Made by a program: the position numbers and the translations under genes. From Candidatus Omnitrophota bacterium (GTDB taxonomy: Bacteria > Omnitrophota > Gorgyraeia > JAHJTE01), in the NCBI GenBank assembly GCA_040753675.1, contig JBFMEB010000005.1:2303-66302 (forward strand): a DNA stretch of 64,000 nucleotides, written 5' to 3'. Shown here one piece after another: positions 1-64,000 of the stretch. Positions within the stretch are counted from its first letter, which is position 1, and every line of letters starts with the position of its first letter. The notes below the pieces were generated by a model. That model made no database searches, was not told where the DNA came from, and saw only the letters and a list, made by a program, of their open reading frames with translations.

Positions 1-938
1 AAGGAGAAAAATATTTTGCCTTGCTTAAAGTAGAAGCAGTGAATTTTGAAAATCCGGAAACCATTAAAGATAAAATTCTATTCGATAACCTCACCCCTAT
101 TTATCCGCATGAGCATCTAAACTTAGAGTCAAAACCAGACGATATGTCTACCAGGATTATGGATTTGCTCACTCCAATTGGAAAGGGCCAGCGCGGCATG
201 ATTGTGGCTGCTCCTTATAGCGGCAAGACCGTGCTTCTGCAGAAGATCGCTAACTCGATTATGGAAAATCACCCGGAAGTGACCTTAATTGTTTTATTAA
301 TTGATGAGCGGCCTGAAGAAGTAACTGAGATGCAGCGCATAGTCAAAGGCGAGGTAGTGTCTTCTACATTTGATGAGCCGGCAGAGCGCCATGTCCAGGT
401 TGCTGAAATTGTCCTGGAAAAAGCAAAGCGCCTAGTTGAGCATAAAAAAGACGTGGTAATCTTGCTTGATAGCATAACCAGGCTTGCCCGCGCCTACAAT
501 ACAGTTGCACCGCATAGCGGCAAGATTCTTACAGGCGGAGTTGATTCAAATGCCCTGCATAAGCCCAAACGCTTTTTTGGCGCAGCAAGGGCAATTGAAG
601 AGGGCGGCAGCCTAACCATTATTGCTACTGCCTTGGTTGATACTGGCTCCAGGATGGATGAAGTAATCTTTGAAGAATTTAAAGGAACCGGCAATATGGA
701 ATTGCAATTAGACAGAAATCTCTTCCAGAGGAGGATTTACCCAGCAATTGACATAAAGCGTTCAAATACCAGAAGAGAAGAATTGCTTGTCAAGGCAGAA
801 CAATTGCAGAAGGCTTGGATTTTGAGAAAAGTTTTAAATGAATTAAATTCTGCCGAGGCAATGGAGTTATTGGTTGAGAAATTAGGTAAGACGAAAAGTA
901 ATGAGGAGTTTTTAAACAGTATGAACCAGACGAAATGA
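1..938 (+). CDS. rho: Transcription termination factor Rho, 5'-truncated at window edge (linker plus complete RecA-like ATPase domain)
   Basis: The frame of ORF 21-938 stays open back to base 3 ([19 protein letters not shown] matches the Rho region just upstream of the ATPase domain). It has the P-loop APYSGKT and a conserved C-terminal ATPase. rpmE lies immediately downstream, the typical arrangement. Confidence 0.95.
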
Positions 939-957
939 AGGAGGTGACTAATCAGTA

Positions 958-1158
958 ATGAAAAAAGGTATTCATCCCGAGTATAAAGAGACTACGATTA
1001 CCTGCGCATGCGGAGAAGTAATTCATACCCGCTCTACCAGGCAGAATATCCGAGTGGAGATCTGTTCTAAATGCCATCCATTTTTCACCGGCAAACAGAA
1101 ATTCGTCGATTCTGCAGGTAGGGTGGAGAAGTTTATGAAAAAATATCAGAAACAGTAA
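958..1158 (+). CDS. rpmE: 50S ribosomal protein L31 (Zn-ribbon type, CxxC...CxxC)
   Basis: 66 aa, MKKGIHPEY... with Cys pairs CAC/CSKC. A GGAGG RBS lies 8 nt upstream. Confidence 0.95.
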
Positions 1159-1381
1159 TTTGTCTATTTTCTGATTTTTTTGCTTTTACTTGCAGATGGG
1201 TTAGTTGGTAAGACTCTATTTGGACTATTAAAAAAGATAAATTTAATTTATATGCTACACAGATTAACACAGATGAGATGCTACAAGATGAACACAGATG
1301 TTGGGTTAAACTACCTGTGTTTATCTACTTTTTTTAATCTGTGTCCATCTGTGCAATGTTTTTTATTTAATTGACAAAAAA

Positions 1382-2464
1382 ATGTTTGAAGAAAAATTAC
1401 AAAGTTTGGAAAAACGCTTGGTTGAAATCGAGGGTCTTTTATCAGACCCAAAGGTTGTTTCTAATCAGGGGCAATATTTATCTCTCTCTAAGGAGCTTTC
1501 TTTTTTGAGTGAGCCGGTTAAAAAATTCCGCAAGTGGAAAAAAACCATAGAGGAAAAAATTAAGATTAATAAACTTTTAACTGAGAAACACGACCGGGAT
1601 TTTCTTGAATTGGCAAAATCTGAAATCAGTGAATTGGAAAGTTTAGAGCAGAAGCTTAAACTTGAACTGGAGAAATTCTTATTAGGCGAAGATAAGGATG
1701 CTAGCAGGGATGTTATTGTGGAAATTCGCGCTGGCACCGGTGGCCAGGAAGCAAGTATATTCGCGGCAGATCTATTTAGGATGTATTCTAAATACGCGGA
1801 TAAGTGCAATTGGAAAACCGAAATCTTAAGTAGCCACACTACTGAGGCAAAGGGATTTAAGGAAATAATTTTCGCAGTGCGCGGTGAAGATGTCTATAAA
1901 AAATTAAAATTTGAAAGCGGCGTCCATAGGGTGCAGCGGGTTCCTGTAACCGAGGCATCAGGCAGAATACATACTTCTACAGCTACTGTTGCAGTGCTGC
2001 CAGAAGCAAAAGAAATAGATATTGTAATTGACCCAAAGGAACTTAAAATCGACATATTCCGTTCATCCGGACCAGGAGGCCAGAGCGTTAATACTGCTGA
2101 TTCTGCGATTAGAATTACTCATTTACCTTCTGGCATTGTGGTGCAGTGTCAGGATGAGCGTTCGCAATTAAAAAATAAAAACAAGGCGATGCGAGTCTTA
2201 AGAACCAGGCTCTTAGAGAAAAAGCAGAGAGATGCAGAAGACAAAATTTCTAATCAGCGGCGCAAACAGATTGGCGCAGGGGAGCGGTCCGAGAAGATAC
2301 GTACTTATAATTTTTCAGAGCACCGTGTTACTGACCATCGCATTGGTCTAACCATACATCGGCTGGAAGAGGTCTTAGAAGGAGACCTTGATGAATTCTT
2401 CGATACGCTGATTGCCGATGAAAAGAATAGAAAGGTTTTTAAAAAAGACATTTCAAATGAATGA
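1382..2464 (+). CDS. prfA: Peptide chain release factor 1
   Basis: 360 aa with the GGQ motif (RSSGPGGQSVNT) and a class I RF domain. It is followed by prmC, as in many bacteria. Confidence 0.95.
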   Translation: MFEEKLQSLEKRLVEIEGLLSDPKVVSNQGQYLSLSKELSFLSEPVKKFRKWKKTIEEKIKINKLLTEKHDRDFLELAKSEISELESLEQKLKLELEKFLLGEDKDASRDVIVEIRAGTGGQEASIFAADLFRMYSKYADKCNWKTEILSSHTTEAKGFKEIIFAVRGEDVYKKLKFESGVHRVQRVPVTEASGRIHTSTATVAVLPEAKEIDIVIDPKELKIDIFRSSGPGGQSVNTADSAIRITHLPSGIVVQCQDERSQLKNKNKAMRVLRTRLLEKKQRDAEDKISNQRRKQIGAGERSEKIRTYNFSEHRVTDHRIGLTIHRLEEVLEGDLDEFFDTLIADEKNRKVFKKDISNE

Positions 2465-3254
2465 AACTGAACTTATATTGACTGATTTATTAAATTGTAG
2501 CCGCAGTGAACTTTATTTAAAGCAGGTGGATCTATCTTATCAGGAGAAACTCAAGTTTTCCTCTATTATTAAAGAAAGGGAAAAGGGCGCGCCTTTGCAG
2601 TATATTTTAGGCAAATGCGAATTCTTCTGTCTGGAATTTAAGATTAGGCCAGGTATTTTTATCCCGCGTCCCGAGACAGAGATTCTGGTGGAAAAGGCAA
2701 TAAGTTTTTCAAACTACAAACTACAAACTACAAACTACCGTATTTTAGATATCGGCACTGGTTCGGGAAATATTGCGATAAGCCTGGCGAAACATATCCC
2801 TAATGCAAAGATTACAGCCGTAGATATTTCCCAGGATGCAATTGATTTAGCCAAAGAAAATGCACGCCTAAACTGCGTCGCTGAAAAAATCGAATTTATT
2901 CAAACCGATGTTTTTTCCCAAACTGTAAACAGTAAACTGTTCACTGTAAACTACGACGTAGTCGTTTCTAATCCTCCGTATATAAAAAGTGCTGATATTC
3001 AAAATCTGCCGACAGAAGTAAAACATGAGCCGCGCATTGCTCTTGATGGCGGTTGCGATGGTCTGGATTTTTATAGAAAAATTATTAAATTTTGCGAAAA
3101 AAATTTAAAACAAAATGGAATTCTAATGTTTGAAATTGGATTAGGCCAGGCAGAAGATATACATAATATTGTTTTAGATTCTGGCAAATTTAAAATTGAA
3201 AATATTCTAAAAGACTACAGCCAAATCGAACGGGTTGTGGTTATCAGAGGCTAA
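2457..3254 (+). CDS. prmC: Release factor glutamine N5-methyltransferase PrmC/HemK
   Basis: NPPY motif (VVSNPPYI) and SAM-binding DIGTGSG. The ORF-track start at 2412 overlaps prfA by 53 nt. The internal ATG at 2457 (MNETELIL) is the more plausible start, overlapping the prfA stop by 8 nt. Confidence 0.88.
   Translation: MNETELILTDLLNCSRSELYLKQVDLSYQEKLKFSSIIKEREKGAPLQYILGKCEFFCLEFKIRPGIFIPRPETEILVEKAISFSNYKLQTTNYRILDIGTGSGNIAISLAKHIPNAKITAVDISQDAIDLAKENARLNCVAEKIEFIQTDVFSQTVNSKLFTVNYDVVVSNPPYIKSADIQNLPTEVKHEPRIALDGGCDGLDFYRKIIKFCEKNLKQNGILMFEIGLGQAEDIHNIVLDSGKFKIENILKDYSQIERVVVIRG
2711..2738 (+). repeat. Perfect heptanucleotide tandem repeat (AAACTAC)x4 inside the prmC coding sequence
   Basis: Read directly from the sequence at 2711-2738. 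The 28-nt tract encodes NYKLQTTNY in the inter-domain linker. A second loose repeat (gtaaac, actgt motifs) lies at 2917-2953. Confidence 0.9.
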
Positions 3255-3255
3255 A

Positions 3256-4521
3256 ATGGACAAATTAGTTATTAAAGGCGGAGTAAGGCTTAGAGGCGAG
3301 GTAAGGATAAGCGGCGCTAAAAATGCAGTATTGCCTATTTTAGCTGCTACGCTCTTGACTGATGAGCCTTGCAGTATTTCAGGTGTGCCTAAGCTTAGGG
3401 ACGTGGGCTCAATGGTTAGGATTATTGATTATTTAGGAAAGAGAATAGAATTTAAAGATGGAACGATTGTGGTGCGTCCAAATAAACCGCTAAATTCTTT
3501 AGCGCCGTATAAGTTAGTATCTATGATGCGCGCTTCTTTCTGCGTTTTAGGGCCTTTGCTGGCGCGCTTAAAAATAGCCAAGGTTTCTTTACCTGGCGGC
3601 TGTGTTATTGGCGTGCGTCCAGTAGATTTACATTTAAAAGGCTTGAGCTCTTTGGGAGCTTCGATAAATATCCAGAGCGGTTACGTTGTTGCTAAAGTTA
3701 AAAGACACTTGAAAGGGAACCGGATTTATTTAGGCGGAGATTTTGGCTCTTCGGTAACTGGCACAGCAAACATAATGATGGCAGCCACCTTAGCCCAGGG
3801 CGAAACAGTGATTGAAGCAGCTGCATGTGAGCCGGAAATAGCAGACTTGGCTAATGTTCTAATAAAGATGGGAGGCAAGATTAGCGGTGCTGGCTCACCA
3901 ATTATCCGTATTCAGGGCGTAGAGAAATTGTGCGGCGCAGAGCATTTGGTTATACCTGACAGGATTGAAGCTGGTACGTTTATGTTGGCAGCCTGTATAA
4001 CTAAGGGCGATATAGTAATAAAGAATTGCGTGGCTGAGCATTTAGGCGCTTTAATAGATGGCTTGAGGAGAGTGGGTGCAATTATTAAGGTTGGCGATAA
4101 TGAAATAAGAGTCAGGATGTCTCGACGTGCTAAGCCGATTAACGTAACTACTTCGACTTATCCAGGCTTTCCTACTGATATGCAGGCGCAGATGATGTCT
4201 TTGATGGCAGTTACGCGGGGCATAAGTGTAATTCATGAGAAGATCTATCCTGACAGGTTTATGCATATTGCAGAATTAAATCGTATGGGTGCAAATATCC
4301 AACGCCAGGGCCCGTATGCAGTTGTCTATGGGGTAAAGCGCTTATCTGGAGCGCCGCTTATGGCGTCTGATTTACGCGCTTCAGCTGCTCTTGTTTTAGC
4401 AGCATTGGTTGCAGATGGAGAAAGCACTATATCAAGAATATATCATCTTGACAGAGGCTATGAAAAACTGGATTACAAGTTACAGAAACTTGGGGCAAAT
4501 ATTCACAGGGAGAAGGAGTAG
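3256..4521 (+). CDS. murA: UDP-N-acetylglucosamine 1-carboxyvinyltransferase
   Basis: MDKLVIKGGVRLRGEVRISGAKNAVLPILAA is the canonical MurA N-terminus. The ORF track begins 21 nt earlier at 3235, but the ATG at 3256 matches known MurA starts. Confidence 0.95.
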   Translation: MDKLVIKGGVRLRGEVRISGAKNAVLPILAATLLTDEPCSISGVPKLRDVGSMVRIIDYLGKRIEFKDGTIVVRPNKPLNSLAPYKLVSMMRASFCVLGPLLARLKIAKVSLPGGCVIGVRPVDLHLKGLSSLGASINIQSGYVVAKVKRHLKGNRIYLGGDFGSSVTGTANIMMAATLAQGETVIEAAACEPEIADLANVLIKMGGKISGAGSPIIRIQGVEKLCGAEHLVIPDRIEAGTFMLAACITKGDIVIKNCVAEHLGALIDGLRRVGAIIKVGDNEIRVRMSRRAKPINVTTSTYPGFPTDMQAQMMSLMAVTRGISVIHEKIYPDRFMHIAELNRMGANIQRQGPYAVVYGVKRLSGAPLMASDLRASAALVLAALVADGESTISRIYHLDRGYEKLDYKLQKLGANIHREKE

Positions 4522-4560
4522 CCTTTATTTACAATCTAAGATAAAAAAACTCTTGTGGGC

Positions 4561-4681
4561 AATGCCTAATGTCTAATGCCTAATGTCGAATGAATGTCCA
4601 AATTTTTAAATGACTAATTTTAAATTGGACATTAAATAATTAAAAAATTAATTAGGCATTCGGATTTAGGAATTAGTCATT
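4561..4681 (+). promoter_or_regulatory. Structured 5' leader of trpGDC: six heptad-spaced AATG repeats followed by three interleaved inverted-repeat pairs (candidate attenuator/antiterminator)
   Basis: 4561-4599 reads aatgcct aatgtct aatgcct aatgtcg aatg aatgtcc. Inverted-repeat pairs: A 4561-4570 aatgcctaat with A' 4651-4660 attaggcatt; B 4593-4605 aatgtccaaattt with B' 4623-4634 aaattggacatt; C 4609-4619 aatgactaatt with C' 4671-4681 aattagtcatt. C is nested inside B/B' while C' lies outside A', so C:C' is mutually exclusive with A:A' plus B:B'. Confidence 0.4.
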
Positions 4682-4712
4682 AAATAAAATCAGATTTAAA
4701 GAGAGGTTTAAT

Positions 4713-5279
4713 ATGATACTCATAATAGATAATTACGATTCATTTACCTATAACCTTGTTCAATATTTAGGCGAGTTAGGCGCAAAATTAAAAGTATTTC
4801 GCAACGACAAAATAGGTTTAGCCGAAATAAAAAAACTTAAACCCAGCAAAATAGTTATTTCTCCTGGCCCAGGCAGGCCAGAAGATGCTGGCATTTCGAT
4901 GCAGATTATTAAAGAGTTAGGAAAGCGTATTCCAATTTTAGGCGTCTGCTTAGGCCATCAATGCATTGGCGAGGTATTTGGTGGTAAGGTAGTGCGTGCA
5001 AAAAGGCTTATGCATGGAAAAACCTCATTGATTTATCATAACAATCGTAAAATCTTCAAAAATGTAAGCAATCCTTTTTCGGCAACAAGATATCATTCGC
5101 TAATTGTCTCAAAAAAAGGTTTTCCCTCGTGCTTAGAAATCACAGCTCATACAAAGCAGGGTGAAATAATGGGCCTACGTCATAAGCAGCTACCTATTTA
5201 TGGCGTTCAGTTTCATCCTGAATCGATTTTGACTGATGAAGGAAAAAAGATTTTAAAGAATTTTTTGGACCTATGTTAA
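4713..5279 (+). CDS. trpG: Anthranilate synthase component II / glutamine amidotransferase (TrpG or PabA type)
   Basis: [23 protein letters not shown], catalytic GVCLGHQ and HPES motifs, class I GATase. Followed by trpD. Confidence 0.9.
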
Positions 5280-6283
5280 AAAATGCCATAGAAATTTTAA
5301 GCAAGAAGAAAGATTTAAGTACTGACGAGATGCAACTGGCTATGGAAGAAATTATGAGCGGTAAGGCGCTTGAGCCAGATATTGAATCTTTCCTAATCAG
5401 GCTAAAAGATAAAGGCGAGAGCATTGACGAGATTACTGGCGCAGCTTTAGCTATGCGCAAGTTTGTTAAAAGAATAAAAACTACCCAGGATGTCATCTTG
5501 GATACCTGTGGCACAGGAGGAGATAATTGCCAGACTTTCAATATCTCAACTATTGCTGCTTTCCTGGTTGCCGCAGCCGGGATAAAGGTCGCCAAACACG
5601 GAAACCGCAGCATAACCAGTTCTTGCGGCAGCGCTGACCTGTTAGAATCTTTGGGCGTTAATTTATCCCTTGAGGAAGAAAGAATCGAACAGGCACTCGA
5701 AAAAATCGGAATAGCTTTTTTATTCGCACCTCAACTTCATCCGGCAATGAAATACGCAATGCCTGTGCGTAAAAAATTAAAAATTCGTACCATATTCAAT
5801 ATCCTAGGCCCTTTAACCAATCCAGCTTTTGCTACTCACCAGATTATGGGAGTATTTAAGAAAGATCTGGTTGAGCCCCTCGCACATGTCTTGGCAAATT
5901 TAGGCCTTGTCCATGCAATGGTTGTGCATGGTGAAGATGGTTTAGATGAAATTTCTACAACTTCTGGAACTTTTGTTTGTGAGTATAAGGATGGAAAATT
6001 TAAAACTTTTTCGATTAAACCAGAAGACCTTGACTTTAAGAGAGCGCTTCTATCAGACCTTAAAGGTGGCGATGGTGCAACAAATGCAAAAATTGCCTTA
6101 GACATCTTAAAAGGAAGCATTAGCCCGAAGAGGGATATTGTTTTGCTTAACGCGGCAGCAGCAATATACGTTGCAGATAAAGCTAAGGATATCTCAGACG
6201 GCCTAAAAATAGCCCGCGAAACTTTAGATTCGGGTGCTGCTTTAAAAAAATTAGAACTGCTTAGAGAATTTACTAATCAATAA
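5273..6283 (+). CDS. trpD: Anthranilate phosphoribosyltransferase
   Basis: GTGGD motif ([17 protein letters not shown]) and [10 protein letters not shown]. 336 aa. Confidence 0.93.
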
Positions 6284-6284
6284 A

Positions 6285-7043
6285 ATGGATATCTTAAAAA
6301 GAATAATCAAAAATAAATTAATTGAGATAAAAAAAGCGAAACAAGTAAGGCCTTTAAAGCATCTAATTTTATATGTAAATAAATGTCCAAAGCCGCGGGA
6401 TTTTAAAAAAGCAGTTTCTAAGAAAGGCAGAGTCTGTATTATTGCTGAAATTAAAAAGGCTTCGCCTTCAGTTGGAGTTATTCGTAGGGATTTTAACCCG
6501 ATAAAGTTAGCTAAAGCTTTAGAAAAAGCTGGCGCAGATGCATTATCTGTTCTTACGGATAAAAAATTTTTTAAAGGAGACCTTTCTTATATATCAAAAA
6601 TTAAAAGGAAGGTCAAACTGCCAATTTTAAGGAAGGATTTTATTATTGATGAGTATCAGGTTTACGAATCACGCGCCTTTAGAGCAGATGCAATTCTTTT
6701 GATAGCCAGGATAATTACGGGGAATAAACTTAAAAAACTTTATAATTTGGCAAAAAGTTTAGGCTTGGCTTGTCTGGTAGAGGCCTATTCAAAAAGCGAT
6801 TTAAAGAAGGCATTAAAGATTAGCCCTGAGATTATTGGCATCAATAATAGAAATTTGAAAGATTTTAGCTTAGATTTGAATACCACTTTTAGGTTAGCCA
6901 AATTTATCCCCAAGGGAAAGATTGTTGTCAGCGAGAGCGGATTTGAGGACTTCAGTCATTTAAAAAATCTAAGAGACAGGAACATTAATGCTGTATTAAT
7001 CGGTGAAGCTTTTATGAGAATGAAATCGATTCATATAGCATAG
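6285..7043 (+). CDS. trpC: Indole-3-glycerol phosphate synthase
   Basis: 252 aa with IAEIKKASPSVG and INNRNL motifs typical of IGPS. Confidence 0.92.
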   Translation: MDILKRIIKNKLIEIKKAKQVRPLKHLILYVNKCPKPRDFKKAVSKKGRVCIIAEIKKASPSVGVIRRDFNPIKLAKALEKAGADALSVLTDKKFFKGDLSYISKIKRKVKLPILRKDFIIDEYQVYESRAFRADAILLIARIITGNKLKKLYNLAKSLGLACLVEAYSKSDLKKALKISPEIIGINNRNLKDFSLDLNTTFRLAKFIPKGKIVVSESGFEDFSHLKNLRDRNINAVLIGEAFMRMKSIHIA

Positions 7044-7055
7044 GAAGAATTTAGA

Positions 7056-8486
7056 ATGAAAAAATCCGTAAATAAACATCTTTATGCTTTAATCTTGGCT
7101 GGTGGCGTAGGAAGCCGTTTCTGGCCATTTAGTAGAGAGCTTGAGCCAAAGCAATTCCTAAATATTACTGGTCAGGGTTCTTTGATTCAAAATACTATTA
7201 GGCGTTTAGATAAAGTTGTGGCTCCTTCTAATATTTATATCATCTCTCGTAATACCTATTTTTACGAACTTAAAAAACAGATAAAAAAATTTAATATCCC
7301 TGAGTCTAATATATTATTAGAGCCCCAAGCCAAGAATACAGCTCCAGCCATTGGCTTGGGTAGCAAGTTTATAGCCAAACTTGATAAGGATGCAATAGTT
7401 ATTGTATTACCGTCAGATCATTATGTGCCTGACTACGATAATTTTAGAGCATGTATATTTAAGGCAGCACAGATTGCTTGTCTTAATTTTTTAGTTACTA
7501 TAGGCATAAGGCCTAAAAGGCAATCTAGCGGATATGGATATATAAAAGTAGATAGAACAAAGTTATTTAAGTTAGAAAACAGGAATATATTTTATAAGGT
7601 CGAGAAATTTTTTGAAAAACCAAGCTTAGAAAAAATAAAGAAACATTTTAAGGGCACAGATTATTTCTGGAATAGCGGGATATTTGTCTGGAAGGCTTCT
7701 GAATTTATGGATGAGCTAAAGGCGTATCTGCCGGATTTATATAAAAAGATAATGTCTATAAGAAACAATAACGATTTAGTCAGGGTCTGGAAGAGAGTTA
7801 CCCCCATTTCAGTTGACTATGGAATTTTAGAGCATTCAAAAAAGATAGCTCTTATTGCGGCTAATTTTTCTTGGGCAGATTTGGGTAGCTGGGATGCGTT
7901 AAATGAAGTATTAGCTAAAGATGTTAACGGCAATGTATTTCAAGCTGATTCTTTGGATTTGGGCAGCAAAGAAACCTGTGTTTTTAGTCGCGGCAATAGA
8001 CTTATCGCTACCATTGGCCTTGAGGGCTTGGTTATAGCTGATACTCCTGATGCGCTTTTGGTATGCGATAGGCATAAAAGCCAGGAAGTCAGAAAGCTAA
8101 TAGACGACCTGAAATCATTGAGACGAAAAGAGCATATAAGGCATTTATGCGAAAAACGGCCATGGGGTTCATATACAGTCTTGCAAGTTGGCGAAGGCTT
8201 TAAAATTAAGCTGGTTGAGATTGACCCTAAAAAGCGCTTAAGCCTTCAGAGCCATAGTAAGCGCGCTGAGCATTGGGTGGTAGTCCACGGATGCGCCAAG
8301 GTTACTTACTCAAATAAGACGAAAACTGTCAAAAGCAACCAGAGTATTTACATACCTAAAGGAACAAAACATCGCCTTGAAAATATTACCAACTTGCCTC
8401 TTAAAATTGTTGAGGTGCAGACAGGCAATTACTTAGAAGAGGATGATATTAAGAGATTTGAAGATGATTTTGACCGATTACTATAA
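7056..8486 (+). CDS. manC: Bifunctional mannose-1-phosphate guanylyltransferase / mannose-6-phosphate isomerase (type II PMI, cupin C-terminus)
   Basis: ALILAGGVGSRFWP nucleotidyltransferase N-terminus plus a C-terminal cupin (RPWGSYTVL...HWVVVHG). 476 aa. Confidence 0.88.
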   Translation: MKKSVNKHLYALILAGGVGSRFWPFSRELEPKQFLNITGQGSLIQNTIRRLDKVVAPSNIYIISRNTYFYELKKQIKKFNIPESNILLEPQAKNTAPAIGLGSKFIAKLDKDAIVIVLPSDHYVPDYDNFRACIFKAAQIACLNFLVTIGIRPKRQSSGYGYIKVDRTKLFKLENRNIFYKVEKFFEKPSLEKIKKHFKGTDYFWNSGIFVWKASEFMDELKAYLPDLYKKIMSIRNNNDLVRVWKRVTPISVDYGILEHSKKIALIAANFSWADLGSWDALNEVLAKDVNGNVFQADSLDLGSKETCVFSRGNRLIATIGLEGLVIADTPDALLVCDRHKSQEVRKLIDDLKSLRRKEHIRHLCEKRPWGSYTVLQVGEGFKIKLVEIDPKKRLSLQSHSKRAEHWVVVHGCAKVTYSNKTKTVKSNQSIYIPKGTKHRLENITNLPLKIVEVQTGNYLEEDDIKRFEDDFDRLL

Positions 8487-8531
8487 ATAGTCATATTTAT
8501 CCTAACTATAAGCGGGTCAGATAGTTTTGTT

Positions 8532-8558
8532 TTTGAAAAATACCCGCTATGTCTCACT
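8532..8558 (+). terminator. Possible weak hairpin after manC (agcgggt ... acccgct)
   Basis: 7-bp inverted repeat with a long loop and no adjacent T-run, so weak. Confidence 0.2.
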
Positions 8559-8579
8559 TTATACCTTTGGTTAATATGC

Positions 8580-8608
8580 TTGACAGGTTTAAGAGTTGCA
8601 AGTAAAAT
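8580..8608 (+). promoter_or_regulatory. Sigma70-like promoter candidate for the glycan-island regulator (TTGACA -17 bp- TAAAAT)
   Basis: TTGACA at 8580-8585, a 17-nt spacer, TAAAAT at 8603-8608, about 34 nt upstream of the ORF start at 8642. A TATAAT is also present at 8609-8614. Confidence 0.45.
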
Positions 8609-8641
8609 TATAATGTTCATTTTACGAACATTACTTAGAAG

Positions 8642-9259
8642 ATGCCAAATCCTCCATTAGAATTCTTAAAACCATCTACAGATTTAAGGAATCTTAAATT
8701 ATTGGAAGAAATCTCCAAAGAGGCTAAAATTTCGCAGCGAAAACTCGCCCGTCGCCTCGGAGTGGCCCTGGGAGTTACCAATGCCTGCTTAAAAAAGATG
8801 ATAAAAAAAGGCTTTATAAAAGTCAAAGGCATTAGTAATCGCCGAATTATCTATTATCTTTCGCCCAAAGGCTTTAGCGAAAAAACGCGTCTCACATATT
8901 ACTTCCTCCAACACACAATTTCTTATTATGTAAGTCTTAAAAAGAAGATTTATGAAAAGTTGCGATTGTTAGAGGCCGATAATGTCAAAAGGATTATTTA
9001 TTATGGTGCAGGTGAGGTTATGGAAGTCGCCTTTATTACTTTGCATGAAACTAACCTCGAACTTGTCGGAATAATAGATGATGATGGAGCCAAACATGGC
9101 AAAAAGAAGTTTGGATTTGTTATAAGTGCTCCAGCGATTATAAAGGAACTAAAACCCGATGCTATTTTTATTACCTCTTTAAAATTTAGAGATGAAATCT
9201 TGAATAATCTGGAAAATGACGAGTCGTTAAGGCAAATCAGACGATATTCATTAGATTAA
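8642..9259 (+). CDS. Winged-helix transcriptional regulator fused to a NeuD/PglD-N-terminal-like Rossmann (nucleotide-sugar/CoA-binding-like) domain
   Basis: N-terminal LEEISKEAKISQRKLARRLGVALGVTNACLKKMIKKGF is HTH-like. The C-terminal YYGAGEVMEVAFITL...VGIIDDDGAKHGKKKFGFVISAPAIIKELKPDAIFITS resembles the N-domain of NeuD/PglD/WbaP-type enzymes. Confidence 0.55.
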   Translation: MPNPPLEFLKPSTDLRNLKLLEEISKEAKISQRKLARRLGVALGVTNACLKKMIKKGFIKVKGISNRRIIYYLSPKGFSEKTRLTYYFLQHTISYYVSLKKKIYEKLRLLEADNVKRIIYYGAGEVMEVAFITLHETNLELVGIIDDDGAKHGKKKFGFVISAPAIIKELKPDAIFITSLKFRDEILNNLENDESLRQIRRYSLD

Positions 9260-9293
9260 AATAGTTTCATATAAACGAAAGAGAGATTAAAAA

Positions 9294-10436
9294 ATGAAAA
9301 TTCCTTTAATTGATTTAAAAAAACAATATCGCAGCATTAAAGAAGAAGTAAATGAGGCAGTTCTGCAGGTTTTGGAAAGCGGCTCTTTTATCTTAGGCGA
9401 AAACGCAGAAGCACTAGAGGAAGAATTTGCCTACTTTTGTAAGGTAAAATACGCTGTAGGCGTTGCTTCTGGCACTGATGCTTTGGAGCTATCCTTGAGA
9501 GCTTTAGGCATAGGCCAAGGCGATAAAGTCATTACTACCCCCTTTACATTTATCGCTACCACAGAGGCCATCGGTCAGGTAGGCGCAACGCCAATATTTG
9601 TTGACATCAATCCAGAAACTTATAATATTGATCCTAAAAAAATAACCGAATATTTACTCGGAATTACGAATTTGCAACGTCAAGCCATAAAGGCTATAAT
9701 TCCAGTCCATCTTTATGGCCAACCCTGCGATATGGATAGACTAATTAAAATTGCTAAAGATTATAACTTAAGGATAGTCGAAGACTGTGCCCAAGCTGTT
9801 GGTAGCGAATATAAAGGGGAAAAAGTTGGCTCCTTTGGCGATACGGGTTGTTTTAGCTTTTTCCCAAGTAAAAACTTAGGTGCTTATGGCGACGGCGGCA
9901 TGATAGTTACCAATGACGAAAAAGTTGCCCAACGTTTAAGAATGCTACGTGTTCATGGAAGTAAAGATAAATATCACCACATTAGCGAAGGGCGTAACAG
10001 CCGCCTTGATGAGTTACAGGCAGCCATCTTAAGGGTAAAATTAAGACACTTAAATAACTGGAACGAATCTCGGCGAAAAAATGCAGCTGCCTACAATGAA
10101 AATCTAGGTAAAGAAAACCTTAATGGCAAAGTCATATTGCCAAGGGAACTCATGGGAGCAAAACATACTTACCATCTCTATGTAGTAAGAGTCAAAGATA
10201 GAGATAGACTACGTAATTTTTTAGAATCGAACGATGTCCAGACAGGCGTCCATTATCCTTTACCCCTTCATCTTCAAGAGGTTAATAAGAACTTGGGTTA
10301 TAATAGAGGCGATTTCCCAACAAGTGAACTAATTTCCGATGAAATTATCTCGCTTCCAATGTATCCAGAACTTGATAAAGTAGCAATTAGTTATATTTCA
10401 GATTTAATTTCCAATTTTCTTAAGGAGAGAAGATGA
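9294..10436 (+). CDS. DegT/DnrJ/EryC1 family PLP-dependent nucleotide-sugar aminotransferase (WbpE-like)
   Basis: 380 aa with a sugar-aminotransferase fold and a strong AGGAG-type RBS. Reading it as an aminotransferase depends on the DegT lysine, which I did not locate. Followed by a Gfo oxidoreductase and an acetyltransferase. Confidence 0.85.
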   Translation: MKIPLIDLKKQYRSIKEEVNEAVLQVLESGSFILGENAEALEEEFAYFCKVKYAVGVASGTDALELSLRALGIGQGDKVITTPFTFIATTEAIGQVGATPIFVDINPETYNIDPKKITEYLLGITNLQRQAIKAIIPVHLYGQPCDMDRLIKIAKDYNLRIVEDCAQAVGSEYKGEKVGSFGDTGCFSFFPSKNLGAYGDGGMIVTNDEKVAQRLRMLRVHGSKDKYHHISEGRNSRLDELQAAILRVKLRHLNNWNESRRKNAAAYNENLGKENLNGKVILPRELMGAKHTYHLYVVRVKDRDRLRNFLESNDVQTGVHYPLPLHLQEVNKNLGYNRGDFPTSELISDEIISLPMYPELDKVAISYISDLISNFLKERR

Positions 10437-11440
10437 TTACTTTAGCTCAAATTGGAGCAGGTGATTGGGGTCAGAACCACATCAGGATTTTTTCCGGTCT
10501 GAAGGATTGTTTCTTAAAGGTTTGCTGCGATAAAAGAAAAGATGTCTTGGAGAAGATAGGCACAATTTATAATAAGAGATTAAGATTAACTACAAATTTC
10601 CAAGACATTCTGCAAGATAATGAGATTGAAGCGGTGGTGATAGCAACTTCGGCTCCTACCCATGCCTTTCTGGCTATTGAAGCATTTTCAGCAGGCAAGC
10701 ATGTTTTTATAGAGAAGCCACTGGCCTTAACTTTAGAGGATGGAATAAAGATTCAAGAAGCAGCACAAAGAAATAAACGCATCCTTATGGTTGGCCATCT
10801 GTTACTTTATCACCCGGCAGTTTTAAAACTAAAAAGCTATATTGAAAGCGGCCAGTTAGGTAAAATTCTCTATCTCTATTCTACGCGTGTTAATTTAGGC
10901 AGGATAAGAGAAGAGGAAAGCGCTCTTTGGAGTCTGACCTCTCACGATATCTCTGTGGCCTTATTTCTATTAGATGATATCCCAGAGGAGGTCAGCGCTA
11001 AGGGTGACAGTTACTTAAGGAAGGGGATTGAGGACGTTGTTTTTATGACTCTTAGATTTAAGAATGATATCTTGACTCATATACACGCCAGTTGGCTTGA
11101 TCCGCACAAGATGAGAAAGTTTACTGTGGTAGGTTCTAAGAAGATGGCAGTTTTTGATGATATGCAACCCTCTGAGAAGATACGTATTTATGATAAAGGC
11201 GTTGACCGCAAAGTAGATTATAAGACTTACGCGGAATATTTAGCCCTGCGCGATGGAGATATTAACATTCCTCGCATTGAAATGAAAGAGCCTTTGCAAA
11301 TTGAATGTCAGCATTTTCTGGATTGTATTATGAATAATCATAAACCAATAACCAATGGAGAGAATGGCCTAGAAGTTTTGAAAGTTCTGTCTGCTGCCCA
11401 AAAATCATTAGAGGCAAATGGTGACTCCGTTAAAATTTAA
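10433..11440 (+). CDS. Gfo/Idh/MocA family NAD-dependent nucleotide-sugar oxidoreductase (WbpB/GnnA-like)
   Basis: [17 protein letters not shown]ossmann N-terminus, [11 protein letters not shown] and [11 protein letters not shown] motifs. Confidence 0.85.
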
Positions 11441-12038
11441 TAGAAGGAATAAAACAAGAAATTATTTTGTACATAAGTCTGCATATATAGATGAAGGGGC
11501 TGTTATTGGAAACGATACTAAGATATGGCACTTCAGCCATATTATGAGTGGCGCAAGAATAGGAAAAAAATGTAAACTCGGACAGAATGTTTATATAGGG
11601 CCTAATGTAAAAATAGGCAATAATGTAAAAATACAGAATAATGTGTCGGTTTATCCTGGTGTTACGCTGGAAGACGATGTCTTCTGTGGCCCTTCCACAG
11701 TTTTTACTAATATTATTAATCCGCGTTCAGCTATTAATCGAAACAACGAAGGTTTTTTTTTAAAAACCCTGATTAAAAAAGGCGCAAGTATCGGAGCAAA
11801 TGTGACTATAGTCTGTGGCCATATCATTGGTGAATATGCGTTTATAGGAGCGGGGGCAACGGTTACCAAAGATGTTTTACCATATTCATTAGTTTATGGC
11901 AATCCTGCACGCCATAAAGGCTGGATATGCGAATGCGGCGAAAAATTAGGATTTAATGGAGCAAAAGCTACCTGCCAAGAGTGTAAAAAGCAATATAGAA
12001 AGATAAAGGATAAAGTTAAAAGGATAAAAAAAGCGTAA
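11418..12038 (+). CDS. Hexapeptide-repeat (LbH) sugar N-acetyltransferase, WbpD-like, with C-terminal CxxC...CxxC zinc ribbon
   Basis: Repeating [LIV]GxxxxI hexapeptides ([32 protein letters not shown]) and a C-terminal CECGEK...CQEC. Confidence 0.8.
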
Positions 12039-12079
12039 TTCTTCGTTGTTTTTAAATATCTTCTATTAAGGAGGCTAAA

Positions 12080-13054
12080 GTGGATTGGTCTAAAAAAGTA
12101 ATTTTGTTAACTGGTGGGACAGGTTCATTTGGGCAGAAATTTACTGAAGTCATGCTTAAAAAATATAGACCCAAAGTTATAAGAATTTTTAGCCGCGATG
12201 AATTGAAACAGTGGGATATGGAGAAAAAGTTTAATAACCATAGACAGTTAAGATTTTTCATTGGCGATGTTCGGGATAAAAATAGATTAGAGCGTGCAAT
12301 GGATGGAACTAATATTGTAGTACACGCTGCTGCCCTAAAGCAAGTACCTTTATGTGAATACAATCCATTTGAGGCAGTGAAAACAAATATTCTTGGTGCT
12401 CAAAATGTTATCGAAGCGGCTATTGATCATAACATAGAAAAAGTTATGGCGATAAGCACAGATAAAGCAGTAAATCCTGTGAATTTATATGGTGCAAGCA
12501 AGATGTGCATGGAAAAACTATTTATTGCTGCAAATGCTTATGTGGGATCTAAAAGAAAGACAAAGATGTCCTCTGCCCGTTATGGGAATGTAATAGGCAG
12601 TAGAGGCAGTATCATTCCATTGCTTAAGGAGCAAAGGTTAAGCGGAACAATTACGATTACGGATAGAAGGATGACACGTTTCTGGATTACGCTTGAACAT
12701 GGCGTAGAATTTGTAATTCAATGCATAGAAAAAATGCATGGAGGCGAGGTATTTGTGCCAAAGGTACCTAGCATGAGGATTATGGATTTAGCAAAGACAA
12801 TCGCTCCAAGATGTAAAATAAAATATATTGGAATACGTCCAGGTGAAAAAATTCATGAATGTCTGCTGACTGAGGATGAGTCGGGGCATGCATTGGAATA
12901 TAAGGATTTATTTGTAATCATACCTGATCATCCATGGTGGTCTTTTGATAATTGGAAGGATGGAAAGAAGCTTTCTCAGGGATTCAAATATACAAGTGAT
13001 TCAAACCCTCACTGGTTAAACGAAAAGGAATTACTCAAGATGATAGAGGAGTAA
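12080..13054 (+). CDS. pseB: UDP-N-acetylglucosamine 4,6-dehydratase (inverting), PseB/FlaA1-type short-chain dehydratase
   Basis: VILLTGGTGSFGQKF, 324 aa, Polysacc_synt_2-like, with catalytic Y..K (YGASKMCMEK). Followed by a pseC-like gene. Confidence 0.82.
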   Translation: MDWSKKVILLTGGTGSFGQKFTEVMLKKYRPKVIRIFSRDELKQWDMEKKFNNHRQLRFFIGDVRDKNRLERAMDGTNIVVHAAALKQVPLCEYNPFEAVKTNILGAQNVIEAAIDHNIEKVMAISTDKAVNPVNLYGASKMCMEKLFIAANAYVGSKRKTKMSSARYGNVIGSRGSIIPLLKEQRLSGTITITDRRMTRFWITLEHGVEFVIQCIEKMHGGEVFVPKVPSMRIMDLAKTIAPRCKIKYIGIRPGEKIHECLLTEDESGHALEYKDLFVIIPDHPWWSFDNWKDGKKLSQGFKYTSDSNPHWLNEKELLKMIEE

Positions 13055-13055
13055 G

Positions 13056-14207
13056 GTGAGATTTATACCATATGGTCATCATACAATAGGTAGAGATGAT
13101 ATACGTGCCGTAGTAGATGTATTGAATTCTGATTGGATTACTCAAGGTTCAAAGATAGGAGAATTTGAAGATGCTGTCTGTAAGTATACGGGTGCAAAAT
13201 ATGCGGTAGCAGTAAATTCAGGGACAGCAGCTCTTCATGCAGCCAGTTTTGCTGCCGGTATAAAATGCAAAGATGAAGTTATTACATCTCCAGTAACTTT
13301 TCTGGCTACAGCAAATTGTATAGTTTACCAGAAAGCCAAACCTGTATTTGCAGATATCAATGCCAATAGTTTAAATATAAACCCTGAAGAGATAGAGAGA
13401 AAAATAACTCGTAGGACAAAAGCTATAATCGCCGTTCATTTCGCAGGTTTTCCTTGCAATATGGATAAGATTTTAAGTATTGCAAAGAAGAACCGGCTTA
13501 TTGTTATTGAAGATGCATCACATGCTTTGGGTGCGCAATATAAAGGCAGAAAGATTGGGTCAATTGGCAATATGACTACCTTTAGCTTTCACCCTTTGAA
13601 GTCTATTACTACAGGTGAAGGCGGAATGATATTAACTAACAATAAGAAATTATATACTCGTTTACTCTGTTTTAGAAATCATGGGATAGTAAAGAATAAA
13701 AAGAAGTTGCGCAAGATCGGTCCTTGGTATTATGAGATGCAGAATTTAGGTTATAATTACCGGATTACTGATTTTCAATGCGCATTAGGTATAAACCAAC
13801 TGGCAAAATTAGATAAATTTATTAGAAGGCGCGAAGAGATTGCCATTCGTTATAATGAATTATTTAAAGATATAGATAATTTTATAGAATTTCCTCAAGA
13901 AGTTCCAAATTATATTAAGCATGCCTGGCATCTTTATATTATTCAGTTAAGATTGGATAGGTTAAAAATAAGCAGGAAAAAATTTTTCAATATTTTGCGT
14001 AATAAGAATATTGGAGTTCAGGTGCATTATATCCCGATACACTTACAACCTTTTTATAAAAGAAATTTTGGTTATAAGAAGGGAGATTTTCCTCAGGCAG
14101 AGAGATTTTATGAAAGAGCAATAACTTTACCCATCTTTCCAGCATTGGCAAATAAAGATATAGACAGGATTGCTAAAACAGTTAAGAGTTTGGTGAAAAA
14201 TAGATGA
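13056..14207 (+). CDS. pseC: UDP-4-amino-4,6-dideoxy-N-acetyl-beta-L-altrosamine transaminase (PseC-like DegT aminotransferase)
   Basis: MRFIPYGHHTIGRDDIRAVVDVLNSDWITQG is the characteristic PseC N-terminus. The PLP lysine context is SFHPLKSI. Confidence 0.82.
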   Translation: MRFIPYGHHTIGRDDIRAVVDVLNSDWITQGSKIGEFEDAVCKYTGAKYAVAVNSGTAALHAASFAAGIKCKDEVITSPVTFLATANCIVYQKAKPVFADINANSLNINPEEIERKITRRTKAIIAVHFAGFPCNMDKILSIAKKNRLIVIEDASHALGAQYKGRKIGSIGNMTTFSFHPLKSITTGEGGMILTNNKKLYTRLLCFRNHGIVKNKKKLRKIGPWYYEMQNLGYNYRITDFQCALGINQLAKLDKFIRRREEIAIRYNELFKDIDNFIEFPQEVPNYIKHAWHLYIIQLRLDRLKISRKKFFNILRNKNIGVQVHYIPIHLQPFYKRNFGYKKGDFPQAERFYERAITLPIFPALANKDIDRIAKTVKSLVKNR

Positions 14208-15190
14208 GAGTATTAGTAATCGGTTGCGGATCAATAGGAGAAAGGCACATACAGAATTTAAGAAAATTAAAGATAGGGGAGATTTTAATATCCGACATAG
14301 ATAAGAAGAGACTTCTTTATGTATCAAGAAAATATAAAATTAGCCTCATATTTAATAATTTTAAGGATGCTTTAGAGAAAAAGCCTGATGCGGCAATAAT
14401 CTCTACGCCTCCCAATTCACACATCCCCATAGGGCTGGCAGTAGTTAATAGTGGGGTCCATGCTTTTATCGAAAAACCTCTTTCGGATAGACTAAAAGGA
14501 ATAGATGAATTTATTAAGGAATCAAAAAAGACAAAATTAGTAATTTTTATTGGGTATAATTTACGTTTTCATCCCGGCCTGCAGTTAGTTAGAAAAATCT
14601 TAACTAAAGGAACTATCGGCCGTATCCTTTGCGCCAGGGCAGAATTTGGGCAAAATCTTACCCAATGGAGACCTAATCAGGATTACCGGCGCAGTTATAG
14701 CGCTAAAAAAGCAATGGGCGGAGGGATTATTCTCGAATCTTCCCATGAATTAGATTATCTTTCTTGGCTAATCGGAGATATAAAAAATATTAATTGCTTT
14801 GCCAAAAAGGTTAGTACCTTAGAGGTAGATACTGAGGATACTGCCCAGATTCTGTTAGAGTTTAAGAGCGGTGTCATTGCCCAGGTTCATCTTGATTTTA
14901 TTCGCTATGATTATTCCCGTAATTGCGAGCTGATAGGAGACAAGGGGACGATAATCTGGGATTATTCCAAAAGTCAAGTCAAAGTCTATATTGCGGATAA
15001 AAAAAAATGGAAAATATTTAATGTAAACTTCAAACCGAATAATATGTATCTTGAAGAGTTGAGACATTTTATCAACTGCATCTTAAAAAAACAAAGGCCT
15101 TTAATTAGCGCAGAGGAAGGCAGAAAGATATTGAGAGTAGCTTTGGCAGCAAAAAGGTCTGCAAAAACGGGCAAAAAGGTCTCATTATGA
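14204..15190 (+). CDS. Gfo/Idh/MocA family oxidoreductase
   Basis: MRVLVIGCGSIGERH Rossmann, EKPLSD motif. 328 aa. Confidence 0.8.
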   Translation: MRVLVIGCGSIGERHIQNLRKLKIGEILISDIDKKRLLYVSRKYKISLIFNNFKDALEKKPDAAIISTPPNSHIPIGLAVVNSGVHAFIEKPLSDRLKGIDEFIKESKKTKLVIFIGYNLRFHPGLQLVRKILTKGTIGRILCARAEFGQNLTQWRPNQDYRRSYSAKKAMGGGIILESSHELDYLSWLIGDIKNINCFAKKVSTLEVDTEDTAQILLEFKSGVIAQVHLDFIRYDYSRNCELIGDKGTIIWDYSKSQVKVYIADKKKWKIFNVNFKPNNMYLEELRHFINCILKKQRPLISAEEGRKILRVALAAKRSAKTGKKVSL

Positions 15191-17244
15191 GAAAAGTCAT
15201 AGCAATAATCCAGGCAAGGATGGGTTCAAGCAGACTTGCGAATAAGGTATTAAAAGATATATCTGGTAAACCTATGCTCTGGCATGTAGTTGAGCGTACG
15301 CAGAGAGCAAAATCTGTTAACTTGGTTGTTTTAGCCACTTCTACCAATGTTTTAGATGACCCAATAGAGGAATTTGCCAAGAAGAACAACTTAAATATTT
15401 TTCGCGGATCGGAAGAAGACGTCTTGGATAGATATTACCGGGCTGCAAAAAAATTCAAGGCCGATATAGTTGTAAGGATTACAGGTGATTGTCCGCTAAT
15501 TCCTCCCGAAATCATTGATAAGGTAGTTAGGACTTTTCTTAAGGGCAAGTGCGACTTTGTTACTAATACAATCATCTACACCTATCCAGATGGTTGCGAC
15601 GTAGAAGTTTTTTCTTTTAAAGCACTTCTAAAATCTTGGAAAGAGTCTAGTGAGCCAATCGAGAGGGAACACGTTTCAGTCTATATTAGAAATTCTAATA
15701 GGTTTAAAATGAAAAACGTCAGGGATGAAACTTCGCTTGCTTCTGGAGCATACCATTGGTCTGTTGATAGAATTGAAGACTTGAAGTTTGTTAGAGAAGT
15801 ATATAAGCATTTATATAAAGATGGCAGGATATTTTCTTATGAAGATATCATTGATTTATTAAGACGACACCCTGAGATTAAAGAGATAAATAAGCAGGCA
15901 ATATCAAATGAGGGATATTATAGGAGTTTATTGAAGACACCTAAAATTAAACCAAAAAAAATAGCAATTAAAAAATCACTTTTGTTGAAAGATAAAGCAC
16001 GGAAGTTGATTCCCGGATGTAGCCAGACATTCAGTAAGGGCCCGTCTCAATTCGTGCAAGGGATCGCTCCTGTTTTTTTAGAAGATGCCAAAGGTTGTCG
16101 TGTTCGGGATGTTGATGGTAATGAATATATCGACTATGCTATGGCTCTCGGTCCGGTAGTTTTAGGTTACAACTATCCTTCCGTATCTGAGGCGGTTAAA
16201 AAGACTTTGGAAAAAGGCACTACTTTCACTCTGCCAAATAGATTAGAGGTGGAATTATCTGAAATTTTATGCGAGATAATTCCCTGCGCACAAATGGTCC
16301 GTTTTGGCAAGAATGGATCAGATGTAACTTCCGGTGCGGTTAGAGTTGCACGCGCCTACACAGGTAAGGATAAAGTTGCCTGCTGCGGCTATCACGGTTG
16401 GCAGGACTGGTATATTGCGACTACATCCAGAGATAGAGGCATTCCCGAAGCAGTGAAAAACTTAAGCTTAACCTTTGAATATAATAAAATCGAAACCTTA
16501 GAAAAAGTTTTTGCGCAAAATTTGAATCAGATTGCCTGCGTAATTATGGAACCTGTTGGAGTTATTGAGCCGAAAGATAATTTCTTAGAGAAGGTCAAGG
16601 AACTAACCCATAAAAATGGTTCAATATTGATATTTGATGAGGTTATTAGCGGATTCCGTTTCGCATTAGGTGGTGCAGGAGAATATTTTAATGTGATTCC
16701 TGACTTGGCGTGTTTTGGTAAGGCGATGGGGAACGGTTTTCCCATATCAGCGGTTGTAGGTAAAAAAGAGATTATGAAATTATTTGAAGAGGTATTTTAC
16801 TCTTTTACCTTTGGGGGTGAAATCGTTTCTATCGCTGCTGCTATAGCAACAATTAAAGAGCTAAGAAAAAAAAGTGTTATAAGATATCTTTGGAGTCAAG
16901 GAAGAAAAATAAAAGACGGATTCAATGTTTTGGTAAAAGAGTACAGTTTAGAAAATCACATGCAATGTAGAGGACTCCCCCCCAGAACCGTAATTACATT
17001 CAAAGACGAGAAAGGCGACGATGGTCTATTGTTAAAAAGTTTATTTCAACAAGAATGCATAGACAGAGGAATCCTCTTTACCTCTGCGCATAATATCTGT
17101 TTTAGCCATTCAGATAAAGATATTGATTATACCTTGCGAGTTTATAATACAGTTTTAGAAATAATTAAAGGAGCCGTTCTTAGGGGCAGAGTCAAAAAGA
17201 TGCTTAAAGGCGAGATGCTTAAGCCTATATTTAGAAAAGTCTGA
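15187..17244 (+). CDS. pseF: Fusion protein: N-terminal acylneuraminate/pseudaminate cytidylyltransferase (PseF/NeuA-like, CMP-sugar synthase) plus C-terminal class-III (GSA-aminomutase/HemL-like) PLP aminotransferase
   Basis: N-terminal VIAIIQARMGSSRLANKVLKDISGKPML (CTP_transf_3 signature) for about 230 aa, then a linker. Residues about 270-685 show an aminotransferase class III pattern (GYHGWQDWY, FDEVISGFR, ACFGKAMGNGFP with the PLP Lys). Confidence 0.8.
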   Translation: MRKVIAIIQARMGSSRLANKVLKDISGKPMLWHVVERTQRAKSVNLVVLATSTNVLDDPIEEFAKKNNLNIFRGSEEDVLDRYYRAAKKFKADIVVRITGDCPLIPPEIIDKVVRTFLKGKCDFVTNTIIYTYPDGCDVEVFSFKALLKSWKESSEPIEREHVSVYIRNSNRFKMKNVRDETSLASGAYHWSVDRIEDLKFVREVYKHLYKDGRIFSYEDIIDLLRRHPEIKEINKQAISNEGYYRSLLKTPKIKPKKIAIKKSLLLKDKARKLIPGCSQTFSKGPSQFVQGIAPVFLEDAKGCRVRDVDGNEYIDYAMALGPVVLGYNYPSVSEAVKKTLEKGTTFTLPNRLEVELSEILCEIIPCAQMVRFGKNGSDVTSGAVRVARAYTGKDKVACCGYHGWQDWYIATTSRDRGIPEAVKNLSLTFEYNKIETLEKVFAQNLNQIACVIMEPVGVIEPKDNFLEKVKELTHKNGSILIFDEVISGFRFALGGAGEYFNVIPDLACFGKAMGNGFPISAVVGKKEIMKLFEEVFYSFTFGGEIVSIAAAIATIKELRKKSVIRYLWSQGRKIKDGFNVLVKEYSLENHMQCRGLPPRTVITFKDEKGDDGLLLKSLFQQECIDRGILFTSAHNICFSHSDKDIDYTLRVYNTVLEIIKGAVLRGRVKKMLKGEMLKPIFRKV

Positions 17245-17263
17245 CAACATATTATTAGCCAAT

Positions 17264-17938
17264 ATGAACAAATTCGATGAATTAAGTTCCACTTATAAGT
17301 CTATATTAGATCACGATGTTAGATTTTCAGGTGAAAATGCCGAATATTTTGCCCTATATAAAGCTGAATATATAAAAAAATACCTCGGCAGTAATTTTAG
17401 AGGCCGCATTTTGGATTATGGGTGCGGCGTGGGCCTTGTTATAAAATTTCTGAGATCTCTTTTTGACAAGAAATATGTAGAAATAATAGGGTTTGATAAT
17501 TCGTTAGCTTCCATAAAACAATGTCGCAACTACATAGAAGGTGCTAGATTTACAAGTAATGATACTGATTTAGAACAAGAATTTTTTGATACAGTAATTA
17601 TGGCTAACGTCCTACATCATATAGATATAGCTGAAAGAGGCAAGATTTTAAAAAAGGCTATCACATTTTTAAAGAAAGGCGGTTATATTTTTATTTTTGA
17701 GCACAATCCTTACAATCCTATAACTAGAATGGTGGTAAAATCATCTCCCATCGATGAGAAGGCATCGCTGGTTAGTGCCAGGGATATTATGAGATTGTTA
17801 CGAAGTCTCTATATTGATATTCATAAAAAACGGTATATAGTATTCTTTCCAAGATTACTTAAAAAACTTAGGTTTCTTGAGCCAATAATGGGCTATATCC
17901 CCATAGGTGCGCAATATGTTTATGTGGGGCAAGTATAG
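17264..17938 (+). CDS. Class I SAM-dependent methyltransferase
   Basis: Motif I ILDYGCGVGL. 224 aa. Confidence 0.75.
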   Translation: MNKFDELSSTYKSILDHDVRFSGENAEYFALYKAEYIKKYLGSNFRGRILDYGCGVGLVIKFLRSLFDKKYVEIIGFDNSLASIKQCRNYIEGARFTSNDTDLEQEFFDTVIMANVLHHIDIAERGKILKKAITFLKKGGYIFIFEHNPYNPITRMVVKSSPIDEKASLVSARDIMRLLRSLYIDIHKKRYIVFFPRLLKKLRFLEPIMGYIPIGAQYVYVGQV

Positions 17939-17980
17939 CAATTCGAGTTAAGTGTTGTACAAAAATATTGGAGAGATGAA

Positions 17981-18427
17981 ATGAAAAAAATGTTGGTTCT
18001 TAATGGGCCAAATCTTAACATGTTCGGTAAGCGGGATCCCTCGTACTACGGTACCATCACCTTAAAGGAAATTAATGAGAAGATCGAGGAATTAGCCCTG
18101 GAACTCGGGTTTGCGGTAGAATGCTTCCAAACAAACCATGAGGGGATAATGGTGGAAAAAATACACGGGATCCGAGAAGAAGATGTTGATGCCCTGATTA
18201 TCAATGCTGGGGCGTGGACCCATTACAGCTACGCCATCATGGATGCTTTGGCTATCATTAAAGTGCCGATCATCGAGGTGCATATGTCTAATATTCACAC
18301 TAGGGAGGTATTTCGGCATTATTCAGTAATTGCGCCGCTGGCGAAGGGGCAAATCACTGGATTCGGGCTGAACAGTTATCTATTGGGCTTGAGAGCTGCA
18401 TGGGATTTGATCAAAGATAATAAATAG
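17981..18427 (+). CDS. aroQ: Type II 3-dehydroquinate dehydratase
   Basis: MLVLNGPNLNMFGKRDP...HMSNIHTRE, canonical type II DHQase, 148 aa. Confidence 0.9.
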   Translation: MKKMLVLNGPNLNMFGKRDPSYYGTITLKEINEKIEELALELGFAVECFQTNHEGIMVEKIHGIREEDVDALIINAGAWTHYSYAIMDALAIIKVPIIEVHMSNIHTREVFRHYSVIAPLAKGQITGFGLNSYLLGLRAAWDLIKDNK

Positions 18428-18490
18428 CACGCGTCATAATGACGTTTAGTTAGATAAATTTTAGTCAATATCAAAAAGAGAAAGGTAGCA

Positions 18491-19513
18491 ATGAATATCT
18501 TAATTTACGGTGCCGGTGCAATTGGATGTCACATTGCGTATTGTATGTATGTAACACGACATACTCCATATCTTATTGCGAGAGGGCAGCATTATGAGCA
18601 AATGAAAAAATATGGCATGCACATCAAGATATGTGATAATGAAATATTAAAGGATGAAAAATTTATCAAGGAAGATTCTAGGTTTTATATTGTAAACGAT
18701 GTGAACAAAGTAAAAGATACCAAAATGGACTATATTTTCATAACCGTCAAATTGAACGATTACAATGACAAAACACTCCAGGATCTATATCCATTTATGG
18801 GGAAAGACACAGCTGTTATTCCTCCTTGCACAGAACTTCCTTTCTGGTGGTTTTATGATCTTAATGGAAAATCTAATGAGAAATACAAAGATATTGATTT
18901 CAACCCAGAGGTAAGTAGGTATTTCATTAGAGAGAATATTATCGGCATGACCATGTGGCTATCCTCTGTTATAGAGAGTCCGGGCCACGTATGCGTTAAA
19001 CATGTCCAGAGAGGCTATCCATTGAAAGAACTATATCCGAATATGAAAGAGCGCGCAGAAAAGCTGAGAAGTATTTTTCAGATAACCTGTATGTCACCCG
19101 TTGTGGATAATATCAGAAGCGAAATCTTCATTAAATCCATAAATGCATTTGCTTTTAACTTAGTTGCTTTAGATAGGGAATGCGATAATGTACAATTAAG
19201 TCATGACAAATATGGCCAAGATTGTATCCGAAAGATTATGATAGAAGGCGAGCAGATCCTTCGAATCCTAAATATCCCAGTTATCCAAGAAATTGAGGAT
19301 AGAATTACTCAGACTTTATCCAGTACGAAACATACGATGAGTATGCTTCATGACTACAGGATGGGTAAGCAGATTGAATTAAGTGCTCTGTGGCAGAGCT
19401 TCGATAGTTTTTGCAAGATCTTGGGAATAAATATGGGATATTCTAGAGATATGTATGAAAAGGTAATGGCGAAGATTAGTGCGAAAAAACACGCAACAGT
19501 GTTAAAGAGATGA
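18491..19513 (+). CDS. Ketopantoate reductase (ApbA/PanE) family NAD(P)-dependent 2-ketoacid/hydroxyacid reductase-like protein
   Basis: MNILIYGAGAIGCHIA Rossmann typical of the ApbA family. 340 aa with a C-terminal helical domain. Confidence 0.6.
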   Translation: MNILIYGAGAIGCHIAYCMYVTRHTPYLIARGQHYEQMKKYGMHIKICDNEILKDEKFIKEDSRFYIVNDVNKVKDTKMDYIFITVKLNDYNDKTLQDLYPFMGKDTAVIPPCTELPFWWFYDLNGKSNEKYKDIDFNPEVSRYFIRENIIGMTMWLSSVIESPGHVCVKHVQRGYPLKELYPNMKERAEKLRSIFQITCMSPVVDNIRSEIFIKSINAFAFNLVALDRECDNVQLSHDKYGQDCIRKIMIEGEQILRILNIPVIQEIEDRITQTLSSTKHTMSMLHDYRMGKQIELSALWQSFDSFCKILGINMGYSRDMYEKVMAKISAKKHATVLKR

Positions 19514-19530
19514 ACTTTTGGTAAGGTAAA

Positions 19531-21111
19531 ATGGATATCATTCATTATCTTATTAATAATGTAGAGCGGTTTGCGGATAAAACTGCCATCATTTTTGCTG
19601 ATACCTTCTTATCTTACTCTGAATTTGCTGAAAAAACGCGCAGGCTAGCCGGCACCTTGAGCACAATAGGTGTCAGGAAAGGAACTCACATAGGCCTGCT
19701 TCTAAATAATTCTGTAGAGTTCGCAATAACCATGTTTGCTGCTGCTGATTTGGGCGCAACCATAGTGCCCATGGTTACTACTTTGGGTGATAACGATCTA
19801 CTTACAGCGATAAATTTCACCGATGTCGATTTTATTATTGGGTGGCATACCACCCTAAAGGATGTGTTCTATAGATTGCAGGGTAATTTTCCGCTTTCGC
19901 GTCAACATTGCATTTCTGTTGGCGCAGAGATTGACGGATGTAGGGCATTTAGCGAGATGTTGAACGCTCAGCTGCCAGCTTATGAATTGGGACGTAGGAT
20001 GATTGATGAGGAGACGGATTTTATTCTGACCATGACTTCAGGATCGACCAGTGCTCCTAAGCCTATAGTTTTTACACAAGGCACAAAAATCCGAAGGAGC
20101 TTGGGAGCGCAGGAACTATATAATATCACCGATAACGATGTCACGCTTGTTGGTACTCCTATGTACCATTCCCTTGCTCAACGGCTTGTTTTAATGCCGA
20201 TTATTACCGGAGGAACTTGTGTAATTATGCAGAAATTCACTCCTAATAATTGGCTCACCCACGTCAATAAGCATAAGGTTACTTTCAGCATTGCAGTTTC
20301 CTCCCAATTGGAAATGATATTGCAGGATTTAAAGGAGACAGAGGCTGATTTAAGCTCTTTGCGGTGTATTGTTTCCTGCTGTGCATTGTTAAAAAATGAC
20401 ATTAAATCGCGTTTAATCAAGGAATTAAAATGCCATTTTCACGAGTGTTACGGTACTTCTGAAGTTGGAGTTGTATCTAATCTGGCTCCCGAAGACTCGT
20501 CTAAGAAACTGTCTAGTGTCGGCAAGGCAGCTCCTGGTGTCGAGCTCAAGATCGTTGACGCAAAAGGAAAGCCAGTTGTCAGAGGGGAGATTGGCGAGAT
20601 TACCTGCAAAACGCCAATGCGCTTTTCCCGTTACTACAAGAATGAACAAGCTACCCAAGAGAGTATGGTAGATGGTTTCTTTTGCACTGGGGATATGGGA
20701 TATTTAGATGAGGACAATTACCTTGTTTTTTCTGGCCGCAAGAAAGAGATCATAATCACCGGTGGCATCAATGTCTATCCAACGGATGTTGAAGCTGTCT
20801 TGAATGAGCATCCAAAGGTCAAAGAGTGTGCGGTGATCGGGGTTGAAGATAGAAGGTTCGGGGAAGCCGTCCTGGCGCTGATCATTCCCAGAGAAGGCGA
20901 ACCACTCACCAGCCGCGAACTGCAACGTCACTGCATGTATCGCTTGGCCGACTTTCAGCAACCAATGAGTTACGAGTTTGTTAAAACACTTCCCAGAAAC
21001 GAATTAGGAAAACCTCTCAAACGCAAACTTAAAGAGCAGTTTCAAGGTTATGATGTAAGTGCGGCAGTAAGAAGAATAATGAGTAAGCCTAAGGAAAAAT
21101 ATGGAGAATAA
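19531..21111 (+). CDS. AMP-dependent synthetase/ligase (acyl-AMP / acyl-CoA or acyl-ACP ligase, ANL superfamily)
   Basis: AMP-binding core TSGSTSAPKP, YGTSE and a GDMGYLDEDNYLVFSGRKKE hinge, with a catalytic K in LGKPLKRKL. 526 aa. Confidence 0.85.
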   Translation: MDIIHYLINNVERFADKTAIIFADTFLSYSEFAEKTRRLAGTLSTIGVRKGTHIGLLLNNSVEFAITMFAAADLGATIVPMVTTLGDNDLLTAINFTDVDFIIGWHTTLKDVFYRLQGNFPLSRQHCISVGAEIDGCRAFSEMLNAQLPAYELGRRMIDEETDFILTMTSGSTSAPKPIVFTQGTKIRRSLGAQELYNITDNDVTLVGTPMYHSLAQRLVLMPIITGGTCVIMQKFTPNNWLTHVNKHKVTFSIAVSSQLEMILQDLKETEADLSSLRCIVSCCALLKNDIKSRLIKELKCHFHECYGTSEVGVVSNLAPEDSSKKLSSVGKAAPGVELKIVDAKGKPVVRGEIGEITCKTPMRFSRYYKNEQATQESMVDGFFCTGDMGYLDEDNYLVFSGRKKEIIITGGINVYPTDVEAVLNEHPKVKECAVIGVEDRRFGEAVLALIIPREGEPLTSRELQRHCMYRLADFQQPMSYEFVKTLPRNELGKPLKRKLKEQFQGYDVSAAVRRIMSKPKEKYGE

Positions 21112-22147
21112 AGAACATCATATAGTCATCTCTGTAATTATCCCTATGTACAACATTCAACGCTATATAACTACGTCTTTAAATAGATTAAAATCTCAAA
21201 CCCTATCTCAATATCTTTTTGAGGTAGTTTTGGTTGACGACTCCTCAACAGACGATACTTTTATTATTGCAAAAAGTTTTAGGGGAATAAGAAATTTAAC
21301 AGTAGATAAACTTAAAAAAAACTCAGGGCCGGGCATTGCCAGAAATAGGGGAATTGAGTTAGCAAAAGGAGACTATATACTTTTTCTTGATGGCGATGAT
21401 TATCTTTTAGAGTCTTCTTTAGAAAAGATATTTACCATAATCAATAACCATGACATCGATGTAGTCACTTTTAATTGGACGTATTACAAAGATTTAATAG
21501 AGCAGAATCCAATACCCAGAAGAAGAGATTTAGATGATATGCCTATGGATAGATTTTATTTAACAAAACACTATTTAGGAATGAATATGGATGGCTCTGT
21601 GATTTATACTTTAGTAAAGAAATCTGTATTAGTTAAGAATAACATCAAATTCCCAGCAGGTTTTCATGAAGACATGTCAATTATTTTTCAAATATATTAT
21701 TCTGCCAGAAACATATTAAAGCTAAATGAGATTATCTATATAAAAAGAGATAGGCCTGACTCAATTAATCACACTTTTAGCAAAAAGCATGTCTATGACT
21801 ATCTCAGTGCCTGGCCAAAAATAATGGATTTTTTAATAAAAAAAGAAGGCAGTAGTGCCAAGCATAAATATAGGCAAGACTACTTAAGAGGCATATCAGG
21901 ATTAGTGGCTACGTTGATTAGGAAAAATTTAAATATAAATTCTAAAAATTTTAATAAAAGATTAGAATTATATAAATGTATAGTAAAAAGCTTAAAAGCC
22001 AATAAATATTTAGCCGATATTAAAATGCTTCCCAACATAACAAAAAAAGACAAAATTACGCAACTATTTTTGAGATCAATGTTAGCAAAAGATCTTCCAA
22101 TTGAAAAAAAAGTAGAGTTTTTTGAGGAATGCGGTCTTAACAAATAA
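21101..22147 (+). CDS. Glycosyltransferase family 2
   Basis: ISVIIPMYNIQRY..., DDSSTD and FLDGDD (DxD) motifs. Confidence 0.85.
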   Translation: MENKEHHIVISVIIPMYNIQRYITTSLNRLKSQTLSQYLFEVVLVDDSSTDDTFIIAKSFRGIRNLTVDKLKKNSGPGIARNRGIELAKGDYILFLDGDDYLLESSLEKIFTIINNHDIDVVTFNWTYYKDLIEQNPIPRRRDLDDMPMDRFYLTKHYLGMNMDGSVIYTLVKKSVLVKNNIKFPAGFHEDMSIIFQIYYSARNILKLNEIIYIKRDRPDSINHTFSKKHVYDYLSAWPKIMDFLIKKEGSSAKHKYRQDYLRGISGLVATLIRKNLNINSKNFNKRLELYKCIVKSLKANKYLADIKMLPNITKKDKITQLFLRSMLAKDLPIEKKVEFFEECGLNK

Positions 22148-22204
22148 ATTGAACTTAATGGATCTGGTCATCCATATGAAACGGCCAAGAGGGAAGGATT
22201 TATT

Positions 22205-23464
22205 ATGAAAAAGAGTTGGAGCTGCAGTGGTTTACACTACTCAATCTTTGCCGCTCCTGATGTTTTAAGGCATTGTTGTAAAAGATTTTTTGTAAATGGC
22301 CAAATGAGAGGGGATGTAGAGATATTTAAGGTTTTTTCTAACTCGGATATAAGCACTAAAAAAATTTTAGAGCATAAGCAAAAACTATATGAAGATATCA
22401 ATAGCGGCAAAGAAACTCCTTGTAGTAGTTGCCCTTGGATAAAATACGATGATTGGGAGCCGTTTAATAAACTTAAAATAAAGCATCTATCTATAGAAAA
22501 TCACACTGTATGCAATCTAAGATGTACCTACTGCAATGAGACATATTACGGAGGTAAAAAATCTAACTATGATATTATGCATTTATATAAGGAGTTAAAA
22601 TTAAAAGATGCTTTTGATGAAAATATTTCTCTGGTGTGGGGTGGAGGCGAACCGCTTTTATTAAATTCTTTTTATGAAATTTTTTCAACATTAACTCAAG
22701 AGCTTGCCCCATCTCGTAATAACATCTTTACAAATGCCATTATATACAGTGATAGTGTTGCAAAGTATCTAAAAGAGGGCAAAGTTACCATTACAACAAG
22801 TATTGATGCAGGATTTAGGAGTACCTACAATAAAATTAGAGGCTCTGATAAATTAATTACAGTACTGCAAAACTTAAAAAAGTATTATCAATGTGATAAA
22901 GATGGAATTACTGTTAAATATTTACTACTACAAGAAAATAGCAATGAAGATGAAGTTTTAGCTTTTGTAGATAAAATAAAAGAATATGGGCTTAGTGGAT
23001 GTACTTTTCAAATAAGCACGAACTATAAAACCGAACGAATTGATGAAAAAATAGCCAGAACATCAATTTTTCTTTTTAATGAGTTAAAAAAATGTGGTAC
23101 TAAACTCATAAATTTCGATGATCATTTAAGGCCAAGGCTTAATTCAATGAGAGATAGTTTGAATATAAAGAGTAGTTACTCAGATAAAGACGTCATAATC
23201 TGGGGGGCGGGTGATTATGCAGAAATGATGTTAAAAGAGAGCAGCTTCTTTAATAATAGAAATATTAGATGCTTCGTAGATAGTAGTAGACAAAAGCATG
23301 GTAAAAAGTTTGGGCCTTACGAGATAAAGCCACCTAAAGCTGTTTTAGAGAATGAAGATACCTACATATTTATAGCCTCGACAAGCTATTACAGGCAAAT
23401 ATATAGCCAAATCTTAGATATGGGGGTTTCACCAAAAAGAATTATTGACGATGTTGTTATCTAA
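22205..23464 (+). CDS. Radical SAM enzyme (non-B12) with N-terminal Cys-rich segment and C-terminal NeuD/PglD-N-like Rossmann domain
   Basis: CNLRCTYCNE (CxxxCxxC), GGGEPLL glycine-rich SAM motif, N-terminal CSGLH...HCCKRFF...CSSCPW, and a C-terminal IIWGAGDYAEMML...RCFVDSSRQKHGKKFGPYEI...YIFIAS resembling the C-terminus of the regulator at 8642. Confidence 0.78.
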   Translation: MKKSWSCSGLHYSIFAAPDVLRHCCKRFFVNGQMRGDVEIFKVFSNSDISTKKILEHKQKLYEDINSGKETPCSSCPWIKYDDWEPFNKLKIKHLSIENHTVCNLRCTYCNETYYGGKKSNYDIMHLYKELKLKDAFDENISLVWGGGEPLLLNSFYEIFSTLTQELAPSRNNIFTNAIIYSDSVAKYLKEGKVTITTSIDAGFRSTYNKIRGSDKLITVLQNLKKYYQCDKDGITVKYLLLQENSNEDEVLAFVDKIKEYGLSGCTFQISTNYKTERIDEKIARTSIFLFNELKKCGTKLINFDDHLRPRLNSMRDSLNIKSSYSDKDVIIWGAGDYAEMMLKESSFFNNRNIRCFVDSSRQKHGKKFGPYEIKPPKAVLENEDTYIFIASTSYYRQIYSQILDMGVSPKRIIDDVVI

Positions 23465-24961
23465 TAAACATTTTTTAATTATAACTCCTTTGAGGACGGC
23501 TTCGTTGCCATTGGAACCTGCCTTGGGTCCTCTAAGCCTTTATTCATTTGCGGTAAAAAATGGTTTTGATGGTGACTTGCTGGATTTTAACACGATAATT
23601 AGCGAAGAGAATATTCGAGACTACGACGATATTGTAAATACTTCACTCCAGCAATGGCTCAATTCTCATCCAGAGGCAAAAATCGTTGGCATAACTGTAC
23701 TCTTTTCTGGGGTTTTTAGAAGAGCACTTAAAATTGCGAAAGTTGTAAAGAAGATACGCAGTGATGTTTCTGTGGTGATCGGCGGCAACCACCCATCTAT
23801 ATTTCCTAAAGAAATAATAGAAAACTGTCCAGAAATAGACTATGTAGTTATTGGGGAAGGTGAAGAACAATTTTTGAATCTGCTCAAGTTGCACTCACAA
23901 GGGTCTGTTTCTAAAGCCAATCTTGATATAGACAATGGCATTGCCTATAGGTCTGACGGTAAAGTTGTCGTAAAAGAGAAAATACGCTATATATACGATT
24001 TGGGCTCACTAGGTATAACAAATTATGTTCAAGTTAACTTTGCAAAATATCATACTCCAGATATGGATACATGGTATAACCCAAAGAAGCACGACATCAT
24101 ATGCGCAATGCCCATAACTACATCTAGAGCATGTCCCTATAGTTGCAGCTTTTGCAGTATGTATAGAGTAATGGGACGCAAATTTCGTTCCAGACCTGTT
24201 GAGGTTGTGCTGGAAGAATTGAAAATTTTGTATTATGAGCACAATATTAGATATTTTAGAATCATGGATGACTGTTCTACTTTTGACAAGAAAAATTCGA
24301 TGAAGCTGTTTCTTGAGATTGCTAAGAGTGATATGGATTTGTCTTTCGAATTTTATAACGGTTTAAGCATCAGAACACTCGACAATGAACTGATCGATAT
24401 CCTTGTGGAAAATGGCTTAGTGCGAGGAAGTCTACCCATTGAAAGCGGCTCGGAATTTCTTAGAAATAAGATTATGAATAAAAATCTTCCTGAAGATAAA
24501 ATTTATGAAGTATATAAATATTTTGAAAAAAACATCCCCACATATGGCTTATTGGATTTTTTTTGATAGGTCTTCCTGAAGAAACTGTTGAGACATTAGA
24601 GGATACTATTAACATGATCAAAAACTTAAAGACTATTTATCCTATTTTTAATATCCTTGTTCCTTTTCCAGGAACAAGGCTTTGGGAACAGTGCGTTAGA
24701 GATAACTTGCTGCTGATGGATATTAAAGATGTCTGGAAATACCCTTTTTGGGCACATCCGACCACTATTGACAGAGCAGAGAAAGATAGAGGCGAATGGT
24801 GCTCTGAAACTTTTGTCAAAAATGAGCAGGCTTTCCTAATCCAGCCTTACAACCTGAGTTTAGAGCAGCTTGCGTATTATTACAAAAAGCTACTCAATCT
24901 AAGAGCTGAATCATGGCAAAGAATTGAGCAACGGAAGCAACTTCAAGCCAAAATTCGTTGA
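23445..24961 (+). pseudogene. B12-binding radical SAM enzyme interrupted by a frameshift in a T8 homopolymer (two ORFs, 23445-24566 and 24563-24961)
   Basis: The first ORF has a B12-binding domain plus the rSAM motif ITTSRACPYSCSFC and ends LLDFF* inside tttttttt (24557-24564). The second ORF continues with IGLPEETVETLEDTINMIK, the FMIGLPxET region conserved in class-B rSAMs. A +1 T would fuse them as ...LLDFFLIGLPEE. Confidence 0.75.
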
Positions 24962-24972
24962 GAGGTAATGTT

Positions 24973-26085
24973 ATGATTAATAATCCACTACAACTCGCGT
25001 TTATCGGAGGAGGGATAGGCTCTATCGCCGGAACGCCACATTTTGCTGCTGCTTCCATGGATGCTAGATTTAAACTGATCGCCGGAGCGTTTAGCTTAGA
25101 TACGCAAACAAACCTTCAATCGGCTGCAAGATGGGGGATAAAACGATACTATGATTCCTGGCGGGATTTGATTAAAAAAGAAAAAAATAATATCGACGCT
25201 GTCGTTATTCTGACCCCTACTCCGATTCATTCTGATATGATATGTGCTTTATTGGAGCAAAACACCCCCATCATCAGTGAAAAAGCAGTTGTCCAGACAA
25301 TGGAGGAGATTCAAAAACTAAAAAAAATCTATAATCCCAAGGATCACTTTTTGACTGTAATATACAACTATAGCGGCTATCCGCTTATCAGGGAATTAAA
25401 ACAGAGGATTTCCAATGGTGAGCTTGGTAAAATTATCAATATTCGCTTGGAAATGCCCCAAGAGTCTTTTCTAAGGTCCCCCGTCAGCACAAAATACCCT
25501 CAAGATTGGAGACTGCAAGACAAATATATCCCGACAATCTGTCTTGATTTAGGTGTGCATTTACACCAATTGGCTTTCTTTTTAACAGAGATGGAACCCT
25601 GTTCACTTTTTTCAACAATGAAAAACTTTTCAAAGTATTCCGTTATAGACGATGTTGAAATACAACTAAAATACGATAATGGAGCTTCAGGAAATTTTTG
25701 GATGAGCAAGACAGCCATTGGTCACAGAAATGGACTTAGAGTACGTATTTATGGAAAAAAAGCATCAGCACAGTGGTATCAGGCCGAACCAGAAACTATG
25801 GTTTTAAGTTATGTCAATGGAGAAAAAAAGATAATTGAACGCGGCGGCGATAATTTTATTTGCAATAAAAAAAGATACAATAGGATGGTTCCTGGTCATC
25901 CGGCTGGATTTATCGAAGCCTTTGCAAATATATATAGTGATATCGCTGATGCTCTTACAGCGTTTAAAAATAAGAAAAATTATAAAAATCAATATGTTTT
26001 CGATCTCGAGCTGGCAGAAAGAGGATTAAATCTCTTTCACAGAGCCAGAGAATCACATGAACAGAAATGCTGGCTATCGATCTAA
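24973..26085 (+). CDS. Gfo/Idh/MocA family oxidoreductase
   Basis: LQLAFIGGGIGSIAGTPHF Rossmann. The ATG at 24973 is preceded by AGAGG, while the ORF-track start at 24958 is a TTG. Confidence 0.8.
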   Translation: MINNPLQLAFIGGGIGSIAGTPHFAAASMDARFKLIAGAFSLDTQTNLQSAARWGIKRYYDSWRDLIKKEKNNIDAVVILTPTPIHSDMICALLEQNTPIISEKAVVQTMEEIQKLKKIYNPKDHFLTVIYNYSGYPLIRELKQRISNGELGKIINIRLEMPQESFLRSPVSTKYPQDWRLQDKYIPTICLDLGVHLHQLAFFLTEMEPCSLFSTMKNFSKYSVIDDVEIQLKYDNGASGNFWMSKTAIGHRNGLRVRIYGKKASAQWYQAEPETMVLSYVNGEKKIIERGGDNFICNKKRYNRMVPGHPAGFIEAFANIYSDIADALTAFKNKKNYKNQYVFDLELAERGLNLFHRARESHEQKCWLSI

Positions 26086-26100
26086 AATGGGGGAAATATC

Positions 26101-26367
26101 ATGAACCCGCTGGAGGAAAGGATATACATATTCATAGTGGATTATCTAAGCAATATTTCGTCTATACCGTATCAAGATAAAAAAAGTATATTACAATACA
26201 GGTATTTGGATGTTGGGCATATTGATTCATTTGGCATTATAAACTTTATTATTACTCTGGAGGATAAGTTTGGTATTTCCTTGACAGCGCAAGATACAGA
26301 GTCGGATGAATTCAGAAGCATCGCAGGTCTCATAAAAACCATTACCAAAAAGCTTGAGAAAAGATGA
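26101..26367 (+). CDS. Acyl carrier protein-like (phosphopantetheine attachment Ser in GHIDSFGIINF)
   Basis: 88 aa, acidic with a four-helix pattern and a DSxx(I/L) motif. Sits next to an acyltransferase-like gene, with the AMP-ligase upstream. Confidence 0.65.
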   Translation: MNPLEERIYIFIVDYLSNISSIPYQDKKSILQYRYLDVGHIDSFGIINFIITLEDKFGISLTAQDTESDEFRSIAGLIKTITKKLEKR

Positions 26368-35935: not shown

Positions 35936-37420
35936 ATGAATGTATTACTTTTGAATATGCCTGTAGTGTTTAATTCCTGGCAAAACTTAGAAATGCCACT
36001 AGGAGTAATGTATATCGCCGCTCAGTTAGAAAGAGAAGGGTATCGGGTTAATATAAAAGATTATGAAGTTGAAAGGTTCGAAAAAAGCGAATTCGAAAAA
36101 CTTATTTCAAGATTTAAGCCAGATGTAATCGGAGTTTCATTCCGTTCTTCATCTTATGCTTCGGCAAAAAAAATTTGCTCTTTGATTAAAAAGATGAATC
36201 CGGATATAAAAATTGTTTTAGGGGGTCAGCATGCAAGCGCTTTTTCACAAGATACGTTGAAGGATATCCTTGCTGATTTTGTGGTTAGAGGAGAAGGCGA
36301 ATATATAATGGCCGAACTATTAGAGGCATTAAGTTTGAGAAAAAATTTTTCTGGAGTTGCTGGTATAACCTACCGCCATAACGGAGAAATCATAGAAAAT
36401 ATCTCTCGCGATAATATTGATAATTTAGACGGACTTGATTTTCCTGCCTGGCACTTAGTTCCCGTTGAGAAATACGTTACCGGATCGATATTAACCAGTA
36501 GAGGCTGTCCTTTTTCCTGTATATATTGCGATAAAGGTATATCTACAAGGAAAGTAAGATTCCGTTCTCCCGAAAATATATATAATGAAATTATTGCTTT
36601 TGAGAAAAAATATAAAAAAGGCAGGATATACTTTGTTGATGATTATTTCTTTTTGAATAAAGAAAGGCTACGGCAGATTTTCGCATTTGTTCTGGGAAAC
36701 GGGGGTTTGAAGATTAGGTGGGTCTGTCAGGCACGAGTCGATGGCGTTAATGATGTTAATTTTCTCCGGCTGGCTAAGAAAGCCGGCTGCGATATGATAA
36801 TCTATGGGGTTGAAACAGGCGATATACAGGAATTGGAATATATAAATAAAAAAGCTACGCTAGAAGATGCTGGCTGTGCGATAAAAATTACTAAAGACGC
36901 AGGTATTAAAACCAGAGTCAATTTTATGATTGGGTTTCCTATTTCTACTATCAAAATGGTAGGGAACTCAATTCGTTTTGCTAAAAAATTGAATGCTAAT
37001 CTTTATAGATTTTTTATAGTTTCTCCGCTACCGAATACGATTTTATGGGACAGGGTAGAAAAGATTTATCCGGATATTTCTCGGGTTGGCTGGGATAAGT
37101 TTGATTTTTATAGCGCAAGTTTTGACACCGCAGAAATCAGTAAAGGAGATTTGGTTAAATACGTTTTAGCCGCTTATATATATGTTTTAAAAAATAGAAC
37201 AATGAGAGAATTAAGTATTGAGTTAGTTTTCCGTTTAGCTAAACTGCTATACCTGTCTATTAGGGTCGGAAAAATGAGGGGAAACTTTTCTAATGCTTTT
37301 CCTGCCTGTGTTAATCTTTTTTTGGAGGGGTGGCAAGTCAGCCGGCATATAGAAAGAGGTAAGAAATTGTCTTATCTAAAAGAAGCTTTTGCCATAGCCA
37401 AGAGGTTTAAGAAGTGTTAA
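35936..37420 (+). CDS. B12-binding (class B) radical SAM enzyme
   Basis: N-terminal B12-binding-like domain (LGVMYIAAQLEREGY). rSAM motif LTSRGCPFSCIYCDKG. FMIGFP motif. 494 aa. Confidence 0.85.
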   Translation: MNVLLLNMPVVFNSWQNLEMPLGVMYIAAQLEREGYRVNIKDYEVERFEKSEFEKLISRFKPDVIGVSFRSSSYASAKKICSLIKKMNPDIKIVLGGQHASAFSQDTLKDILADFVVRGEGEYIMAELLEALSLRKNFSGVAGITYRHNGEIIENISRDNIDNLDGLDFPAWHLVPVEKYVTGSILTSRGCPFSCIYCDKGISTRKVRFRSPENIYNEIIAFEKKYKKGRIYFVDDYFFLNKERLRQIFAFVLGNGGLKIRWVCQARVDGVNDVNFLRLAKKAGCDMIIYGVETGDIQELEYINKKATLEDAGCAIKITKDAGIKTRVNFMIGFPISTIKMVGNSIRFAKKLNANLYRFFIVSPLPNTILWDRVEKIYPDISRVGWDKFDFYSASFDTAEISKGDLVKYVLAAYIYVLKNRTMRELSIELVFRLAKLLYLSIRVGKMRGNFSNAFPACVNLFLEGWQVSRHIERGKKLSYLKEAFAIAKRFKKC

Positions 37421-38670
37421 GTAAACAAGCCAAAGTTTTATATATCACCTACTTGGGAGTTCTTGAGGCAATTCCGCAGTCTCAGGTACTACCGTATCTT
37501 TTTGGGATCTCTAAAGAAGTAGAGATTCATTTGTTGAGCTTCGAGAAGAAGCAGCTGATAAAAAATATGCCAGATGAATTTAGACAAATAAAAGATATAT
37601 TAAATGAGAAAAAAATAGCATGGCATAGATTACCTTATCATAAATATCCTTTGGTGCTGTCTTCATTTTTTGACATTTTTATTGGAAGCATCATTTCTTT
37701 ATTTTTAATTGTCCGTTATAAAATATCTATAGTTCATGCCCGTTCAAACATACCTATTGCTATAGGTTTTATTCTCAAATTATTTTCCGCTCTTACCAGA
37801 GATAGGCTACGCTTCAAACTGCTTTATGACAGGCGAGGCATAATGGCAGAAGACCATACAGAACATAGCGGTTGGAAGCGAGGGGGGCTTCTTTATTGTC
37901 TCGCAGTTTGGTTTGAAAAAAAGGCAATCCACCGCAGCAACGCGATAACTGTTTTGACTGAAAGAATGAATAGGCATTTAAGAGAAACCTTAAACTTAGA
38001 GAAAGATATTTTAATTAAGACTATTCCCTGCTGTATAGACCTTGAGAAATTTAATTATGATAATAACGGAAATGTTAAATTAAGAGACAGTTCTGGTTTA
38101 AGGGGAAAATTTGTATTTGTTTATAGCGGCTCGTTAGGAACTTATAATTTATTAGGGGAAATGTTTGACTTTTTCCGGTTAGCAGTGAGTATGATACCAG
38201 ATGCACATTTTCTTATTCTTACCCAGAATAAAGATATTGTAGTTAACATGTTGGCCAAGAGACAAGATATAGATAGCCAGAGGATAATCCTTAAACATAT
38301 TCCTCCAGATAAAGTCCCAGTTTTTCTCTCTCTGGCGGATGTGGGGTTAATTTTTAGGAGAGACTCTTCTACGGCAATAGCATCTTGTCCTACAAAATTA
38401 GGTGAATATTTGGCTTGCGGCCTGCCGGTTATATCAATATCCAAGATTGGCGATGTGGACGAAATGTTAAAGTCTCATAAAATAGGCGTGATATTAAATA
38501 GTTACGAGGCAAGCGAATATCAAGAGGCAATTGGAAGATTATTATTTTTACTGAAAGAAAAAGATGATTTAAGAAAACGTTGCCGGAATTTTTCGGAGAA
38601 TTATTTTTCTCTGGAACGCGGCATAAATGCCTATTTAGATATATATAGTAATTTGTTAGAAAAGAGATGA
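37414..38670 (+). CDS. Glycosyltransferase family 4-like (GT-B, retaining)
   Basis: C-terminal PTKLGEYLACGLPVIS (the E-x7-E-like region of GT4). 418 aa. Confidence 0.78.
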   Translation: MLSKQAKVLYITYLGVLEAIPQSQVLPYLFGISKEVEIHLLSFEKKQLIKNMPDEFRQIKDILNEKKIAWHRLPYHKYPLVLSSFFDIFIGSIISLFLIVRYKISIVHARSNIPIAIGFILKLFSALTRDRLRFKLLYDRRGIMAEDHTEHSGWKRGGLLYCLAVWFEKKAIHRSNAITVLTERMNRHLRETLNLEKDILIKTIPCCIDLEKFNYDNNGNVKLRDSSGLRGKFVFVYSGSLGTYNLLGEMFDFFRLAVSMIPDAHFLILTQNKDIVVNMLAKRQDIDSQRIILKHIPPDKVPVFLSLADVGLIFRRDSSTAIASCPTKLGEYLACGLPVISISKIGDVDEMLKSHKIGVILNSYEASEYQEAIGRLLFLLKEKDDLRKRCRNFSENYFSLERGINAYLDIYSNLLEKR

Positions 38671-39797
38671 GAATTTGTTTTTTTACTAAATATGAAGTAA
38701 ATCAGGCTAGTAGTCGAGAGCGAATCGGTGCTTATCTTGAATTTCTAAATGACAGAGGCCATACCTATCGCATAATTTCTGTTATCCCTAATAAGTTAAG
38801 GCGACTCGGAATGGGGCAGTCTAATTTCTTTTGGTTATTCTATAAGCTCTATTGCTTTTGGTATAGTGGGATATCTAGATATCTGAAATGTCTCTGTTTA
38901 ATAAGTACTGCTAAAGGATTTAACCTTATAGTCATCCAAAAGGTAAATCTACCTTATATTTTATTGAGATTACTAAGGGCAAGGAATAAGAATATTATTT
39001 TTGATTTTGATGATTTATGTTTTTTTTATCCTGATTCAGAAAGAATTAGCGTCTGCCAGAGGTTAAAATTAGCGTGGAGATTGTGGTATCAAAATCCAAA
39101 TGTTTTACGTTTGTTTAAACATATAATCGCCGGGAATGAATATCTGGCTAAGATATCTAAGGATTCGCAACAGCCAGCAGTCACTGTTATACCTACTGCC
39201 GTTGATTGCAATTTGTATTTTCCTGGCATAAAAAATAATAATTCTCCTTTAATTATCGGTTTTTCAGGCGCAGGGGAAAATCATCTTGAGAATCTAAAGT
39301 TATTAGTAAGGCCTTTAAACACAATAAGTAAGACCTATCCGATTATATTTAAGTTAATAGGAGCAATGCATTCAAAAAAAATAAAATCGATGTTTTGCTC
39401 AGGTGCTTATAAGTTCATATGTATTGACTGGCTAAGTGTTAATGAATTGCCGGAAGCGATAAGATCCTTTGATATTGGCGTTATGCCTCTTGTGGATGAT
39501 AATCAGGCAAAAGGTAAATGTGGCTTTAAGGCATTGTTATATATGGCTAGCGCAGTGGCAACTGTGGCTTCTCCGGTAGGCGTCATTAGAGATATAATAC
39601 AGGATGGAATTAACGGCCTGTGGGCTAAAGGCGAGGATGAATGGATTGAGAAGTTATTGTTACTTATTGAAAATAAAGATTTAAGGCGTAATCTTGCAAT
39701 TGAAGGCAGGAAGACAGTAGAGAGAAGTTATTCTTTGCGGAAGATTTCAGATATATTTATTAATACACTCGAAAGTGTATCTAATGTTAATAATTAA
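38667..39797 (+). CDS. Glycosyltransferase family 4-like (GT-B)
   Basis: C-terminal GFKALLYMASAVATVASPVGVIRDIIQDGINGLW. 376 aa. Confidence 0.72.
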   Translation: MRICFFTKYEVNQASSRERIGAYLEFLNDRGHTYRIISVIPNKLRRLGMGQSNFFWLFYKLYCFWYSGISRYLKCLCLISTAKGFNLIVIQKVNLPYILLRLLRARNKNIIFDFDDLCFFYPDSERISVCQRLKLAWRLWYQNPNVLRLFKHIIAGNEYLAKISKDSQQPAVTVIPTAVDCNLYFPGIKNNNSPLIIGFSGAGENHLENLKLLVRPLNTISKTYPIIFKLIGAMHSKKIKSMFCSGAYKFICIDWLSVNELPEAIRSFDIGVMPLVDDNQAKGKCGFKALLYMASAVATVASPVGVIRDIIQDGINGLWAKGEDEWIEKLLLLIENKDLRRNLAIEGRKTVERSYSLRKISDIFINTLESVSNVNN

Positions 39798-39811
39798 TCT
39801 GATTTTAAGCT

Positions 39812-41224
39812 ATGAAAGTACTATTAATTTATCCTCCAAAATTTAATTTAGTAACACCGGCTTTACCTGAAGTTCAAGAGCGTGGATTAGGTTTTTTTCC
39901 TCCTTTAGGACTTATGTATATAGCCGCTCATCTAAAAAAATATACCCAACATAATGTAGAGATACTCGATGCAGATGTTGAACGGTTAAGTTATGAAGAA
40001 ATTAGAGATGAAGTTAAGATGAGGAAGCCGGACGTGGTTGGAATTACTGCCATGACTTATATGTTATACGATGCTATTTCTGTGGCTAGAGTTGTCAAGG
40101 AGGCAGATAAAAATATTCATATAAATTTAGGCGGACCACATGTAAATATTTACCCCCAAGAAACCATCAATTTTCCTTTTGTTGATTCAGTTACGTTAGG
40201 AGAAGGTGAAATTACCCTTACTGAATTCGTTGATGCTTTATCCCAGAAAGATTCTCTAAAACGAATAAAAGGGATAGTCTACAAAGAAAACGGTAATATA
40301 TTTTATAACGAACCTAGAGAATTGGTTAAAGATATTGATATCTTGCCTTATCCAGACAGAAGAATTATAAATTATAAGAAATATTATAACATAATGAGCA
40401 GAAATCAGATAAGTACAACTATGATTACTTCTCGAGGTTGCTCTAATAGATGCATTTTTTGTGATATACCTCATAAGACAGTGCGATATCGTTCAATTGA
40501 AAACGTTTTAGAAGAAGTAAAGGATTGTTTGAAGTTAGGGGTTAGAGAGATATATTTTTATGATGATACTTTCAATTTAGACAAAAGAAGGGTTATAGAA
40601 TTTTGTAGTAAGATTATTGAAGAAGGGTTTAAATTTTCTTGGACATTTAGAGGTAGGATTAAACCTTTAGATGAGGAGATGCTGGCTAAGTTAAGCAAAG
40701 CAGGCTGCCAGAGAATACAATTTGGCGTAGAGTCTGGAAATGAAGAGATATTAAAACTCATAAGGAAGAATATCACTTTAGAAGAAGTTAAACAAGCCTT
40801 TAGATTAACTAGAAAATTTGGAATCAGTTCATCGGCCTATTTTATGATTGGGTTTCCTAATGAAAGTAAGGAGATGGTTTTAGAGACTATTAAATTTGTC
40901 AATGAATTAAATCCAGACTATGTGGCCTTTTCAGTGACCCAGCCCTTTCCAAATACAGAACTTTATAAAATGGGACTAGAGAGGGGTATTTTTAAGACTG
41001 ATTTTTGGAAGGATTTCGCTTGTAATCCAAAGATTAATTTTGCTCCATTTTTGTGGGAAGAGACTTTGTCACGAGAACAAATGTATGAGTTGCAGAGAGT
41101 TGCGTTAAGGAGTTTCTATCTTAGGCCGAGATATTTAATAAAATCAGTTCTTGATTGTAGGAGTCCAAGAGAATTTTTAAGAAAATTATATGGCGGAATC
41201 AAATTATTTATAGGACTTTGTTAA
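39812..41224 (+). CDS. B12-binding (class B) radical SAM enzyme
   Basis: MKVLLIYPPKFNL..LGLMYIAAHLKK B12-like domain. ITSRGCSNRCIFCDIP. FMIGFPNE. 470 aa. A close paralog of 51271, 52693 and 54145. Confidence 0.85.
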   Translation: MKVLLIYPPKFNLVTPALPEVQERGLGFFPPLGLMYIAAHLKKYTQHNVEILDADVERLSYEEIRDEVKMRKPDVVGITAMTYMLYDAISVARVVKEADKNIHINLGGPHVNIYPQETINFPFVDSVTLGEGEITLTEFVDALSQKDSLKRIKGIVYKENGNIFYNEPRELVKDIDILPYPDRRIINYKKYYNIMSRNQISTTMITSRGCSNRCIFCDIPHKTVRYRSIENVLEEVKDCLKLGVREIYFYDDTFNLDKRRVIEFCSKIIEEGFKFSWTFRGRIKPLDEEMLAKLSKAGCQRIQFGVESGNEEILKLIRKNITLEEVKQAFRLTRKFGISSSAYFMIGFPNESKEMVLETIKFVNELNPDYVAFSVTQPFPNTELYKMGLERGIFKTDFWKDFACNPKINFAPFLWEETLSREQMYELQRVALRSFYLRPRYLIKSVLDCRSPREFLRKLYGGIKLFIGLC

Positions 41225-41257
41225 AAATCACCTATAGCAAGCATTTTTAAAAATACG

Positions 41258-41281
41258 TAACTTATGATTTTACATAAGTTA
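41258..41281 (+). terminator. Possible hairpin (taacttatg-atttta-cataagtta) in the 103-bp gap after the rSAM gene
   Basis: 9-bp perfect stem with a 6-nt loop. The T7 run lies about 20 nt downstream rather than adjacent, so a terminator call is weak. It may instead be an operator. Confidence 0.25.
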
Positions 41282-41327
41282 TGTTATTGTCTACATAAAA
41301 TTTTTTTAAATTTAATAAAGTGTAGTT

Positions 41328-41945
41328 ATGAACAAAAAATTTTTAAATTTTCTGATTAGATTGCAAAAGAAACAGAACGAACTATTTGATTTTATCGTAT
41401 TTTTCAATGATCTGATTATGAAACTAATGTTAAATAGAAGACAAAAAGCACTATTAAAAAATTACTACTCAGAATTTACAATCTTAGAAAAAAAATATTA
41501 CATTTCCATATTAAGATTTAATAGGCTAGGCGAAATATATCAATTTTTTAACCTTTCTTTTAACAACAATTCTGCTAATTTCTTTTTGCCACATAAAACC
41601 GATTTAAAATCTTTGAAGAAAATTTTTAGAAGAATTTCTTATGTCCCCTTAGGAATATTTTATGAGGATACAATTATCGGGTATGCGTTAATTAGATTAT
41701 TTTTCCCTTGCGTTGCTTCCTATTTCATATCTATTGCCAATCAATGGCAAGGCAAGGGCATTGGTACTGCGGCATTAGAAAGGCAGTTAGCCTTAATAAA
41801 TATACTTAATTTCCAGCCCTATTCTATGGTAAACAAGAATAACCTAAAGTCTATAAAAATGCTTAAGAAATTAAACATTGAGTTTGGTAAAGATTTAGGG
41901 GCTTTTTTTGAGGTAAAGGATCGTGTTGGTGCTAATAAGAATTAG
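41328..41945 (+). CDS. GNAT family N-acetyltransferase (start uncertain)
   Basis: C-terminal half IGYALIRLF...IANQWQGKGIGTAALERQLALI with Q/RxxGxG/A acetyl-CoA motif. The N-terminal 80 aa are low-complexity, so the true start may be downstream. Confidence 0.55.
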   Translation: MNKKFLNFLIRLQKKQNELFDFIVFFNDLIMKLMLNRRQKALLKNYYSEFTILEKKYYISILRFNRLGEIYQFFNLSFNNNSANFFLPHKTDLKSLKKIFRRISYVPLGIFYEDTIIGYALIRLFFPCVASYFISIANQWQGKGIGTAALERQLALINILNFQPYSMVNKNNLKSIKMLKKLNIEFGKDLGAFFEVKDRVGANKN

Positions 41946-42956
41946 ATGAATCACGAAAAAAAATTATTGATAAGCGTAGATATGGATACATTTACTTCAT
42001 TATCAAATTATTATGGAGTTAAAGATGTTAAATATATAAAAGACGAAATATATGAAATCGCAATACCACGCATATTAGGATTATTTAAGAGGTTTAATAT
42101 AAAAGCAACCTTTTTTATCTGTAGTAAGGATTTTTCTGACAGAGAAGACGTTTGTTTCTGGATAAAAAAAATAAAAGAAAATGGCCATGAACTAGCAAAT
42201 CATTCTTTAAGCCATAGATATGGCATCTCGCTGTTGTCTTTTAAGCAGATCGAACGGGAGATAATCGGAAATCATAATTTAATAAAAGAATATTTTGATT
42301 GTGATTGTGTCGGATTCAGAGCTCCGGGTTATAACATAAGCACTGCAATTGTTAAGATTTTAGAAAAAAACGGTTACTTATACGACTCTTCATTATTTCC
42401 TACATCACTAACGCTTTTTTACAAGGTTTATCACTGTCTTTTGGTTATAAATAAAGAAAAAAAGGTTTACGATGGAATGGATAATATGTTTTCGTTTTTT
42501 TTGCCTGCACAGCCGTATTTGATAACCAGCGCTAATTATTGTCAGAAGGCTAGAGGCAAAAACGGTTCTTTTATCCTTGAGATACCTATTGCTACAAGCA
42601 GGTTTTTGAAACTCCCTTTTTATTTCAATTTCCATCTGCTTTTCAGTGAAAAGATGCTAAAGATAATTTTTAGCAAGGAAAATCGTCATTGCATAAATTA
42701 TCTGTTACACGCGGTAGATTTTGTTGATTATTATAAAGATAAGATAGACGAGAGATTTGCCTGCGTTGTGAATATAAAACGCCCGCTTGCAGAAAAAATG
42801 GAAAAAATCGACTTAATTATATCCAGTTTATTAAATAATCAATATAAAGTCATATTATTATCATCCTTTGCAAAAGAACTAATTAAATCAGGAAGAAGTT
42901 GCGGGTTGCACGTAGACGATGAAGAGAGCCAAAAATGGAGAATAAAAAAATATTAA
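41946..42956 (+). CDS. Polysaccharide deacetylase (CE4 / NodB homology domain)
   Basis: LLISVDMDT (Asp motif) and HELANHSLSH (His-His metal motif). 336 aa. Confidence 0.78.
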   Translation: MNHEKKLLISVDMDTFTSLSNYYGVKDVKYIKDEIYEIAIPRILGLFKRFNIKATFFICSKDFSDREDVCFWIKKIKENGHELANHSLSHRYGISLLSFKQIEREIIGNHNLIKEYFDCDCVGFRAPGYNISTAIVKILEKNGYLYDSSLFPTSLTLFYKVYHCLLVINKEKKVYDGMDNMFSFFLPAQPYLITSANYCQKARGKNGSFILEIPIATSRFLKLPFYFNFHLLFSEKMLKIIFSKENRHCINYLLHAVDFVDYYKDKIDERFACVVNIKRPLAEKMEKIDLIISSLLNNQYKVILLSSFAKELIKSGRSCGLHVDDEESQKWRIKKY

Positions 42957-43933
42957 TTACAGGTATAGCAGGATTCATCGGTTCTCATTTAGCCGATGAA
43001 TTATTAGCTAGGGGTTATAAGGTTTGCGGTATAGATAATTTATCAATGGGCAAGATTGAAAATATTGAACATAATTTAAGCAACCCTCAATTTGTTTTTA
43101 AGAAAATTGATGTTCGTAATTTAAGTCTACTTAAAGAGACTGCTTCTGATAGTGTTGCTATAGTACATCTAGCGGCTTTTAAAATTCCTCGTTATGGGAA
43201 TTCACTGGATACTTTGTTAATAAATACTAAAGGCACAGAAAATGTATTTGAAGTGGCAAAGGAAATTGGCTGTAAAGTTATCTTTGCTTCCACATCCGAT
43301 GTTTATGGAAAGAATCCTAATTTACCATTCAAAGAAGACAGCAATTTAGTTTATGGCCCTAGCAATATAGCTAGGTGGAGTTATGCAGTATCCAAGTTAT
43401 TTGATGAGCACATGGCATTTGGTTACCAAGAATCTTTTGGTATTCCTGTAGTTATCTTGAGATTCTTTGGTGCTTATGGACCACGACAACATCTTTCTTG
43501 GTGGGGTGGCCCGCAATCTGTTTTTATAAGCGCCATTTTAAAAGATGAAGAAATACAAATTCATGGCGACGGAACTCAAAGAAGGACTTTTATCTACATC
43601 GAGGATTTAATCTATGGGGTAATGGCGGCGATTGAAAGAAAAGATGCGATCGGAGAGATTTTTAATCTTGGCACTACCGAAGAGATAAGCATATTGGATT
43701 TGGCGCGTTTAATAAAAAAACTCTGTGATACCAAGGATGAGATAAGGCTTAAGTTTGTGCCGTATTCAAGCCTTTCAAGTAATTATGAGGACGTCAGAAG
43801 GCGGATTCCTGATATCGCAAAGGCGCAAAGTATTTTAGGTTTTCAGCCCAAGATTAATCTTCGGGAAGGAATTAAGATGACTATTGGGTGGCAACGAAAT
43901 ATATTGGGCAAGATACCAGTAACAGAAAAATAA
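42935..43933 (+). CDS. NAD-dependent epimerase/dehydratase (extended SDR, UDP-glucuronate decarboxylase / UDP-sugar 4-epimerase-like)
   Basis: ILITGIAGFIGSHLADELLARGYKV, catalytic YAVSK. 332 aa. Confidence 0.85.
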   Translation: MENKKILITGIAGFIGSHLADELLARGYKVCGIDNLSMGKIENIEHNLSNPQFVFKKIDVRNLSLLKETASDSVAIVHLAAFKIPRYGNSLDTLLINTKGTENVFEVAKEIGCKVIFASTSDVYGKNPNLPFKEDSNLVYGPSNIARWSYAVSKLFDEHMAFGYQESFGIPVVILRFFGAYGPRQHLSWWGGPQSVFISAILKDEEIQIHGDGTQRRTFIYIEDLIYGVMAAIERKDAIGEIFNLGTTEEISILDLARLIKKLCDTKDEIRLKFVPYSSLSSNYEDVRRRIPDIAKAQSILGFQPKINLREGIKMTIGWQRNILGKIPVTEK

Positions 43934-43951
43934 GAGGAAAGGCAGGTTAAG

Positions 43952-44548
43952 ATGAATGTTTATAATATAGATGGAAAATTAGTAGGGTTTAGGCCATTAG
44001 AAGAAAAGGACTTAAACGGCAATTGGTTTAATTGGTTTAATGATCCAGAGGTTACAAAATATCTCTCTCGAGGAGCTATACCGAATACAAAAGAACAGCA
44101 AAGATTGTTTCTTCAAAATAATATAGCGGATGCTACAAATCAGATTATCTTTGCCGTAGTAGATAAAAAGAGCAGAAGACATATTGGCGTAGCTTCGATA
44201 CGTAATATTGATTGGGTTCATCGCAATGGAGATATAGCTATAATTATTGGAGAAAAAGATTTCTGGCGAGGAGGGTATGCTTTAGAAATATATTATTTAA
44301 TTGTAAAATATAGCTTTGAAACTTTAAATTTACATAGATTAGTTACGGCAACTATAGCAGAAAATAAAATTTCTTTGAAATATTGTGAGATTTTGGGATT
44401 TAAAAATTTTGGAGTTGGCAAAGAAGTATTTTTTAAAAGCGGCCATTATCTTGATTGTGTATATTCAGAGCTTTTAGAGAACGATTGGAAAATGATCCAA
44501 GACGATAGCGAAGAAAAAAATAAACAACTTAAAAAGAGAAAGAAATGA
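43952..44548 (+). CDS. GNAT family N-acetyltransferase (RimL/Acetyltransf_3-like)
   Basis: 198 aa. WFNDPEVTKYL and IGVASIRNIDWVHRNGDIAIIIG pattern. Confidence 0.72.
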   Translation: MNVYNIDGKLVGFRPLEEKDLNGNWFNWFNDPEVTKYLSRGAIPNTKEQQRLFLQNNIADATNQIIFAVVDKKSRRHIGVASIRNIDWVHRNGDIAIIIGEKDFWRGGYALEIYYLIVKYSFETLNLHRLVTATIAENKISLKYCEILGFKNFGVGKEVFFKSGHYLDCVYSELLENDWKMIQDDSEEKNKQLKKRKK

Positions 44549-44961
44549 AAAAATATAGCTTTGAGGATATTAAGGTAGGTATGAGTCGCTCTTTACAATT
44601 TAATGTAACAGATAAACTTGTCGATGATTTTTGTAAATTGTCAGGTGATTATTCAGATATTCACTGCTCTGTAGATTTTGCGAATAAGCAAGGTTTTCCC
44701 AATAGAATAGCACATGGGATGCTCATAGGAGCTTTTATATCGAGACTTATTGGCATGGAGTTACCGGGTAAATTTGGATTATTACATAGTATGAATCTTA
44801 AATTTCATAAACCATGCTTTCCTGGAGATACTATTAAGATGACCGGAGTTGTTTTAGAGAAAATAAAAGCGGTAAAAACAATTATAGTCGGTGTAAGGGT
44901 TACTAAAAAAAATAGAATTTTGTTAATCTCAGGCACTGTACAAGCGGGGGTTATCAAATGA
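44545..44961 (+). CDS. MaoC-like (R)-specific enoyl-CoA/ACP hydratase, hot-dog fold
   Basis: 138 aa. IAHGMLIGAFISRLIG is the MaoC dehydratase signature. Confidence 0.8.
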   Translation: MKKYSFEDIKVGMSRSLQFNVTDKLVDDFCKLSGDYSDIHCSVDFANKQGFPNRIAHGMLIGAFISRLIGMELPGKFGLLHSMNLKFHKPCFPGDTIKMTGVVLEKIKAVKTIIVGVRVTKKNRILLISGTVQAGVIK

Positions 44962-45713
44962 TTAATAGAAAAAAAATAATATTAATTACGGGTGGCAGTC
45001 GTGGTATTGGCTCAGAAATTGCTAAGACTATAGCGAATAAAGAAAGGATTATTTATATTAACTATTACAAAAATAGAACTAAAGCAGAACAAACAGCGAG
45101 CGTTATCAACAAGAAAGGATTTAGCGCCAAAATAATACAAGCTGATGTGTCGAATGAAAAAGATGTCAAGATGATGATAAACTCGATTATAAAAGAAAGT
45201 AAATATATTGATGTTTTAATAAATAATGCAACTCCTACTTTGAGCCAAAAGAATTTTTTTAATTTATCTTGGAAAGATTTTCAAAAACAGCTTGATGTAT
45301 TAGTAAAAGGAGCCTTTTATTGTTCAAATAAAGCTTCTGAAGTTATGAAACAACAAAAAAGCGGACATATTGTTACACTTCTTTCTTCTTGCGTATTTGG
45401 ATTGCCGCCTGCTAATTTGGCACACTATGTTATAGCTAAATATGGACTTATGGGTTTGTGTAAAAGCATGGCAGTGGAGTTGGTAAGATTTGGCATCAGG
45501 GTGAATATGGTTTCGCCCTTTATTACTGTGGGTACGGATTTGACAGCTAAATTATTCCCTGAACGTCTATTGGAAATAATACAGCAACAGCATCCTTTAA
45601 AGCGGTTAGCTACTATTAAAGACACAGCAGAGATAGTGAATTTTTTAATTTCTGAAAAAGCCAGTTATCTTAACTCTGTAAATATTCCAATTACAGGGGG
45701 GGTTGTGGGTTAA
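44958..45713 (+). CDS. Short-chain dehydrogenase/reductase (FabG-like 3-oxoacyl-ACP reductase family)
   Basis: ILITGGSRGIGSEIAK, NNA, YVIAKYGLMGLCKS (YxxxK). 251 aa. Confidence 0.85.
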   Translation: MINRKKIILITGGSRGIGSEIAKTIANKERIIYINYYKNRTKAEQTASVINKKGFSAKIIQADVSNEKDVKMMINSIIKESKYIDVLINNATPTLSQKNFFNLSWKDFQKQLDVLVKGAFYCSNKASEVMKQQKSGHIVTLLSSCVFGLPPANLAHYVIAKYGLMGLCKSMAVELVRFGIRVNMVSPFITVGTDLTAKLFPERLLEIIQQQHPLKRLATIKDTAEIVNFLISEKASYLNSVNIPITGGVVG

Positions 45714-47587
45714 TGCCAAAGAACATTTTGAAACATCGTATTAAAAACGCTATTGAAAAAAAAGATTATAAAAAAGCTTATAATCTAACTGTGCAATTTT
45801 TGGATGAAGATTTACACATAAGCGAACTTATAATGTTAGATAAGTTCTGGCAGAAGAATATTAATAGAGCCTCAGAAGAACTTATGCTCAAACCTCTTCA
45901 TTTAGCCGTCACAGGTAGCTATACTTTAGATACGATTGTTTCGGTAATACGTCTTTTTCTTTTAAAAGATGGATATCGTGCTGATATTTATCAGTCAGAT
46001 TATGGAGTTTTTCAACAAGAGATTATTAATAAAGATAGTGCACTTTATGCTTTTAACCCCCATATCATACTATTGTTTATTGGTTATCGTGATGTAAAAG
46101 ACTTCCCTTCTCCTGGCATGTCTTTTGAAGAAATAAATAAAATGATAGAAATAGAGACATCTAGATATAGCCGTTTATGGCAACTACTTTCAGAAAGATT
46201 AACTTGTCATATTATCCAAAACAACTTTGATGTACCTTTGGAGAGAACTTTTGGGGAATTGGAAACAAAATATCCTTGGACTAAAAGTAATTATCTTAGG
46301 CGACTAAATTTGAGATTAGGAGAGGTTGCGCCATCGTTTGTTTCTATTTTAGATATTGAGCATTTATCAGCAAAGATAGGCAAAGAATGCTGGTTTGACG
46401 AACGTTTTTATTATCATTCTAAACAAGGCATTTCTTTTGATTGCATTTCAGCTTATGTAAAAGTTCTTGTAGCTTTAGTAAAGGCGACAATAGGCGATTC
46501 CAAGAAATGTTTAGTTTTTGATTTAGATAATACTCTGTGGGGTGGGGTTATTGGTGAAGTCGGATTGGAAAATATTGAATTTGGTATAGGTTCTGCGCAA
46601 GGAGAAGCATATCTTGCCTTTGCTAAATATATAAAATCACTTAAAGATAAGGGAGTTATTCTTGCGGTTTGTAGTAAGAACGATGAAAAAATAGCCAAGG
46701 AACCATTCAGACTGCATCCAGAGATGCCTATCAAGTTAGAAGATATCGCTTGTTTTATGGCCAATTGGGAAGATAAGGCTACTAATTTAAGGAGAATCGC
46801 CAAGGAATTGAATATTGGTTTAGATTCCATAGTTTTTTTAGATGATGATATTGTTGAAAGAAAGATGGTTAGAGCATTTTGCCCTGAGGTTACCGTGGTA
46901 GAGCTGAAGGAAGACCCCTCATTGCAACCCCGCTTTTTAGATAGCAAGTATTATTTTGAGACTATTTCTTATTCAAAAGAGGACGCTGATAGAACTAATT
47001 TTTACTTAACAAGTAAAAGACTGCAAGAAATACGAGCCGATTATTCCGATTTGCCTTCTTTTTTGAAATCTTTGAAAATGGTGGGAAAAATTAGCCGATT
47101 TAATGAATCTGATTTAAAGAGAATCGTTCAACTTATTAATAAAACTAATCAGTTTAATCTTATGACAAGACGTTATACAGAAATGCAGGTTAGGAACTTT
47201 ATGAAAAATAATAATTGTATTACTTTATCTGTTAGACTGAAGGATAAATACAGTGATTATGGTTTGATTTCTGTTTTTATTGGAAATATTTCTGAAAAAA
47301 ATTTAATTATCGATACTTGGGTTATGAGCTGTAGGGTATTTTCTAGGACAACCGAATATTTTTTATTTAATTATATACTTTATGATGCAATAAAACGTGG
47401 GATAAATAAAATTTTAGGAACATATATTCCCACAAAGAAAAATCTTGCAGTAAAAGATTTATTCCAGCAATTAAGTTTTAATTTGGATTCTAAATCTGAA
47501 AATGGGACTACTAACTGGTCTTTAAGAATTAATCAAGACTTACCTCTAAAAGAAACTTATATTAAAGCAGCTACCTTAGATGAGTGA
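45713..47587 (+). CDS. FkbH-like protein (HAD-IIIC phosphatase domain; glyceryl-ACP-forming enzyme family) with N-terminal extension
   Basis: LVFDLDNTLWGGVIGEVGLENIEFGI is the FkbH/HAD-IIIC hallmark (DxDxT plus LWGG). A catalytic Cys-type C-terminal domain follows (IDTWVMSCRVFSR). 624 aa. Confidence 0.8.
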   Translation: MPKNILKHRIKNAIEKKDYKKAYNLTVQFLDEDLHISELIMLDKFWQKNINRASEELMLKPLHLAVTGSYTLDTIVSVIRLFLLKDGYRADIYQSDYGVFQQEIINKDSALYAFNPHIILLFIGYRDVKDFPSPGMSFEEINKMIEIETSRYSRLWQLLSERLTCHIIQNNFDVPLERTFGELETKYPWTKSNYLRRLNLRLGEVAPSFVSILDIEHLSAKIGKECWFDERFYYHSKQGISFDCISAYVKVLVALVKATIGDSKKCLVFDLDNTLWGGVIGEVGLENIEFGIGSAQGEAYLAFAKYIKSLKDKGVILAVCSKNDEKIAKEPFRLHPEMPIKLEDIACFMANWEDKATNLRRIAKELNIGLDSIVFLDDDIVERKMVRAFCPEVTVVELKEDPSLQPRFLDSKYYFETISYSKEDADRTNFYLTSKRLQEIRADYSDLPSFLKSLKMVGKISRFNESDLKRIVQLINKTNQFNLMTRRYTEMQVRNFMKNNNCITLSVRLKDKYSDYGLISVFIGNISEKNLIIDTWVMSCRVFSRTTEYFLFNYILYDAIKRGINKILGTYIPTKKNLAVKDLFQQLSFNLDSKSENGTTNWSLRINQDLPLKETYIKAATLDE

Positions 47588-47825
47588 TATTAAAAAAAGA
47601 CTACAGGATATATTTCGCTATGTGTTTGAGAAGAAAAATCTCAAAATTTTTGATGAGATGACAGCTAATGATATAGAGGAGTGGGATTCCCTTATGCACA
47701 TTAATTTGATCATTGCTATCGAGAAAGAATTTTCTATTAAATTTAAACTGGGGGAACTCGTAGAGTTGGGAAATGTTGGCGATACTATACAACTAATTGA
47801 GAAAAAGCTAATGAAACAAAATTAA
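47580..47825 (+). CDS. Acyl carrier protein (DSL phosphopantetheinylation motif)
   Basis: 81 aa with EEWDSLMHINLIIAIEKEF. Overlaps the FkbH stop by 8 nt, suggesting translational coupling. Confidence 0.75.
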   Translation: MSDIKKRLQDIFRYVFEKKNLKIFDEMTANDIEEWDSLMHINLIIAIEKEFSIKFKLGELVELGNVGDTIQLIEKKLMKQN

Positions 47826-47873
47826 TGCGAAGGTCTTTATAGAGATGCATTAGTTTTAAAATTATAAAATAAG

Positions 47874-48611
47874 ATGATAATTATACTTTTGGCAGCTTAT
47901 AACGAAGAGAAAGATTTGCCACAGTTGTTGGCAAGGATTAGAGAATCGATAGCTAAGAATCATTACGAATATCGGTTATTTATTGTAAATGATGGTAGCA
48001 CCGATGGTACTGTGAATGTGGTTAAGGAGCATATGCAAATAATGCCGATAGACTTTATTGATTTTAAATTTAATCGCGGAGTAGGGGAAGCTTTCAGGGT
48101 GGCTTTGCGGCAGGTGCTTAAAATTGCCAAAGATTCAGATATTATTGTGACCATGGATGCAGATAATACGCACGACCCAAATTTAATAAAATCAATAGTT
48201 GAAAAGATAGATGAAGGTAATGATATTGTCATAACTTCTTGCTATGGGGAAAATGGCAAAATAACAGGATTGTCTTTTTCTCGCCATGTGTTAAGTCGAA
48301 GCTGTAACCTTGTTTATAGGCTTTTATTCCCAATCAAAGGAGTAAGTTTATATACTGGTTTTTATCGGGGGCATACAGCTAGAGCATTTCGCAAAACCGA
48401 AGGAATTTTTGGAGATAATCTTATAGAGTCGGTTGGATTTGGTGCTATGGCAGAATTGTTAATTAAATTCAGAAAGGCAAATTTAAGAATAGCCGAAATC
48501 CCCATGACATTGAGATACGATATTAAAATAGGAATAAGTAAGATTAAAATCCTTTCGACAATTAAGGAGCATCTGACATCAATTTTTAAAAACATATATA
48601 ATAATTATTGA
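47874..48611 (+). CDS. GT2 polyprenyl-phosphate sugar synthase (DPM1/ArnC-like)
   Basis: MIIILLAAYNEEKDL, NDGSTDGT, MDADNTHDP (DxD). 245 aa. Followed by a GT-C membrane transferase. Confidence 0.83.
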   Translation: MIIILLAAYNEEKDLPQLLARIRESIAKNHYEYRLFIVNDGSTDGTVNVVKEHMQIMPIDFIDFKFNRGVGEAFRVALRQVLKIAKDSDIIVTMDADNTHDPNLIKSIVEKIDEGNDIVITSCYGENGKITGLSFSRHVLSRSCNLVYRLLFPIKGVSLYTGFYRGHTARAFRKTEGIFGDNLIESVGFGAMAELLIKFRKANLRIAEIPMTLRYDIKIGISKIKILSTIKEHLTSIFKNIYNNY

Positions 48612-48621
48612 AAGATAATTT

Positions 48622-50139
48622 ATGCTCTCTAAAAACAAAAAAATATGGTTTTTTTTTATAATTTTGTTATTAGCATTAGCCCTCAGATTGCCGAATATAG
48701 AAAAAAGTTTGAATGGTGACGAAGCTTATACTGTTATAGGTGCCAGAAATAATTTGTCTGAAATTATTCCGCATCTTTCTAAAGGTGAGCCACATCCACC
48801 ATTGACATATATCCTTTTGCATTTTTGGCTGTTTGTTGGCAGCTCAGATGGCTGGATTAGGCTTTTATTCATTTTATTTGGCTTAGGAGTTTGCTTTGTA
48901 ACTTATTTATTGGCCAAAGAATATATTAATGAGGAATTTGGCCTTCTGAGTATGTTTTTTGTTAGCCTATTGCCGGGGCAGATTTATCTATCTCAGTATG
49001 TACGGGTCTATATTGTTGCTACCTTTTTTATTAGCCTCTCAGCCTATTTTTTTATAAAACTGCTACGTTATGAGCATAAATTTTCCAATTGGCTTGGATA
49101 TCTTATTTCTACAATTTGTAGTTTATATACTTTTTATTTTGTAATTTTGTTTATTATTGGAGAAAATATTTTTCTGTTTATAAATTGGAATAGATACAAA
49201 AAAATTATTACGCGCTGGATTTTAACTCAAATTACGATATTGCTATTGTTTTCTTTTTGGATACCTAATCTTTTCATGCAGAGATTTAAAATTAGCTATT
49301 CAACGGTAGTCGCTGCAAAAAAAGGTTTTTATATAGCGGGGCAACATTTCGGACTTTTAGCACGTTGGGTTATGGCTACGTTAGGGCTGGATCCTATTTT
49401 TTTATCCGAAGGTTTATCTGGAAAATTGCCTCATCAGTTGCTTGCTGTTGTGGCAATTTCTAGCATAATTATATTATTTGTGGTGCTCACTTTAGCAGTT
49501 AATTTTTTTAGAAAATACCACAAGATAGGCAGGCACGAAGCCTACTTATTTCCTGTGTTAGTTATTGTCCCGATCATTGTTGCGGGTTTGTGGCGCAATT
49601 TAAGCAATGGAGCGGTTGCTGCACGTTATTTTATTTGTATCTCGGGTATCTTCACATTGATTTTAATCGCTGCAATTTTTTTTATCGAAAGAAAAAAGGC
49701 GCAGATAATACTTATTTCAACATTTTGCTTTTTCTGCATGCTTAGATTGCCTGTAGTTTATGCTCCAGAGGAGAACTGGCGCGAGGCCGTTAATCATATT
49801 GAGAGAGAGCTAAAAACTGATGATTGTATAGTTTTTTTTAGGTCTGGCCACAGCGGATATAATTATTATGCCAATTCAAACATTCCGCAGATTACTTTTG
49901 CTACTTATATGGATATGAGCCAAAGGACATTTGATTTTCTGAATATCCAACAAGAAGATTCAAAAAGACTCTATCAAATATTAAAGCCATACAAACGTAC
50001 GTGGATAATTTTAACTCATCATCTTATGTTTTCAGGATTCGATAAGATGATTACCTGGTTTAGCGATAACAGATACAAGATATTAGAAGAAAGTAAATTT
50101 GAAGGAATTGAACTTTTATTATATGAACGGCCGATCTAA
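48622..50139 (+). CDS. GT-C fold membrane glycosyltransferase (ArnT/PMT, GT39/GT83-like)
   Basis: 505 aa with about 11 TM helices. N-terminal loop with NGDEAYTVIGARN (DE motif of GT-C) and a soluble C-terminal domain. Confidence 0.72.
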   Translation: MLSKNKKIWFFFIILLLALALRLPNIEKSLNGDEAYTVIGARNNLSEIIPHLSKGEPHPPLTYILLHFWLFVGSSDGWIRLLFILFGLGVCFVTYLLAKEYINEEFGLLSMFFVSLLPGQIYLSQYVRVYIVATFFISLSAYFFIKLLRYEHKFSNWLGYLISTICSLYTFYFVILFIIGENIFLFINWNRYKKIITRWILTQITILLLFSFWIPNLFMQRFKISYSTVVAAKKGFYIAGQHFGLLARWVMATLGLDPIFLSEGLSGKLPHQLLAVVAISSIIILFVVLTLAVNFFRKYHKIGRHEAYLFPVLVIVPIIVAGLWRNLSNGAVAARYFICISGIFTLILIAAIFFIERKKAQIILISTFCFFCMLRLPVVYAPEENWREAVNHIERELKTDDCIVFFRSGHSGYNYYANSNIPQITFATYMDMSQRTFDFLNIQQEDSKRLYQILKPYKRTWIILTHHLMFSGFDKMITWFSDNRYKILEESKFEGIELLLYERPI

Positions 50140-50199
50140 TTTCTTTGCTTTGATCAGCAAAATCTAATTGCATTAGTTTTATATGGGAGGAGGATAACC

Positions 50200-51231
50200 G
50201 TGGTGAATATAGGAGTTATCGGTTGTGGTCATTGGGGACCTAATTTAGTAAGGAATTTCGTTGAATTACCCGATGTTGAATTAAAGGTTCTATGTGATTT
50301 GGACGAAAATAAGGTTAAGTCGTTGAAAAAATACTACCCCAGTGTTAATACGGTCACAGATTATAAAGAAATACTTGATAATAAAGAAATAGATGCTGTG
50401 GCTATAGCTACGCCTGCCAAGAGTCACTATGCATTAGCAAGAGAATGTCTCTTAGCCGGAAAACATATTTTAGTCGAGAAACCATTAGCTCTATCCAGTA
50501 GTGAAGGAGCGGATTTATTGCAGCTTTCAGAAAAATATAAAAAGGTTTTAATGGTTGGACACACTTTTTTGTATAACCCAGCAATACGCGAATTAAAAAA
50601 ATATATAAAGTCCAAAGAAATCGGGGATATATATTATATTTTTTCGCAGAGATTGAATTTAGGCCAGATTAGGAGAGATGTCAATGCTATGTGGAATTTT
50701 GCTCCGCATGACATTTCTATAATTTTGCATCTAATTGATGAAATACCTATTAGGGTAAATGCGAAAGGATTGTCCTGCCTACATAGCGACAACGAAGATA
50801 TAGTTTTCTTAAATCTCGATTTTAAGAGCGGCATAAATGCCCATATTCATATTAGTTGGCTAGATCCTGTAAAAGTACGCAGGATGGTAGTTGTAGGCAG
50901 CAAAAAGATGATTGTTTATGATGATATTAGCGCCGATTCAAAAATTCAAATTTATGATAAAGGAGTAGATAAAATTAATAATTCCAAAAATGCACAGGGT
51001 TTAGGTTCTTTTGCGGAATTTCAGTTAAAGCTTCGTAGCGGCGACATTCATATCCCTCGAATAGACTTTTACGAACCGCTAAAAGAAGAATGTGCTCATT
51101 TCATAGACTGTATAAAGAATAAAAGAGTGCCTTTGACCGATGGTAAACATGGTTTGATGGTTGTTAAGATTTTAGAAGTTGCAAATAATTCAATCAAACA
51201 GGCCGGTGCACCTATTAATTTTACAACATAA
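50200..51231 (+). CDS. Gfo/Idh/MocA family oxidoreductase (paralog of 10433-11440)
   Basis: VNIGVIGCGHWGPNLVRNF, EKPLALSSSEG, MVGHTFLYNPA. Clearly paralogous to the WbpB-like gene at 10433. Confidence 0.85.
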   Translation: MVNIGVIGCGHWGPNLVRNFVELPDVELKVLCDLDENKVKSLKKYYPSVNTVTDYKEILDNKEIDAVAIATPAKSHYALARECLLAGKHILVEKPLALSSSEGADLLQLSEKYKKVLMVGHTFLYNPAIRELKKYIKSKEIGDIYYIFSQRLNLGQIRRDVNAMWNFAPHDISIILHLIDEIPIRVNAKGLSCLHSDNEDIVFLNLDFKSGINAHIHISWLDPVKVRRMVVVGSKKMIVYDDISADSKIQIYDKGVDKINNSKNAQGLGSFAEFQLKLRSGDIHIPRIDFYEPLKEECAHFIDCIKNKRVPLTDGKHGLMVVKILEVANNSIKQAGAPINFTT

Positions 51232-51270
51232 TGCAATTGCCCAGTTACTCTCTATAAGGATGGTTAGATT

Positions 51271-52686
51271 ATGAAAGTACTTTTAATAAATCCACCGGAT
51301 AGGAATATGATAATCTCCGATAATCCATCTTTTATAGATGAAGAGAGAGGGGTTAATCCTCCTTTAGGTCTTTTATATCTGGCTGCTTATTTAAAGCAGA
51401 ACAGTAATCATGAGGTAGAGGTTCTTGATACGCTTGTTGAGAAAATAGGCTATGAAAGATTAGGTGAAATTATCGGCCAGAAATCTCCGGATATCGTAGG
51501 TATAACAACTACGACATTTACTTTAATTGACGTTATGAAAACCGCAAAGATAGTAAAGTCTGTTTCTGATGATATAAAGCTGGTCTTAGGTGGGCCTCAT
51601 CCAAGTATCTACCCACGAGAGTCGGCATCTCTGAAAGAAATTGATTTTGTAATTGCCGGCGAGGGAGAGAGGGTATTTCTCGCATTGATTAATAATATAA
51701 ATAATAAGGCTGTCCTTTCGACCATAAACGGGCTCTTTTTCAAAAATAACGGCAAGGTCATTGGAAATGCGCAGTGTGACTTTATAGACGATTTGGATAA
51801 TCTTCCCTTTCCCGCAAGGAGTCTTACGCCCTACAGAAAATATAACTCTATCATTGCTAGGAGAAATCCTATAACCACAATGTTTACCTCCAGAGGTTGT
51901 CCGTTTAATTGTTCATTTTGTGACAGGCCACACATGGGTAGGCACTTTCGGGCGAGGTCATATAAAGGCGTTGTAGACGAAATGCAGGAATGTGTAGGAA
52001 TGGGCATAAAAGAGATATTTATCTACGATGATACTTTTACCGTAGATAGAAAAAGAGTCTTAGATATATGCGAGGAAATAATCAGGAGGAATTTAGATTT
52101 TAGCTGGGATATAAGGACAAGGGTTGATACAGTAGATGCAGAGATGCTAGTAAAGTTGAAAAAAGCTGGCTGTGAGAGGATTCACTATGGAGTAGAGGCA
52201 GGTACCGATAAGATACTTAAGATTCTAAATAAAGGAACAAGTGTAAAGAAGATAAAGGATAGCTTTAGATTGACTAAAAAAGTAGGAATTTCTACCTTGG
52301 CCTATTTTATGATTGGTTCACCTGAGGAGAAAAAAGAGGATATATTGTCTACAATAAATCTTATGAAAGAATTGAATCCCGATTACGTCCATATTACCAT
52401 AACAACCCCTTTTCCTTCAACAGAACTTTACAGAAAGGCTATGTTAGAAGGTGTTATAAAAAGCGATTATTGGAGAGAGTTTGCTAACAATCCAGATCAG
52501 AAGATATCTTCAATATATTGGGAAAAGGAATTTACAAGAGAAGAGCTGCTCGATTTATTAAGTTTCGCTTATAAGAGTTTCTATGGAAGACCAAGTTTTA
52601 TATTATCTAATCTTATTAAGATAAGATCATTTGTTGATTTTAAAAGAAAAGCCAAGGCAGGTTTTAAGATTCTAAGTGCTAAATAG
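51271..52686 (+). CDS. B12-binding (class B) radical SAM enzyme
   Basis: MKVLLINPP..LGLLYLAAYLKQ. FTSRGCPFNCSFCDRP. FMIGSPEE. 471 aa. Confidence 0.85.
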   Translation: MKVLLINPPDRNMIISDNPSFIDEERGVNPPLGLLYLAAYLKQNSNHEVEVLDTLVEKIGYERLGEIIGQKSPDIVGITTTTFTLIDVMKTAKIVKSVSDDIKLVLGGPHPSIYPRESASLKEIDFVIAGEGERVFLALINNINNKAVLSTINGLFFKNNGKVIGNAQCDFIDDLDNLPFPARSLTPYRKYNSIIARRNPITTMFTSRGCPFNCSFCDRPHMGRHFRARSYKGVVDEMQECVGMGIKEIFIYDDTFTVDRKRVLDICEEIIRRNLDFSWDIRTRVDTVDAEMLVKLKKAGCERIHYGVEAGTDKILKILNKGTSVKKIKDSFRLTKKVGISTLAYFMIGSPEEKKEDILSTINLMKELNPDYVHITITTPFPSTELYRKAMLEGVIKSDYWREFANNPDQKISSIYWEKEFTREELLDLLSFAYKSFYGRPSFILSNLIKIRSFVDFKRKAKAGFKILSAK

Positions 52687-52692
52687 AAAGAT

Positions 52693-54114
52693 ATGAAGAT
52701 ATTATTATTAAACCCCCCCTTTACGGAATACGGCGGCCTGGAAGGCCATGGCGGAAAAGCAGCGCCTTTAAATCTAGCATATTTAGCTGCATTTCTAAGA
52801 GCAAAGCGTCCACAAGATAAGATATCCATACTGGATTGTGAGGGTCTGGAGCTTTCTTATAATGATATAGCAATTGAACTAAAAAGCATACAACCGGATA
52901 TAGTTGGTATTACTGCTCCTACGCCTGCCTATGTCCAGGTGAAGGAGGTTTCAAAGATTATTAAAGAAATTAGTAAAGATATAAAAGTTATATTAGGAGG
53001 GCCTCATCCTACAGCATTTCCATTAGAGACTGTTAAAGAAGAGTTTGTTGATTTTTCAGTATACGGCGAAGGAGAGTTAACTCTTTTGGACTTAGTTAAT
53101 GCCATCGATAAAAAAATGGATTTTAGTTCAGTAAAAGGCATAGCTTTTAAGGATATTTATGGTGATGCTCATTTGACAGAATTGCGCCCATTAATTCAGG
53201 ATTTAGATTCGATTCCCTTCCCAGCAAGAGAACTTTTGCCACTAGAGATATACTTTCCACCTCCAACAAAACGGGTCAGTAATAAAAAAAGTGGAAATAT
53301 GATTACCTCCAGAGGTTGTCCGTATCAGTGTACTTATTGTATGGCGCGAATTATATGGAATAAAAAAGTACGTTATAGAAGCGTTAAAAATGTTGTAGAT
53401 GAGATCGAAGAATGTGTTAAGAATTTTGGAATAGGTGAATTTAATTTTCATGATGAATTATTTACTTTAAAAAAAGAACGCACAATTGAGATTTGTAGGG
53501 AAATAAGACGCAGAAAGTTAGACATAGCCTGGGTATGTATGGTTCGAGTTGATTATGTCTGGGAAGATGTTTTAAGAGAGATGAAATTAGCGGGTTGTAA
53601 GAAAATAATGTTTGGATTTGAATCCGGCTCACAAGAAATTTTAGACCTGATGAAGAAAAATGTTAAAGTAGAACAGGCTTATGAGGCTGTTAAGTTAGTA
53701 AAACGTTGTGGAATTAAGACCGCCGGAAATTTTATGTTTGGCAATATTGGAGAGACTGAAGAGACTATAAGGAAGAGTATCAATCTGGCAAAAAGATTAA
53801 ATACAGATACCGTGGCATTTTTTATTGCCAGTCCATATCCGGGTACTGAATTTTATAATATTGCCAAGGAAAGTGGATATTTTAGGCAAGGCCTAGACTG
53901 GAAAGATTTTACATTAGTCTCTGATAATGCAAGACCACCTTTAGACCTTCCCGGATTGAGTTCTGAAAGAATAGCCTATTGGCAAAAGAAAGCATATAAA
54001 GAATATTATTTTAGGATGGATTACATATTTCAGAAATTATTTGGCATACGTTCAATTATTGATGTTAATAATCTATTTTATGGGGTCAGACTTTTATTTA
54101 AATTGCAAAAATAA
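52693..54114 (+). CDS. B12-binding (class B) radical SAM enzyme
   Basis: MKILLLNPPF..LNLAYLAAFLRA. ITSRGCPYQCTYCMAR. 473 aa. Confidence 0.85.
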   Translation: MKILLLNPPFTEYGGLEGHGGKAAPLNLAYLAAFLRAKRPQDKISILDCEGLELSYNDIAIELKSIQPDIVGITAPTPAYVQVKEVSKIIKEISKDIKVILGGPHPTAFPLETVKEEFVDFSVYGEGELTLLDLVNAIDKKMDFSSVKGIAFKDIYGDAHLTELRPLIQDLDSIPFPARELLPLEIYFPPPTKRVSNKKSGNMITSRGCPYQCTYCMARIIWNKKVRYRSVKNVVDEIEECVKNFGIGEFNFHDELFTLKKERTIEICREIRRRKLDIAWVCMVRVDYVWEDVLREMKLAGCKKIMFGFESGSQEILDLMKKNVKVEQAYEAVKLVKRCGIKTAGNFMFGNIGETEETIRKSINLAKRLNTDTVAFFIASPYPGTEFYNIAKESGYFRQGLDWKDFTLVSDNARPPLDLPGLSSERIAYWQKKAYKEYYFRMDYIFQKLFGIRSIIDVNNLFYGVRLLFKLQK

Positions 54115-54144
54115 TTTTTTAAGATTAAGGCTTATTCCTAAAAA

Positions 54145-55572
54145 ATGAGTTGTCGAATTGCATTTATAGTGCCTCCTTCGCAAGCCATATCATTAAAATT
54201 CGTTTCCTATCAGCAGCCTATAAACATGGCTTATTTAGCTGCTGAGGTTATCAAGGCTGGCCATAATGCCGTGATATGGGATTATGGAGTTGAAGAGTAT
54301 AATTTAGAAGACATTATTGATAGAATTAATGGTTTTAAGCCTCAGATAATAGGTATCCATTGCAAAACTTTTAGCATTATTCAGGGTAATGAACTGGCAA
54401 GGGAAATTAAGAAAAGTTACCCCCAGATATTAATCCTGGTGGGGGGGCCTCATTCTACGGCACTGCCGGAAGAGACATTGAGAGAGTTTGAGAATTTCGA
54501 TGCTGTGGCTATAGGAGAAGGTGAGAAAACAATCGTTGATTTATGTGAACATATAGCAATAGGTAAATCGCTAGAGGGTGTAAATGGTATAGCAATACGC
54601 AACGGGATAAAGATAATACGCACTTCACAGAGAGAATTAATAGCTGATTTAAATGCACTTTCATATCCTGCTAGACAATTGCTACCAGAAAATTTATATA
54701 ATAAACGCCATGCTTCAAGGGGGATTTCTTCTCGTGGACGAAAAGTAACAGAGATCTTTACTTCGCGGGGTTGTCCAGGGCAATGTATTTTTTGTGCGGC
54801 ACGTCTTTCCTATGGAAATTGTGTTCGATTTAGAAGTTTAGATAATGTATTAGGAGAGGTAGACGAATGTATAAATAAATTCTCCTATGATCACATAGTT
54901 ATTCAAGATGATACCTTTACCCTAAATCATGAAAGAGTATACGGGTTGCTTGAAGGATTTCGAAAACTCGGCGTTAAATCATGGAGTTGCGATACAAGGG
55001 TCGATGCTGTAGATAAAGATCTAATTAGAGAGATGGCGCGTTCAAACTGCAAAAAAGTTTCCTTAGGGGTAGAATCGGGAAGCGAGAGAATTTTAAAGCT
55101 GATAAAGAAGAATATTAGTCTACAGCAGGTACGCAACGCGGTTAGATGGGCAAGGTCCTCTGGAATCCAGTTGGTTGAATGCACTTTTATCATTGGTAGT
55201 CATCCCGATGAGACAAATGAAGATGTTTCTCTTACCTGGAAGATGATAAAAGAACTTAGTCCGGATATAATCTCTGTTTCAGTAATAGTTCCCTATCCTG
55301 GTACAGAAGTTTACAGTTTAATGAAAGAGAGAGGCTATATTGATAATCAAGACTGGGAAAACTTTCAATTGATAGGCAGTAAATTAAGCTGGCATACAAA
55401 ATATTTTTCTTCAGAGGAATTGCTTCGGCTGCAGCGGCAATTTATTAATAACTATTATTTTAATTTCAAATATATTATGCGCTCCTTAAGAAGAGCCAAG
55501 AGTATCAAAGATATCAGCTATCTCTTCAAAACAGGACTGGGCGTCTTAGGGTTTCTCTTTAAGAAAGATTGA
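54145..55572 (+). CDS. B12-binding (class B) radical SAM enzyme
   Basis: IAFIVPP..INMAYLAAEVIKAG. FTSRGCPGQCIFCAAR. FIIGSHPDET. 475 aa. Confidence 0.85.
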   Translation: MSCRIAFIVPPSQAISLKFVSYQQPINMAYLAAEVIKAGHNAVIWDYGVEEYNLEDIIDRINGFKPQIIGIHCKTFSIIQGNELAREIKKSYPQILILVGGPHSTALPEETLREFENFDAVAIGEGEKTIVDLCEHIAIGKSLEGVNGIAIRNGIKIIRTSQRELIADLNALSYPARQLLPENLYNKRHASRGISSRGRKVTEIFTSRGCPGQCIFCAARLSYGNCVRFRSLDNVLGEVDECINKFSYDHIVIQDDTFTLNHERVYGLLEGFRKLGVKSWSCDTRVDAVDKDLIREMARSNCKKVSLGVESGSERILKLIKKNISLQQVRNAVRWARSSGIQLVECTFIIGSHPDETNEDVSLTWKMIKELSPDIISVSVIVPYPGTEVYSLMKERGYIDNQDWENFQLIGSKLSWHTKYFSSEELLRLQRQFINNYYFNFKYIMRSLRRAKSIKDISYLFKTGLGVLGFLFKKD

Positions 55573-55585
55573 GGAGACAGATATT

Positions 55586-56338
55586 ATGGAACCTGAAATC
55601 TCGGTAGTTATTTTATGTTATAAAAGTGGACGTCAAGTTTATGATTTTTTTGAAAGGACAATGCACTCTCTTAGAGAGGCGATTCCTTTATGGGAAATAA
55701 TTCTTGTTGGGAATTATTTCGAGAACACAGATGACGATACTCCTCGAATAGTAAATGAAATCGCATTAAAATTTGAGCAGGTAAGAGCCATTACGTTGCC
55801 TAAAGAAGGAATGATGGGATGGGATGCTCGTACCGGCTTAAATGCAGCAAGAGGTAAATATATTTGCCTTATCGATGGTGACGATCAGATGTCATGCGAA
55901 GACATAATAAGAGTGTATAAGAAGATTAAGGAAGAAAAATCGGATTTCGTTCAGACCTACCGGGCAAAGCGGCATGACGGATTTAGGAGAAAAATGATAT
56001 CTTTACTTTATAATAAGCTGTTTCAGATATTATTTCCCGGCACGGCCATAAAAGATGTTAATTCTAAGCCTAAGATTTTTACGAAAGTTGCATATGAAAA
56101 AATGCATCTTTTATCAAATGATTGGTTTCTTGATGCGGAAATTATTATACAAGCAAGAAAACTCAAGCTTAAAATGGCCGAGGTTCCTACCGTCTTCCGT
56201 AAATGTAAATATAGAAAATCTTTTGTAAAATCCAGCGCTATATTTGAGTTTTTAAGAAATCTTTTTTTGGCAAGGATAAGATATTTTTTTAAAGAAGATA
56301 ATGGCAAAGAACATCTTTATAACCGGTGCCACGGGTAG
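55586..56338 (+). CDS. Glycosyltransferase family 2
   Basis: ISVVILCYKSG, LIDGDDQ (DxD). 250 aa. Confidence 0.8.
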   Translation: MEPEISVVILCYKSGRQVYDFFERTMHSLREAIPLWEIILVGNYFENTDDDTPRIVNEIALKFEQVRAITLPKEGMMGWDARTGLNAARGKYICLIDGDDQMSCEDIIRVYKKIKEEKSDFVQTYRAKRHDGFRRKMISLLYNKLFQILFPGTAIKDVNSKPKIFTKVAYEKMHLLSNDWFLDAEIIIQARKLKLKMAEVPTVFRKCKYRKSFVKSSAIFEFLRNLFLARIRYFFKEDNGKEHLYNRCHG

Positions 56339-57191
56339 GATCGGCAGGCATTTGATAAAATCATTGCTTTCAGCAGGAAATTCCCTTTTTTTATTAGAGA
56401 AACCCGCAGACAATAGCGTTAAAAATAAGAGCATGCATTATATATTAGGCGATTTGTTAGATCCTGACAGTTATAAGCAGGTTTTTAAGGAAGGCATAGA
56501 TTGCCTGCTGCATATGGCCGCTGTAACTCATACAAATGATATAAATAAATATTATGCCGTTAACACCGATGCGACTCTACATTTAGTGCGACTTTGTGGG
56601 AATTTTGGGGTAAAAAGATTTATTTTTATAAGCACACGGGCCTTGGCTGAGAGCGCAGGGGATTATAGCAGATCAAAGATGCTGGCTGAAAGATTTATAA
56701 GAGAGAGTTCTTTAGATTGGATTATATTACGGCTCTCAGAGGTTTACGGTAGTTCTACGGATAAAGGCATTACTTTGATTTTAAACCATATCGGAAAACT
56801 CCCCTTTATACCTATTATCGGAAGAGGCGATTATTCCGTTGCCCCTGTTCACATATCAGATGTCATTTTTGCTATAACTAAAGTTATAGAGGATGATACC
56901 TTACGTAATAAGATTTATACTATAGCTGGTCCCCTAAGCTTTAAATATAATGATTTTATTGATAATGTGTTGGCGATAAGGAAGTTAAGAAAAAGAAAGC
57001 TATATATACCGGAATCTGTTGCTAAGATTTGTCTTGGGCTTAGCGCATTGCTGTTTAAGGATAAATTTTTTGTAAAAGATCAGCTTCCTCGGTTGCTTTG
57101 TGAAAAATCTTATGACATATCAGAGGCAGAAAAGGATTTTGGTTTCCATCCAATATCCATTGAAGAGGCGGTCCTAAAAAATGACAAGTAA
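56301..57191 (+). CDS. NAD(P)-dependent epimerase/dehydratase family protein (atypical SDR)
   Basis: IFITGATGRIGRHLIKSLL. 296 aa. Catalytic YSRSK. Confidence 0.75.
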   Translation: MAKNIFITGATGRIGRHLIKSLLSAGNSLFLLEKPADNSVKNKSMHYILGDLLDPDSYKQVFKEGIDCLLHMAAVTHTNDINKYYAVNTDATLHLVRLCGNFGVKRFIFISTRALAESAGDYSRSKMLAERFIRESSLDWIILRLSEVYGSSTDKGITLILNHIGKLPFIPIIGRGDYSVAPVHISDVIFAITKVIEDDTLRNKIYTIAGPLSFKYNDFIDNVLAIRKLRKRKLYIPESVAKICLGLSALLFKDKFFVKDQLPRLLCEKSYDISEAEKDFGFHPISIEEAVLKNDK

Positions 57192-57193
57192 AA

Positions 57194-58930
57194 ATGAAGA
57201 GAACATTTAATTATAATATAATAGTTTGTATTCTTTTTATTGGTTTCTTATTTGCCTTTCCGCGAATTTTCTTAGGAGAGGATTCTTATGTAACTATTCA
57301 TGATAATTTAGATATAGGTTCTATTTGGTTTATAAGGCATATTGAAAAAAGTAATATTTTTAATCCCCAGTCTTTGCTTGATAATACTATGAATGGTCTA
57401 CCGCGGCCGTTTCTAACCACCGGTTCTGCTGTGATGTTGGCCCTTTTTCTGTTATTCAAACCGTTTACCGCCTATGTAATAAATGAGCTATTGGTGCATT
57501 TGCTTGCATTCATCGGGATGTATTTATTGCTTAAGAGGCATGTTTTAAAATCGAAGGATGAGGATTTCATAGCCTTTGGTGTATCAGTTTGTTTTGCGGC
57601 ATTGCCATTTTATTCGCTTTTTGGCTTATCCGTTGCCGGCCAGCCGTTATTACTTTATGCATTTTTAAATTTAATAAATAATAAAAAGCACATTTTAGAT
57701 TTCATGATAATTTTTATTTTTCCTTTTTATGCGCCTTTATATTATGCCGGATTTGCTATTCTTATAGCGCTAGGAATTTTATTTATCTTCTATTACATAA
57801 GTGAGAGAAAGGCTAATAAACTATTCTTATCTGGGCTAATACTTTTCTCAATTAGCTATGTGTTTGTCGAATTCAATTTTATTAAAATGGCTATCTTCGA
57901 TAATAATTTGGCTATTCATAGGATGGATTGGAATCCTCTTTATTTAGCTAGAAACTATAAAGAGGCGATGAAGCTAGGATTCAAGAATTTTTTATTCGGA
58001 GATTATAATGCACCGAGTAAACATACTCCTATTATATTAGTCTCTTTTTTGAGTATCCTAACGGTATTTCTCGCTAACAGAAAAGCTCAATTAGGAAATA
58101 CTGCGAAATCAATCTTTATTTTATTGCTTATAGCTTTCAGTATATCGCTATTCCATGGTCTTTACCATTGGGAAGGATTAGTTCTCCTAAAGGAGAAAAT
58201 CGACCTTTTGAGGGTAACACAGTTTAATAGGTTCTTTTACCTAGAGACTATTCTATGGTACATTGTTTTTGCATTATCTCTTTTTTCATTATTGCATTTG
58301 GAACATGGAAAATCTTTTGTAAGAATTTTGATTATATCTCAGTTAATTTTTATTTTTACCAGCAAATTTGAATCGAAAAATGAATTGAGTATTAATTATA
58401 AGATCATTTTTGAAAGAGCCTTCGGTAAAGAGAAAAACAGGCTTACCTATGGGAAGTTTTTTTCAGAAACTTTATTTTCTGATATTGATGAGTACCTTGG
58501 CCTACCTAAGAAGACATACCGCCTGGTCAGTATTGGTATCCATCCGAGTATCCTTCAGTATAACGGTTTTTATACTCTGGACAGTTATCAGAATGTTTAT
58601 CCTCTGATATATAAACATCGTTTCAGAGAAATCATTGCAAAGGAGTTAGATAAGAGCACTCAATTGAAAGATTACTTCGATTATTGGGGTAATAGATGCT
58701 ATATATTTGTAGCCGAGCTTGAAGATGAAGGGTTTACAATCACGAAAGAGAGGAATATAAAAATCCATAATCTTGAATTAAATACCAACGCCTTAAAGAA
58801 ACTAGGTGGAAGGTTTATACTTTCAGCGGTACAGATTCTAAACGCCAAGGATAACAACTTGGCGCTATTAAAGATATTTGAACGCGATGATTCTCCTTGG
58901 CAGATTTATTTGTATAAAGTGGATAGTTAG
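57194..58930 (+). CDS. Large integral membrane protein of unknown function (about 10 TM N-domain plus about 180-aa soluble C-domain). Possible polymerase or GT-C-like.
   Basis: 578 aa, strongly hydrophobic for the first about 390 aa. No recognisable catalytic motif. Confidence 0.5.
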   Translation: MKRTFNYNIIVCILFIGFLFAFPRIFLGEDSYVTIHDNLDIGSIWFIRHIEKSNIFNPQSLLDNTMNGLPRPFLTTGSAVMLALFLLFKPFTAYVINELLVHLLAFIGMYLLLKRHVLKSKDEDFIAFGVSVCFAALPFYSLFGLSVAGQPLLLYAFLNLINNKKHILDFMIIFIFPFYAPLYYAGFAILIALGILFIFYYISERKANKLFLSGLILFSISYVFVEFNFIKMAIFDNNLAIHRMDWNPLYLARNYKEAMKLGFKNFLFGDYNAPSKHTPIILVSFLSILTVFLANRKAQLGNTAKSIFILLLIAFSISLFHGLYHWEGLVLLKEKIDLLRVTQFNRFFYLETILWYIVFALSLFSLLHLEHGKSFVRILIISQLIFIFTSKFESKNELSINYKIIFERAFGKEKNRLTYGKFFSETLFSDIDEYLGLPKKTYRLVSIGIHPSILQYNGFYTLDSYQNVYPLIYKHRFREIIAKELDKSTQLKDYFDYWGNRCYIFVAELEDEGFTITKERNIKIHNLELNTNALKKLGGRFILSAVQILNAKDNNLALLKIFERDDSPWQIYLYKVDS

Positions 58931-58948
58931 GTTGATATATAACTGTTA

Positions 58949-59908
58949 ATGGCGGAAAAGTTTCAAATGAAAGAATACTTACTTAAAATAATAGGTATAA
59001 TTATTTTAGTTTTTATTTTAAAGGATGTTGATATCCGTTTAGTGGCATTGAATATCAAAGATTGTAATCTATTTTTATTAATAGCGGCAGTTATTTTAGA
59101 GACGAGCTGTATTATACCGAAGGCAATAAAATGGCAGGTAATTTTAAAGGCATTAAAAATAAAAGCCAGTTTTTTTGATAGTTTGAGGGCCTATTGGTCG
59201 GGATTGTTTTTTGGTGCGATAACTCCGGGTAAAGTCGGAGATATATCAAGGGTATATTTTTTGAGTAAACATAACCCTTTTATCGTTAGGTCTATATTTT
59301 CTGTTGTGTTGGACAGACTATCTGATATTGTAGTTCTGCTATTAATAGGTTTGGCTGTTAGTTTTTTCTACTTGAATGAGATAAAGTTTTTAAATTTCGC
59401 TATTCTTTTGACTTTAGCTGGCCTTTGCTTATCTGCCACATTGATGTTTCTCAAAAGAGATTTTTTTTATAGTCTATTTATGAAATTGTTATATAAGTTT
59501 ATACCTAAAGAAAGATTATGGCTAAAAGTAAATCCTAATTATGAAATTTTAAAAGATATAAAACCCATAAATTATATTTTAGTTTTTATGTATCTATTGC
59601 TAGCGTGGGCAATATATTTTTTAGCCTACTGGGTTCTAAGCAAGGCTTTATTTATAGAAATGCCTTTCTTATATTTGGTAGGAACAGTTACAGTAGCTAC
59701 TATAGTATCTTTGATTCCTATATCTATCAGTGGCTTGGGGACGCGAGACGCAGCAGTTGTATTTATGTTATCCAAGATAGGGATATCTAAAACTTCTGCC
59801 CTTTCTTTCTCATTGATGATGTTTGCTATAGGAATGTTTATTGTAAGCTTCGGATTTATATTTTATTTCCAAGGGCAGGGCAGGAGGGCCTTAAGAGTAG
59901 ATGGATAA
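58949..59908 (+). CDS. Flippase-like domain protein (lysylphosphatidylglycerol-synthase TM-region / UPF0104 family)
   Basis: 319 aa with about 8 TM helices. GAITPGKVGDISRVYF motif typical of this family, which is often paired with GT2 polyprenyl-phosphate sugar synthases. Confidence 0.6.
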   Translation: MAEKFQMKEYLLKIIGIIILVFILKDVDIRLVALNIKDCNLFLLIAAVILETSCIIPKAIKWQVILKALKIKASFFDSLRAYWSGLFFGAITPGKVGDISRVYFLSKHNPFIVRSIFSVVLDRLSDIVVLLLIGLAVSFFYLNEIKFLNFAILLTLAGLCLSATLMFLKRDFFYSLFMKLLYKFIPKERLWLKVNPNYEILKDIKPINYILVFMYLLLAWAIYFLAYWVLSKALFIEMPFLYLVGTVTVATIVSLIPISISGLGTRDAAVVFMLSKIGISKTSALSFSLMMFAIGMFIVSFGFIFYFQGQGRRALRVDG

Positions 59909-60983
59909 AACGAATATTAGCAACGACGTATTGGAAAATTTATCTTGGTGGACTTTATTAGACCCGGATTTGATTCGTGAGGATTTGATTAAGAGCCAAT
60001 GGATAAAGCGTATAGACGGTTTGCTCGACACGAGGGTTATATCTCCATTTGAGGCAGTATGCAGGAGGATTCTACATAAAATTCTTTTGTACTCTTCTGA
60101 TACGAATAGGTATCGGATTACGGATTCGATTAAAAAGTTGCGTCAGTTAGTGAGAAAGGAACTGATAGAGATTCCCCATTGTACTTTTGTAGAGATTTAT
60201 TCATACCTGGTTAAAAAATTTAATGCTACACCTTTAACTTGGAATGGGCATAAAGCCTGTGTTTGCTTAACTCATGATGTGGATTCCAAGGAAGGGTATA
60301 GATTTATAGAAAATATTTTAGATTTGGAGAAACGTTTTAAAGCTAGAAGTACATATAATTTCCTTACTAATTGGGGATACAGAATAGATTCACATTTAGT
60401 TAAAAAAATTTTGGAGGCTAAGTTTGAAGTAGGATTACACGGATGGACACATGATATCGCTTTGGGATGCCGAGATAAAAAAAGAATAAAGAGGGAACTT
60501 GGTCTAGCAATGAAAGAATTAGGAGTGCGAGTTTCTGGTTTTCGCGCTCCTGCTTTTGCTATAAGTAAAGCCTTACTTGAAGTATTAGTAGAGCTAGGAA
60601 TAAAGTACGATAGTTCAATGAAAACTCTCAGTTGCTATGGCCAGGCAGTAGAATCGCCTTATCCTTATAGATATCCAGGGGTAGATATCTGGGAAATCCC
60701 TTTAACTATACAGGATGACAGGATATTCAGGGATTTACATCTGAGCTGCGAGGAAGGCCTGGGTGTAATAAAAGAATTGGTCGAAAGGATTATTAAGGTT
60801 GGGGGCGTTGTCGTGATTAATACACATCCCAGACTGATCAAGTCAAGATATATATTTTACGAAGATTTCCTTGCCTGGTTATCTGAACAACCGGATATTT
60901 TGGTATGTCCAACAATAGAAGTCATAGATATATGTGAGCAGAGAAGAGAGGAATTTAATAGATGTCTTTCGATAAAAAAGTAA
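59901..60983 (+). CDS. Polysaccharide deacetylase-like (CE4/NodB-like) protein
   Basis: CVCLTHDVDSKEGY (DxD/H region) and GLHGWTHD (His motif). 360 aa. Confidence 0.62.
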   Translation: MDKTNISNDVLENLSWWTLLDPDLIREDLIKSQWIKRIDGLLDTRVISPFEAVCRRILHKILLYSSDTNRYRITDSIKKLRQLVRKELIEIPHCTFVEIYSYLVKKFNATPLTWNGHKACVCLTHDVDSKEGYRFIENILDLEKRFKARSTYNFLTNWGYRIDSHLVKKILEAKFEVGLHGWTHDIALGCRDKKRIKRELGLAMKELGVRVSGFRAPAFAISKALLEVLVELGIKYDSSMKTLSCYGQAVESPYPYRYPGVDIWEIPLTIQDDRIFRDLHLSCEEGLGVIKELVERIIKVGGVVVINTHPRLIKSRYIFYEDFLAWLSEQPDILVCPTIEVIDICEQRREEFNRCLSIKK

Positions 60984-61927
60984 TATTGGTAACTGGCGGT
61001 GCAGGATTCATAGGGAGTAATTTAGTTGAGGTAATTTTAAAGGATAAAGTCAAGAAGCTCATTGTTCTCGATAATTTTGTAGCCGGAAAAAAAGAAAATA
61101 TAGAGAACTTTCAGAATGATAGGCGTTTTGAATTAATTGCTGGAGATATAAGAGACTATGGCCTTGTTAAAAAATTAGTCCAAAAAAGCGACCTGATTTT
61201 TAATCTGGCTGCCTCAAAGTTGGTAGTCTCTTTGGAGCATCCAAGAGTCGATTTAGAGACTAATATCTTAGGTACATTTAATATATTAGAGGCAGCAAGG
61301 AAAAACCCTGTGGTTAGAATAGTACATGCTTCAACTGGCTCGGTGCTTGGTAGTTCGCATAGCCCTATGGCTGAGGAGCATTGCCCTAACCCTACTACCT
61401 TATATGGAATTTCTAAGTTGGCGGCAGAAAAATATTGCTTATTTTATGTTAAGGAATTCGGCGTTAAGGTCTCTGTGGTTCGTTATTTCCATGTTTTCGG
61501 CCCGAGGCAAGATTATACTGGAAGTTCGGGTGTAGTGAATATATTCCTGTCTCGCGTATTGACAGGTAAATCTCCAGTTATTTTTGGTACAGGAGAACAA
61601 ATTAGATGCTTGACTTATGTCGAGGATGATATAGAGGCTACGCTAATGCTGGCAAATTCAGATGGGGCTATCGGTGAAATTTATAATGTCGCTTCTTTAA
61701 CTCGAATTTCAGTAAAACAACTGGCAGAAATAATTATCAGTAAATTCGGCCCTAAAGGAATGAAACCTGAATATGGAGCTTCCCGTCAAGGAGAAAATCT
61801 AAGGCCAATCCCAGATACGACCAAGATTGAACGCTTGGGTTTTAAAGCCAAGGTTGAGTTTGAAGAGGGCTTAGAGAAAACAAAAGCGTGGATTCAAGGA
61901 GATTTAAATAAAAGAAATGTCATTTGA
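60962..61927 (+). CDS. NAD-dependent epimerase/dehydratase (extended SDR; UDP-glucuronate decarboxylase / dTDP-glucose 4,6-dehydratase-like)
   Basis: VILVTGGAGFIGSNLVE, YGISKLAAE (YxxxK). 321 aa. Confidence 0.85.
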   Translation: MSFDKKVILVTGGAGFIGSNLVEVILKDKVKKLIVLDNFVAGKKENIENFQNDRRFELIAGDIRDYGLVKKLVQKSDLIFNLAASKLVVSLEHPRVDLETNILGTFNILEAARKNPVVRIVHASTGSVLGSSHSPMAEEHCPNPTTLYGISKLAAEKYCLFYVKEFGVKVSVVRYFHVFGPRQDYTGSSGVVNIFLSRVLTGKSPVIFGTGEQIRCLTYVEDDIEATLMLANSDGAIGEIYNVASLTRISVKQLAEIIISKFGPKGMKPEYGASRQGENLRPIPDTTKIERLGFKAKVEFEEGLEKTKAWIQGDLNKRNVI

Positions 61928-62648
61928 AAATCCCCAATCTAAAATTCTAGTTTTGATTCCTGTTTTTAACGAAGACGGCAAGATCCTAAAAGTCGTGAAA
62001 AAGATTCCTAGAGACTCAGTTGATCAGATAGTAGTCATAAATGACGGTTCGACCGATTCTACTCCATTTGACGCTATAGGAGAAGGAGTTAAGGTTCTCA
62101 ACCATGATATCCGAAGAGGCATAGGGGCTGCTATTAGGACGGGGATAGAGTACGCTATTGCCAATAACTACGATATAATCGTCATATTAGCAGGAAATGA
62201 TAAAGACGACCCTACTCAGATCAATAGGTTGGTCGAACCTATAGTTAAAGATAACTTTGATTACGTCCAGGGTTCAAGGTATATAAAAGGTGGCATTAGT
62301 GGAAAAATGCCATTACATAGGCTGATATTTACAAAGGGCTATTCTTTCTTAATCCGTCTTTGTACAAATTGCATAATAACAGACGGCACAAATGGTTTTC
62401 GCGCTTACCGCAGGGTCATATTTGATGATAAGAGGATAAATATCTGGCAGGATTGGCTTAGTCAGTCCTTAGAATATTATCTTTCGATCAAGGTATTGAA
62501 GCTTGGTTATAAAATCAAAGAAGTGCCTGTTACTAAGATATATCCTACAGGTGTATCTTACAAAGCATACACTAAAGTAAAGCCTTTTTATGGTTGGATA
62601 GAAAGGCTTAAGCCTATTATTTATTTAACGTTAGGAATAAAAAAATGA
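61917..62648 (+). CDS. GT2 polyprenyl-phosphate sugar synthase (DPM1/ArnC-like)
   Basis: ILVLIPVFNE, NDGSTDST, LAGNDKDDP. 243 aa. Confidence 0.8.
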   Translation: MSFENPQSKILVLIPVFNEDGKILKVVKKIPRDSVDQIVVINDGSTDSTPFDAIGEGVKVLNHDIRRGIGAAIRTGIEYAIANNYDIIVILAGNDKDDPTQINRLVEPIVKDNFDYVQGSRYIKGGISGKMPLHRLIFTKGYSFLIRLCTNCIITDGTNGFRAYRRVIFDDKRINIWQDWLSQSLEYYLSIKVLKLGYKIKEVPVTKIYPTGVSYKAYTKVKPFYGWIERLKPIIYLTLGIKK

Positions 62649-63769
62649 TTAAAATTATAAGTGTAGTCGGAGCAAGGCCTCAGTTTATCAAGGCGGCGAT
62701 GATTGCGCAGGCTATTAGGGCCTTTAACCAAGACGCTGATTCTAGGCAAAGATTCTATCATTTATTGGTGCATACCGGTCAGCATTATGATTCCAGAATG
62801 TCAAAAATATTTTTCGACCAATTAGATATCCCACGTCAAGCTTACAATCTAAAGATAGGTTCATGCGGGCACGCTGTCCAGACAGGGAAGATGCTCATAC
62901 GACTTGAAAAAGTCTTGCTAAAAGAAAGGCCAAGATTACTGCTGACTTACGGTGATACGAATTCCGCATTAGCTGGTGCCTTGACGGCAGTAAAGTTGTC
63001 TATCCCTATAGCACATGTAGAGGCCGGCTTGCGTAGTTTTAATCGTTCTATGCCAGAGGAAGTTAACAGAATCCTGATTGACCACATATCACATTTATGC
63101 TTTTGCCCTACGCAGAGTGCAGTAAAAAACTTGAAAATCGAAGGAATAGTAGAAGGGGTTTACCATACTGGAGACGTAATGATAGATGCATTAAAATACT
63201 ATGCCAAAATCGCAATCAAAAAATCAACCATCTTGGATAAATTAAACATTAATGCACGAAAATATTACCTCGCGACAATACATCGTCCTGCTAATACAGA
63301 CAATAAAGGTAATTTAAGAGATATAATTAATGCCTTTTGTTCTTTGGACTTGCCGGTAATTTTTCCTGTGCATCCAAGGACGAAGAGGAAACTTTTTAAC
63401 ATAGGATTTCCTTTGAACAAATCTAATATTGTAATAATTGAACCAGTAAGTTATTTTGATATGCTTACTTTAGAAAAATACGCTAAGACTGTTTTTACAG
63501 ATTCCGGGGGAGTTCAAAAGGAGGCATATTTCTTCGAGGTCCCATGCATTACTCTGAGGACAGAGACGGAGTGGATTGAGACAGTAACTGAGGGATGGAA
63601 TGTTATCGCAGGTGCAGATAAAACAAAGATAATTCGAAGTGCGCTTACTTTTTCATCGCCTTTTAGAGGAAAAAACATATTTGGGCGAGGTAGGGCAGCA
63701 GAGAAAATAACTAGAATTATAAGTAGATTTTTAAGCCAACACAGAGATTCAATATGTTGCGAAAGTTAA
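62645..63769 (+). CDS. wecB: UDP-N-acetylglucosamine 2-epimerase (WecB/MnaA family; a hydrolysing NeuC-type cannot be excluded)
   Basis: MIKIISVVGARPQFIKAAM, HTGQHYD, GDTNSAL, HVEAGLRS. Canonical. Confidence 0.85.
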   Translation: MIKIISVVGARPQFIKAAMIAQAIRAFNQDADSRQRFYHLLVHTGQHYDSRMSKIFFDQLDIPRQAYNLKIGSCGHAVQTGKMLIRLEKVLLKERPRLLLTYGDTNSALAGALTAVKLSIPIAHVEAGLRSFNRSMPEEVNRILIDHISHLCFCPTQSAVKNLKIEGIVEGVYHTGDVMIDALKYYAKIAIKKSTILDKLNINARKYYLATIHRPANTDNKGNLRDIINAFCSLDLPVIFPVHPRTKRKLFNIGFPLNKSNIVIIEPVSYFDMLTLEKYAKTVFTDSGGVQKEAYFFEVPCITLRTETEWIETVTEGWNVIAGADKTKIIRSALTFSSPFRGKNIFGRGRAAEKITRIISRFLSQHRDSICCES

Positions 63770-64000
63770 ATAAACAAGGCTATATATTAATCCTGATTTT
63801 AATGCTAAATCTATTCCTAAATGTATATGGCATTAATTGGGGGCTTCCTAATAGGTGGAATGTTGATGAACAAGTAGCAACCTCTTTGCGTATGCTGCAT
63901 GAAAAAAGCATAGTTACTTCTGATGATTTTGGTCACCCAACTTTTTATTATTTTTTCTTAATATTGGTGTTATCACTTTTTATAATTTTTCTTAAGTTCA
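63754..64000 (+). CDS. 3'-truncated membrane protein, probably a GT-C (ArnT/PMT-like) glycosyltransferase
   Basis: The ATG at 63754 overlaps the wecB stop. MLRKLNKQGYILILILMLNLFLNVYGINWGLPNRWNVDEQVATS has a hydrophobic helix and then a DE-containing loop like the gene at 48622. The ORF runs off the window, so it is absent from the ORF track. Confidence 0.5.
   Translation, partial: MLRKLNKQGYILILILMLNLFLNVYGINWGLPNRWNVDEQVATSLRMLHEKSIVTSDDFGHPTFYYFFLILVLSLFIIFLKF

Follow-up and report, generated by a model that had tools for sequence, protein, structure and literature searches.

What chemistry is carried out by a radical SAM protein that bears a cysteine-rich segment ahead of its core and a small Rossmann-like domain behind it? 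The question is posed by an open reading frame of 419 amino acids (22205..23464, + strand, ATG start) in the window, by which we mean the entire 64,000-nucleotide stretch of a Candidatus Omnitrophota contig that was analysed. A sequence-only reading had proposed that these three parts make an enzyme working directly upon a nucleotide sugar, and each motif string that it quoted is found in the translation: CSGLH (7–11), HCCKRFF (23–29), CSSCPW (73–78), CNLRCTYCNE (103–112), IIWGAGDYAEMML (330–342), RCFVDSSRQKHGKKFGPYEI (355–374) and TYIFIAS (386–392).

This is a genuine gene whose product is an uncharacterised radical SAM enzyme. A purine-rich ribosome binding site (GGGAAGGA) lies ~8 nt upstream of the start, and a chance reading frame is ruled out by the existence of an identical NCBI protein (named ‘radical SAM protein’, from a Candidatus Omnitrophota MAG) and of 247 homologues, over 100 of which are full length (35–85% identity). 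Nor is the family rare: a library of 1.84 billion proteins holds 673 cluster representatives at E≤1e-30, and hundreds of 50%-identity clusters span many phyla. We found no curated model for this family, no solved structure and, in the literature searched, no paper; a single-sequence search of the PDB with the window protein gave no match. Neither the window protein nor protein P0001 led to a contig by exact-sequence lookup, and genomic context was therefore taken from the loci of homologues. Forty-six genome loci were compared, with some counts given as ranges that depend on the method. Relatives of ~345 aa from gut Melainabacteria and Muribaculaceae were dropped as a functional lead: they lack both the Rossmann domain and the gene cassette described below.

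The radical SAM identity of the protein, already recognised in the sequence-only reading, is borne out by Pfam Radical_SAM (PF04055), which covers residues 102–254 at 54.3 bits against a cutoff of 29.5. The partial-barrel core extends from about residue 93 to about 320 (22481..23164, +), and the AF2 model of the whole protein (pLDDT 91.2, pTM 0.90) matches radical SAM cores in Foldseek at probability 1.00. The CxxxCxxC cluster motif (22511..22534, +) comprises C103, C107 and C110, conserved in 261/262, 263/263 and 263/263 relatives respectively, and is followed by a conserved YYGG...Y motif; the GGGE at 146–149 is invariant among relatives, with G147-G148-E149 constituting the GGE SAM-binding motif. 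Every curated radical SAM model scores far below its cutoff. The best, MoaA (TIGR02666), reaches 50.3 bits against a cutoff of 284, and NF033640 (N_Twi_rSAM) reaches 36.1 bits, or 24.9–47.7 for the relatives that list it, against a cutoff of 170.

Fold matches of the core are to SkfB, SuiB, PFL-AE, CteB, BlsE, viperin and anSME, while a profile search returns SkfB (2.4e-9), CteB (8.9e-9), BtrN (E 7e-4) and BlsE (7vob, 0.0068). The prominence of SkfB and CteB by profile, and of SkfB, SuiB and PFL-AE at the head of the Foldseek list, might be taken to indicate a peptide (RiPP) maturase or a glycyl-radical-enzyme activase, but these resemblances are confined to the generic core (TMq ≤0.42), the curated models fall as far short as noted above, and the recurrent genes of the 46 neighbourhoods – uniformly carbohydrate-related – include neither a precursor peptide nor a glycyl-radical enzyme. 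Both readings are rejected on this genomic context and we hold them to be extremely improbable. What the best model and structure matches (MoaA, SkfB, CteB, BtrN and anSME) share is that they are auxiliary-cluster enzymes.

A critical issue is whether the protein carries such a cluster itself. The proposed auxiliary [4Fe-4S] site lies in the N-terminal module (aa 1–92; 22205..22480, +) and comprises C7, C24, C25, C73 and C76, spaced C-x11-D-x4-CC...C-x2-C. Conservation of these residues had been set beforehand as the point at which the idea could fail; across 264 relatives all five proved essentially invariant (C7 247/247, C24 252/252, C25 250/252, C73 259/259, C76 259/259), as they are in 14/14 fused proteins of the ATP-grasp type. 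On the strength of this conservation an auxiliary cluster is likely. The AF2 model predicts a beta-hairpin at 13–22 and a helix at 51–66. The module has no counterpart among Pfam or NCBIfam models (the N-terminal 112 aa were scanned against NCBIfam), SPASM and Fer4 models included; nevertheless, its spacing resembles the twitch, or half-SPASM, auxiliary motif. Set against the SPASM/twitch pattern CX9-15GX4C...CX2C, the arrangement C7-x11-D-x4-C24...C73-x2-C76 is compatible, save that the glycine is replaced. The difference is one of position: SPASM and twitch domains are C-terminal, whereas here the module precedes the core, and no cysteine after residue 110 is conserved among the relatives. 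NF033640, a family whose name suggests an N-terminal twitch domain, aligns with the family at model positions ~105–310 of 398, which is the radical SAM core (36–48 bits), but its N-terminal ~100 positions fail to align with the cysteine module.

The ligand of the C-terminal domain is a second issue. Residues 329–419 (~95 aa; 23189..23461, +) form a confidently modelled four-stranded mini-Rossmann fold (pLDDT 90.7) with the fingerprint W333-G334-x-G336-x-x-A and D359 at the end of beta-2; G334 is conserved in 254/254 relatives, G336 in 242/254 and D359 in 209/240. The sequence-only reading had likened this domain to the N-domains of NeuD and PglD. As to fold it was correct, for the domain belongs among small Rossmann folds that include PglD_N and WbaP/WbpM; the closer kinship is at best marginal, given that PglD_N (PF17836) scores 16.9 bits against a cutoff of 23.4 and that the best solved relatives are Rex, whose NADH-binding domain matches at E 1.3e-4, 2g6t (CA_C2185), which has the best TM-score (TMq 0.75), and 3nkl (0.64). 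Foldseek also returns WbaP (8t53), biliverdin reductase and GFO-type NAD domains, while VioB (7txp) and the PglB acetyltransferase match marginally (E 2e-3 to 1e-2). With the N-domains of PglD, NeuD, VioB and CA_C2185 (PF22674), with WbaP/WbpM (CoA_binding_3) and with Rex, the domain shares a small beta-alpha-beta fold, a G-x-G loop, an acidic residue after beta-2 and then a K-x-G...V/I-x-x-P pattern, but it falls below the cutoffs of all of these families. For C2185-like_N (PF22674) the shortfall is slight, at 25.4–26.0 bits against a gathering threshold of 27, and precomputed annotation lists this model on nearly all homologues. Over 27 homologous C-domains the Pfam matches are mixed: CoA_binding 20, C2185-like_N 18, PglD_N 14 (at E<0.1, best E 1.8e-6) and Methyltransf_14 12. 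In PglD and NeuD a left-handed beta-helix acyltransferase follows the domain, whereas here it is the C-terminal end of the protein, downstream of the radical SAM core, and no Hexapep match was found. The solved relatives and the mixed Pfam matches lead us to regard the domain as a generic nucleotide-binding mini-Rossmann; nucleotide binding as such is plausible, and specificity for UDP- or CMP-sugars conjectural.

Its fold relatives invite the view that the ligand is NAD(P)H or a second SAM and that the domain serves a redox, regulatory or oligomerisation role in place of holding substrate. NADH-sensing Rex, biliverdin reductase and GFO-type NAD domains stand among the top structural relatives, and both the classical GxGxxA fingerprint and the acidic residue ending beta-2 are in accord with it. 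Yet there are only the four strands of a mini-Rossmann, with no catalytic partner domain, and TM-scores to NAD domains (0.5–0.65) are no better than those to 2g6t and 3nkl; we judge such a role very unlikely. It may be observed separately that, with NADH-binding Rex as the closest solved relative, the ligand may be something other than a sugar nucleotide, a point that counts against the reading we prefer below.

More informative about function than the nucleotide-sugar-binding idea is the association of this three-part unit with a glycosyltransferase, together with its gene cassette. Upstream, and separated from the start of the radical SAM gene by 57 nt, lies a TarS/WaaH-like GT2 gene (21101..22147, +; Pfam Glycos_transf_2 106.8 bits; best PDB match TarS 5tze, 1.8e-23). 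When the architecture was sought in other genomes, as the sequence-only reading had suggested, it was present mostly as the C-terminal half of a GT2 fusion: in 25/46 loci a single ORF of 765–836 aa starts with the GT2 part and ends with the whole unit, and in 12 more a GT2 gene adjoins a separate radical SAM gene. Among representatives newly returned from the 1.84-billion-protein library, 88/144 measure 650 aa or more and carry the unit at ~340–780. NCBIfam scans of fused proteins place GT2 models at ~4–245 and radical SAM models at ~437–611, and the window GT2 aligns to residues 7–287 of a fused protein of 779 aa (P0124; 32% identity, E 7e-42). Judged by these alignments, the window gene – a stand-alone form of the unit – and its upstream neighbour are the split form of a ~780-aa fusion that is the usual form in other bacteria. 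The three-part layout is real and conserved, yet it leaves out the GT2 glycosyltransferase to which the unit is normally joined. Such fusion shows functional coupling; by itself it is no proof of one substrate for both active sites. The label ‘poly(ribitol-phosphate) beta-N-acetylglucosaminyltransferase’ that JGI gives to stand-alone radical SAM homologues was not accepted as functional evidence, and is best explained as annotation transferred from the GT2 half of fused relatives.

The wider setting is one of surface carbohydrate. PseB-like (Polysacc_synt_2) and PseC-like (DegT) genes lie at 12080..14207 (+), and PseG-like, NeuB/PseI-like and GNAT (PseH-like) genes at 28214..30613 (+), the latter assigned by profile scores: 127 bits against a cutoff of 153.6 for the PseG model TIGR03590, 283.8 bits for NeuB and a further match to Acetyltransf_3. 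With these genes around it, the window cassette lies within a pseudaminic-acid-type polysaccharide cluster. The family occurs in SAR11, Pseudoalteromonas, Vibrio, Helicobacter, Rhizobium and Omnitrophota, and its settings comprise flagellin glycosylation islands (in Pseudoalteromonas SS15, with Pse genes), LPS core (in Vibrio, with RmlA, RmlB and DegT), O-antigen and capsule loci, and nonulosonic-acid clusters (Leg/Pse clusters among them). Literature searches linking radical SAM to pseudaminic, nonulosonic or legionaminic acid, flagellin glycosylation or O-antigen found nothing relevant, and one for a published glycan structure from Pseudoalteromonas maricaloris gave nothing informative.

Fusion and setting together bear on the original proposal, namely a self-contained enzyme in which the Rossmann domain binds a free UDP- or CMP-sugar and the radical SAM core epimerises, dehydrates or rearranges it. 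On this view the GT2 would be a mere downstream consumer. The fingerprint of the C-domain is common to PglD_N, WbaP/WbpM and the C-domains of NDP-sugar C-methyltransferases; the domain is kept in all cassette types, even those without a carrier protein; and nucleotide-sugar pathway genes always surround the unit. Against this must be set the subthreshold PglD_N score, with Rex NADH domains and 2g6t being closer, and the variation of neighbouring nucleotide sugars from locus to locus – CMP-nonulosonates in some, dTDP-6-deoxyhexose in others – so that no one free nucleotide sugar is constant. The GT2 fusion found in most members, moreover, favours obligatory coupling over a free-standing step, and the proposal in this form seems to us rather unlikely.

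Beyond the GT2, the most constant separate neighbour is a GFO/IDH/MocA oxidoreductase recognised by Pfam (24958..26085, + in the window), found beside the unit in 27–35/46 loci depending on the method. The four top PDB matches of the window copy (E 2e-50 to 2e-38) are unnamed oxidoreductases; among weaker relatives (E 7e-13 to 2e-6) are DgpA and dehydrogenases for levoglucosan, scyllo-inositol and glucuronide-3. A DegT aminotransferase is near the unit in 26/46 loci. Carboxylate activation comes in two forms: an AMP-binding acyl ligase is near the unit in 24–26/46 loci and an ATP-grasp enzyme in 14, the two occurring together in only 2. The window cassette is of type A, containing – besides the GFO gene – the AMP-ligase (19531..21111, +; Pfam 222.8 bits), a small ACP/DltC-like carrier protein with an IDSFG serine motif (26101..26367, +; a weak PP-binding match of 17.6 bits, and DltC 25.7 bits) and an AAC(3)-like N-acyltransferase fused to a DUF4910/DUF2172 peptidase-like domain (26364..28217, +; Pfam, with PDB matches to 3k9t (CA_C2195) and AAC(3) enzymes). 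Small ORFs homologous to the carrier adjoin the unit in 13–19 loci, and AAC(3)-like/DUF4910 genes are beside it also at loci L001, L002, L003 and L087. An ApbA/PanE-like 2-ketoacid reductase (18491..19513, +; Pfam) is a recurrent member, seen at L003 and L086 and in 5 genome loci. A B12-binding radical SAM gene at 23445..24961 (+), whose best C-terminal match is HpnJ, is broken in two where a T8 run (24557..24564) has lost 1 nt; it is beside the unit in only 3/46 loci, and as this rarity and the frameshift argue against a functional partner we rejected it as one. It is a local insertion.

The cassette might also direct attention to the acyl side, with the radical SAM core modifying a carboxylic acid, free or carrier-tethered, before it is joined to an amino sugar – possibly a polyol acid derived from shikimate or an ulosonic acid – and the Rossmann domain binding CoA or phosphopantetheine. 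CoA_binding is the commonest Pfam match of the C-domains (20/27), the carrier-protein gene lies immediately upstream of the fused gene in many loci, and acid-forming enzymes recur nearby (Shikimate_dh_N, DAHP_synth_1 and ApbA, with DHQase II in the window). However, in 14/14 loci of the ATP-grasp type no carrier protein is detectable and yet the complete unit, Rossmann motif included, is kept; nor does this account explain the covalent fusion to a glycosyltransferase. We consider it distinctly unlikely.

The reading that we prefer, and to which we give slightly better than even credence, is that the window protein is the radical SAM half of a two-part, GT2-coupled enzyme performing radical chemistry on a sugar within a surface-glycan cassette. 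Because the unit is fused to, or abuts, a GT2 and travels with GFO, DegT and ligase genes, a sugar substrate is likely, be it the nucleotide sugar used as donor or the glycoside after its transfer; the pair probably performs a radical step during the building of decorated surface sugars, and radical tailoring of a sugar coupled to that sugar’s transfer is our best guess. In the full ~780-aa enzyme the TarS/WaaH-like GT2 would be followed by the cysteine module – most likely housing a twitch-like auxiliary [4Fe-4S] cluster, before the core instead of after it – then the core and the ~95-aa Rossmann-like domain. Reductive cleavage of SAM would generate a 5′-deoxyadenosyl radical that takes hydrogen from one of the carbons of the sugar on which the GT2 works, either on the nucleotide-sugar donor immediately before transfer or on the glycoside immediately after it, with the Rossmann domain gripping the nucleotide handle. 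The auxiliary cluster, possibly together with a spare cysteine of the invariant CC pair, would resolve the substrate radical, leaving a ketone by oxidation, an epimerised centre or an elimination product. The surrounding genes – a GFO/IDH/MocA sugar dehydrogenase, a DegT aminotransferase and a carboxylate-activating enzyme, the last being either an AMP-ligase with carrier protein and AAC(3)-like N-acyltransferase or an ATP-grasp ligase – would yield an N-acylated amino sugar on surface glycans.

Several known systems offer parallels. BtrN, the twitch-type 2-deoxy-scyllo-inosamine dehydrogenase, is likewise a cyclitol/carbohydrate-tailoring radical SAM enzyme; it has one auxiliary [4Fe-4S] cluster, a cysteine spacing (C-x18-C-x43-C-x2-C) resembling C7...C24/25...C73-x2-C76, and a pathway in which a DegT-family aminotransferase, also part of the present cassette, acts next. 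However, its auxiliary domain is C-terminal, it has neither Rossmann domain nor glycosyltransferase fusion, and the similarity is confined to the generic core. The co-conserved GFO is itself an NAD-type dehydrogenase and renders a BtrN-like dehydrogenase role partly redundant, which tells against our reading. NeoN, HygY and AviX12 are radical SAM epimerases that act on a sugar after a glycosyltransferase has installed it, using an auxiliary cluster and a cysteine as hydrogen-atom donor, a part that a cysteine of the invariant CC pair could play here. These are, by contrast, stand-alone enzymes of antibiotic pathways lacking a glycosyltransferase fusion and a Rossmann domain, and the parallel drawn is with their mode of action and not with their sequence. 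In blasticidin and gougerotin biosynthesis the order of events – glycosyltransferase, radical SAM enzyme acting on the glycoside (the cytosylglucuronate decarboxylase BlsE), PLP aminotransferase, amide ligase – parallels the enzyme set of the cassette, and BlsE (7vob) is among the fold matches (E 2.4e-6), but it has neither the N-terminal cysteine module nor the Rossmann domain, the setting is a nucleoside antibiotic, and the matches are weak and limited to the core. MoaA, the GTP 3′,8-cyclase, is a radical SAM enzyme whose second cluster helps to bind a nucleotide substrate; its cluster is C-terminal with three cysteines, however, and the window gene has no molybdopterin context. Finally, in the hopanoid side-chain pathway the GT2 HpnI works with the radical SAM enzymes HpnH and HpnJ on one glycoconjugate, although these are separate proteins with lipid substrates, homologous only at the level of the superfamily.

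To our knowledge, sugar-tailoring radical SAM enzymes are few and nearly all come from antibiotic pathways. The present family is instead hard-wired to a glycosyltransferase within surface-glycan loci, and provides a natural case of a putative auxiliary-cluster module placed ahead of the radical SAM core. A bolder and more tentative possibility, which we think doubtful though worth stating, is that the GT2–radical SAM proteins are an unrecognised bifunctional class of glycan-building enzyme in which a radical step on an unactivated sugar C–H is mechanically coupled to glycosyl transfer; that step could be an epimerisation, a deoxygenation or a C–C/C–N rearrangement beyond the reach of NAD-dependent enzymes. 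If true, abundant marine bacteria (SAR11, Pseudoalteromonas and Vibrio), as well as Helicobacter, Rhizobium and Omnitrophota lineages, would carry a rare sugar in their surface glycans. Solving the reaction of the family would give proper names to genes now called ‘radical SAM protein’ or ‘glycosyltransferase’, and would likely reveal both a new modification of bacterial-surface sugars and a new coupling of radical chemistry to glycosyl transfer.

The open reading frame at 22205..23464 on the forward strand (hereafter the target) encodes a single protein of 419 residues in the ORF listing of the window, starting at an ATG with a purine-rich ribosome-binding site some 8 nt 5′ of it, and every peptide string quoted in the sequence-only reading is present in its translation. 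That the protein is a radical SAM (rSAM) enzyme is borne out by the Pfam model Radical_SAM, which matches residues 102–254 at 54.3 bits against a cutoff of 29.5; the motif C103/C107/C110 and a GGGEP at 146–150 are kept in an alignment of 39 full-length homologues. An identical protein is on record at NCBI, named ‘radical SAM protein’ and derived from a Candidatus Omnitrophota MAG; the target has 247 homologues, of which more than 100 are full length, at 35–85% identity, and carry the same Pfam pair. The ORF and the three-part layout first proposed for it – an N-terminal Cys module, an rSAM core and a C-terminal mini-Rossmann domain, together the unit – are thus genuine.

Likeness to known families is generic. 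NCBIfam returned generic rSAM models alone, every score far under cutoff (the best, MoaA, at 50 bits vs 284), and Foldseek searches with a confident full-length AlphaFold model (pLDDT 91.2, pTM 0.90) found generic rSAM cores at TMq ≤0.42. Such core similarity is all that speaks for a peptide maturase or activase, a role that gene context does not support and that we consider scarcely credible. Straight after the CxxxCxxC loop (22511..22570, residues 103–122) comes a Y-Y-G-G-x4-Y motif that is strongly conserved, with G116 and Y122 invariant and Y115 and G117 nearly so; it falls within the one part of the model predicted at lower confidence (pLDDT about 64) and may be a family-specific substrate loop.

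The N-terminal cysteines, whose variability would have told against a metal-binding role, proved to be conserved. The 39-sequence alignment shows no variation at C24, C25, C73 and C76 and almost none at C7; across 264 collected proteins the counts are 247/247 for C7, 252/252 for C24, 250/252 for C25 and 259/259 for both C73 and C76. Their spacing (C-x11-D-x4-CC, about 47 residues, C-x2-C) spans a predicted β-hairpin (13–22) and helix (51–66), and no Pfam or NCBIfam model matches the module. Twitch, or half-SPASM, domains follow the pattern CX9-15GX4C...CX2C; that of the target is compatible with this, though with the Gly replaced, and stands before the core rather than after it. From these features we infer, with good support, that the module binds a second [4Fe-4S] cluster. 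Because five cysteines are available for a four-ligand site, one is spare, and we speculate that it might act as a hydrogen-atom donor.

The C-terminal domain had been likened to the nucleotide-sugar-binding domains of NeuD and PglD. Modelled alone, residues 322–419 form a confidently predicted (pLDDT 90.7) four-strand β-α mini-Rossmann, with a first loop W333-G334-x-G336-x-x-A and a second strand ending at D359; among the collected proteins G334 is conserved in 254/254, G336 in 242/254 and D359 in 209/240. Pfam places C2185-like_N at 329–414, near threshold (25.4 bits; cutoff 27), and PglD_N at 330–391, below it (16.9 bits; cutoff 23.4). Foldseek against the PDB returned Rex-family NADH-binding domains (E 1.3e-4), 2g6t (the top TM-score, 0.75), 3nkl (the N-domain of a WbpM-like protein), WbaP (8t53), VioB and PglB acetyltransferase (E 2e-3 to 1e-2), biliverdin reductase, GFO-type dehydrogenases and the CoA domain of succinyl-CoA synthetase; searching PDB sequences by profile yielded the same set. 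Pfam matches to 27 homologous C-domains were to CoA_binding (20), C2185-like_N (18), PglD_N (14) and Methyltransf_14 (12). The likeness therefore stands for membership of a group of small nucleotide-binding domains, and falls for PglD/NeuD specificity: the domain is best described as a putative nucleotide-type mini-Rossmann of a broader group. A role in binding NAD(P)H or a second SAM is, in our estimation, very unlikely. The structure 2g6t is of an uncharacterised Clostridium acetobutylicum protein; going by organism and name, ‘C2185’ is most likely CA_C2185, and if so it adjoins the modified-sugar cluster CA_C2186–CA_C2199 tabulated in PMC4000134, which includes the DUF4910 protein CA_C2195.

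A feature of the family that the sequence-only reading missed is its coupling to a glycosyltransferase. In a scan of one genome per species, full-length relatives occur in 46 loci, from Omnitrophota, Planctomycetes, SAR11, Methylophilaceae, Pseudoalteromonas, Colwellia, Vibrio, Helicobacter, Sulfurimonas, Rhizobium, Magnetococcus, Accumulibacter, Verrucomicrobiota, Leptospirales and others. At 25 of these a single ORF of 765–836 residues ends in the unit, which makes up its C-terminal half; at 12 a separate glycosyltransferase (GT2) gene abuts the rSAM gene, the two overlapping by as much as 16 nt or lying up to 180 nt apart; and at six of the other nine the contig ends no more than about 1.1 kb from the rSAM gene, so that GT2 is not assessable there. 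The full library of 1.84 billion representatives yielded 673 proteins at E≤1e-30, and 88 of the 144 newly returned best hits are at least 650 residues long with the unit at about 340–780. NCBIfam GT2 models match fused proteins at about 4–245 and rSAM models at about 437–611, and no curated NCBIfam model spans the fusion; source names are ‘radical SAM protein’ or ‘Glycosyltransferase involved in cell wall biosynthesis’ and no others. Because the GT2 immediately upstream of the target (21101..22147, forward strand) is homologous to the N-terminal halves of the 25 fused ORFs, the window carries the split form of a putative bifunctional GT2-rSAM enzyme; with one fused protein, P0124, it aligns over residues 7–287 (32% identity, E 7e-42). 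Its closest solved relative is TarS and its top NCBIfam model PRK10073, which we take to be the WaaH/YibD model.

Shorter relatives of about 345 residues (loci L052–L080, e.g. L053 9989..11023), from gut Gastranaerophilales, Vampirovibrio and Muribaculaceae, retain the Cys module (C-x16-CC-x44-C-x2-C) and rSAM core without the Rossmann domain or the GFO/ligase cassette, and a GT2 homologue adjoins in 3/29. Another protein (P0257, 993 residues) has two tandem Cys-module/rSAM units, again without the Rossmann domain, behind an N-terminal region that is methyltransferase-like by eye.

Neighbours, labelled by homology to window proteins and by independent clustering, form a recurrent cassette: a GFO/IDH/MocA oxidoreductase lies beside the unit in 27–35 of the 46 loci, a DegT aminotransferase in 26 and a carboxylate-activating enzyme in 36. 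The last is an AMP-ligase in 24 loci, accompanied as a rule by a small carrier protein and in many cases by an AAC(3)-like N-acyltransferase, or an ATP-grasp ligase in 14, all with the fused enzyme; only two loci have both. All 14 ATP-grasp-type proteins retain the entire unit, Rossmann motif included, with no carrier protein detected beside them, which makes it less likely that the C-domain is specific for phosphopantetheine. These carrier-free cassettes also weaken the proposition that the rSAM acts on the acyl or carrier-protein side, which we judge quite unlikely in spite of the CoA_binding matches of the C-domains and the recurrence of acid-forming enzymes (DHQase II, shikimate dehydrogenase, DAHP-synthase family, ApbA). 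The window's cassette GFO (24958..26085) has as its four top solved relatives unnamed oxidoreductases (E 2e-50 to 2e-38); named ones are much weaker (E 7e-13 to 2e-6), and some of them are dehydrogenases for the oxidation of ring hydroxyls in glycosides and cyclitols.

By Pfam annotation, the cassette sits within a flagellin glycosylation island in Pseudoalteromonas sp. SS15 (flagellin, FlaG, FliD, Maf, FliS and Pse genes), within Pse- and Leg-type nonulosonic-acid clusters on marine contigs, and in a Vibrio beside RmlA/RmlB/DegT and a DAHP-synthase-family gene at an LPS-core locus with no nonulosonate genes. Action of the rSAM on a free nucleotide sugar, along the lines of the sequence-only reading, leaves unexplained both the fusion with GT2 and the change of nucleotide-sugar pathway from locus to locus, and we regard it as unlikely.

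Shikimate-pathway-type enzymes – type II dehydroquinase, shikimate dehydrogenase N-domain, DAHP-synthase family and a shikimate-kinase-like protein – adjoin the cassette in unrelated organisms (window 17981..18427; L086 2353..3189; L045 5552..6613; L087 13347..14240; L002 3437..3934). Their recurrence raises the possibility that the amino sugar is linked to an acid of carbocyclic or 3-deoxy-ulosonic type.

In the window, Pse-type genes lie upstream (PseB-like, PseC-like, GFO, a CTP-transferase–aminotransferase fusion), followed by a methyltransferase, DHQase II, an ApbA-like reductase and AMP-ligase; GT2, the target and a frameshifted B12-binding rSAM; GFO, carrier protein and NAT-DUF4910; and downstream Pse-type and export genes (PseG-like, NeuB, GNAT, DUF4910, flippase). 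The fusion (15187..17244) joins a CTP_transf_3, PseF/NeuA-like cytidylyltransferase to a HemL-like class-III aminotransferase (439 bits to NF004856); a Pseudoalteromonas locus (L001) has the two as separate genes. The loss of one base from a T8 run (24557..24564) divides the B12-binding rSAM gene adjoining the target (23445..24961) into two ORFs, and one added T restores ‘...DFFLIGLPEET...’; the pieces align to residues 75–337 and 347–399 of an intact paralogue (51271..52686), and the frameshift may stem from faulty assembly, mark a pseudogene or be a phase-variable site. Six such paralogues, all on the forward strand (starting at 23445, 35936, 39812, 51271, 52693 and 54145; pairwise identity 23–43%), represent unusually heavy cobalamin-dependent radical chemistry for a polysaccharide locus, probably methylations. 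The AAC(3)-like N-acyltransferase at 26364..28217 is fused to a DUF4910/DUF2172 peptidase-like domain, and a second DUF4910 gene (30649..32013) stands alone; a putative role in modified-sugar biosynthesis has been proposed for DUF4910 (CA_C2195, PDB 3k9t; PMC4000134). The model DUF6044 (564 bits) spans the whole of a 578-residue protein within the glycan cluster (57194..58930). At 44958..47587 an SDR precedes a 624-residue protein bearing an FkbH N-terminal-like domain; enzymes of the FkbH type charge carrier proteins with glyceryl units, which points to a second module for acyl decoration in this cluster. Within 1..9300, housekeeping genes (RF-1, PrmC, an EPSP_synthase-family protein, TrpG/TrpD/TrpC, ManC) fill the first 8.5 kb and a MarR/HTH gene lies at 8642..9259. 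From there to 63.8 kb all ORFs of at least 120 residues, leaving out those nested inside a larger forward-strand ORF, are on the forward strand, no tRNA is present, and nearly all annotated ORFs are for glycan biosynthesis.

The unit combines a canonical rSAM site, a second invariant Cys module and a nucleotide-type mini-Rossmann; it is coupled to GT2 covalently or within an operon, and its constant neighbours are a sugar dehydrogenase, an aminotransferase and amide-forming enzymes. On balance we lean towards radical action by the GT2-coupled rSAM on a sugar. The unit would take hydrogen from a carbon of the donor nucleotide sugar just before transfer, or of the freshly made glycoside, and the radical would be resolved with the aid of the auxiliary cluster. 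By analogy the outcome may be oxidation to a ketone (BtrN), epimerisation following glycosyl transfer (NeoN, HygY, AviX12), elimination or deoxygenation (DesII, AprD4) or decarboxylation of a uronide (BlsE); the target has no specific sequence similarity to any of these enzymes, and each single reaction type, taken alone, is unlikely. The nearest pathway-level parallel is the blasticidin-type sequence of glycosyltransferase, rSAM, aminotransferase and amide ligase.

The GT2-rSAM family is widespread yet uncharacterised: we found no curated model in NCBIfam, no solved structure in the PDB and no paper in the searchable literature. The sequence-only observation is borne out, and its interpretation in part. 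The target is a putative carbohydrate-tailoring rSAM enzyme in which a probable auxiliary-cluster module precedes the core and a mini-Rossmann follows it, with GT2 as a hard-wired partner. The GT2 fusion makes the family a concrete, testable case for new sugar chemistry, with unprecedented chemistry a candidate only.

Follow-up and report, generated by a model that had tools for sequence, protein, structure and literature searches.

A radical SAM (rSAM) gene followed by two GT4-like glycosyltransferase genes forms a conserved, portable three-gene cassette, present here in a surface-glycan supercluster of a Candidatus Omnitrophota MAG, within the 64,000-nucleotide stretch that we analysed (the window). 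The family of its rSAM, r35936, was found only beside the first glycosyltransferase, gtA, and transferases of the gtA/gtB type are widespread without an rSAM; this makes r35936 an accessory that depends on the gtA step. We consider it probable that the locus as a whole was assembled, mosaic-like, from recruited radical tailoring modules, this cassette among them. The most likely function would be to tailor a glycan sugar by radical chemistry, probably through C-methylation.

The supercluster runs almost entirely on one strand for ~57 kb, from 7056 to the window end, and encodes NeuB, DegT aminotransferases, a CMP-transferase fusion, Wzx, GT2s, a PMT_2 GT-C, deacetylases and epimerases. On the reading that we favour, its product is a polysaccharide or glycoconjugate containing nonulosonic acid. 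Within it, a tight operon-like run (33481-41224) holds the four genes under study (Table 1). Open reading frames and Pfam agree with the order rSAM, GT4, GT4, rSAM, in overlapping or near-abutting frames, given by an earlier sequence-only reading, and its coordinates hold exactly. The frames of r35936 and gtA share 7 nt, those of gtA and gtB share 4 nt (ATGA), and 14 nt separate gtB from r39812; the overlapping starts are credible because the N-termini match homologue consensus sequences. In the first protein of the run, Pfam matches to Epimerase_2 and Capsule_synth are confined to the C-terminal half, and the NCBIfam matches (BFO_1060 family glycosyltransferase domain, 1.8e-27; "surface carbohydrate biosynthesis protein", 9.2e-25) are both under cut-off; its C-terminal domain is a putative nonulosonic-acid or surface-carbohydrate transferase. 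The methyltransferase gene 35333, whose true start is likely the ATG at 35357, ends 3 nt before r35936 and is not conserved in the other cassette loci. An AT-rich hairpin in the 103-nt gap 3' of r39812 may mark the end of a sub-operon; this is weak evidence, and the terminator-like scan as a whole was at chance level (8 found vs 9.1 expected).

Table 1. Features of the locus, in window coordinates
Feature	Coordinates	Strand	Evidence
Seventh rSAM, not class B, PglD_N/C2185-like C-terminus	22205..23464	+	Pfam Radical_SAM 2.4e-14, C2185-like_N 1.8e-5
Sixth B12-domain rSAM, distinct lineage, frameshifted	23445..24961	+	Pfam on 373-aa ORF
624-aa protein, first gene of packed run	33481..35355	+	NCBIfam, Pfam
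Class-I SAM methyltransferase	35333..35932	+	Pfam Methyltransf_23/11
B12-binding-domain rSAM r35936, founding member of cassette	35936..37420	+	Pfam, orthologues
GT4-like retaining GT-B glycosyltransferase gtA	37414..38670	+	Pfam, AF2 folds, orthologues
Second GT4-like glycosyltransferase gtB	38667..39797	+	Pfam, orthologues
B12-binding-domain rSAM r39812	39812..41224	+	Pfam; cross-phylum 470-aa family
12-bp perfect hairpin, AT-rich	41255..41284	+	Terminator-like scan
NAD-dependent epimerase/dehydratase	42935..43933	+	Pfam GDP_Man_Dehyd, Epimerase
Tandem trio of B12-domain rSAMs	51271-52686, 52693-54114, 54145-55572	+	Pfam

Full-length r35936 orthologues (41-66% identity) had a gtA orthologue (33-60%) downstream in 15 of 15 independent loci, a sample retrieved via the rSAM itself and labelled only coarsely for several MAGs ("uncultured Planctomycetia" in three cases). 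The two genes abut or overlap in 14 of these loci, with one intervening gene in the other; the closer the r35936 orthologue is to its window counterpart, the closer is the gtA orthologue to its own (r=0.95 between identities). Each locus lies in a glycan cluster, and across 13 of the 15 loci r35936, gtA and gtB are the sole genes conserved while other neighbours change. Orthologues of gtB (46-61%) lie immediately 3' of gtA in L001, L003, L006, L007, L008, L010 and L088; the remaining loci, except L014, have a gtB relative at 28-34% identity within a few kb, apart from L004, where it lies ~11 kb upstream and the nearest downstream glycosyltransferase reaches 29%. Pairs resembling gtA-gtB are common outside Omnitrophota too. 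From the side of the transferase, 80 loci with gtA relatives (32-40%) had no r35936 orthologue, and among those with enough upstream DNA an rSAM stood directly upstream only in L092, at paralog level; gtA is likewise missing from ~68 loci with paralog-level rSAMs. The constant linkage of r35936 and gtA suggests that the rSAM chemically tailors a surface sugar chain. The functional link between rSAM and GT4 genes first proposed from the sequence is thus supported for r35936.

r35936 (494 aa) matches the Pfam B12-binding (6e-26) and Radical_SAM (2.8e-20) families and carries the CxxxCxxC motif as SRGCPFSCIYC. Its C191, C195 and C198 are invariant among 38 orthologues, as are G96-G97-H99 and, in the C-terminal part, W386, Y409, Y414, E425 and N460; the last ~110 aa are helical and family-specific. 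The top PDB folds for its AF2 model (pLDDT 89.8) in Foldseek were OxsB, MgmA, TsrM, CysS, TokK and AprD4; of these, MgmA (TMt 0.76) is a methylase, AprD4 (TMt 0.71) a dehydratase. It scores under every NCBIfam cut-off, the best model being BchE (178 bits vs 481). gtA (418 aa) matches Glycos_transf_1 (36.8 bits, cut-off 26.4) and Glyco_trans_1_4 (30.8 bits), with Glyco_transf_4 slightly below cut-off at 25.9 bits. The best folds for its model (pLDDT 93.1) were MshA, BshA, GlgM, HepE, PimB', PglA and WaaG, of which MshA, BshA, PimB', PglA and WaaG are retaining GT4 enzymes. gtB (376 aa) matches Glyco_trans_1_4 (50.1 bits) and Glycos_transf_1 (38 bits).

The second rSAM, r39812 (470 aa; Radical_SAM 1.9e-31, B12-binding 4.7e-23; motif SRGCSNRCIFC), stands outside the conserved cassette. 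Only L088, a close relative, has its orthologue behind the GT pair, repeating the four-gene order at 55, 52, 46 and 72% identity; in the other 14 cassette loci that position is filled by an epimerase, another glycosyltransferase, an aminotransferase or a methyltransferase, so the rSAM-GT4-GT4-rSAM "sandwich" does not persist as a unit. Relatives of r39812 fall in more than 120 clusters at 46-52% identity, including Chloroflexota and Lokiarchaeia, and a single one reaches 72%. The 39812/51271 family is instead accompanied by an orthologous ~290-aa GT2, whose gene immediately precedes the rSAM gene in L086, L087 and L170 and stands at one gene's distance in L169; these GT2s share 40-49% identity and have PMT_2 and LPG_synthase_TM genes nearby. 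The window lacks an orthologue of this partner, its own GT2s being only 24-37% identical.

Six window ORFs combine B12-binding and Radical_SAM domains in Pfam (23445, 35936, 39812, 51271, 52693 and 54145), matching the six class-B paralogs counted from the sequence. In the copy at 23445 a 1-nt indel within an A7 tract (24526-24532) breaks the frame, and adding one A restores a 505-aa ORF with the segment FFLIGLPEET intact; this copy shares 23-32% identity with the other five, and its best NCBIfam model is Sden_1168 (142 bits vs a cut-off of 575). As first noted, r39812 most resembles the tandem trio, 51271 being its closest in-window relative (42.5% over the full length). The predicted lineage-specific expansion, in contrast, fails: each paralog is closer to a protein from another genome, often of another phylum, than to any in the window. 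Thus 51271 reaches 57% identity with a Chloroflexota protein (L087) vs 42.5% in the window, 52693 has non-window relatives at 49% (L008) and 46.5% vs 36% in the window, and the closest non-window relative of 54145 stands at 41.5% (L061). A neighbour-joining tree (145 sequences) placed none of the window paralogs as sisters of one another, which leaves a recent expansion unsupported, and each trio member had a non-window sister. The trio members (33-36% pairwise identity) each appear to represent a different old subfamily, and the window rSAMs other than r35936 look like old, separately recruited relatives.

The same tree bears on the expectation that the paralogs would form a locus-specific clade apart from housekeeping enzymes of the MiaB or RimO kind: they form no such clade, yet domain scores and folds also set them outside MiaB/RimO. 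Their radical SAM core and Rossmann-like N-terminal domain recur in those enzymes (Foldseek E 1e-14 to 1e-10), but NCBIfam gives at most 55 bits to MiaB/RimO models (cut-offs 251-357) vs 160-236 bits to BchE/HpnJ/PhpK-type models, and Pfam found neither a UPF0004 nor a TRAM domain. We rejected a MiaB/RimO identity on these scores and on Foldseek, which ranks OxsB, MgmA, TsrM, CysS and TokK, and indeed all class-B structures, higher. Since no window rSAM meets any NCBIfam equivalog cut-off, reaction type cannot be transferred by homology. The seventh rSAM, 22205, has no B12 domain in Pfam, no BLASTP match to the six class-B copies, and only weak NCBIfam matches to MoaA and SPASM-type models.

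Our proposal is that gtA and gtB would put two sugars onto a lipid-linked repeat unit at the cytoplasmic face, and that r35936 would modify an unactivated carbon of the gtA-handled sugar by 5'-deoxyadenosyl-radical chemistry. C-methylation would be the likeliest outcome, with methylcobalamin most probably the methyl donor; rSAM substrate, regiochemistry and cobalamin use are all what we infer, and a Pfam B12-binding match is not in itself proof of cobalamin use: AprD4 was first classed as a B12-binding type, and its structure paper (6FD2) reportedly found that it uses no cobalamin. The enzyme may act on the nucleotide-sugar donor shortly before transfer or on the residue shortly afterwards, and the order rSAM before gtA fits both alike. 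r39812 and the trio, as older cross-phylum subfamilies recruited separately, would carry out additional, independent tailoring. Since the 39812/51271 family is elsewhere coupled to a small GT2, with genes of GT-C and flippase-like type close by, its substrate may be a polyprenyl-phosphate-linked monosaccharide.

Our literature search found no characterised B12-rSAM in surface-polysaccharide assembly, and the nearest precedents lie in other pathways. The class-B rSAMs GenK and GenD1 act once glycosyl transfer has taken place, methylating unactivated carbons (C6', C4'') in the sugars of their intermediate, and are, like the window genes, encoded amid glycosyltransferases, aminotransferases and SAM N-methyltransferases (PMC5461906). 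They differ in belonging to actinomycete secondary-metabolite (aminoglycoside) pathways rather than cell-surface polysaccharide loci; the window proteins, compact at 470-494 aa, fit none of the curated equivalog models, and an obligate rSAM-GT gene pair is undescribed for the gentamicin enzymes. In the HpnI-HpnK-HpnJ series, a glycosyltransferase, a deacetylase and a B12-domain rSAM follow one another, the rSAM acting on the installed amino sugar of a lipid-linked intermediate (PMC13459092), and r39812 is flanked by a glycosyltransferase, a GNAT protein and a polysaccharide deacetylase. For each of the five main paralogs HpnJ ranks among the top two NCBIfam models (154-236 bits), though far under its cut-off of 577.6. 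The window has no hopanoid genes, the partner here is a GT4 (a ~290-aa GT2 in the 39812 family), and the chemistry proposed for HpnJ is ring contraction, still unproven. ArnC-ArnD-ArnT modifies a lipid-linked sugar in the lipid A Ara4N pathway, with a deformylase as tailoring enzyme. By gene architecture only, the 39812/51271 family in other phyla is analogous: a small GT2 of polyprenyl-phosphate glycosyltransferase-like size and position precedes the tailoring enzyme, here a radical SAM protein, and genes for a flippase-like membrane protein and for a PMT_2 GT-C lie close by. Sets of formyltransferase, deacetylase, GT2 and PMT_2 genes are present in L001 and L003; the orthologous GT2 partner is what the window lacks.

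That the rSAMs catalyse another radical sugar transformation, whether 1,2-diol dehydration of the AprD4 kind (yielding a deoxy sugar together with a partner NAD(P)H reductase), ring contraction as in HpnJ/OxsB, or epimerisation, seems to us possible but rather unlikely. AprD4 (6fd2) is the closest solved sequence to r39812 (1.3e-27; NCBIfam AprD4 123 bits) and a close fold match to r35936, and the HpnJ scores and the deacetylase at 41946 recall HpnI/K/J. In L088, an orthologue of the 42935 epimerase (77% identity, 4882-5739) lies directly 3' of the r39812 orthologue, overlapping its gene end, and a GFO/IDH/MocA oxidoreductase gene immediately precedes 51271, echoing the diol dehydratase AprD4, which acts on a pseudodisaccharide sugar ring, and its reductase AprD3 (PMC5461906). 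The AprD4 alignments, however, cover the rSAM core only, and a reductase partner is inconsistently adjacent, with none in L086, L087, L169 or L170. The N-terminal domain of AprD4 reportedly does not bind cobalamin, whereas those of the window proteins match B12-binding strongly in Pfam (82-91 bits) and align with the cobalamin-binding domains of OxsB, TokK and CysS. Methylation is also the most represented B12-rSAM activity (2026 review, PMC12931638).

A single four-gene unit with both rSAMs acting on GT4-installed sugars, its paralogs born of local expansion, is improbable in our view: tight packing, the repeated order in L088 and the fact that 39812 and 51271 resemble each other more than any other paralog in the window speak for it, but the changing gene after the GT pair and the cross-phylum, GT2-coupled family of 39812 do not, and the expansion is largely refuted by the non-window relatives. 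Omnitrophota polysaccharide cassettes are reported to be hypervariable (bioRxiv 10.64898/2026.06.07.730766), so r35936 and gtA might merely hitch-hike in such islands and serve unrelated substrates, e.g. lipid or peptide, in line with partial NCBIfam matches to the lipid and RiPP models rSAM_ladder_B12 and ApyD. We give this very little credence: the pair is kept in every locus amid changing neighbours, overlapping or abutting and co-varying in identity, and the surroundings of the r35936 orthologues are glycan clusters in which no precursor-peptide or lipid-synthesis genes were seen.

Returning to C-methylation beside gtA, the methyltransferase 35333 would place an ordinary methyl group on an O or N atom. 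Some r35936-family proteins (P0088, P0094, P0117) carry a fused C-terminal class-I methyltransferase domain, a Rosetta-stone hint, although its similarity to 35333 is only a generic 25%.

The four open reading frames that a sequence-only reading had described as two GT4 glycosyltransferases (gtA and gtB) sandwiched between two B12-binding-domain radical SAM (B12-rSAM) proteins (r35936 and r39812, named by start coordinate) were located exactly where it had placed them. The frames overlap by 7 nt (r35936/gtA) and 4 nt (gtA/gtB), followed by a 14-nt spacing before r39812. Both radical SAM proteins matched the Pfam B12-binding and Radical_SAM families (E 1e-20 to 1e-31), with PF04055 Radical_SAM scores of 73.6 bits (r35936) and 109.9 bits (r39812). 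The CxxxCxxC motif (C191-x3-C195-x2-C198) and GG-H motif (G96, G97, H99) of r35936 were invariant across 38 aligned orthologues, and the r39812 cysteine motif reads CSNRCIFC. An AF2 model of r35936 (pLDDT 89.8) showed a Rossmann domain, a partial TIM barrel and, at the C-terminus, a bundle of five helices. Its top Foldseek matches were OxsB, MgmA, TsrM, CysS and TokK (E 1e-23 to 1e-18, TM 0.61-0.76) and AprD4, with MiaB/RimO clearly lower. The C-terminal ~110 aa of the r35936 family are family-specific and absent from the other window paralogs. [quoted passage not shown] Both glycosyltransferases scored above the Pfam gathering thresholds for Glycos_transf_1 (gtA 36.8 bits, gtB 38) and Glyco_trans_1_4 (30.8 and 50.1). 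The AF2 model of gtA (pLDDT 93.1) is a GT-B fold whose nearest matches are the retaining GT4 enzymes MshA, BshA, PimB', HepE, PglA and WaaG (E 1e-18 to 1e-13, TM at most 0.81) and GlgM. The pair is GT4-like and of the GT-B fold class, gtA by its model and gtB by Pfam. The second Glu (E331, within 'GEYLACGLPV') is the one residue of the gtA EX7E motif that was invariant among 36 homologues; eight residues before it, the window protein has Ala. The sole minus-strand ORF of at least 80 aa in 35936-41224, which is 100 aa long and lies inside gtA, was judged spurious.

Features of the window and of the compared loci, with identities to the closest relatives of the intact B12-rSAM proteins
Feature	Position	Content	Best relative outside window	Best in-window relative
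Housekeeping genes	21 to ~7043	ATP-synthase-ab-type NTPase, RF-1, PrmC, EPSP-synthase-fold enzyme, trpG/D/C-like		
Glycan-biosynthesis supercluster	7056 to window end	continuous		
Supercluster, sugar activation/nonulosonic acid		ManC, two DegT aminotransferases, PseB/Polysacc_synt_2-type dehydratase, hexapeptide acyltransferase, cytidylyltransferase-aminotransferase fusion, NeuB		
Supercluster, tailoring		GNATs, class-I methyltransferases, AMP-binding ligase, FkbH-like protein, SDRs, GFO/IDH/MocA oxidoreductases, polysaccharide deacetylases		
Supercluster, assembly/export		Wzx-type flippase, four GT2s, two GT4s, PMT_2 GT-C, DUF6044, LPG_synthase_TM protein, UDP-GlcNAc 2-epimerase		
Seventh radical SAM protein	22205-23464	no B12 domain		
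23445 copy	23445-24961	frameshifted B12-rSAM		
A7 run	24526-24532	within 23445 copy		
First DUF4910/DUF2172 protein	26364-28217			
Second DUF4910/DUF2172 protein	30649-32013			
Putative nonulosonic-acid transferase	33481-35355	624 aa; tightly packed, upstream of r35936		
Class-I methyltransferase	35333-35932	upstream of r35936, packed as tightly as the four-gene run		
r35936	35936-37420	B12-rSAM	66% (Omnitrophota)	36%
gtA	37414-38670	GT4-like		
Spurious ORF	38142-38444	minus strand		
gtB	38667-39797	GT4-like		
r39812	39812-41224	B12-rSAM	72% (L088); ~50% (Chloroflexota, Lokiarchaeia, many others)	42.5%
Hairpin	41255-41284	12 bp, AT-rich		
51271	51271 (start)	B12-rSAM	57% (Chloroflexota protein)	42.5%
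52693	52693 (start)	B12-rSAM	49% and 46.5% (Omnitrophota, Victivallales)	36%
54145	54145 (start)	B12-rSAM	41.5%	35%
GT2 + 470-aa B12-rSAM	L086 7144-9413			
GT2 + 470-aa B12-rSAM	L087 7138-9413			
GT2 + 470-aa B12-rSAM	L170 5133-7416			
GT2 + 470-aa B12-rSAM	L169 4177-7413			
Arn-like set	L001 1362-7605; L003 1385-7607	upstream of cassette		
P0094	L004 10001-12310	methyltransferase-fused r35936-family protein		

Exact-protein look-ups and scanning of the GTDB species representatives supplied loci carrying homologues, as did tblastn searches of every locus with the window proteins. The r35936 orthologous family is large (41-66% identity, full length), and every named member is from Omnitrophota. 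By our definition, a cassette consists of an r35936 orthologue that is full-length (at least 41% identity, C-terminal ~110 aa included) and a gtA orthologue that comes directly after it on that strand. This arrangement occurs in the window (35936-38670) and in 15/15 other loci with a full-length r35936 orthologue and sufficient downstream DNA (L001/2, L003, L004/5, L006, L007, L008, L010-L015, L088, L171 and L172), the gtA orthologue being full-length (33-60% identity) and directly 3' in each. The two genes abut or overlap in 14 of the 15, with one GDSL-lipase gene intervening in L001, and identity to the window copy is correlated between the two proteins (r=0.95). Across 13 of these loci, r35936, gtA and gtB (the last in 12 of 13) were the only ones of 48 window proteins to recur as positional orthologues. 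The other five window rSAMs matched all 13 at paralog level only, against whichever B12-rSAM occurs there, and the remaining cassette neighbours were all variable.

The coupling proved one-sided. About 68 loci (Nitrospirota, Elusimicrobiota, various archaea) with only paralog-level rSAMs (31-38% identity, without the C-terminal region) had no gtA. In the reverse direction, 80 metagenome loci, many from soil, were collected by alignment to gtA (32-40% identity). None carried an r35936 orthologue, and among those with adequate upstream DNA only L092 had an rSAM, at paralog level, directly upstream. These loci are ordinary polysaccharide clusters (GT2s, epimerase, carbamoyltransferase, PMT_2-like proteins), in which a gtB-like GT frequently follows gtA. 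The co-occurrence of rSAM and GT4 holds in that r35936 implies gtA; the converse, that gtA implies an rSAM, was ruled out, since gtA relatives almost never adjoin one. The dependence is strict and runs from r35936 to gtA. Because r35936 orthologues always accompany gtA and gtA relatives occur without an rSAM, gtA-gtB is a widespread GT pair and r35936 its accessory, so far seen in Omnitrophota-type MAGs and never without gtA-gtB.

The cassette itself varies among loci. Three r35936-family proteins (P0088, P0094 and P0117; ~700-770 aa) carry a C-terminal class-I SAM methyltransferase domain, and in L004 a second r35936-type paralog lies directly upstream of the fused copy. The window methyltransferase at 35333 was considered as a cassette member and as the counterpart of this fused domain; we did not count it because the similarity is generic (25% identity, E ~1e-4 to 4e-5) and the gene is missing from the other loci. 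In a divergent subclade (L004, L011, L014, L015, L171 and L172; rSAM 41-50%, gtA 33-38% identity), a DegT-type aminotransferase lies downstream of gtA, which hints that the cassette sugar is an amino sugar. It precedes the gtB-like GT in L004, L011, L171 and L172 and follows it in L015; L014 is without a gtB-like GT. Upstream of the cassette in L001 and L003 lie an Arn-like set (polysaccharide deacetylase, formyltransferase, GT2, PMT_2), an rSAM-SPASM protein and a 673-aa protein in which FrhB/FdhB-type F420-hydrogenase beta-subunit domains are joined to a class-I methyltransferase.

The second radical SAM gene has a different history. An r39812 orthologue follows the GT pair in one other locus only, the close relative L088 (a 5.7-kb contig), where it is immediately followed by an orthologue of the window epimerase at 42935 (77% identity); the GNAT and deacetylase genes lying between the two in the window do not separate them there. 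The 39812/51271 family is very large and spans several phyla. In four contexts outside Omnitrophota, a ~290-aa GT2 lies directly upstream of the family's rSAM (L086, L087 and L170) or one gene off (L169), with a 4-nt overlap in L086 and L087. These GT2s are mutually orthologous (40-49% identity), and nearby are PMT_2 GT-C genes, a polysaccharide deacetylase and an LPG_synthase_TM membrane protein related to that of the window (58949, 31-37% identity). This seemingly widespread 'GT2 + B12-rSAM + GT-C' module is reminiscent of the ArnC/ArnD/ArnT logic. Window GT2s showed only generic similarity to the orthologous GT2 partner (24-37%), so the GT2-rSAM module is not intact there. Since r39812 is rarely beside the GT pair and its family has its own GT partner elsewhere, the proposed sandwich is not a unit; it places the cassette beside a gene of a different rSAM family.

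Six window ORFs do carry the B12 plus rSAM architecture, including the frameshifted 23445 copy; all exceeded the PF02310 B12-binding gathering score of 32.1 bits (91.1 for r35936, 81.8 for r39812, and 82, 68, 73.2 and 56.5 for the others). As the sequence-only reading had noted, the closest in-window paralog of r39812 belongs to the downstream trio (51271, over the full length). Its further claim of a lineage-specific expansion failed. The five intact copies share 30-43% pairwise identity (23-32% with the 23445 copy), and each copy has a closer relative outside the window. A neighbour-joining tree built on 145 B12-rSAM sequences of the collected loci placed no two window paralogs as sisters; only 39812 and 51271 shared a small clade (7 leaves), which also held proteins of other phyla. 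The paralogs form no locus-specific clade, and they are not MiaB/RimO-like either: NCBIfam scores for those enzymes did not exceed 55 bits (cut-offs 251-357), compared with 154-236 bits for BchE-, HpnJ- and PhpK-type models, and there was no UPF0004 or TRAM Pfam match. Related Omnitrophota glycan loci hold 1-4 B12-rSAM genes per ~20 kb. The copies are therefore of mosaic origin, several old subfamilies recruited into glycan loci and not recent duplicates, which corrects a possible misreading of many paralogs in one locus. The L022-L055 loci (Nitrospirota/Thermodesulfovibrionia MAGs) hold a very uniform B12-rSAM set (34-36% identity to r35936 over residues 1-372) that seems to form a conserved family of its own, possibly single-copy.

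The 23445 copy is broken by a frameshift in an A7 run. Adding one A there yields a protein of 505 aa and brings back the C-terminal half of the rSAM that is otherwise missing; the indel could be an assembly error or come from slipped-strand phase variation affecting a glycan-tailoring gene. The gene overlaps by 20 nt the seventh radical SAM protein, which combines a MoaA/SPASM-like core with a PglD_N/C2185-like segment at its C-terminus.

For none of the window rSAMs and GTs did an NCBIfam equivalog model score above cut-off, which left no function to transfer. The families tested were BchE (paralogs 162-230 bits, cut-off 481), HpnJ (154-236, 577.6), PhpK (109-171, 600), AprD4 (54-126, 500), HpnR, BzaD, MgmA/MJ_0865, ApyD and the ladderane rSAM. 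On these profile scores, the proteins lie outside every curated functional family. PDB sequence and fold searches matched methylases, a ring-contracting enzyme and a dehydratase about equally, confirming the class and not the chemistry. The main rival to methylation is a non-methylating sugar chemistry, either a dehydration of the AprD4 kind, which would involve a reductase partner, or a ring contraction of the HpnJ kind; the AprD4 sequence match of r39812, the oxidoreductases adjacent to rSAM genes and the HpnI/HpnK/HpnJ analogy (PMC13459092) speak for it. We favour C-methylation for r35936 because methylation is the activity most represented among B12-rSAMs (PMC12931638), because GenK/GenD1 C-methylate glycosylated intermediates (PMC5461906), and because some members of its family are fused to a class-I methyltransferase domain. 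In the mechanism we propose, gtA and gtB would extend a lipid-linked repeat unit, and r35936 would carry out a radical modification of the sugar on which gtA works, as the donor before its transfer or as the residue afterwards, most likely by C-methylation via methylcobalamin.

Our literature search found no study of, or direct precedent for, B12-domain rSAMs in surface-polysaccharide (O-antigen, capsule) assembly. The characterised substrates of B12-type radical SAM enzymes are antibiotics, cofactors, lipids, peptides and proteins. Polysaccharides and glycans are nowhere mentioned in a 2026 review of the family (PMC12931638), and an Omnitrophota preprint goes no further than noting giant proteins that combine radical SAM and GT1 domains, and hypervariable polysaccharide cassettes (bioRxiv 10.64898/2026.06.07.730766). 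What is new would be a role, of predicted function, in which this known enzyme class is uncharacterised, with a newly defined obligate GT partner. A wider proposal, possible but somewhat doubtful, is that in Omnitrophota and, via the GT2-coupled 470-aa family, in further uncultured anaerobic phyla, Chloroflexota and Asgard archaea among them, cobalamin-dependent rSAMs are routine dedicated GT partners. They would add C-methyl or other radical modifications to unactivated carbons of lipid-linked surface glycans, in up to six or seven steps per locus, one switched on and off via the A7 tract; we found no description of such an rSAM-GT tailoring class for surface polysaccharides in the literature. 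The strictly conserved rSAM-GT4 pair offers a clean experimental handle (two proteins and a defined partner step) that could show whether the surface glycans of bacteria in anoxic habitats are decorated by radical chemistry. The answer matters for the surface chemistry of ultra-small, host-associated Omnitrophota, for community cobalamin demand and for the repertoire of enzymes for C-methylated or deoxygenated sugars.

The window is nearly all coding sequence, on the + strand, and G+C is 31-40%. Promoter-like (61 versus 64.8 expected) and terminator-like sites (8 versus 9.1) in the window were at chance level. The first real gap of the tight run, 103 nt, comes after 41224; it holds, 3' of the r39812 stop, a perfect hairpin (ACGTAACTTATG...CATAAGTTATGT) to which we give little weight, the sole sizeable intergenic structure across 33481-44548. 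In the putative nonulosonic-acid transferase, matches to the BFO_1060 and 'surface carbohydrate biosynthesis' models are confined to the C-terminal ~250 aa, the N-terminal ~370 aa being without any family match. Two DUF4910/DUF2172 (M28-peptidase-like) proteins lie within the nonulosonic-acid module beside NeuB, the first fused to an aminoglycoside 3-N-acetyltransferase-like domain and the second carrying a C-terminal winged-helix domain.

Follow-up and report, generated by a model that had tools for sequence, protein, structure and literature searches.

The window, a stretch of 64,000 nucleotides from a Candidatus Omnitrophota bacterium, contains a single translationally coupled unit of five genes at positions 43952-47825. 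It encodes a GNAT, a MaoC protein, an SDR, an FkbH-like protein and an acyl carrier protein (ACP), with an overlap at each gene junction: ATGA for both GNAT/MaoC and MaoC/SDR, TAATG for SDR/FkbH and 8 nt for FkbH/ACP.

43952-44548, plus strand: GNAT N-acyltransferase, 198 aa, Acetyltransf_3; first gene of the coupled unit
44545-44961, plus strand: MaoC-type single hot-dog dehydratase, 138 aa, PF01575
44958-45713, plus strand: FabG-like classical SDR, 251 aa, adh_short_C2 and TIGR01830
45713-47587, plus strand: FkbH-like three-domain enzyme, 624 aa; SGNH-like N-domain, HAD-IIIC phosphatase, GNAT-fold C-domain with Cys540
47580-47825, plus strand: dedicated ACP, 81 aa; PP-binding match, predicted phosphopantetheine site Ser37

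The first-pass annotation had described a MaoC dehydratase, a FabG-like SDR, FkbH and an ACP at 44545-47825, with FkbH translationally coupled to a discrete ACP carrying EEWDSL. All four open reading frames are real and lie on the plus strand at exactly the coordinates listed above, each with a profile match and overlapping junctions, and the EEWDSL motif is present in the ACP. That description missed the GNAT, which is coupled to the same unit.

The assignment of the fourth gene to the FkbH family held when checked with profile models. The protein scored 282.9 bits against TIGR01686 (curated cut-off, 146.65) and 63.7 bits against the HAD-IIIC model TIGR01681 (cut-off, 35.75), and it also matches FkbH_N (PF21211). 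The HAD-IIIC motif quoted in the annotation, LVFDLDNTLWGG, is present as residues 267 to 278. A predicted model of the protein shows SGNH-like, HAD and GNAT folds, the last forming the C-domain. The protein was aligned with homologues and with two comparators, namely, FkbH from a Bacillus thuringiensis NRPS/PKS cluster (taken to be ZmaN) and FkbH from a Streptomyces operon of FabH, FkbH, ACP, an E2-like protein and an alpha/beta hydrolase. The latter matches the tetronate glycerate-utilisation operon described previously (PMC7489565). All HAD phosphatase motifs are kept, which points to a phosphorylated substrate. The annotation had named loss of the catalytic Cys-containing C-domain as grounds for abandoning its reading. 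Cys540, in an SCRxxxR motif, is invariant across 30 homologues and aligns with the same Cys in the zwittermicin-type and tetronate-operon proteins. On these sequence features, we propose that the FkbH-like protein is a glyceryl-ACP synthase using 1,3-bisphosphoglycerate. As far as could be found in the literature, no FkbH-like protein from a glycan locus has been assayed biochemically.

The ACP is a weak match to PP-binding (21.6 bits; cut-off, 20.8). Across 136 ACPs adjoining FkbH-like genes, Trp35 and Ser37 are conserved in 100% and Asp36 in 95%. MaoC scored 60.8 bits against PF01575 (E = 1.3e-16) and retains the catalytic GD..H pair (Asp35/His40); among solved structures, it is closest to HTD2 (3IR3), a 3-hydroxyacyl-thioester dehydratase, and to PhaJ, an (R)-specific enoyl-CoA hydratase. 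The SDR, with TGxxxGIG and YxxxK motifs, scored 158 bits against adh_short_C2 and 170 bits against TIGR01830, the latter below the equivalog cut-off. Its top NCBIfam and PDB matches are FabG models and structures, and ElxO (4QEC) is among the matches at 94.7 bits. ElxO is a FabG-like SDR that reduces a pyruvoyl to a lactyl group. At the sequence level, the SDR and MaoC resemble ordinary 3-oxoacyl and 3-hydroxyacyl enzymes.

The surrounding genes were said to form a sugar locus, and this is borne out. Starting at about 7 to 9 kb, a glycan locus fills the rest of the window, on a single strand throughout; besides PseB, PseC, PseF, PseG, PseI and PseH-like genes, it holds glycosyltransferases and a flippase.

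12080-17244, plus strand: early pseudaminic acid block (PseB-like, PseC-like, GFO oxidoreductase, PseF-like)
12080-13054, plus strand: PseB-like, early pseudaminic acid gene
13056-14207, plus strand: PseC-like DegT, early pseudaminic acid gene
15187-17244, plus strand: PseF-like cytidylyltransferase fused to a class III aminotransferase, early pseudaminic acid gene
28214-30613, plus strand: late pseudaminic acid genes (PseG-like, PseI/NeuB-like and a 155-aa PseH-like GNAT)
33481-35355, plus strand: candidate nonulosonic acid transferase, BFO_1060-family domain (96.4 bits; cut-off of 200 not reached)
41328-41945, plus strand: second GNAT, upstream neighbour of the cassette
41946-42956, plus strand: polysaccharide deacetylase, upstream neighbour of the cassette
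42935-43933, plus strand: LegB-like NDP-sugar 4,6-dehydratase/epimerase, upstream neighbour of the cassette

The late genes were assigned by best matches, all under the equivalog cut-offs (PseG, 127 bits; NeuB, 333; PseI, 305; PseH, 50.9). BFO_1060 and Tanf_01245 are Tannerella forsythia transferases for Leg/Pse derivatives (PMC5420450). No GNAT gene follows PseC in the window. Seven radical-SAM genes are present in the window.

The cassette GNAT scored 87.2 bits against Acetyltransf_3 and 47.1 bits against the PseH model TIGR03585, under its cut-off of 93.1. Homologues with 57 to 63% identity share the GNAT-MaoC-SDR gene order. Those with 36 to 41% identity come from Pse loci that lack FkbH, and one immediately follows PseB-PseC, in the PseH position. 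The 155-aa GNAT beside PseI is only a distant relative. The cassette GNAT is probably an acyl-ACP:amino-sugar transferase of the PseH type. Its closest solved structures are diamine/spermidine N-acetyltransferases, which use acetyl-CoA; it is gene adjacency, and that only, which suggests acyl-ACP as the donor.

The same cassette was sought in other genomes. GNAT-MaoC-SDR-FkbH-ACP occurs in identical order on three contigs (L004 to L006; FkbH identity, 50 to 56%), always amid NeuB, DegT, PIG-L and LegB-like genes. A further contig (L007) begins inside the cassette, and a LegB-like gene flanks the cassette there as well as on the other three. Two more contigs, found via the GNAT, carry GNAT-MaoC-SDR in the same position; on one of them FkbH was not called as a gene, and on the other the contig end truncates it. 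All close relatives have the GNAT together with the cassette, as does locus L144, where the gene order differs.

About 160 further, more distant FkbH loci from several phyla were surveyed, and 60 genome loci and 21 metagenome loci were tallied for tailoring genes. The neighbours of FkbH were ACP, MBOAT, GNAT or sugar genes, and an ACP adjoined FkbH in 83 to 95% of the loci with enough flank. A dehydratase beside FkbH-ACP was never the sole tailoring gene, its partner being a reductase or a B12 radical-SAM enzyme. Dehydratase plus ketoreductase was found in 11/60 genome and 6/21 metagenome loci, and dehydratase plus B12 radical-SAM in 3/60 and 6/21, respectively; with a limit of 4 kb on either strand, the former pair was found in 45 loci. 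MaoC-SDR also exists as a single fused protein beside FkbH-ACP. Gene order is variable among related loci (e.g., FkbH-ACP-MaoC-SDR in Firmicutes), so shared function explains the association better than inherited synteny. A B12 radical-SAM enzyme replaces the SDR in many related loci, indicating that the chemistry after dehydration is not uniform, and the seven radical-SAM genes in the window suggest that it may be more complex here too.

Together, these data make it likely that the cassette encodes an FkbH/ACP-based pathway providing the acyl donor for glycan acylation. In the pathway that we propose from family membership, protein anatomy and context, the FkbH-like enzyme would take 1,3-bisphosphoglycerate, its HAD domain would strip the 3-phosphate, and the glyceryl group would pass via Cys540 of the GNAT-fold domain to the phosphopantetheine arm carried on Ser37 of the ACP. 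MaoC would then eliminate the C3 hydroxyl to give 2-hydroxyacryloyl-ACP, tautomerising to pyruvoyl-ACP, and the FabG-like SDR would reduce the 2-keto group to yield lactyl-ACP (2-hydroxypropanoyl-ACP). With acyl-ACP replacing acetyl-CoA as the donor, the PseH-type GNAT would N-acylate the UDP-4-amino-4,6-dideoxyhexose formed by PseB and PseC at its 4-amino group, and the displayed product would be a pseudaminic acid with a 7-N-lactyl group or one closely related and derived from glycerate. The lactyl route is argued by analogy, because MaoC and the SDR are not closely homologous to PKS dehydratase and ketoreductase domains, and a lactyl identity for the acyl group has about an even chance of being correct. 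The Pse N7 precursor amine is the acceptor in roughly balanced judgement; a different amino sugar could serve, since the cassette is about 14 kb from PseI and beside the LegB-like dehydratase and the deacetylase. The model as a whole, a lactyl group built by FkbH/ACP and used to N-acylate a pseudaminic acid precursor, is moderately favoured. It keeps the earlier idea of an ACP-built glyceroyl, lactyl or hydroxyacyl substituent on a sugar, narrows it towards lactyl and an amino group of the Pse precursor, and adds the GNAT as transferase, the chemistry being putative. We know of no report of an N-lactyl nonulosonic acid. No description was found of a glycerate-derived acyl-ACP route for bacterial glycans; such routes are known from antibiotic synthesis.

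The same loading by FkbH and ACP could instead supply a glyceroyl (2,3-dihydroxypropanoyl) or other glycerate-derived acyl group, such as 3-hydroxypyruvoyl, inverted L-glyceroyl or a C-methylated 2-oxo/2-hydroxy acid made via a B12 radical-SAM enzyme of the locus, with MaoC and the SDR tailoring or epimerising rather than deoxygenating. Around half of the sampled FkbH-ACP loci have neither dehydratase nor reductase and presumably hand on unmodified glyceryl, which makes glyceroyl transfer the probable base state of the family, and the variants with dehydratase plus B12 radical-SAM show that other outcomes exist. The C. jejuni flagellin glycosylation locus contains an FkbH-domain gene, cj1302 (PMC7099621). 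Pse carrying N-glyceroyl (Pse5Am7Gra) or 2,3-di-O-methylglyceroyl is known (PMC5378307), and the genes behind N-glyceroyl-type substituents of these sugars were stated in 2017 to be unknown. However, the dehydratase and reductase are coupled to FkbH, always co-occur and can even be fused, and, acting on glyceryl-ACP in the simplest way, a beta-hydroxyacyl dehydratase would remove the C3 hydroxyl and so destroy the glyceroyl group. We regard a glyceroyl-type product as unlikely. Quite improbable, in our view, is that the acyl-ACP is real but serves O-acylation or another transferase, the adjacent GNAT being an ordinary acetyl-CoA-dependent PseH. An MBOAT partner in about 47% of related genome loci and fusions to WcbI and hexapeptide acyltransferases show that acyl-ACP clearly feeds several kinds of transferase, and cassette-free relatives of the GNAT exist in Pse loci. 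Yet no MBOAT or WcbI homologue was detected across the window, and the GNAT gene overlaps the start of MaoC and accompanies the cassette in its relatives.

In a fatty-acid-like route, the FkbH-like protein would load a nonglycerate acyl unit, the SDR would be a genuine 3-oxoacyl-ACP reductase and MaoC would be the 3-hydroxyacyl-ACP dehydratase/hydratase; the outcome would be a 3-hydroxyacyl group, such as 3-hydroxybutyryl, or an enoyl group. The best matches of both enzymes (FabG; HTD2 and PhaJ) fit such a route, and 3-hydroxybutyryl derivatives of nonulosonic acids are widespread, no other unusual N-acyl group being as common on these sugars. We nevertheless hold it to be highly improbable: no ketosynthase, FabH or acyltransferase for 3-oxoacyl-ACP lies inside or beside the cassette, FabH adjoins FkbH in only 1/60 genome loci of relatives, and every HAD phosphatase motif is kept. 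That the cassette supplies a precursor for a polyketide, tetronate or methoxymalonyl-type metabolite and sits in a sugar locus by chance is barely credible, even though every FkbH enzyme with characterised biochemistry works in a PKS or tetronate pathway (PMC7489565; PMC4552970). Near the cassette, the window has no gene for KS, PKS, FabH, an FkbK/FkbI-type dehydrogenase, an FkbG-type O-methyltransferase or an Agg4/Agg5-type protein. A polyketide context in relatives, which the first-pass annotation had said would count against it, was likewise not found: the closest relatives are all in nonulosonic acid loci, and across about 160 related loci none of the large flanking ORFs that were scanned, seven in all, encodes a PKS or NRPS.

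The lactyl model has its nearest parallel in the lactate-starter modules of trans-AT PKSs. The BryA loading module of bryostatin has DH, KR, FkbH and ACP domains in that order, and the FR901464/spliceostatin loading set is GAT-ACP-DH*-KR*. In FR901464, DH* reportedly converts glyceryl-ACP to pyruvoyl-ACP, which KR* then reduces to L-lactyl-ACP (He et al., 2014). The cassette has the same four activities in the BryA order, and its predicted chemistry is alike, from 1,3-bisphosphoglycerate through glyceryl-ACP, with MaoC proposed by analogy to form pyruvoyl-ACP and the SDR lactyl-ACP. PKS loading modules with FkbH have been summarised as converting 1,3-bisphosphoglycerate and ACP to D-lactate-ACP (BiGMeC table, PMC7901079). 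Unlike these megasynthase domains with PKS-type DH and KR, the cassette consists of four separate small proteins with a single hot-dog MaoC and a FabG-type SDR. No ketosynthase follows, and the product would reach a GNAT and an amino sugar rather than prime a polyketide.

The FkbH-like protein shares TIGR01686, the HAD motifs, the SCR cysteine and an adjacent dedicated ACP with the FkbH, OzmB, ZmaN, Tmn16 and Mad7/Mad14 synthases, and the long form with an FkbH_N domain is common to it and the tetronate-type operon protein. However, it is only 28 to 29% identical to both PKS-type comparators. Its partners are MaoC, SDR and GNAT, where those synthases have FkbK/FkbI/FkbG or FabH/Agg4/Agg5, and its context is glycan biosynthesis, whereas FkbH of the methoxymalonyl/hydroxymalonyl-ACP and tetronate pathways serves PKSs. 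The GNAT resembles PseH, the acetyl-CoA-dependent enzyme of pseudaminic acid synthesis, in its fold, its Acetyltransf_3 match and its more distant relatives in the PseH slot or Pse loci; it differs in falling short of the PseH model and in belonging to an acyl-ACP operon, with acyl-ACP as its proposed donor.

In the Dlt system (DltA-DltC-DltB-DltD), a loader charges a small carrier protein, which passes the acyl group to an MBOAT. This loader-carrier-MBOAT architecture recurs in about half of the FkbH-ACP loci in other genomes, while the window has a cytoplasmic GNAT instead of an MBOAT, and its loader is FkbH rather than an adenylation enzyme. In the Vibrio cholerae O1 O antigen (rfbK-rfbO), perosamine is N-acylated with 3-deoxy-L-glycero-tetronate in an ACP-dependent manner. 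That system differs in its adenylating ligase-type loader and other tailoring enzymes, without FkbH or a glycolytic acyl-phosphate, but it is alike in that a hydroxy-acyl group on a dedicated ACP of a glycan locus is passed to a sugar amine, as we propose for the cassette.

The genes for the dehydratase, the SDR, the FkbH-like protein and the acyl carrier protein (ACP) are part of a run of five overlapping genes:

43952-44548, + strand: GNAT, joined to the MaoC gene by an overlap
44545-44961, + strand: MaoC hot-dog dehydratase, 138 aa (PF01575, 60.8 bits)
44958-45713, + strand: classical SDR, 251 aa (FabG models are the best matches)
45713-47587, + strand: FkbH-like protein, 624 aa (TIGR01686, HAD-IIIC and FkbH_N matches)
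47580-47825, + strand: ACP, 81 aa, overlapping the FkbH-like gene by 8 nt

The first-pass annotation had read the last four as a cassette building an acyl substituent for sugars. An ORF check returned all four on the + strand at exactly the coordinates it gave, and both motifs it quoted, LVFDLDNTLWGG and EEWDSL, were found. These four genes are real and overlapping, but the GNAT gene had been overlooked. Since it is joined to MaoC by a like overlap, the functional unit comprises five genes, every junction overlapping (in order, ATGA, ATGA, TAATG and the 8-nt overlap). GNAT, MaoC and the FabG-like SDR lie upstream of FkbH, and the downstream neighbor of the unit is a GT2 gene.

The FkbH-like protein scored 282.9 bits against TIGR01686, over the curated cut-off of 146.65, which confirms the family assignment by HMM. 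It also scored 63.7 bits against the HAD-IIIC model TIGR01681 (cut-off, 35.75). Residues D270, D272, T274, S321, K322, N323, K355, D377, N479, Q480, S539, C540, R541 and R545 were invariant in 30 homologues, and the HAD catalytic motifs DxDxT, S/T, K and DD are kept as D270/D272/T274, S321, K355 and D377/D378, respectively. The protein was compared with a 359-aa HAD-IIIC protein from an NRPS/PKS cluster on an annotated Bacillus thuringiensis plasmid, which we take from its context to be ZmaN, and with a 624-aa protein from a Streptomyces plasmid operon (L088) of FabH-like, FkbH, ACP, E2-like and alpha/beta-hydrolase genes. ZmaN makes glyceryl-ACP for hydroxymalonyl-ACP. Identity to both comparators was 28 to 29%, and all motifs aligned, including the SCR cysteine; this alignment indicates that the long form with an N-terminal domain is the tetronate-type architecture. 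The C-terminal domain with the conserved Cys (C540), on which the earlier reading depended, is therefore present. In work on OzmB, this Cys reportedly carries the glyceryl intermediate. Ser37 of the ACP is invariant among FkbH-adjacent ACPs. The Streptomyces operon matches the five-gene "glycerate-utilisation operon" of tetronate biosynthesis (PMC7489565).

From family membership and anatomy, we infer how the proteins of the unit would act together. The FkbH-like protein would take the glyceryl unit of 1,3-bisphosphoglycerate and load it on the ACP; a phosphorylated substrate is argued for because the phosphatase motifs are retained. The catalytic pair of the MaoC protein is kept (its Asp35 and His40 correspond in alignment to the GD..H motif found in HTD2 and PhaJ), and the enzyme would remove the C3 hydroxyl of 2,3-dihydroxypropanoyl-ACP, giving the enol of pyruvoyl-ACP. 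The SDR, which keeps its catalytic motifs, would act as a ketoreductase converting pyruvoyl-ACP to lactyl-ACP. Its PDB relatives include the FabG-like ElxO, whose reaction is the reduction of pyruvoyl to lactyl. The FkbH-containing loading module of bryostatin (DH-KR-FkbH-ACP) is said to follow the same glyceryl- to lactyl-ACP sequence, and DH* and KR* of FR901464 have reportedly been shown to turn glyceryl-ACP via pyruvoyl-ACP into L-lactyl-ACP. A software paper summarizes an FkbH loading module as "1,3-bpg + ACP -> D-lactate-ACP" (PMC7901079).

All genes from about 7 to 9 kb to the window end are on the + strand and form one surface-glycan locus, which includes the following:

12080, + strand: PseB-like gene
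13056, + strand: PseC-like gene
15187-17244, + strand: PseF-like cytidylyltransferase (CTP_transf_3, CMP-sugar synthetase) fused to a class III aminotransferase, ~683 aa
28214, + strand: PseG-like gene
29139, + strand: PseI/NeuB-like gene
30146, + strand: PseH-like GNAT, 155 aa
33481, + strand: BFO_1060 nonulosonic-acid-transferase-domain protein

The locus also holds a flippase, several glycosyltransferases, two deacetylases and seven radical-SAM genes. BFO_1060 and Tanf_01245 are Leg/Pse-derivative transferases of Tannerella forsythia (PMC5420450).

Several other features of the locus were recorded. Seven radical-SAM genes (22205-24961, 35936-37420, 39812-41224 and 51271-55572) is an unusually high number for a sugar locus; five are full-length B12-binding HpnJ/BchE-like genes, with three in tandem at 51271-55572. 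ORFs 23445-24566 and 24563-24961 both match the B12 radical-SAM query, and this gene may be split or frameshifted. The CTP_transf_3/class III aminotransferase fusion also occurs in related nonulosonic-acid loci (L170:1-1086 and L172:10827-12875). The PseG-PseI-GNAT genes are flanked by two DUF4910 proteins, an AAC(3)-like N-acetyltransferase fused to DUF4910/DUF2172 (M28-peptidase-like; 26364-28217) and a stand-alone protein (30649-32013). Genes for a type II dehydroquinase, an ApbA/ketopantoate-reductase-like protein and an AMP-binding ligase (17981-21111) could constitute a second, independent acyl-substituent pathway. A full-length DUF6044 protein (57194-58930; 564 bits) is followed by a flippase-like-domain protein (58949-59908).

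The PseH-type GNAT coupled to the cassette is the obvious candidate for transferase of the acyl group. It scored 47.1 bits against the PseH model TIGR03585, under the equivalog cut-off of 93.1 bits, and is 41% identical to the GNAT in the PseB-PseC-GNAT position of another locus. In a search from the GNAT, homologues at 57 to 63% identity lay within a GNAT-MaoC-SDR cassette. Those at 36 to 41% identity came from pseudaminic-acid loci that have no FkbH gene: one sits where PseH classically does, immediately behind PseB-PseC, and another between cytidylyltransferase and GFO/DegT/NeuB genes. In the window, no GNAT follows PseC. The acceptor would most likely be the 4-amino group made by PseC, later N7 of pseudaminic acid. 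Other amino positions or sugars are possible, because a deacetylase, a second GNAT and a LegB-like dehydratase adjoin the cassette. The 155-aa GNAT beside PseI (30146) was rejected as the cassette's transferase, since it lies 14 kb off and has only remote similarity to the cassette GNAT.

The closest FkbH homologues (50 to 56% identity) came from a protein search and are the only close ones; the metagenome scan contained no FkbH-like relative over 44% identity. They lie on metagenome contigs that keep the order GNAT (Acetyltransf_3)-MaoC-SDR-FkbH-ACP. Upstream are NeuB, a small GNAT, a PIG-L deacetylase and a B12 radical-SAM gene, and downstream are LegB-like, DegT, PglD-NeuB and UDP-GlcNAc 2-epimerase genes; these flanking sets indicate that the contigs carry two nonulosonic-acid pathways. 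The first-pass annotation had proposed looking for the cassette near DegT or GNAT genes in other genomes, and on these contigs it was seen there, with gene order kept. Beside the upstream B12 radical-SAM gene, three of these contigs encode a conserved protein of ~525 aa (L004:5139-6716, L005:6593-8173 and L006:6623-8212) with no Pfam match and no homologue detected in the window. On a further related contig, no gene was called at the expected FkbH site between the SDR and LegB-like genes (L170:9784-11602), which may reflect a frameshift or pseudogene.

Other roles and products were weighed against lactyl transfer by the GNAT. A secondary-metabolite role of the cassette is very unlikely. No KS or PKS was found in the window or beside the relatives. 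Among seven large flanking ORFs (1000 aa or more) of relatives that were scanned, three were sensor kinases and the others were a glutamate synthase, a TPR protein, a pyridine-nucleotide oxidoreductase and one protein without a match. None is a PKS or NRPS. A polyketide cluster context in relatives, which would have counted against the first-pass annotation, was therefore rejected. The acyl group could also be a 3-hydroxyacyl made in a fatty-acid-like way, but a condensing enzyme is lacking and the FkbH-like protein retains its phosphatase motifs.

The group could instead stay glyceroyl or be turned into a different glycerate derivative: Pse bearing glyceroyl or di-O-methylglyceroyl is known, and about half of the related loci lack both dehydratase and reductase. 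Finally, the GNAT might be an ordinary acetyltransferase and the acyl-ACP might serve some other enzyme; no MBOAT or WcbI homologue was found in the whole window.

The wider FkbH-ACP family was surveyed by ORF calling and phmmer at 80 loci from a genome scan (several phyla, 35 to 44% identity) and 80 loci from a metagenome scan.

Genes accompanying FkbH at surveyed loci. Counts cover loci flanked on each side by 3 kb or more, for same-strand genes within 3 kb (genome, n = 60; metagenome, n = 21).
ACP adjoining FkbH: genome 50/60; metagenome 20/21
MBOAT nearby: genome 28/60; metagenome 10/21
Dehydratase (MaoC or fused): genome 14/60; metagenome 12/21
Dehydratase plus reductase: genome 11/60; metagenome 6/21
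Dehydratase plus B12 radical-SAM: genome 3/60; metagenome 6/21
Dehydratase as the sole tailoring gene: genome 0/60; metagenome 0/21

With a 4-kb limit and either strand allowed, dehydratase plus ketoreductase occurred in 45/166 loci and dehydratase plus radical SAM in 17/166. Gene order is lineage dependent (for example, FkbH-ACP-MaoC-SDR in Firmicutes), and such variation is better explained by shared function than by inherited synteny. A 482-aa "SDR" adjoining FkbH-ACP on a plasmid of Niveispirillum cyanobacteriorum TH16 (L001:11973-13421) proved to be a MaoC-SDR fusion. Loci L044 and L054 of the survey come from Butyrivibrio or Desulfovibrio MAGs. FkbH or ACP is also fused to acyltransferases (ACP-FkbH-TPR-WcbI, WcbI-TPR-FkbH and hexapeptide transferase-ACP-FkbH) and, as FkbH-methyltransferase, to a further partner; examples are among proteins P0181, P0205, P0234 and P0245. 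Some FkbH-like proteins of 730 to 755 aa have an N-terminal extension of ~150 aa; neither phmmer nor Pfam supported a fused MaoC domain there.

FkbH-ACP pairs accompany MBOAT genes in L002 (Sinorhizobium meliloti pSymB), L009, L015, L016, L034, L037, L042 and about 30 more loci; in L002 they are joined by a 409-aa protein without assignable annotation. This arrangement is like that of DltA-DltC-DltB, which points to polysaccharide O-acylation across the membrane, with a glycerate-derived group as the substituent. In a second recurrent variant, MaoC-B12 radical SAM-FkbH-ACP, the radical-SAM gene replaces the reductase (L022, L027, L030, L078, L092, L098, L099, L102-L104, L109, L115, L118, L124, L134, L136 and L142), suggesting that the C3 unit on the ACP undergoes methylation or some other radical reaction. 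In L022 (Coxiellaceae), this variant directly follows a Pse locus and is accompanied by a FabH-like gene and a GNAT. A 56-kb mobilizable plasmid of Clostridium perfringens (L089) carries an ACP-FkbH-like pair with the HAD motif DCDN beside genes for a nucleotidyltransferase, a VOC-family protein, ABC transporters and a radical-SAM protein.

The FkbH-like proteins sampled here are encoded among envelope and glycan genes, not in antibiotic clusters, hinting that a large part of the family acts on glycans of the cell surface. The family comprises 14,118 representative clusters at E <= 1e-3 and 5,809 at E <= 1e-30, mostly labeled just "HAD-IIIC family phosphatase," and a large reservoir may be misfiled. 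We put forward, with slightly less than even confidence, that FkbH-ACP pairs, whether alone or accompanied by a dehydratase together with either a reductase or a B12 radical-SAM enzyme, constitute a widespread undescribed system adding glycerate-derived acyl groups (glyceroyl, lactyl, perhaps methylated) to surface glycans. Transfer would proceed through PseH-type GNATs (N-acylation of nucleotide sugars, as in the window) or through MBOAT, WcbI or hexapeptide transferases (Dlt-like O-acylation). If this is true, most FkbH family members serve glycans rather than polyketides.

Pseudaminic, legionaminic and other nonulosonic acids occur on flagella, S-layers, capsules and LPS and vary mainly in their N-acyl groups, which shape immune recognition and phage binding. 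If correctly read, the window cassette would supply the genes so far missing for nonulosonic acids of the N-glyceroyl and N-lactyl type, and it offers a concrete, testable hypothesis in which a carrier protein links sugar acylation to a glycolytic intermediate. It further points to genes worth examining in pathogens, such as cj1302 of Campylobacter jejuni. Within the literature library searched, we found no report placing FkbH or HAD-IIIC proteins in loci for polysaccharide, O-antigen, capsule or flagellin glycosylation, apart from a remark that an FkbH domain is present in cj1302, a gene of the C. jejuni flagellin glycosylation locus (PMC7099621). Friedrich et al. 2017 (PMC5378307) wrote that the genes behind the N-glyceroyl group of T. 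forsythia Pse5Am7Gra were not known and posed "a major challenge," and that no clear homologues were identifiable for the C. jejuni glyceric-acid modification.

The unit differs from known FkbH pathways in its partners. In the methoxymalonyl-ACP pathway, FkbK-type and FkbI-type dehydrogenases and the FkbG O-methyltransferase stand beside FkbH and ACP, whereas an acyl-CoA dehydrogenase, a 3-hydroxyacyl-CoA dehydrogenase and an O-methyltransferase are all absent from the unit. The tetronate partners (FabH-like condensing enzyme, Agg4-type acyltransferase and Agg5-type hydrolase) are missing from the window, in contrast with the Streptomyces operon, where the partner genes are present. The cassette does have all the parts of a PKS lactate loading module, dehydratase, ketoreductase, FkbH and ACP, coupled and co-conserved; however, that module belongs to a PKS with a ketosynthase following, and the cassette does not. 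The component enzymes come from families already known, and PKSs offer a precedent for the proposed chemistry. The novelty lies in the assembly of discrete proteins in a nonulosonic-acid locus, with the proposed role of feeding a PseH-type GNAT.

Follow-up and report, generated by a model that had tools for sequence, protein, structure and literature searches.

Three adjacent genes in the 64,000-nucleotide stretch of Candidatus Omnitrophota DNA analyzed here (the window) encode radical SAM enzymes of class B, the type that carries a B12-binding domain. We put at roughly one in two the probability that these proteins tailor amino sugars held on a membrane lipid, at the cytoplasmic face and before flipping. 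The carrier lipid would most likely be polyprenyl phosphate. Domains, orthology, conserved neighbors, and gene fusions are the observed features, from which we infer the substrate, the order of the steps, the cofactor, and the chemistry.

Class-B radical SAM genes in a glycan locus

The three genes, which like all other genes of the window named below lie on the + strand, are designated R1 (51271..52686; 471 aa), R2 (52693..54114; 473 aa), and R3 (54145..55572; 475 aa). Gaps of 6 nt and 30 nt separate R1 from R2 and R2 from R3, and the spacing to the outer neighbors is 39 nt on the R1 side and 13 nt on the R3 side. Pfam assigns each product a B12-binding domain (PF02310, 68–82 bits; gathering cutoff 32.1) and a Radical_SAM domain (PF04055, 81–100 bits; cutoff 29.5), R1 scoring 82 and 100 bits, respectively, and each has a CxxxCxxC motif at residues 209–217. 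In R1, the motifs GGPH, GEGE, and CPFNCSFC are located at residues 107, 130, and 210. Given per-domain E-values of 1e-19 to 1e-28 in three adjacent genes, chance is excluded as the source of these domain calls.

A preliminary description of this DNA had proposed three adjacent B12-type radical SAM genes between a WbpB-like oxidoreductase and a GT2 in a nonulosonate-type setting, and had singled out beforehand the search for a B12-binding domain as the result on which the proposal turned. That picture is confirmed. PF02310 scores well above its cutoff in R1–R3, the oxidoreductase (50200..51231) lies upstream and the GT2 (55586..56338) downstream, and NeuB/Pse-type genes are present in the window. 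R1–R3 sit within a glycan locus. The nucleotide-sugar genes of this locus comprise a WbpB/E/D-like trio, PseB/C/I-like genes, a cytidylyltransferase, and epimerases.

The count of three paralogs holds for the tandem R1–R3, but the window as a whole contains six class-B paralogs. A fourth intact gene with both Pfam domains (39812..41224; 470 aa) is the closest paralog of R1 in the window, at 42.5% identity. The fifth, also intact and recognized by Pfam (35936..37420; 494 aa), is 30–36% identical to R1–R3 and is flanked by a methyltransferase gene and two GT4 genes. The sixth (23445..24961) is frameshifted into ORFs of 373 aa and 132 aa, the first of which is recognized by Pfam, and BLAST aligns both pieces with consecutive regions of R1. 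Its frame changes within an A-run at ~24524–24531.

R1, R2, and R3 are 33–36% identical to one another over their full lengths. Each has orthologs with 55–79% identity in Patescibacteria, Woesearchaeota, Elusimicrobia, Acidobacteria, or Desulfobaccales. R1 orthologs in the loci L001, L088, L089, and L091 are 55–64% identical to R1, whose family is large, with many orthologs at 56–68%, and R2 orthologs range from 50 to 79%. Because the paralogs are thus less alike than orthologs from other phyla, the three genes represent old, distinct families. On the same grounds, a recent tandem duplication or a single iterative unit was rejected as their origin. The earlier suggestion that an array of three implies iterative or multi-site methylation is therefore not borne out, given that R1–R3 are anciently diverged orthologous groups, with R1 and R2 belonging to one module and R3 to another. 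The array had also been called undescribed. We found no prior account of these gene sets in the searchable literature, but such arrays are not peculiar to this locus, since at least two of these radical SAM genes occur in 46 of 82 related loci and at least three in 27.

Two modules and their conserved neighbors

Neighborhoods were compared, as raw counts, across 12 independent loci: the window, L001, L004, L006, L086–L092, and a 464-kb contig from JGI. Judged by gene order, R1 and R2 make up a conserved pair whose module includes five other genes of the window. The first is the GFO/IDH/MocA oxidoreductase gene upstream of R1 (50200..51231), whose UDP-GlcNAc 3-dehydrogenase/WbpB-like product has NF040723, a UDP-GlcNAc 3-dehydrogenase model, as its best NCBIfam match (196 bits against a cutoff of 450). 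The second encodes an LPG_synthase_TM/UPF0104 flippase-like membrane protein (58949..59908) with 154 bits to PF03706 and 64.8 bits to the "flippase-like domain" model TIGR00374 (cutoff 43.2). It is followed by genes for a NodB/CE4-type polysaccharide deacetylase (59901..60983; Polysacc_deac_1, 36 bits; cutoff 23.1) and, by Pfam, an NAD-dependent sugar epimerase/4,6-dehydratase-family enzyme (60962..61927). The last encodes a small soluble GT2 (61917..62648; 243 aa) whose best NCBIfam matches, all below cutoff, are PpgS (86 bits), AglJ, and dolichyl-P-hexose transferase. Within the R1/R2 module, this protein is the strongest candidate for a polyprenyl-phosphate-HexNAc synthase.

These partners (the oxidoreductase, the flippase-like protein, the deacetylase, the epimerase, and a PpgS/ArnC-like GT2) travel with R1 and R2, as do GT-C transferases. 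For example, L089 mirrors the window gene by gene, with orthologs of R1 (64% identity), R2 (79%), and, between these two, the oxidoreductase (53%), together with a UPF0104 protein (48%), a deacetylase (68%) and an epimerase (67%) in equivalent places, and a GT2 (64%). Upstream of the module in the window lies a further pair, consisting of a small GT2 gene (47874..48611; Glycos_transf_2) and a PMT_2-type GT-C gene (48622..50139; PMT_2, 32.8 bits; cutoff 26.1) whose product has nine TM-like segments. By best NCBIfam matches, the former is ArnC/PgfS/AglJ-like, again below cutoff, and the latter Agl23-like.

R3 is, by the same kind of comparison, part of an inserted module that it heads and that occurs elsewhere without R1 and R2. 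Its companion GT2 (55586..56338; 250 aa; Glycos_transf_2) is again small and soluble, with no TM segment, and its best NCBIfam match, ArnC, is weak and below cutoff. As the partner of R3, it may be a polyprenyl-phosphate-sugar synthase. Next come genes for an NAD-dependent epimerase/dehydratase-family SDR (56301..57191; 296 aa; Pfam Epimerase, 92 bits) and a polytopic DUF6044 membrane protein (57194..58930; 578 aa; 564 bits). The order R3, GT2, SDR is kept in L087, and in L092 an SDR gene directly follows the R3-like gene. The DUF6044 protein has 10 TM-like segments and then a soluble C-terminal region; a search for a homolog among PDB sequences found none, and its topology suggests a GT-C-like transferase.

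A GT2 gene is present in all 12 loci, and a GT-C recognized by Pfam (PMT_2, YfhO, DUF2079, or DUF6044) in 8. The UPF0104 gene accompanies R1 or R2 orthologs in seven of the nine loci that hold one; homologs lie next to or near them in L001, L004, L089, L090, and the JGI contig, and R2 orthologs are usually beside or close to such a gene. L088 and L091 have orthologs of both R1 and R2, yet the retrieved flanks (10 kb and 8 kb) contain no UPF0104 gene. The R2 ortholog on the JGI contig shares a 4-nt overlap with the UPF0104 gene. In L006, from Patescibacteria, the gene order is GT2, deacetylase, R2-like radical SAM gene, and then a single 797-aa ORF (11440–13833) that joins B12-binding and Radical_SAM domains (51% identity to R1) to LPG_synthase_TM. 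This fusion is known from one MAG contig and could have arisen from a lost stop codon. R1–R3 themselves have no TM segment, and their last 50 residues are amphipathic with a net charge of +6 to +9; in the L006 fusion, the C-terminal tail leads directly into the first TM helix. Different fusion partners occur in other relatives, including P0307 and P0476 (radical SAM plus methyltransferase) and P0368, in which radical SAM, methyltransferase, GT2, methyltransferase, GT2, and radical SAM follow one another in a single chain.

Probable action on a lipid-linked sugar

The conserved neighbors and the gene fusion make a lipid-linked sugar the likely substrate. They disfavor the nucleotide-sugar or acyl-substituent substrate envisaged in the preliminary description, the former of which would have R1–R3 act on soluble UDP-, CMP-, or GDP-sugars before glycosyltransfer to give C-methyl-branched or otherwise modified sugars, on the model of GenK, GenD1, and Fom3. 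Several observations fit a soluble substrate, including the wealth of nucleotide-sugar enzymes in the locus, the MocA 3-dehydrogenase-like gene as conserved immediate neighbor of R1, the use of soluble substrates by all characterized sugar-modifying class-B methylases (PMC9204698), and the lack of TM segments in R1–R3. However, it would leave unexplained the recurrent, close linkage to a lipid flippase-like gene with its 4-nt overlap and fusion, the small GT2 and GT-C in each module, and the basic amphipathic tails, and we consider it unlikely.

For lipid-linked tailoring, we propose that a PpgS/ArnC/AglJ-type GT2, small and soluble, would place a HexNAc-type sugar, possibly modified earlier by the MocA 3-dehydrogenase, on the lipid. 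The NodB-type deacetylase would then expose the amine, and the radical SAM enzymes would functionalize unactivated C–H positions on the sugar. The UPF0104 (MprF-flippase-like) protein would next carry the product across the membrane, and a GT-C transferase (PMT_2 or DUF6044) would join it to a surface acceptor.

Much of this scheme has precedent. In GpgSDF and HexSDF, a glycosyltransferase, a deacetylase, and a UPF0104 protein act on lipid-linked GlcN (PMC12713373), and AglD is a UPF0104 protein with PMT/STT3-like neighbors (PMC5898192). UPF0104 is the flippase in both GpgF and AglD, and these systems, together with those of the Gtr type, share with our loci the progression from a glycosyltransferase yielding lipid-linked HexNAc through a deacetylase and flippase to GT-C transfer (PMC12713373, PMC5898192). 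Unlike the R1–R3 locus, the GpgSDF/HexSDF, Arn, and Gtr-type systems have no radical SAM enzymes, and GpgS, whose lipid is phosphatidylglycerol, is a GT4, in contrast to the GT2s found here. The Arn pathway (ArnC/D/E-F/T) follows the same logic of glycosyltransferase, deacetylase, flippase, and GT-C.

A class-B radical SAM enzyme does occur in the bacteriohopanetetrol cyclitol ether pathway, where HpnJ works with the GT2 HpnI and the deacetylase HpnK on lipid-linked glucosamine (PMC13459092). The loci studied here differ in their NodB-type deacetylase, GT-C transferases, and several radical SAM paralogs, and the window lacks hopanoid genes. HpnK is a YdjC-type deacetylase, and CPR, DPANN, and Omnitrophota are not known as hopanoid producers. 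It is nonetheless conceivable, although very unlikely, that R1–R3 are HpnJ/Cds-like and act by ring contraction on a lipid-bound glucosamine-type head group, giving a carbocyclic (cyclitol) glycolipid instead of a transferable glycan. The HpnJ model is the best or second-best named NCBIfam match of R1–R3 (206–236 bits, near full length), the combination of GT2, deacetylase, class-B radical SAM, and UPF0104, as ordered in L006 with its fusion, resembles HpnI/HpnK/HpnJ on lipid-linked GlcN (PMC13459092), and the gene set also resembles GpgSDF glycolipid logic (PMC12713373). But these scores fall far short of the HpnJ cutoff of 577.6, the window contains no hopanoid genes, HpnL is absent from the NCBIfam matches of the UPF0104 protein at E ≤ 1e-5, and the GT-C in 8 of 12 loci needs a glycosyl donor, whereas a carbocycle would not be transferable that way. 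Moreover, similarity to HpnJ does not imply a rearrangement, because in a similarity network HpnJ falls in one cluster with Fom3 and MoeK5, which are true methylases (PMC9204698). MoeK5 provides a further precedent for a class-B enzyme in such a gene set.

Cobalamin and candidate chemistries

When searched alone against PDB sequences, the N-terminal domains of R1–R3 match only TokK and OxsB, both verified cobalamin binders; AprD4 is not among the matches even at E ≤ 10. Their GGPH and GEGE motifs have aligned counterparts in TokK. At positions that distinguish methylases, the residues are ambiguous: TokK W76 corresponds to Phe in R1 and R3 and Pro in R2, and W215 to Arg, Ala, and Ala in R1, R2, and R3. 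No NCBIfam equivalog cutoff is reached by any of the three, and all are missed widely. The best-scoring named models, HpnJ and BchE, describe non-methylases, and the nearest solved structure and PDB sequence for each protein is AprD4 (PDB 6FD2), of apramycin 3'-deoxygenation. Thus, of the earlier view that these are class-B methyltransferases, the class-B architecture stands on the Pfam evidence, but methylation is one candidate chemistry among several.

BchE, the anaerobic Mg-protoporphyrin IX monomethyl ester cyclase, is the top NCBIfam match of R1 (230 bits) and the automatic JGI label on many orthologs. However, the cutoff of 481 is not reached, nothing around the genes relates to tetrapyrroles, and the organisms are not phototrophs. 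We regard the label as an over-annotation.

AprD4 is a cobalamin-independent sugar diol-dehydratase that acts on a soluble pseudodisaccharide (PMC12931638), and its amino-sugar substrate adds to its likeness to R1–R3. At least one of the three, R3 especially, might be a cobalamin-independent 1,2-diol dehydratase of this type, its B12-binding domain a structural relic, that deoxygenates an amino sugar with the adjacent SDR reductase as in the AprD4/AprD3 pair. We find this quite unlikely. The sequence similarity is confined to the radical SAM core, from about residue 163 onward, whereas the N-terminal domains resemble TokK and OxsB and retain GGPH and GEGE; the AprD4 model yields 115–126 bits (cutoff 500), below HpnJ, BchE, PhpK, and others; and SDR genes are commonplace in sugar loci.

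If the substrate is lipid-linked, the likeliest single chemistry may be cobalamin-dependent C-methylation of the MoeK5 and GenK kind, which by analogy would take somewhat less than half of the weight within that explanation, with HpnJ-type rearrangement or AprD4-type dehydration open as alternatives. Class-B methylases such as MoeK5 and Fom3 have the same architecture as R1–R3 and, from their descriptions, methylate unactivated sugar carbons. They are encoded by single genes in actinomycete antibiotic pathways, in contrast to the arrays in a surface-glycan locus seen here. MoeK5 works on a lipid-phosphoglycerate-linked sugar.

It is scarcely credible that R1–R3 act on peptides (RiPP-type) or on lipid tails and lie in a sugar locus incidentally, even though many class-B radical SAM enzymes use peptides or lipid chains (PMC12931638, PMC13459092) and the third-ranking NCBIfam match is the RiPP enzyme ApyD. 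Genes resembling precursor peptides or lipid-synthesis genes are absent nearby, relatives are fused to GT2, and the glycan neighborhood is kept in no fewer than five phyla from two domains of life. The same uncharacterized gene sets turn up repeatedly in ultra-small bacteria and archaea.

Class assignment and candidate chemistry of R1, R2, and R3

The three neighboring B12-type radical SAM (rSAM) genes R1 (51271-52686, 471 aa), R2 (52693-54114, 473 aa), and R3 (54145-55572, 475 aa) are genuine forward-strand ORFs whose positions agree exactly with the preliminary description, and they are separated by gaps of 6 and 30 nt. The flanking genes are also as described there, with a MocA-family oxidoreductase (50200-51231) before R1 and a GT2 glycosyltransferase (55586-56338) after R3. 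The top NCBIfam match for the oxidoreductase is UDP-GlcNAc 3-dehydrogenase, with a score under the cutoff. A promoter and terminator scan of 47500-64000 yielded signals at background level, which contribute no information over and above the tight gene spacing.

The B12-binding signature on which the preliminary description had staked its class assignment is present in all three proteins upon HMM analysis (Pfam PF02310, 68-82 bits versus a cutoff of 32.1), as is the Radical_SAM domain (PF04055, 81-100 bits). The CxxxCxxC motif at residues 209-217 reads CPFNCSFC, CPYQCTYC, and CPGQCIFC in R1, R2, and R3, respectively, and the overall two-domain fold is like that of solved class B members. These features support the membership of R1, R2, and R3 in class B, the radical SAM enzymes with B12-binding architecture. 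No TM segments are present in any of the three proteins, and their C-terminal tails are basic and amphipathic. R1 and R2 are 100% identical to MAG proteins at NCBI, which places the window on a Candidatus Omnitrophota MAG contig. As defined by sequence, class B includes proteins such as AprD4 and ArsL that do not bind cobalamin (PMC12931638). Because AprD4 is a non-binder, a Pfam B12-binding match alone is not proof of cobalamin use.

None of the three proteins reaches an NCBIfam equivalog cutoff. HpnJ (206-236 bits) and BchE (162-230 bits) score best, followed by PhpK, HpnR, MgmA, and AprD4. The BchE scores (TIGR02026; 230, 221, and 162 bits for R1, R2, and R3) fall short of the cutoff of 481.35 bits, and the name “anaerobic Mg-protoporphyrin IX monomethyl ester cyclase” that automatic annotation commonly gives these proteins is an over-annotation.

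We rank C-methylation first among the possible chemistries for R1, R2, and R3, with two live rivals. One is an HpnJ-type rearrangement, for which the high rank of HpnJ can be cited. However, the scores of 218.5, 235.8, and 205.9 bits for R1, R2, and R3 are well below the HpnJ cutoff (TIGR03471, 577.6 bits), and the annotated ORFs of the window include neither a squalene-hopene cyclase nor hpn genes, such that a hopanoid biosynthesis context is absent. The other is an AprD4-type dehydration carried out together with the adjacent SDR (56301). Matches to the AprD4 diol-dehydratase model (NF033070) score 126, 121, and 115 bits for R1, R2, and R3 against a cutoff of 500 bits, and are limited to the core at approximately residues 150-400. 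This confinement to the core also argues against an AprD4-like relic domain, as does the N-domain, which alone matches only TokK (E 7e-5) and OxsB (E 9e-4) and has GGPH and GEGE motifs that line up with those of TokK.

Radical methylases of the TokK, Mmp10, and CysS type carry hydrophobic residues at two positions, one below the corrin and one between the corrin and the cluster. In low-identity profile alignments whose positions are uncertain, the residue corresponding to TokK W76 is Phe in R1 and R3 and Pro in R2, and that corresponding to W215 is Arg in R1 and Ala in R2 and R3. The residues that separate radical methylases from other enzymes are ambiguous in these proteins. We also considered an auxiliary Fe-S cluster in the R2 family, given its additional conserved cysteines C241, C268, and C302. 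These are scattered without a CxxC pattern, and C241 and C302 match cysteines in AprD4, which has a single cluster, leaving the idea unsupported.

Two modules and their partner genes

R1 orthologs (55-64% identity) occur in Portnoybacteria (locus L001), on a Parcubacteria contig (L091), and in two further loci (L088 and L089). R2 orthologs (50-79%) are present in the same four loci, and also in Woesearchaeota (L004) and Acidobacteria (L090). R3 orthologs (46-63%) were found on a Desulfobaccales contig (L086) and in loci L087 and L092, all three of which lack R1 and R2. Because the three paralogs share 33-36% identity over their full length, whereas orthologs from different phyla share 50-79%, we conclude that R1, R2, and R3 are old, separate families; the same comparison rules out a recent tandem duplication.

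R1 and R2 are found together in six contexts, and their orthologs overlap by 4 nt in L091. Locus L089 reproduces the R1/R2 module of the window gene for gene, including the MocA-family oxidoreductase (53% identity), R1 (64%), R2 (79%), the UPF0104 protein (48%), a deacetylase (68%), an epimerase (67%), and a GT2 (64%). Compared with L089, the window carries an extra block, made up of R3, a GT2 (55586), an SDR (56301), and a DUF6044 gene (57194), that separates R2 from the UPF0104 gene. The order R3, GT2, SDR is found again in L087. The proposal that a trio of enzymes carries out iterative methylation is supported only in part: C-methylation is the likeliest chemistry, but the three genes do not form one unit.

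Partner genes were counted in twelve independent loci with orthologs of R1, R2, or R3. A GT2 is present in every one of them, and a Pfam-recognized GT-C transferase (PMT_2, YfhO, DUF2079, or DUF6044) in eight. UPF0104 (LPG_synthase_TM) genes accompany seven of the nine loci that hold an R1 or R2 ortholog. Other common neighbors are NodB-type deacetylases, class-I methyltransferases, and DegT aminotransferases. The UPF0104 protein of the window (58949-59908) matches PF03706 with 154 bits and exceeds the cutoff for TIGR00374, “flippase-like domain” (64.8 versus 43.2 bits), and is a predicted flippase component of the kind used in three-component lipid-linked sugar decoration (Arn, Gtr, PpgS, or AglD type). 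This generic model alone is matched, with no HpnL match in NCBIfam at E<=1e-5. The three small GT2s of the window (47874-48611, 55586-56338, and 61917-62648) belong to PF00535, and their best NCBIfam matches (PpgS, ArnC, AglJ, and Dol-P-hexose transferase) are all far under cutoff, making them no more than candidates for the polyprenyl-phosphate sugar synthase of such a system. The product of 48622-50139 is a GT-C protein, the remaining component of these systems, by its PMT_2 match (32.8 bits versus a cutoff of 26.1) and nine TM-like segments. Judging from its topology, the DUF6044 protein (57194-58930) is probably GT-C-like; it has no matches among PDB sequences.

In the Desulfobaccales locus (L086, 305-2116 and 5556-6290), the R3 ortholog is accompanied by a PF27859 “LIC12162” protein, a membrane protein of the DUF2079 family, and a SPASM rSAM. 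Here, a DedA/VTT-domain protein occupies the place where UPF0104 would stand, which suggests that alternative parts for handling the carrier lipid are exchangeable within the same kind of module. A GMC-oxidoreductase-like flavoprotein of approximately 515-543 aa, with weak Pfam matches, is encoded after the rSAM arrays of two Patescibacteria loci (L091, 10831-12378; L003, 14709-16340). Unannotated neighbors of 450-620 aa in L004, L086, L087, L088, and L090 could be assigned to no family by a Pfam scan.

Gene fusions link some of the same functions. In a Patescibacteria MAG contig (JBAZMW010000002.1; locus L006, 11440-13833), an uninterrupted ORF of 797 aa joins B12-binding, Radical_SAM, and LPG_synthase_TM domains. 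Its rSAM part is 51% identical to R1, its basic amphipathic tail runs directly into TM helix 1, and it is preceded by genes for a GT2, a deacetylase, and an R2-like rSAM. This arrangement resembles those of MprF (synthase and flippase) and AglD (GT2 and UPF0104) (PMC5898192). Among other relatives, P0368 (1879 aa) carries rSAM, MT, GT2, MT, GT2, and rSAM domains in that order on one chain, P0307 and P0476 join an rSAM to a methyltransferase, P0382 and P0412 are double rSAMs, and in P0490 a class B rSAM shares its chain with an alkaline-phosphatase-superfamily (Phosphodiest/Sulfatase) domain. The 2331-aa chain of P0373 holds up to five radical SAM stretches, and P0388 is a further giant or multidomain relative.

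Class B arrays and the surrounding glycan locus

The window itself contains more class B genes than the three counted initially. A glycan locus extends from 7056 to the end of the window as a single forward-strand run of at least 57 kb, and includes six class B paralogs. The additional members, all on the forward strand, lie at 39812-41224 (42.5% identity to R1), at 35936-37420, and at 23445-24961. The last is split into ORFs of 373 and 132 aa by a frame shift in a run of seven A residues (approximately 24524-24531), which could reflect misassembly, pseudogenization, or a phase-variable switch. Directly 5′ of this split paralog and after a GT2 lies a forward-strand gene (22205-23464) for a 419-aa radical SAM protein that lacks a B12 domain and has a weak C-terminal match to C2185-like_N (25.4 bits versus a cutoff of 27).

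Such arrays are frequent in related loci. Using relatives of 30-43% identity on genome contigs, a set suited to describing arrays rather than orthology, we found at least two class B paralogs within approximately 20 kb in 46 of 82 loci, and at least three in 27 of 82, among the matches listed. Runs of at least three directly adjacent class B genes are present in 6 of 81 loci among the matches listed. One Parcubacteria contig carries six class B rSAMs and a SPASM rSAM in 17 kb. An exhaustive search at E<=1e-30 returned approximately 15,000 clusters at 50% identity.

The remainder of the glycan locus encodes ManC, a trio resembling WbpE, WbpB, and WbpD, genes resembling PseB, PseC, PseG, PseH, and PseI along with NeuB, a cytidylyltransferase fusion, Wzx, GT2 and GT4 glycosyltransferases, and an FkbH-ACP-MaoC-FabG set. 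The cytidylyltransferase is fused to a class-III aminotransferase (15187-17244, forward strand, 685 aa). A forward-strand side-chain cassette (43952-47825) encodes a GNAT protein, a MaoC dehydratase, a FabG-like SDR, an FkbH-like protein, and an acyl carrier protein (47580-47825; 81 aa, WDSL motif, PP-binding at 21.6 bits) that overlaps the FkbH gene by 8 nt. This set suggests that an amino sugar bears a glyceryl- or hydroxyacyl-type substituent. Amid the nonulosonate genes (17981-21111, forward strand) are a type II dehydroquinase, an ApbA/PanE-type reductase, and an AMP-dependent ligase, a set that is unusual for a sugar locus and may indicate a substituent derived from quinate/shikimate or from another carboxylic acid. 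A 617-aa protein (26364-28217, forward strand) fuses an aminoglycoside-3-N-acetyltransferase-like domain to DUF4910/DUF2172, and a DUF4910/M28 paralog is a stand-alone gene (30649-32013). In the first part of the window (1-9259), the locus begins directly after housekeeping genes, namely prfA, prmC, trpG/D/C, a gene of the EPSP-synthase family, and a fragment of a Rho-like ATPase gene. ManC and the first aminotransferase are separated by a MarR/HTH_24 regulator gene (8642-9259).

A possible pathway for lipid-linked amino sugars

Class B radical SAM enzymes have been described chiefly in pathways for antibiotics, cofactors, peptides, and lipid tails. The literature searched contains no description of such class B arrays, including in Omnitrophota and CPR, and no link between class B rSAMs and polyprenyl-P-sugar, UPF0104, or GT-C modules. 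R1, R2, and R3 represent a known kind of enzyme in a conserved, uncharacterized surface-glycan context with a compact module.

Precedents exist for parts of this arrangement. A glycosyltransferase, a deacetylase, and a UPF0104 flippase act on lipid-linked GlcN in the established GpgSDF and HexSDF systems (PMC12713373), and a GT2, a deacetylase, and a class B rSAM act on hopanoid-linked GlcN in HpnI/K/J (PMC13459092). In addition, MoeK5, a C-methylase for a moenomycin sugar, clusters with HpnJ and Fom3 (PMC9204698). On the basis of these precedents, we propose the tailoring of lipid-linked amino sugars as a role for R1/R2 and for R3. Domain content, orthology, synteny, and fusions are observed directly, and the substrate, order of steps, and cofactor are inferred. 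R1 and R2, and independently R3, would tailor lipid-linked amino sugars at the cytoplasmic face of the membrane. The tailored lipid-linked sugar would then be flipped across the membrane, and a GT-C enzyme would carry out transfer after flipping.

More broadly, there may be an unrecognized pathway, widespread in Omnitrophota, CPR, DPANN, and other anaerobes, wherein two to six B12-type rSAMs remodel a lipid-linked amino sugar at the inner membrane face and a dedicated, sometimes fused, UPF0104 flippase exports the product. We give this tentative proposal roughly one chance in four of being correct. The remodeling could involve multiple C-methylations, deoxygenation, or carbocycle formation. 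The R1/R2 module with UPF0104 is compact, as illustrated by L006 (GT2, deacetylase, rSAM, and rSAM::flippase), and is therefore amenable to direct testing.

The families of orthologs are conserved at 50-79% across phyla and between Bacteria and Archaea, and the very small genomes of CPR and DPANN keep several copies. This retention suggests that the surface structure involved is important and that the organisms rely on external cobamides. The systematic presence of multiple class B rSAMs in surface-sugar modules with lipid-sugar GT2s, deacetylases, flippases, and GT-C proteins would extend radical sugar chemistry to a new setting. If the proposed pathway exists, it would yield surface glycoconjugates of a new class, and ultra-small, host-dependent microbes would have to scavenge cobamides to build their cell surface.
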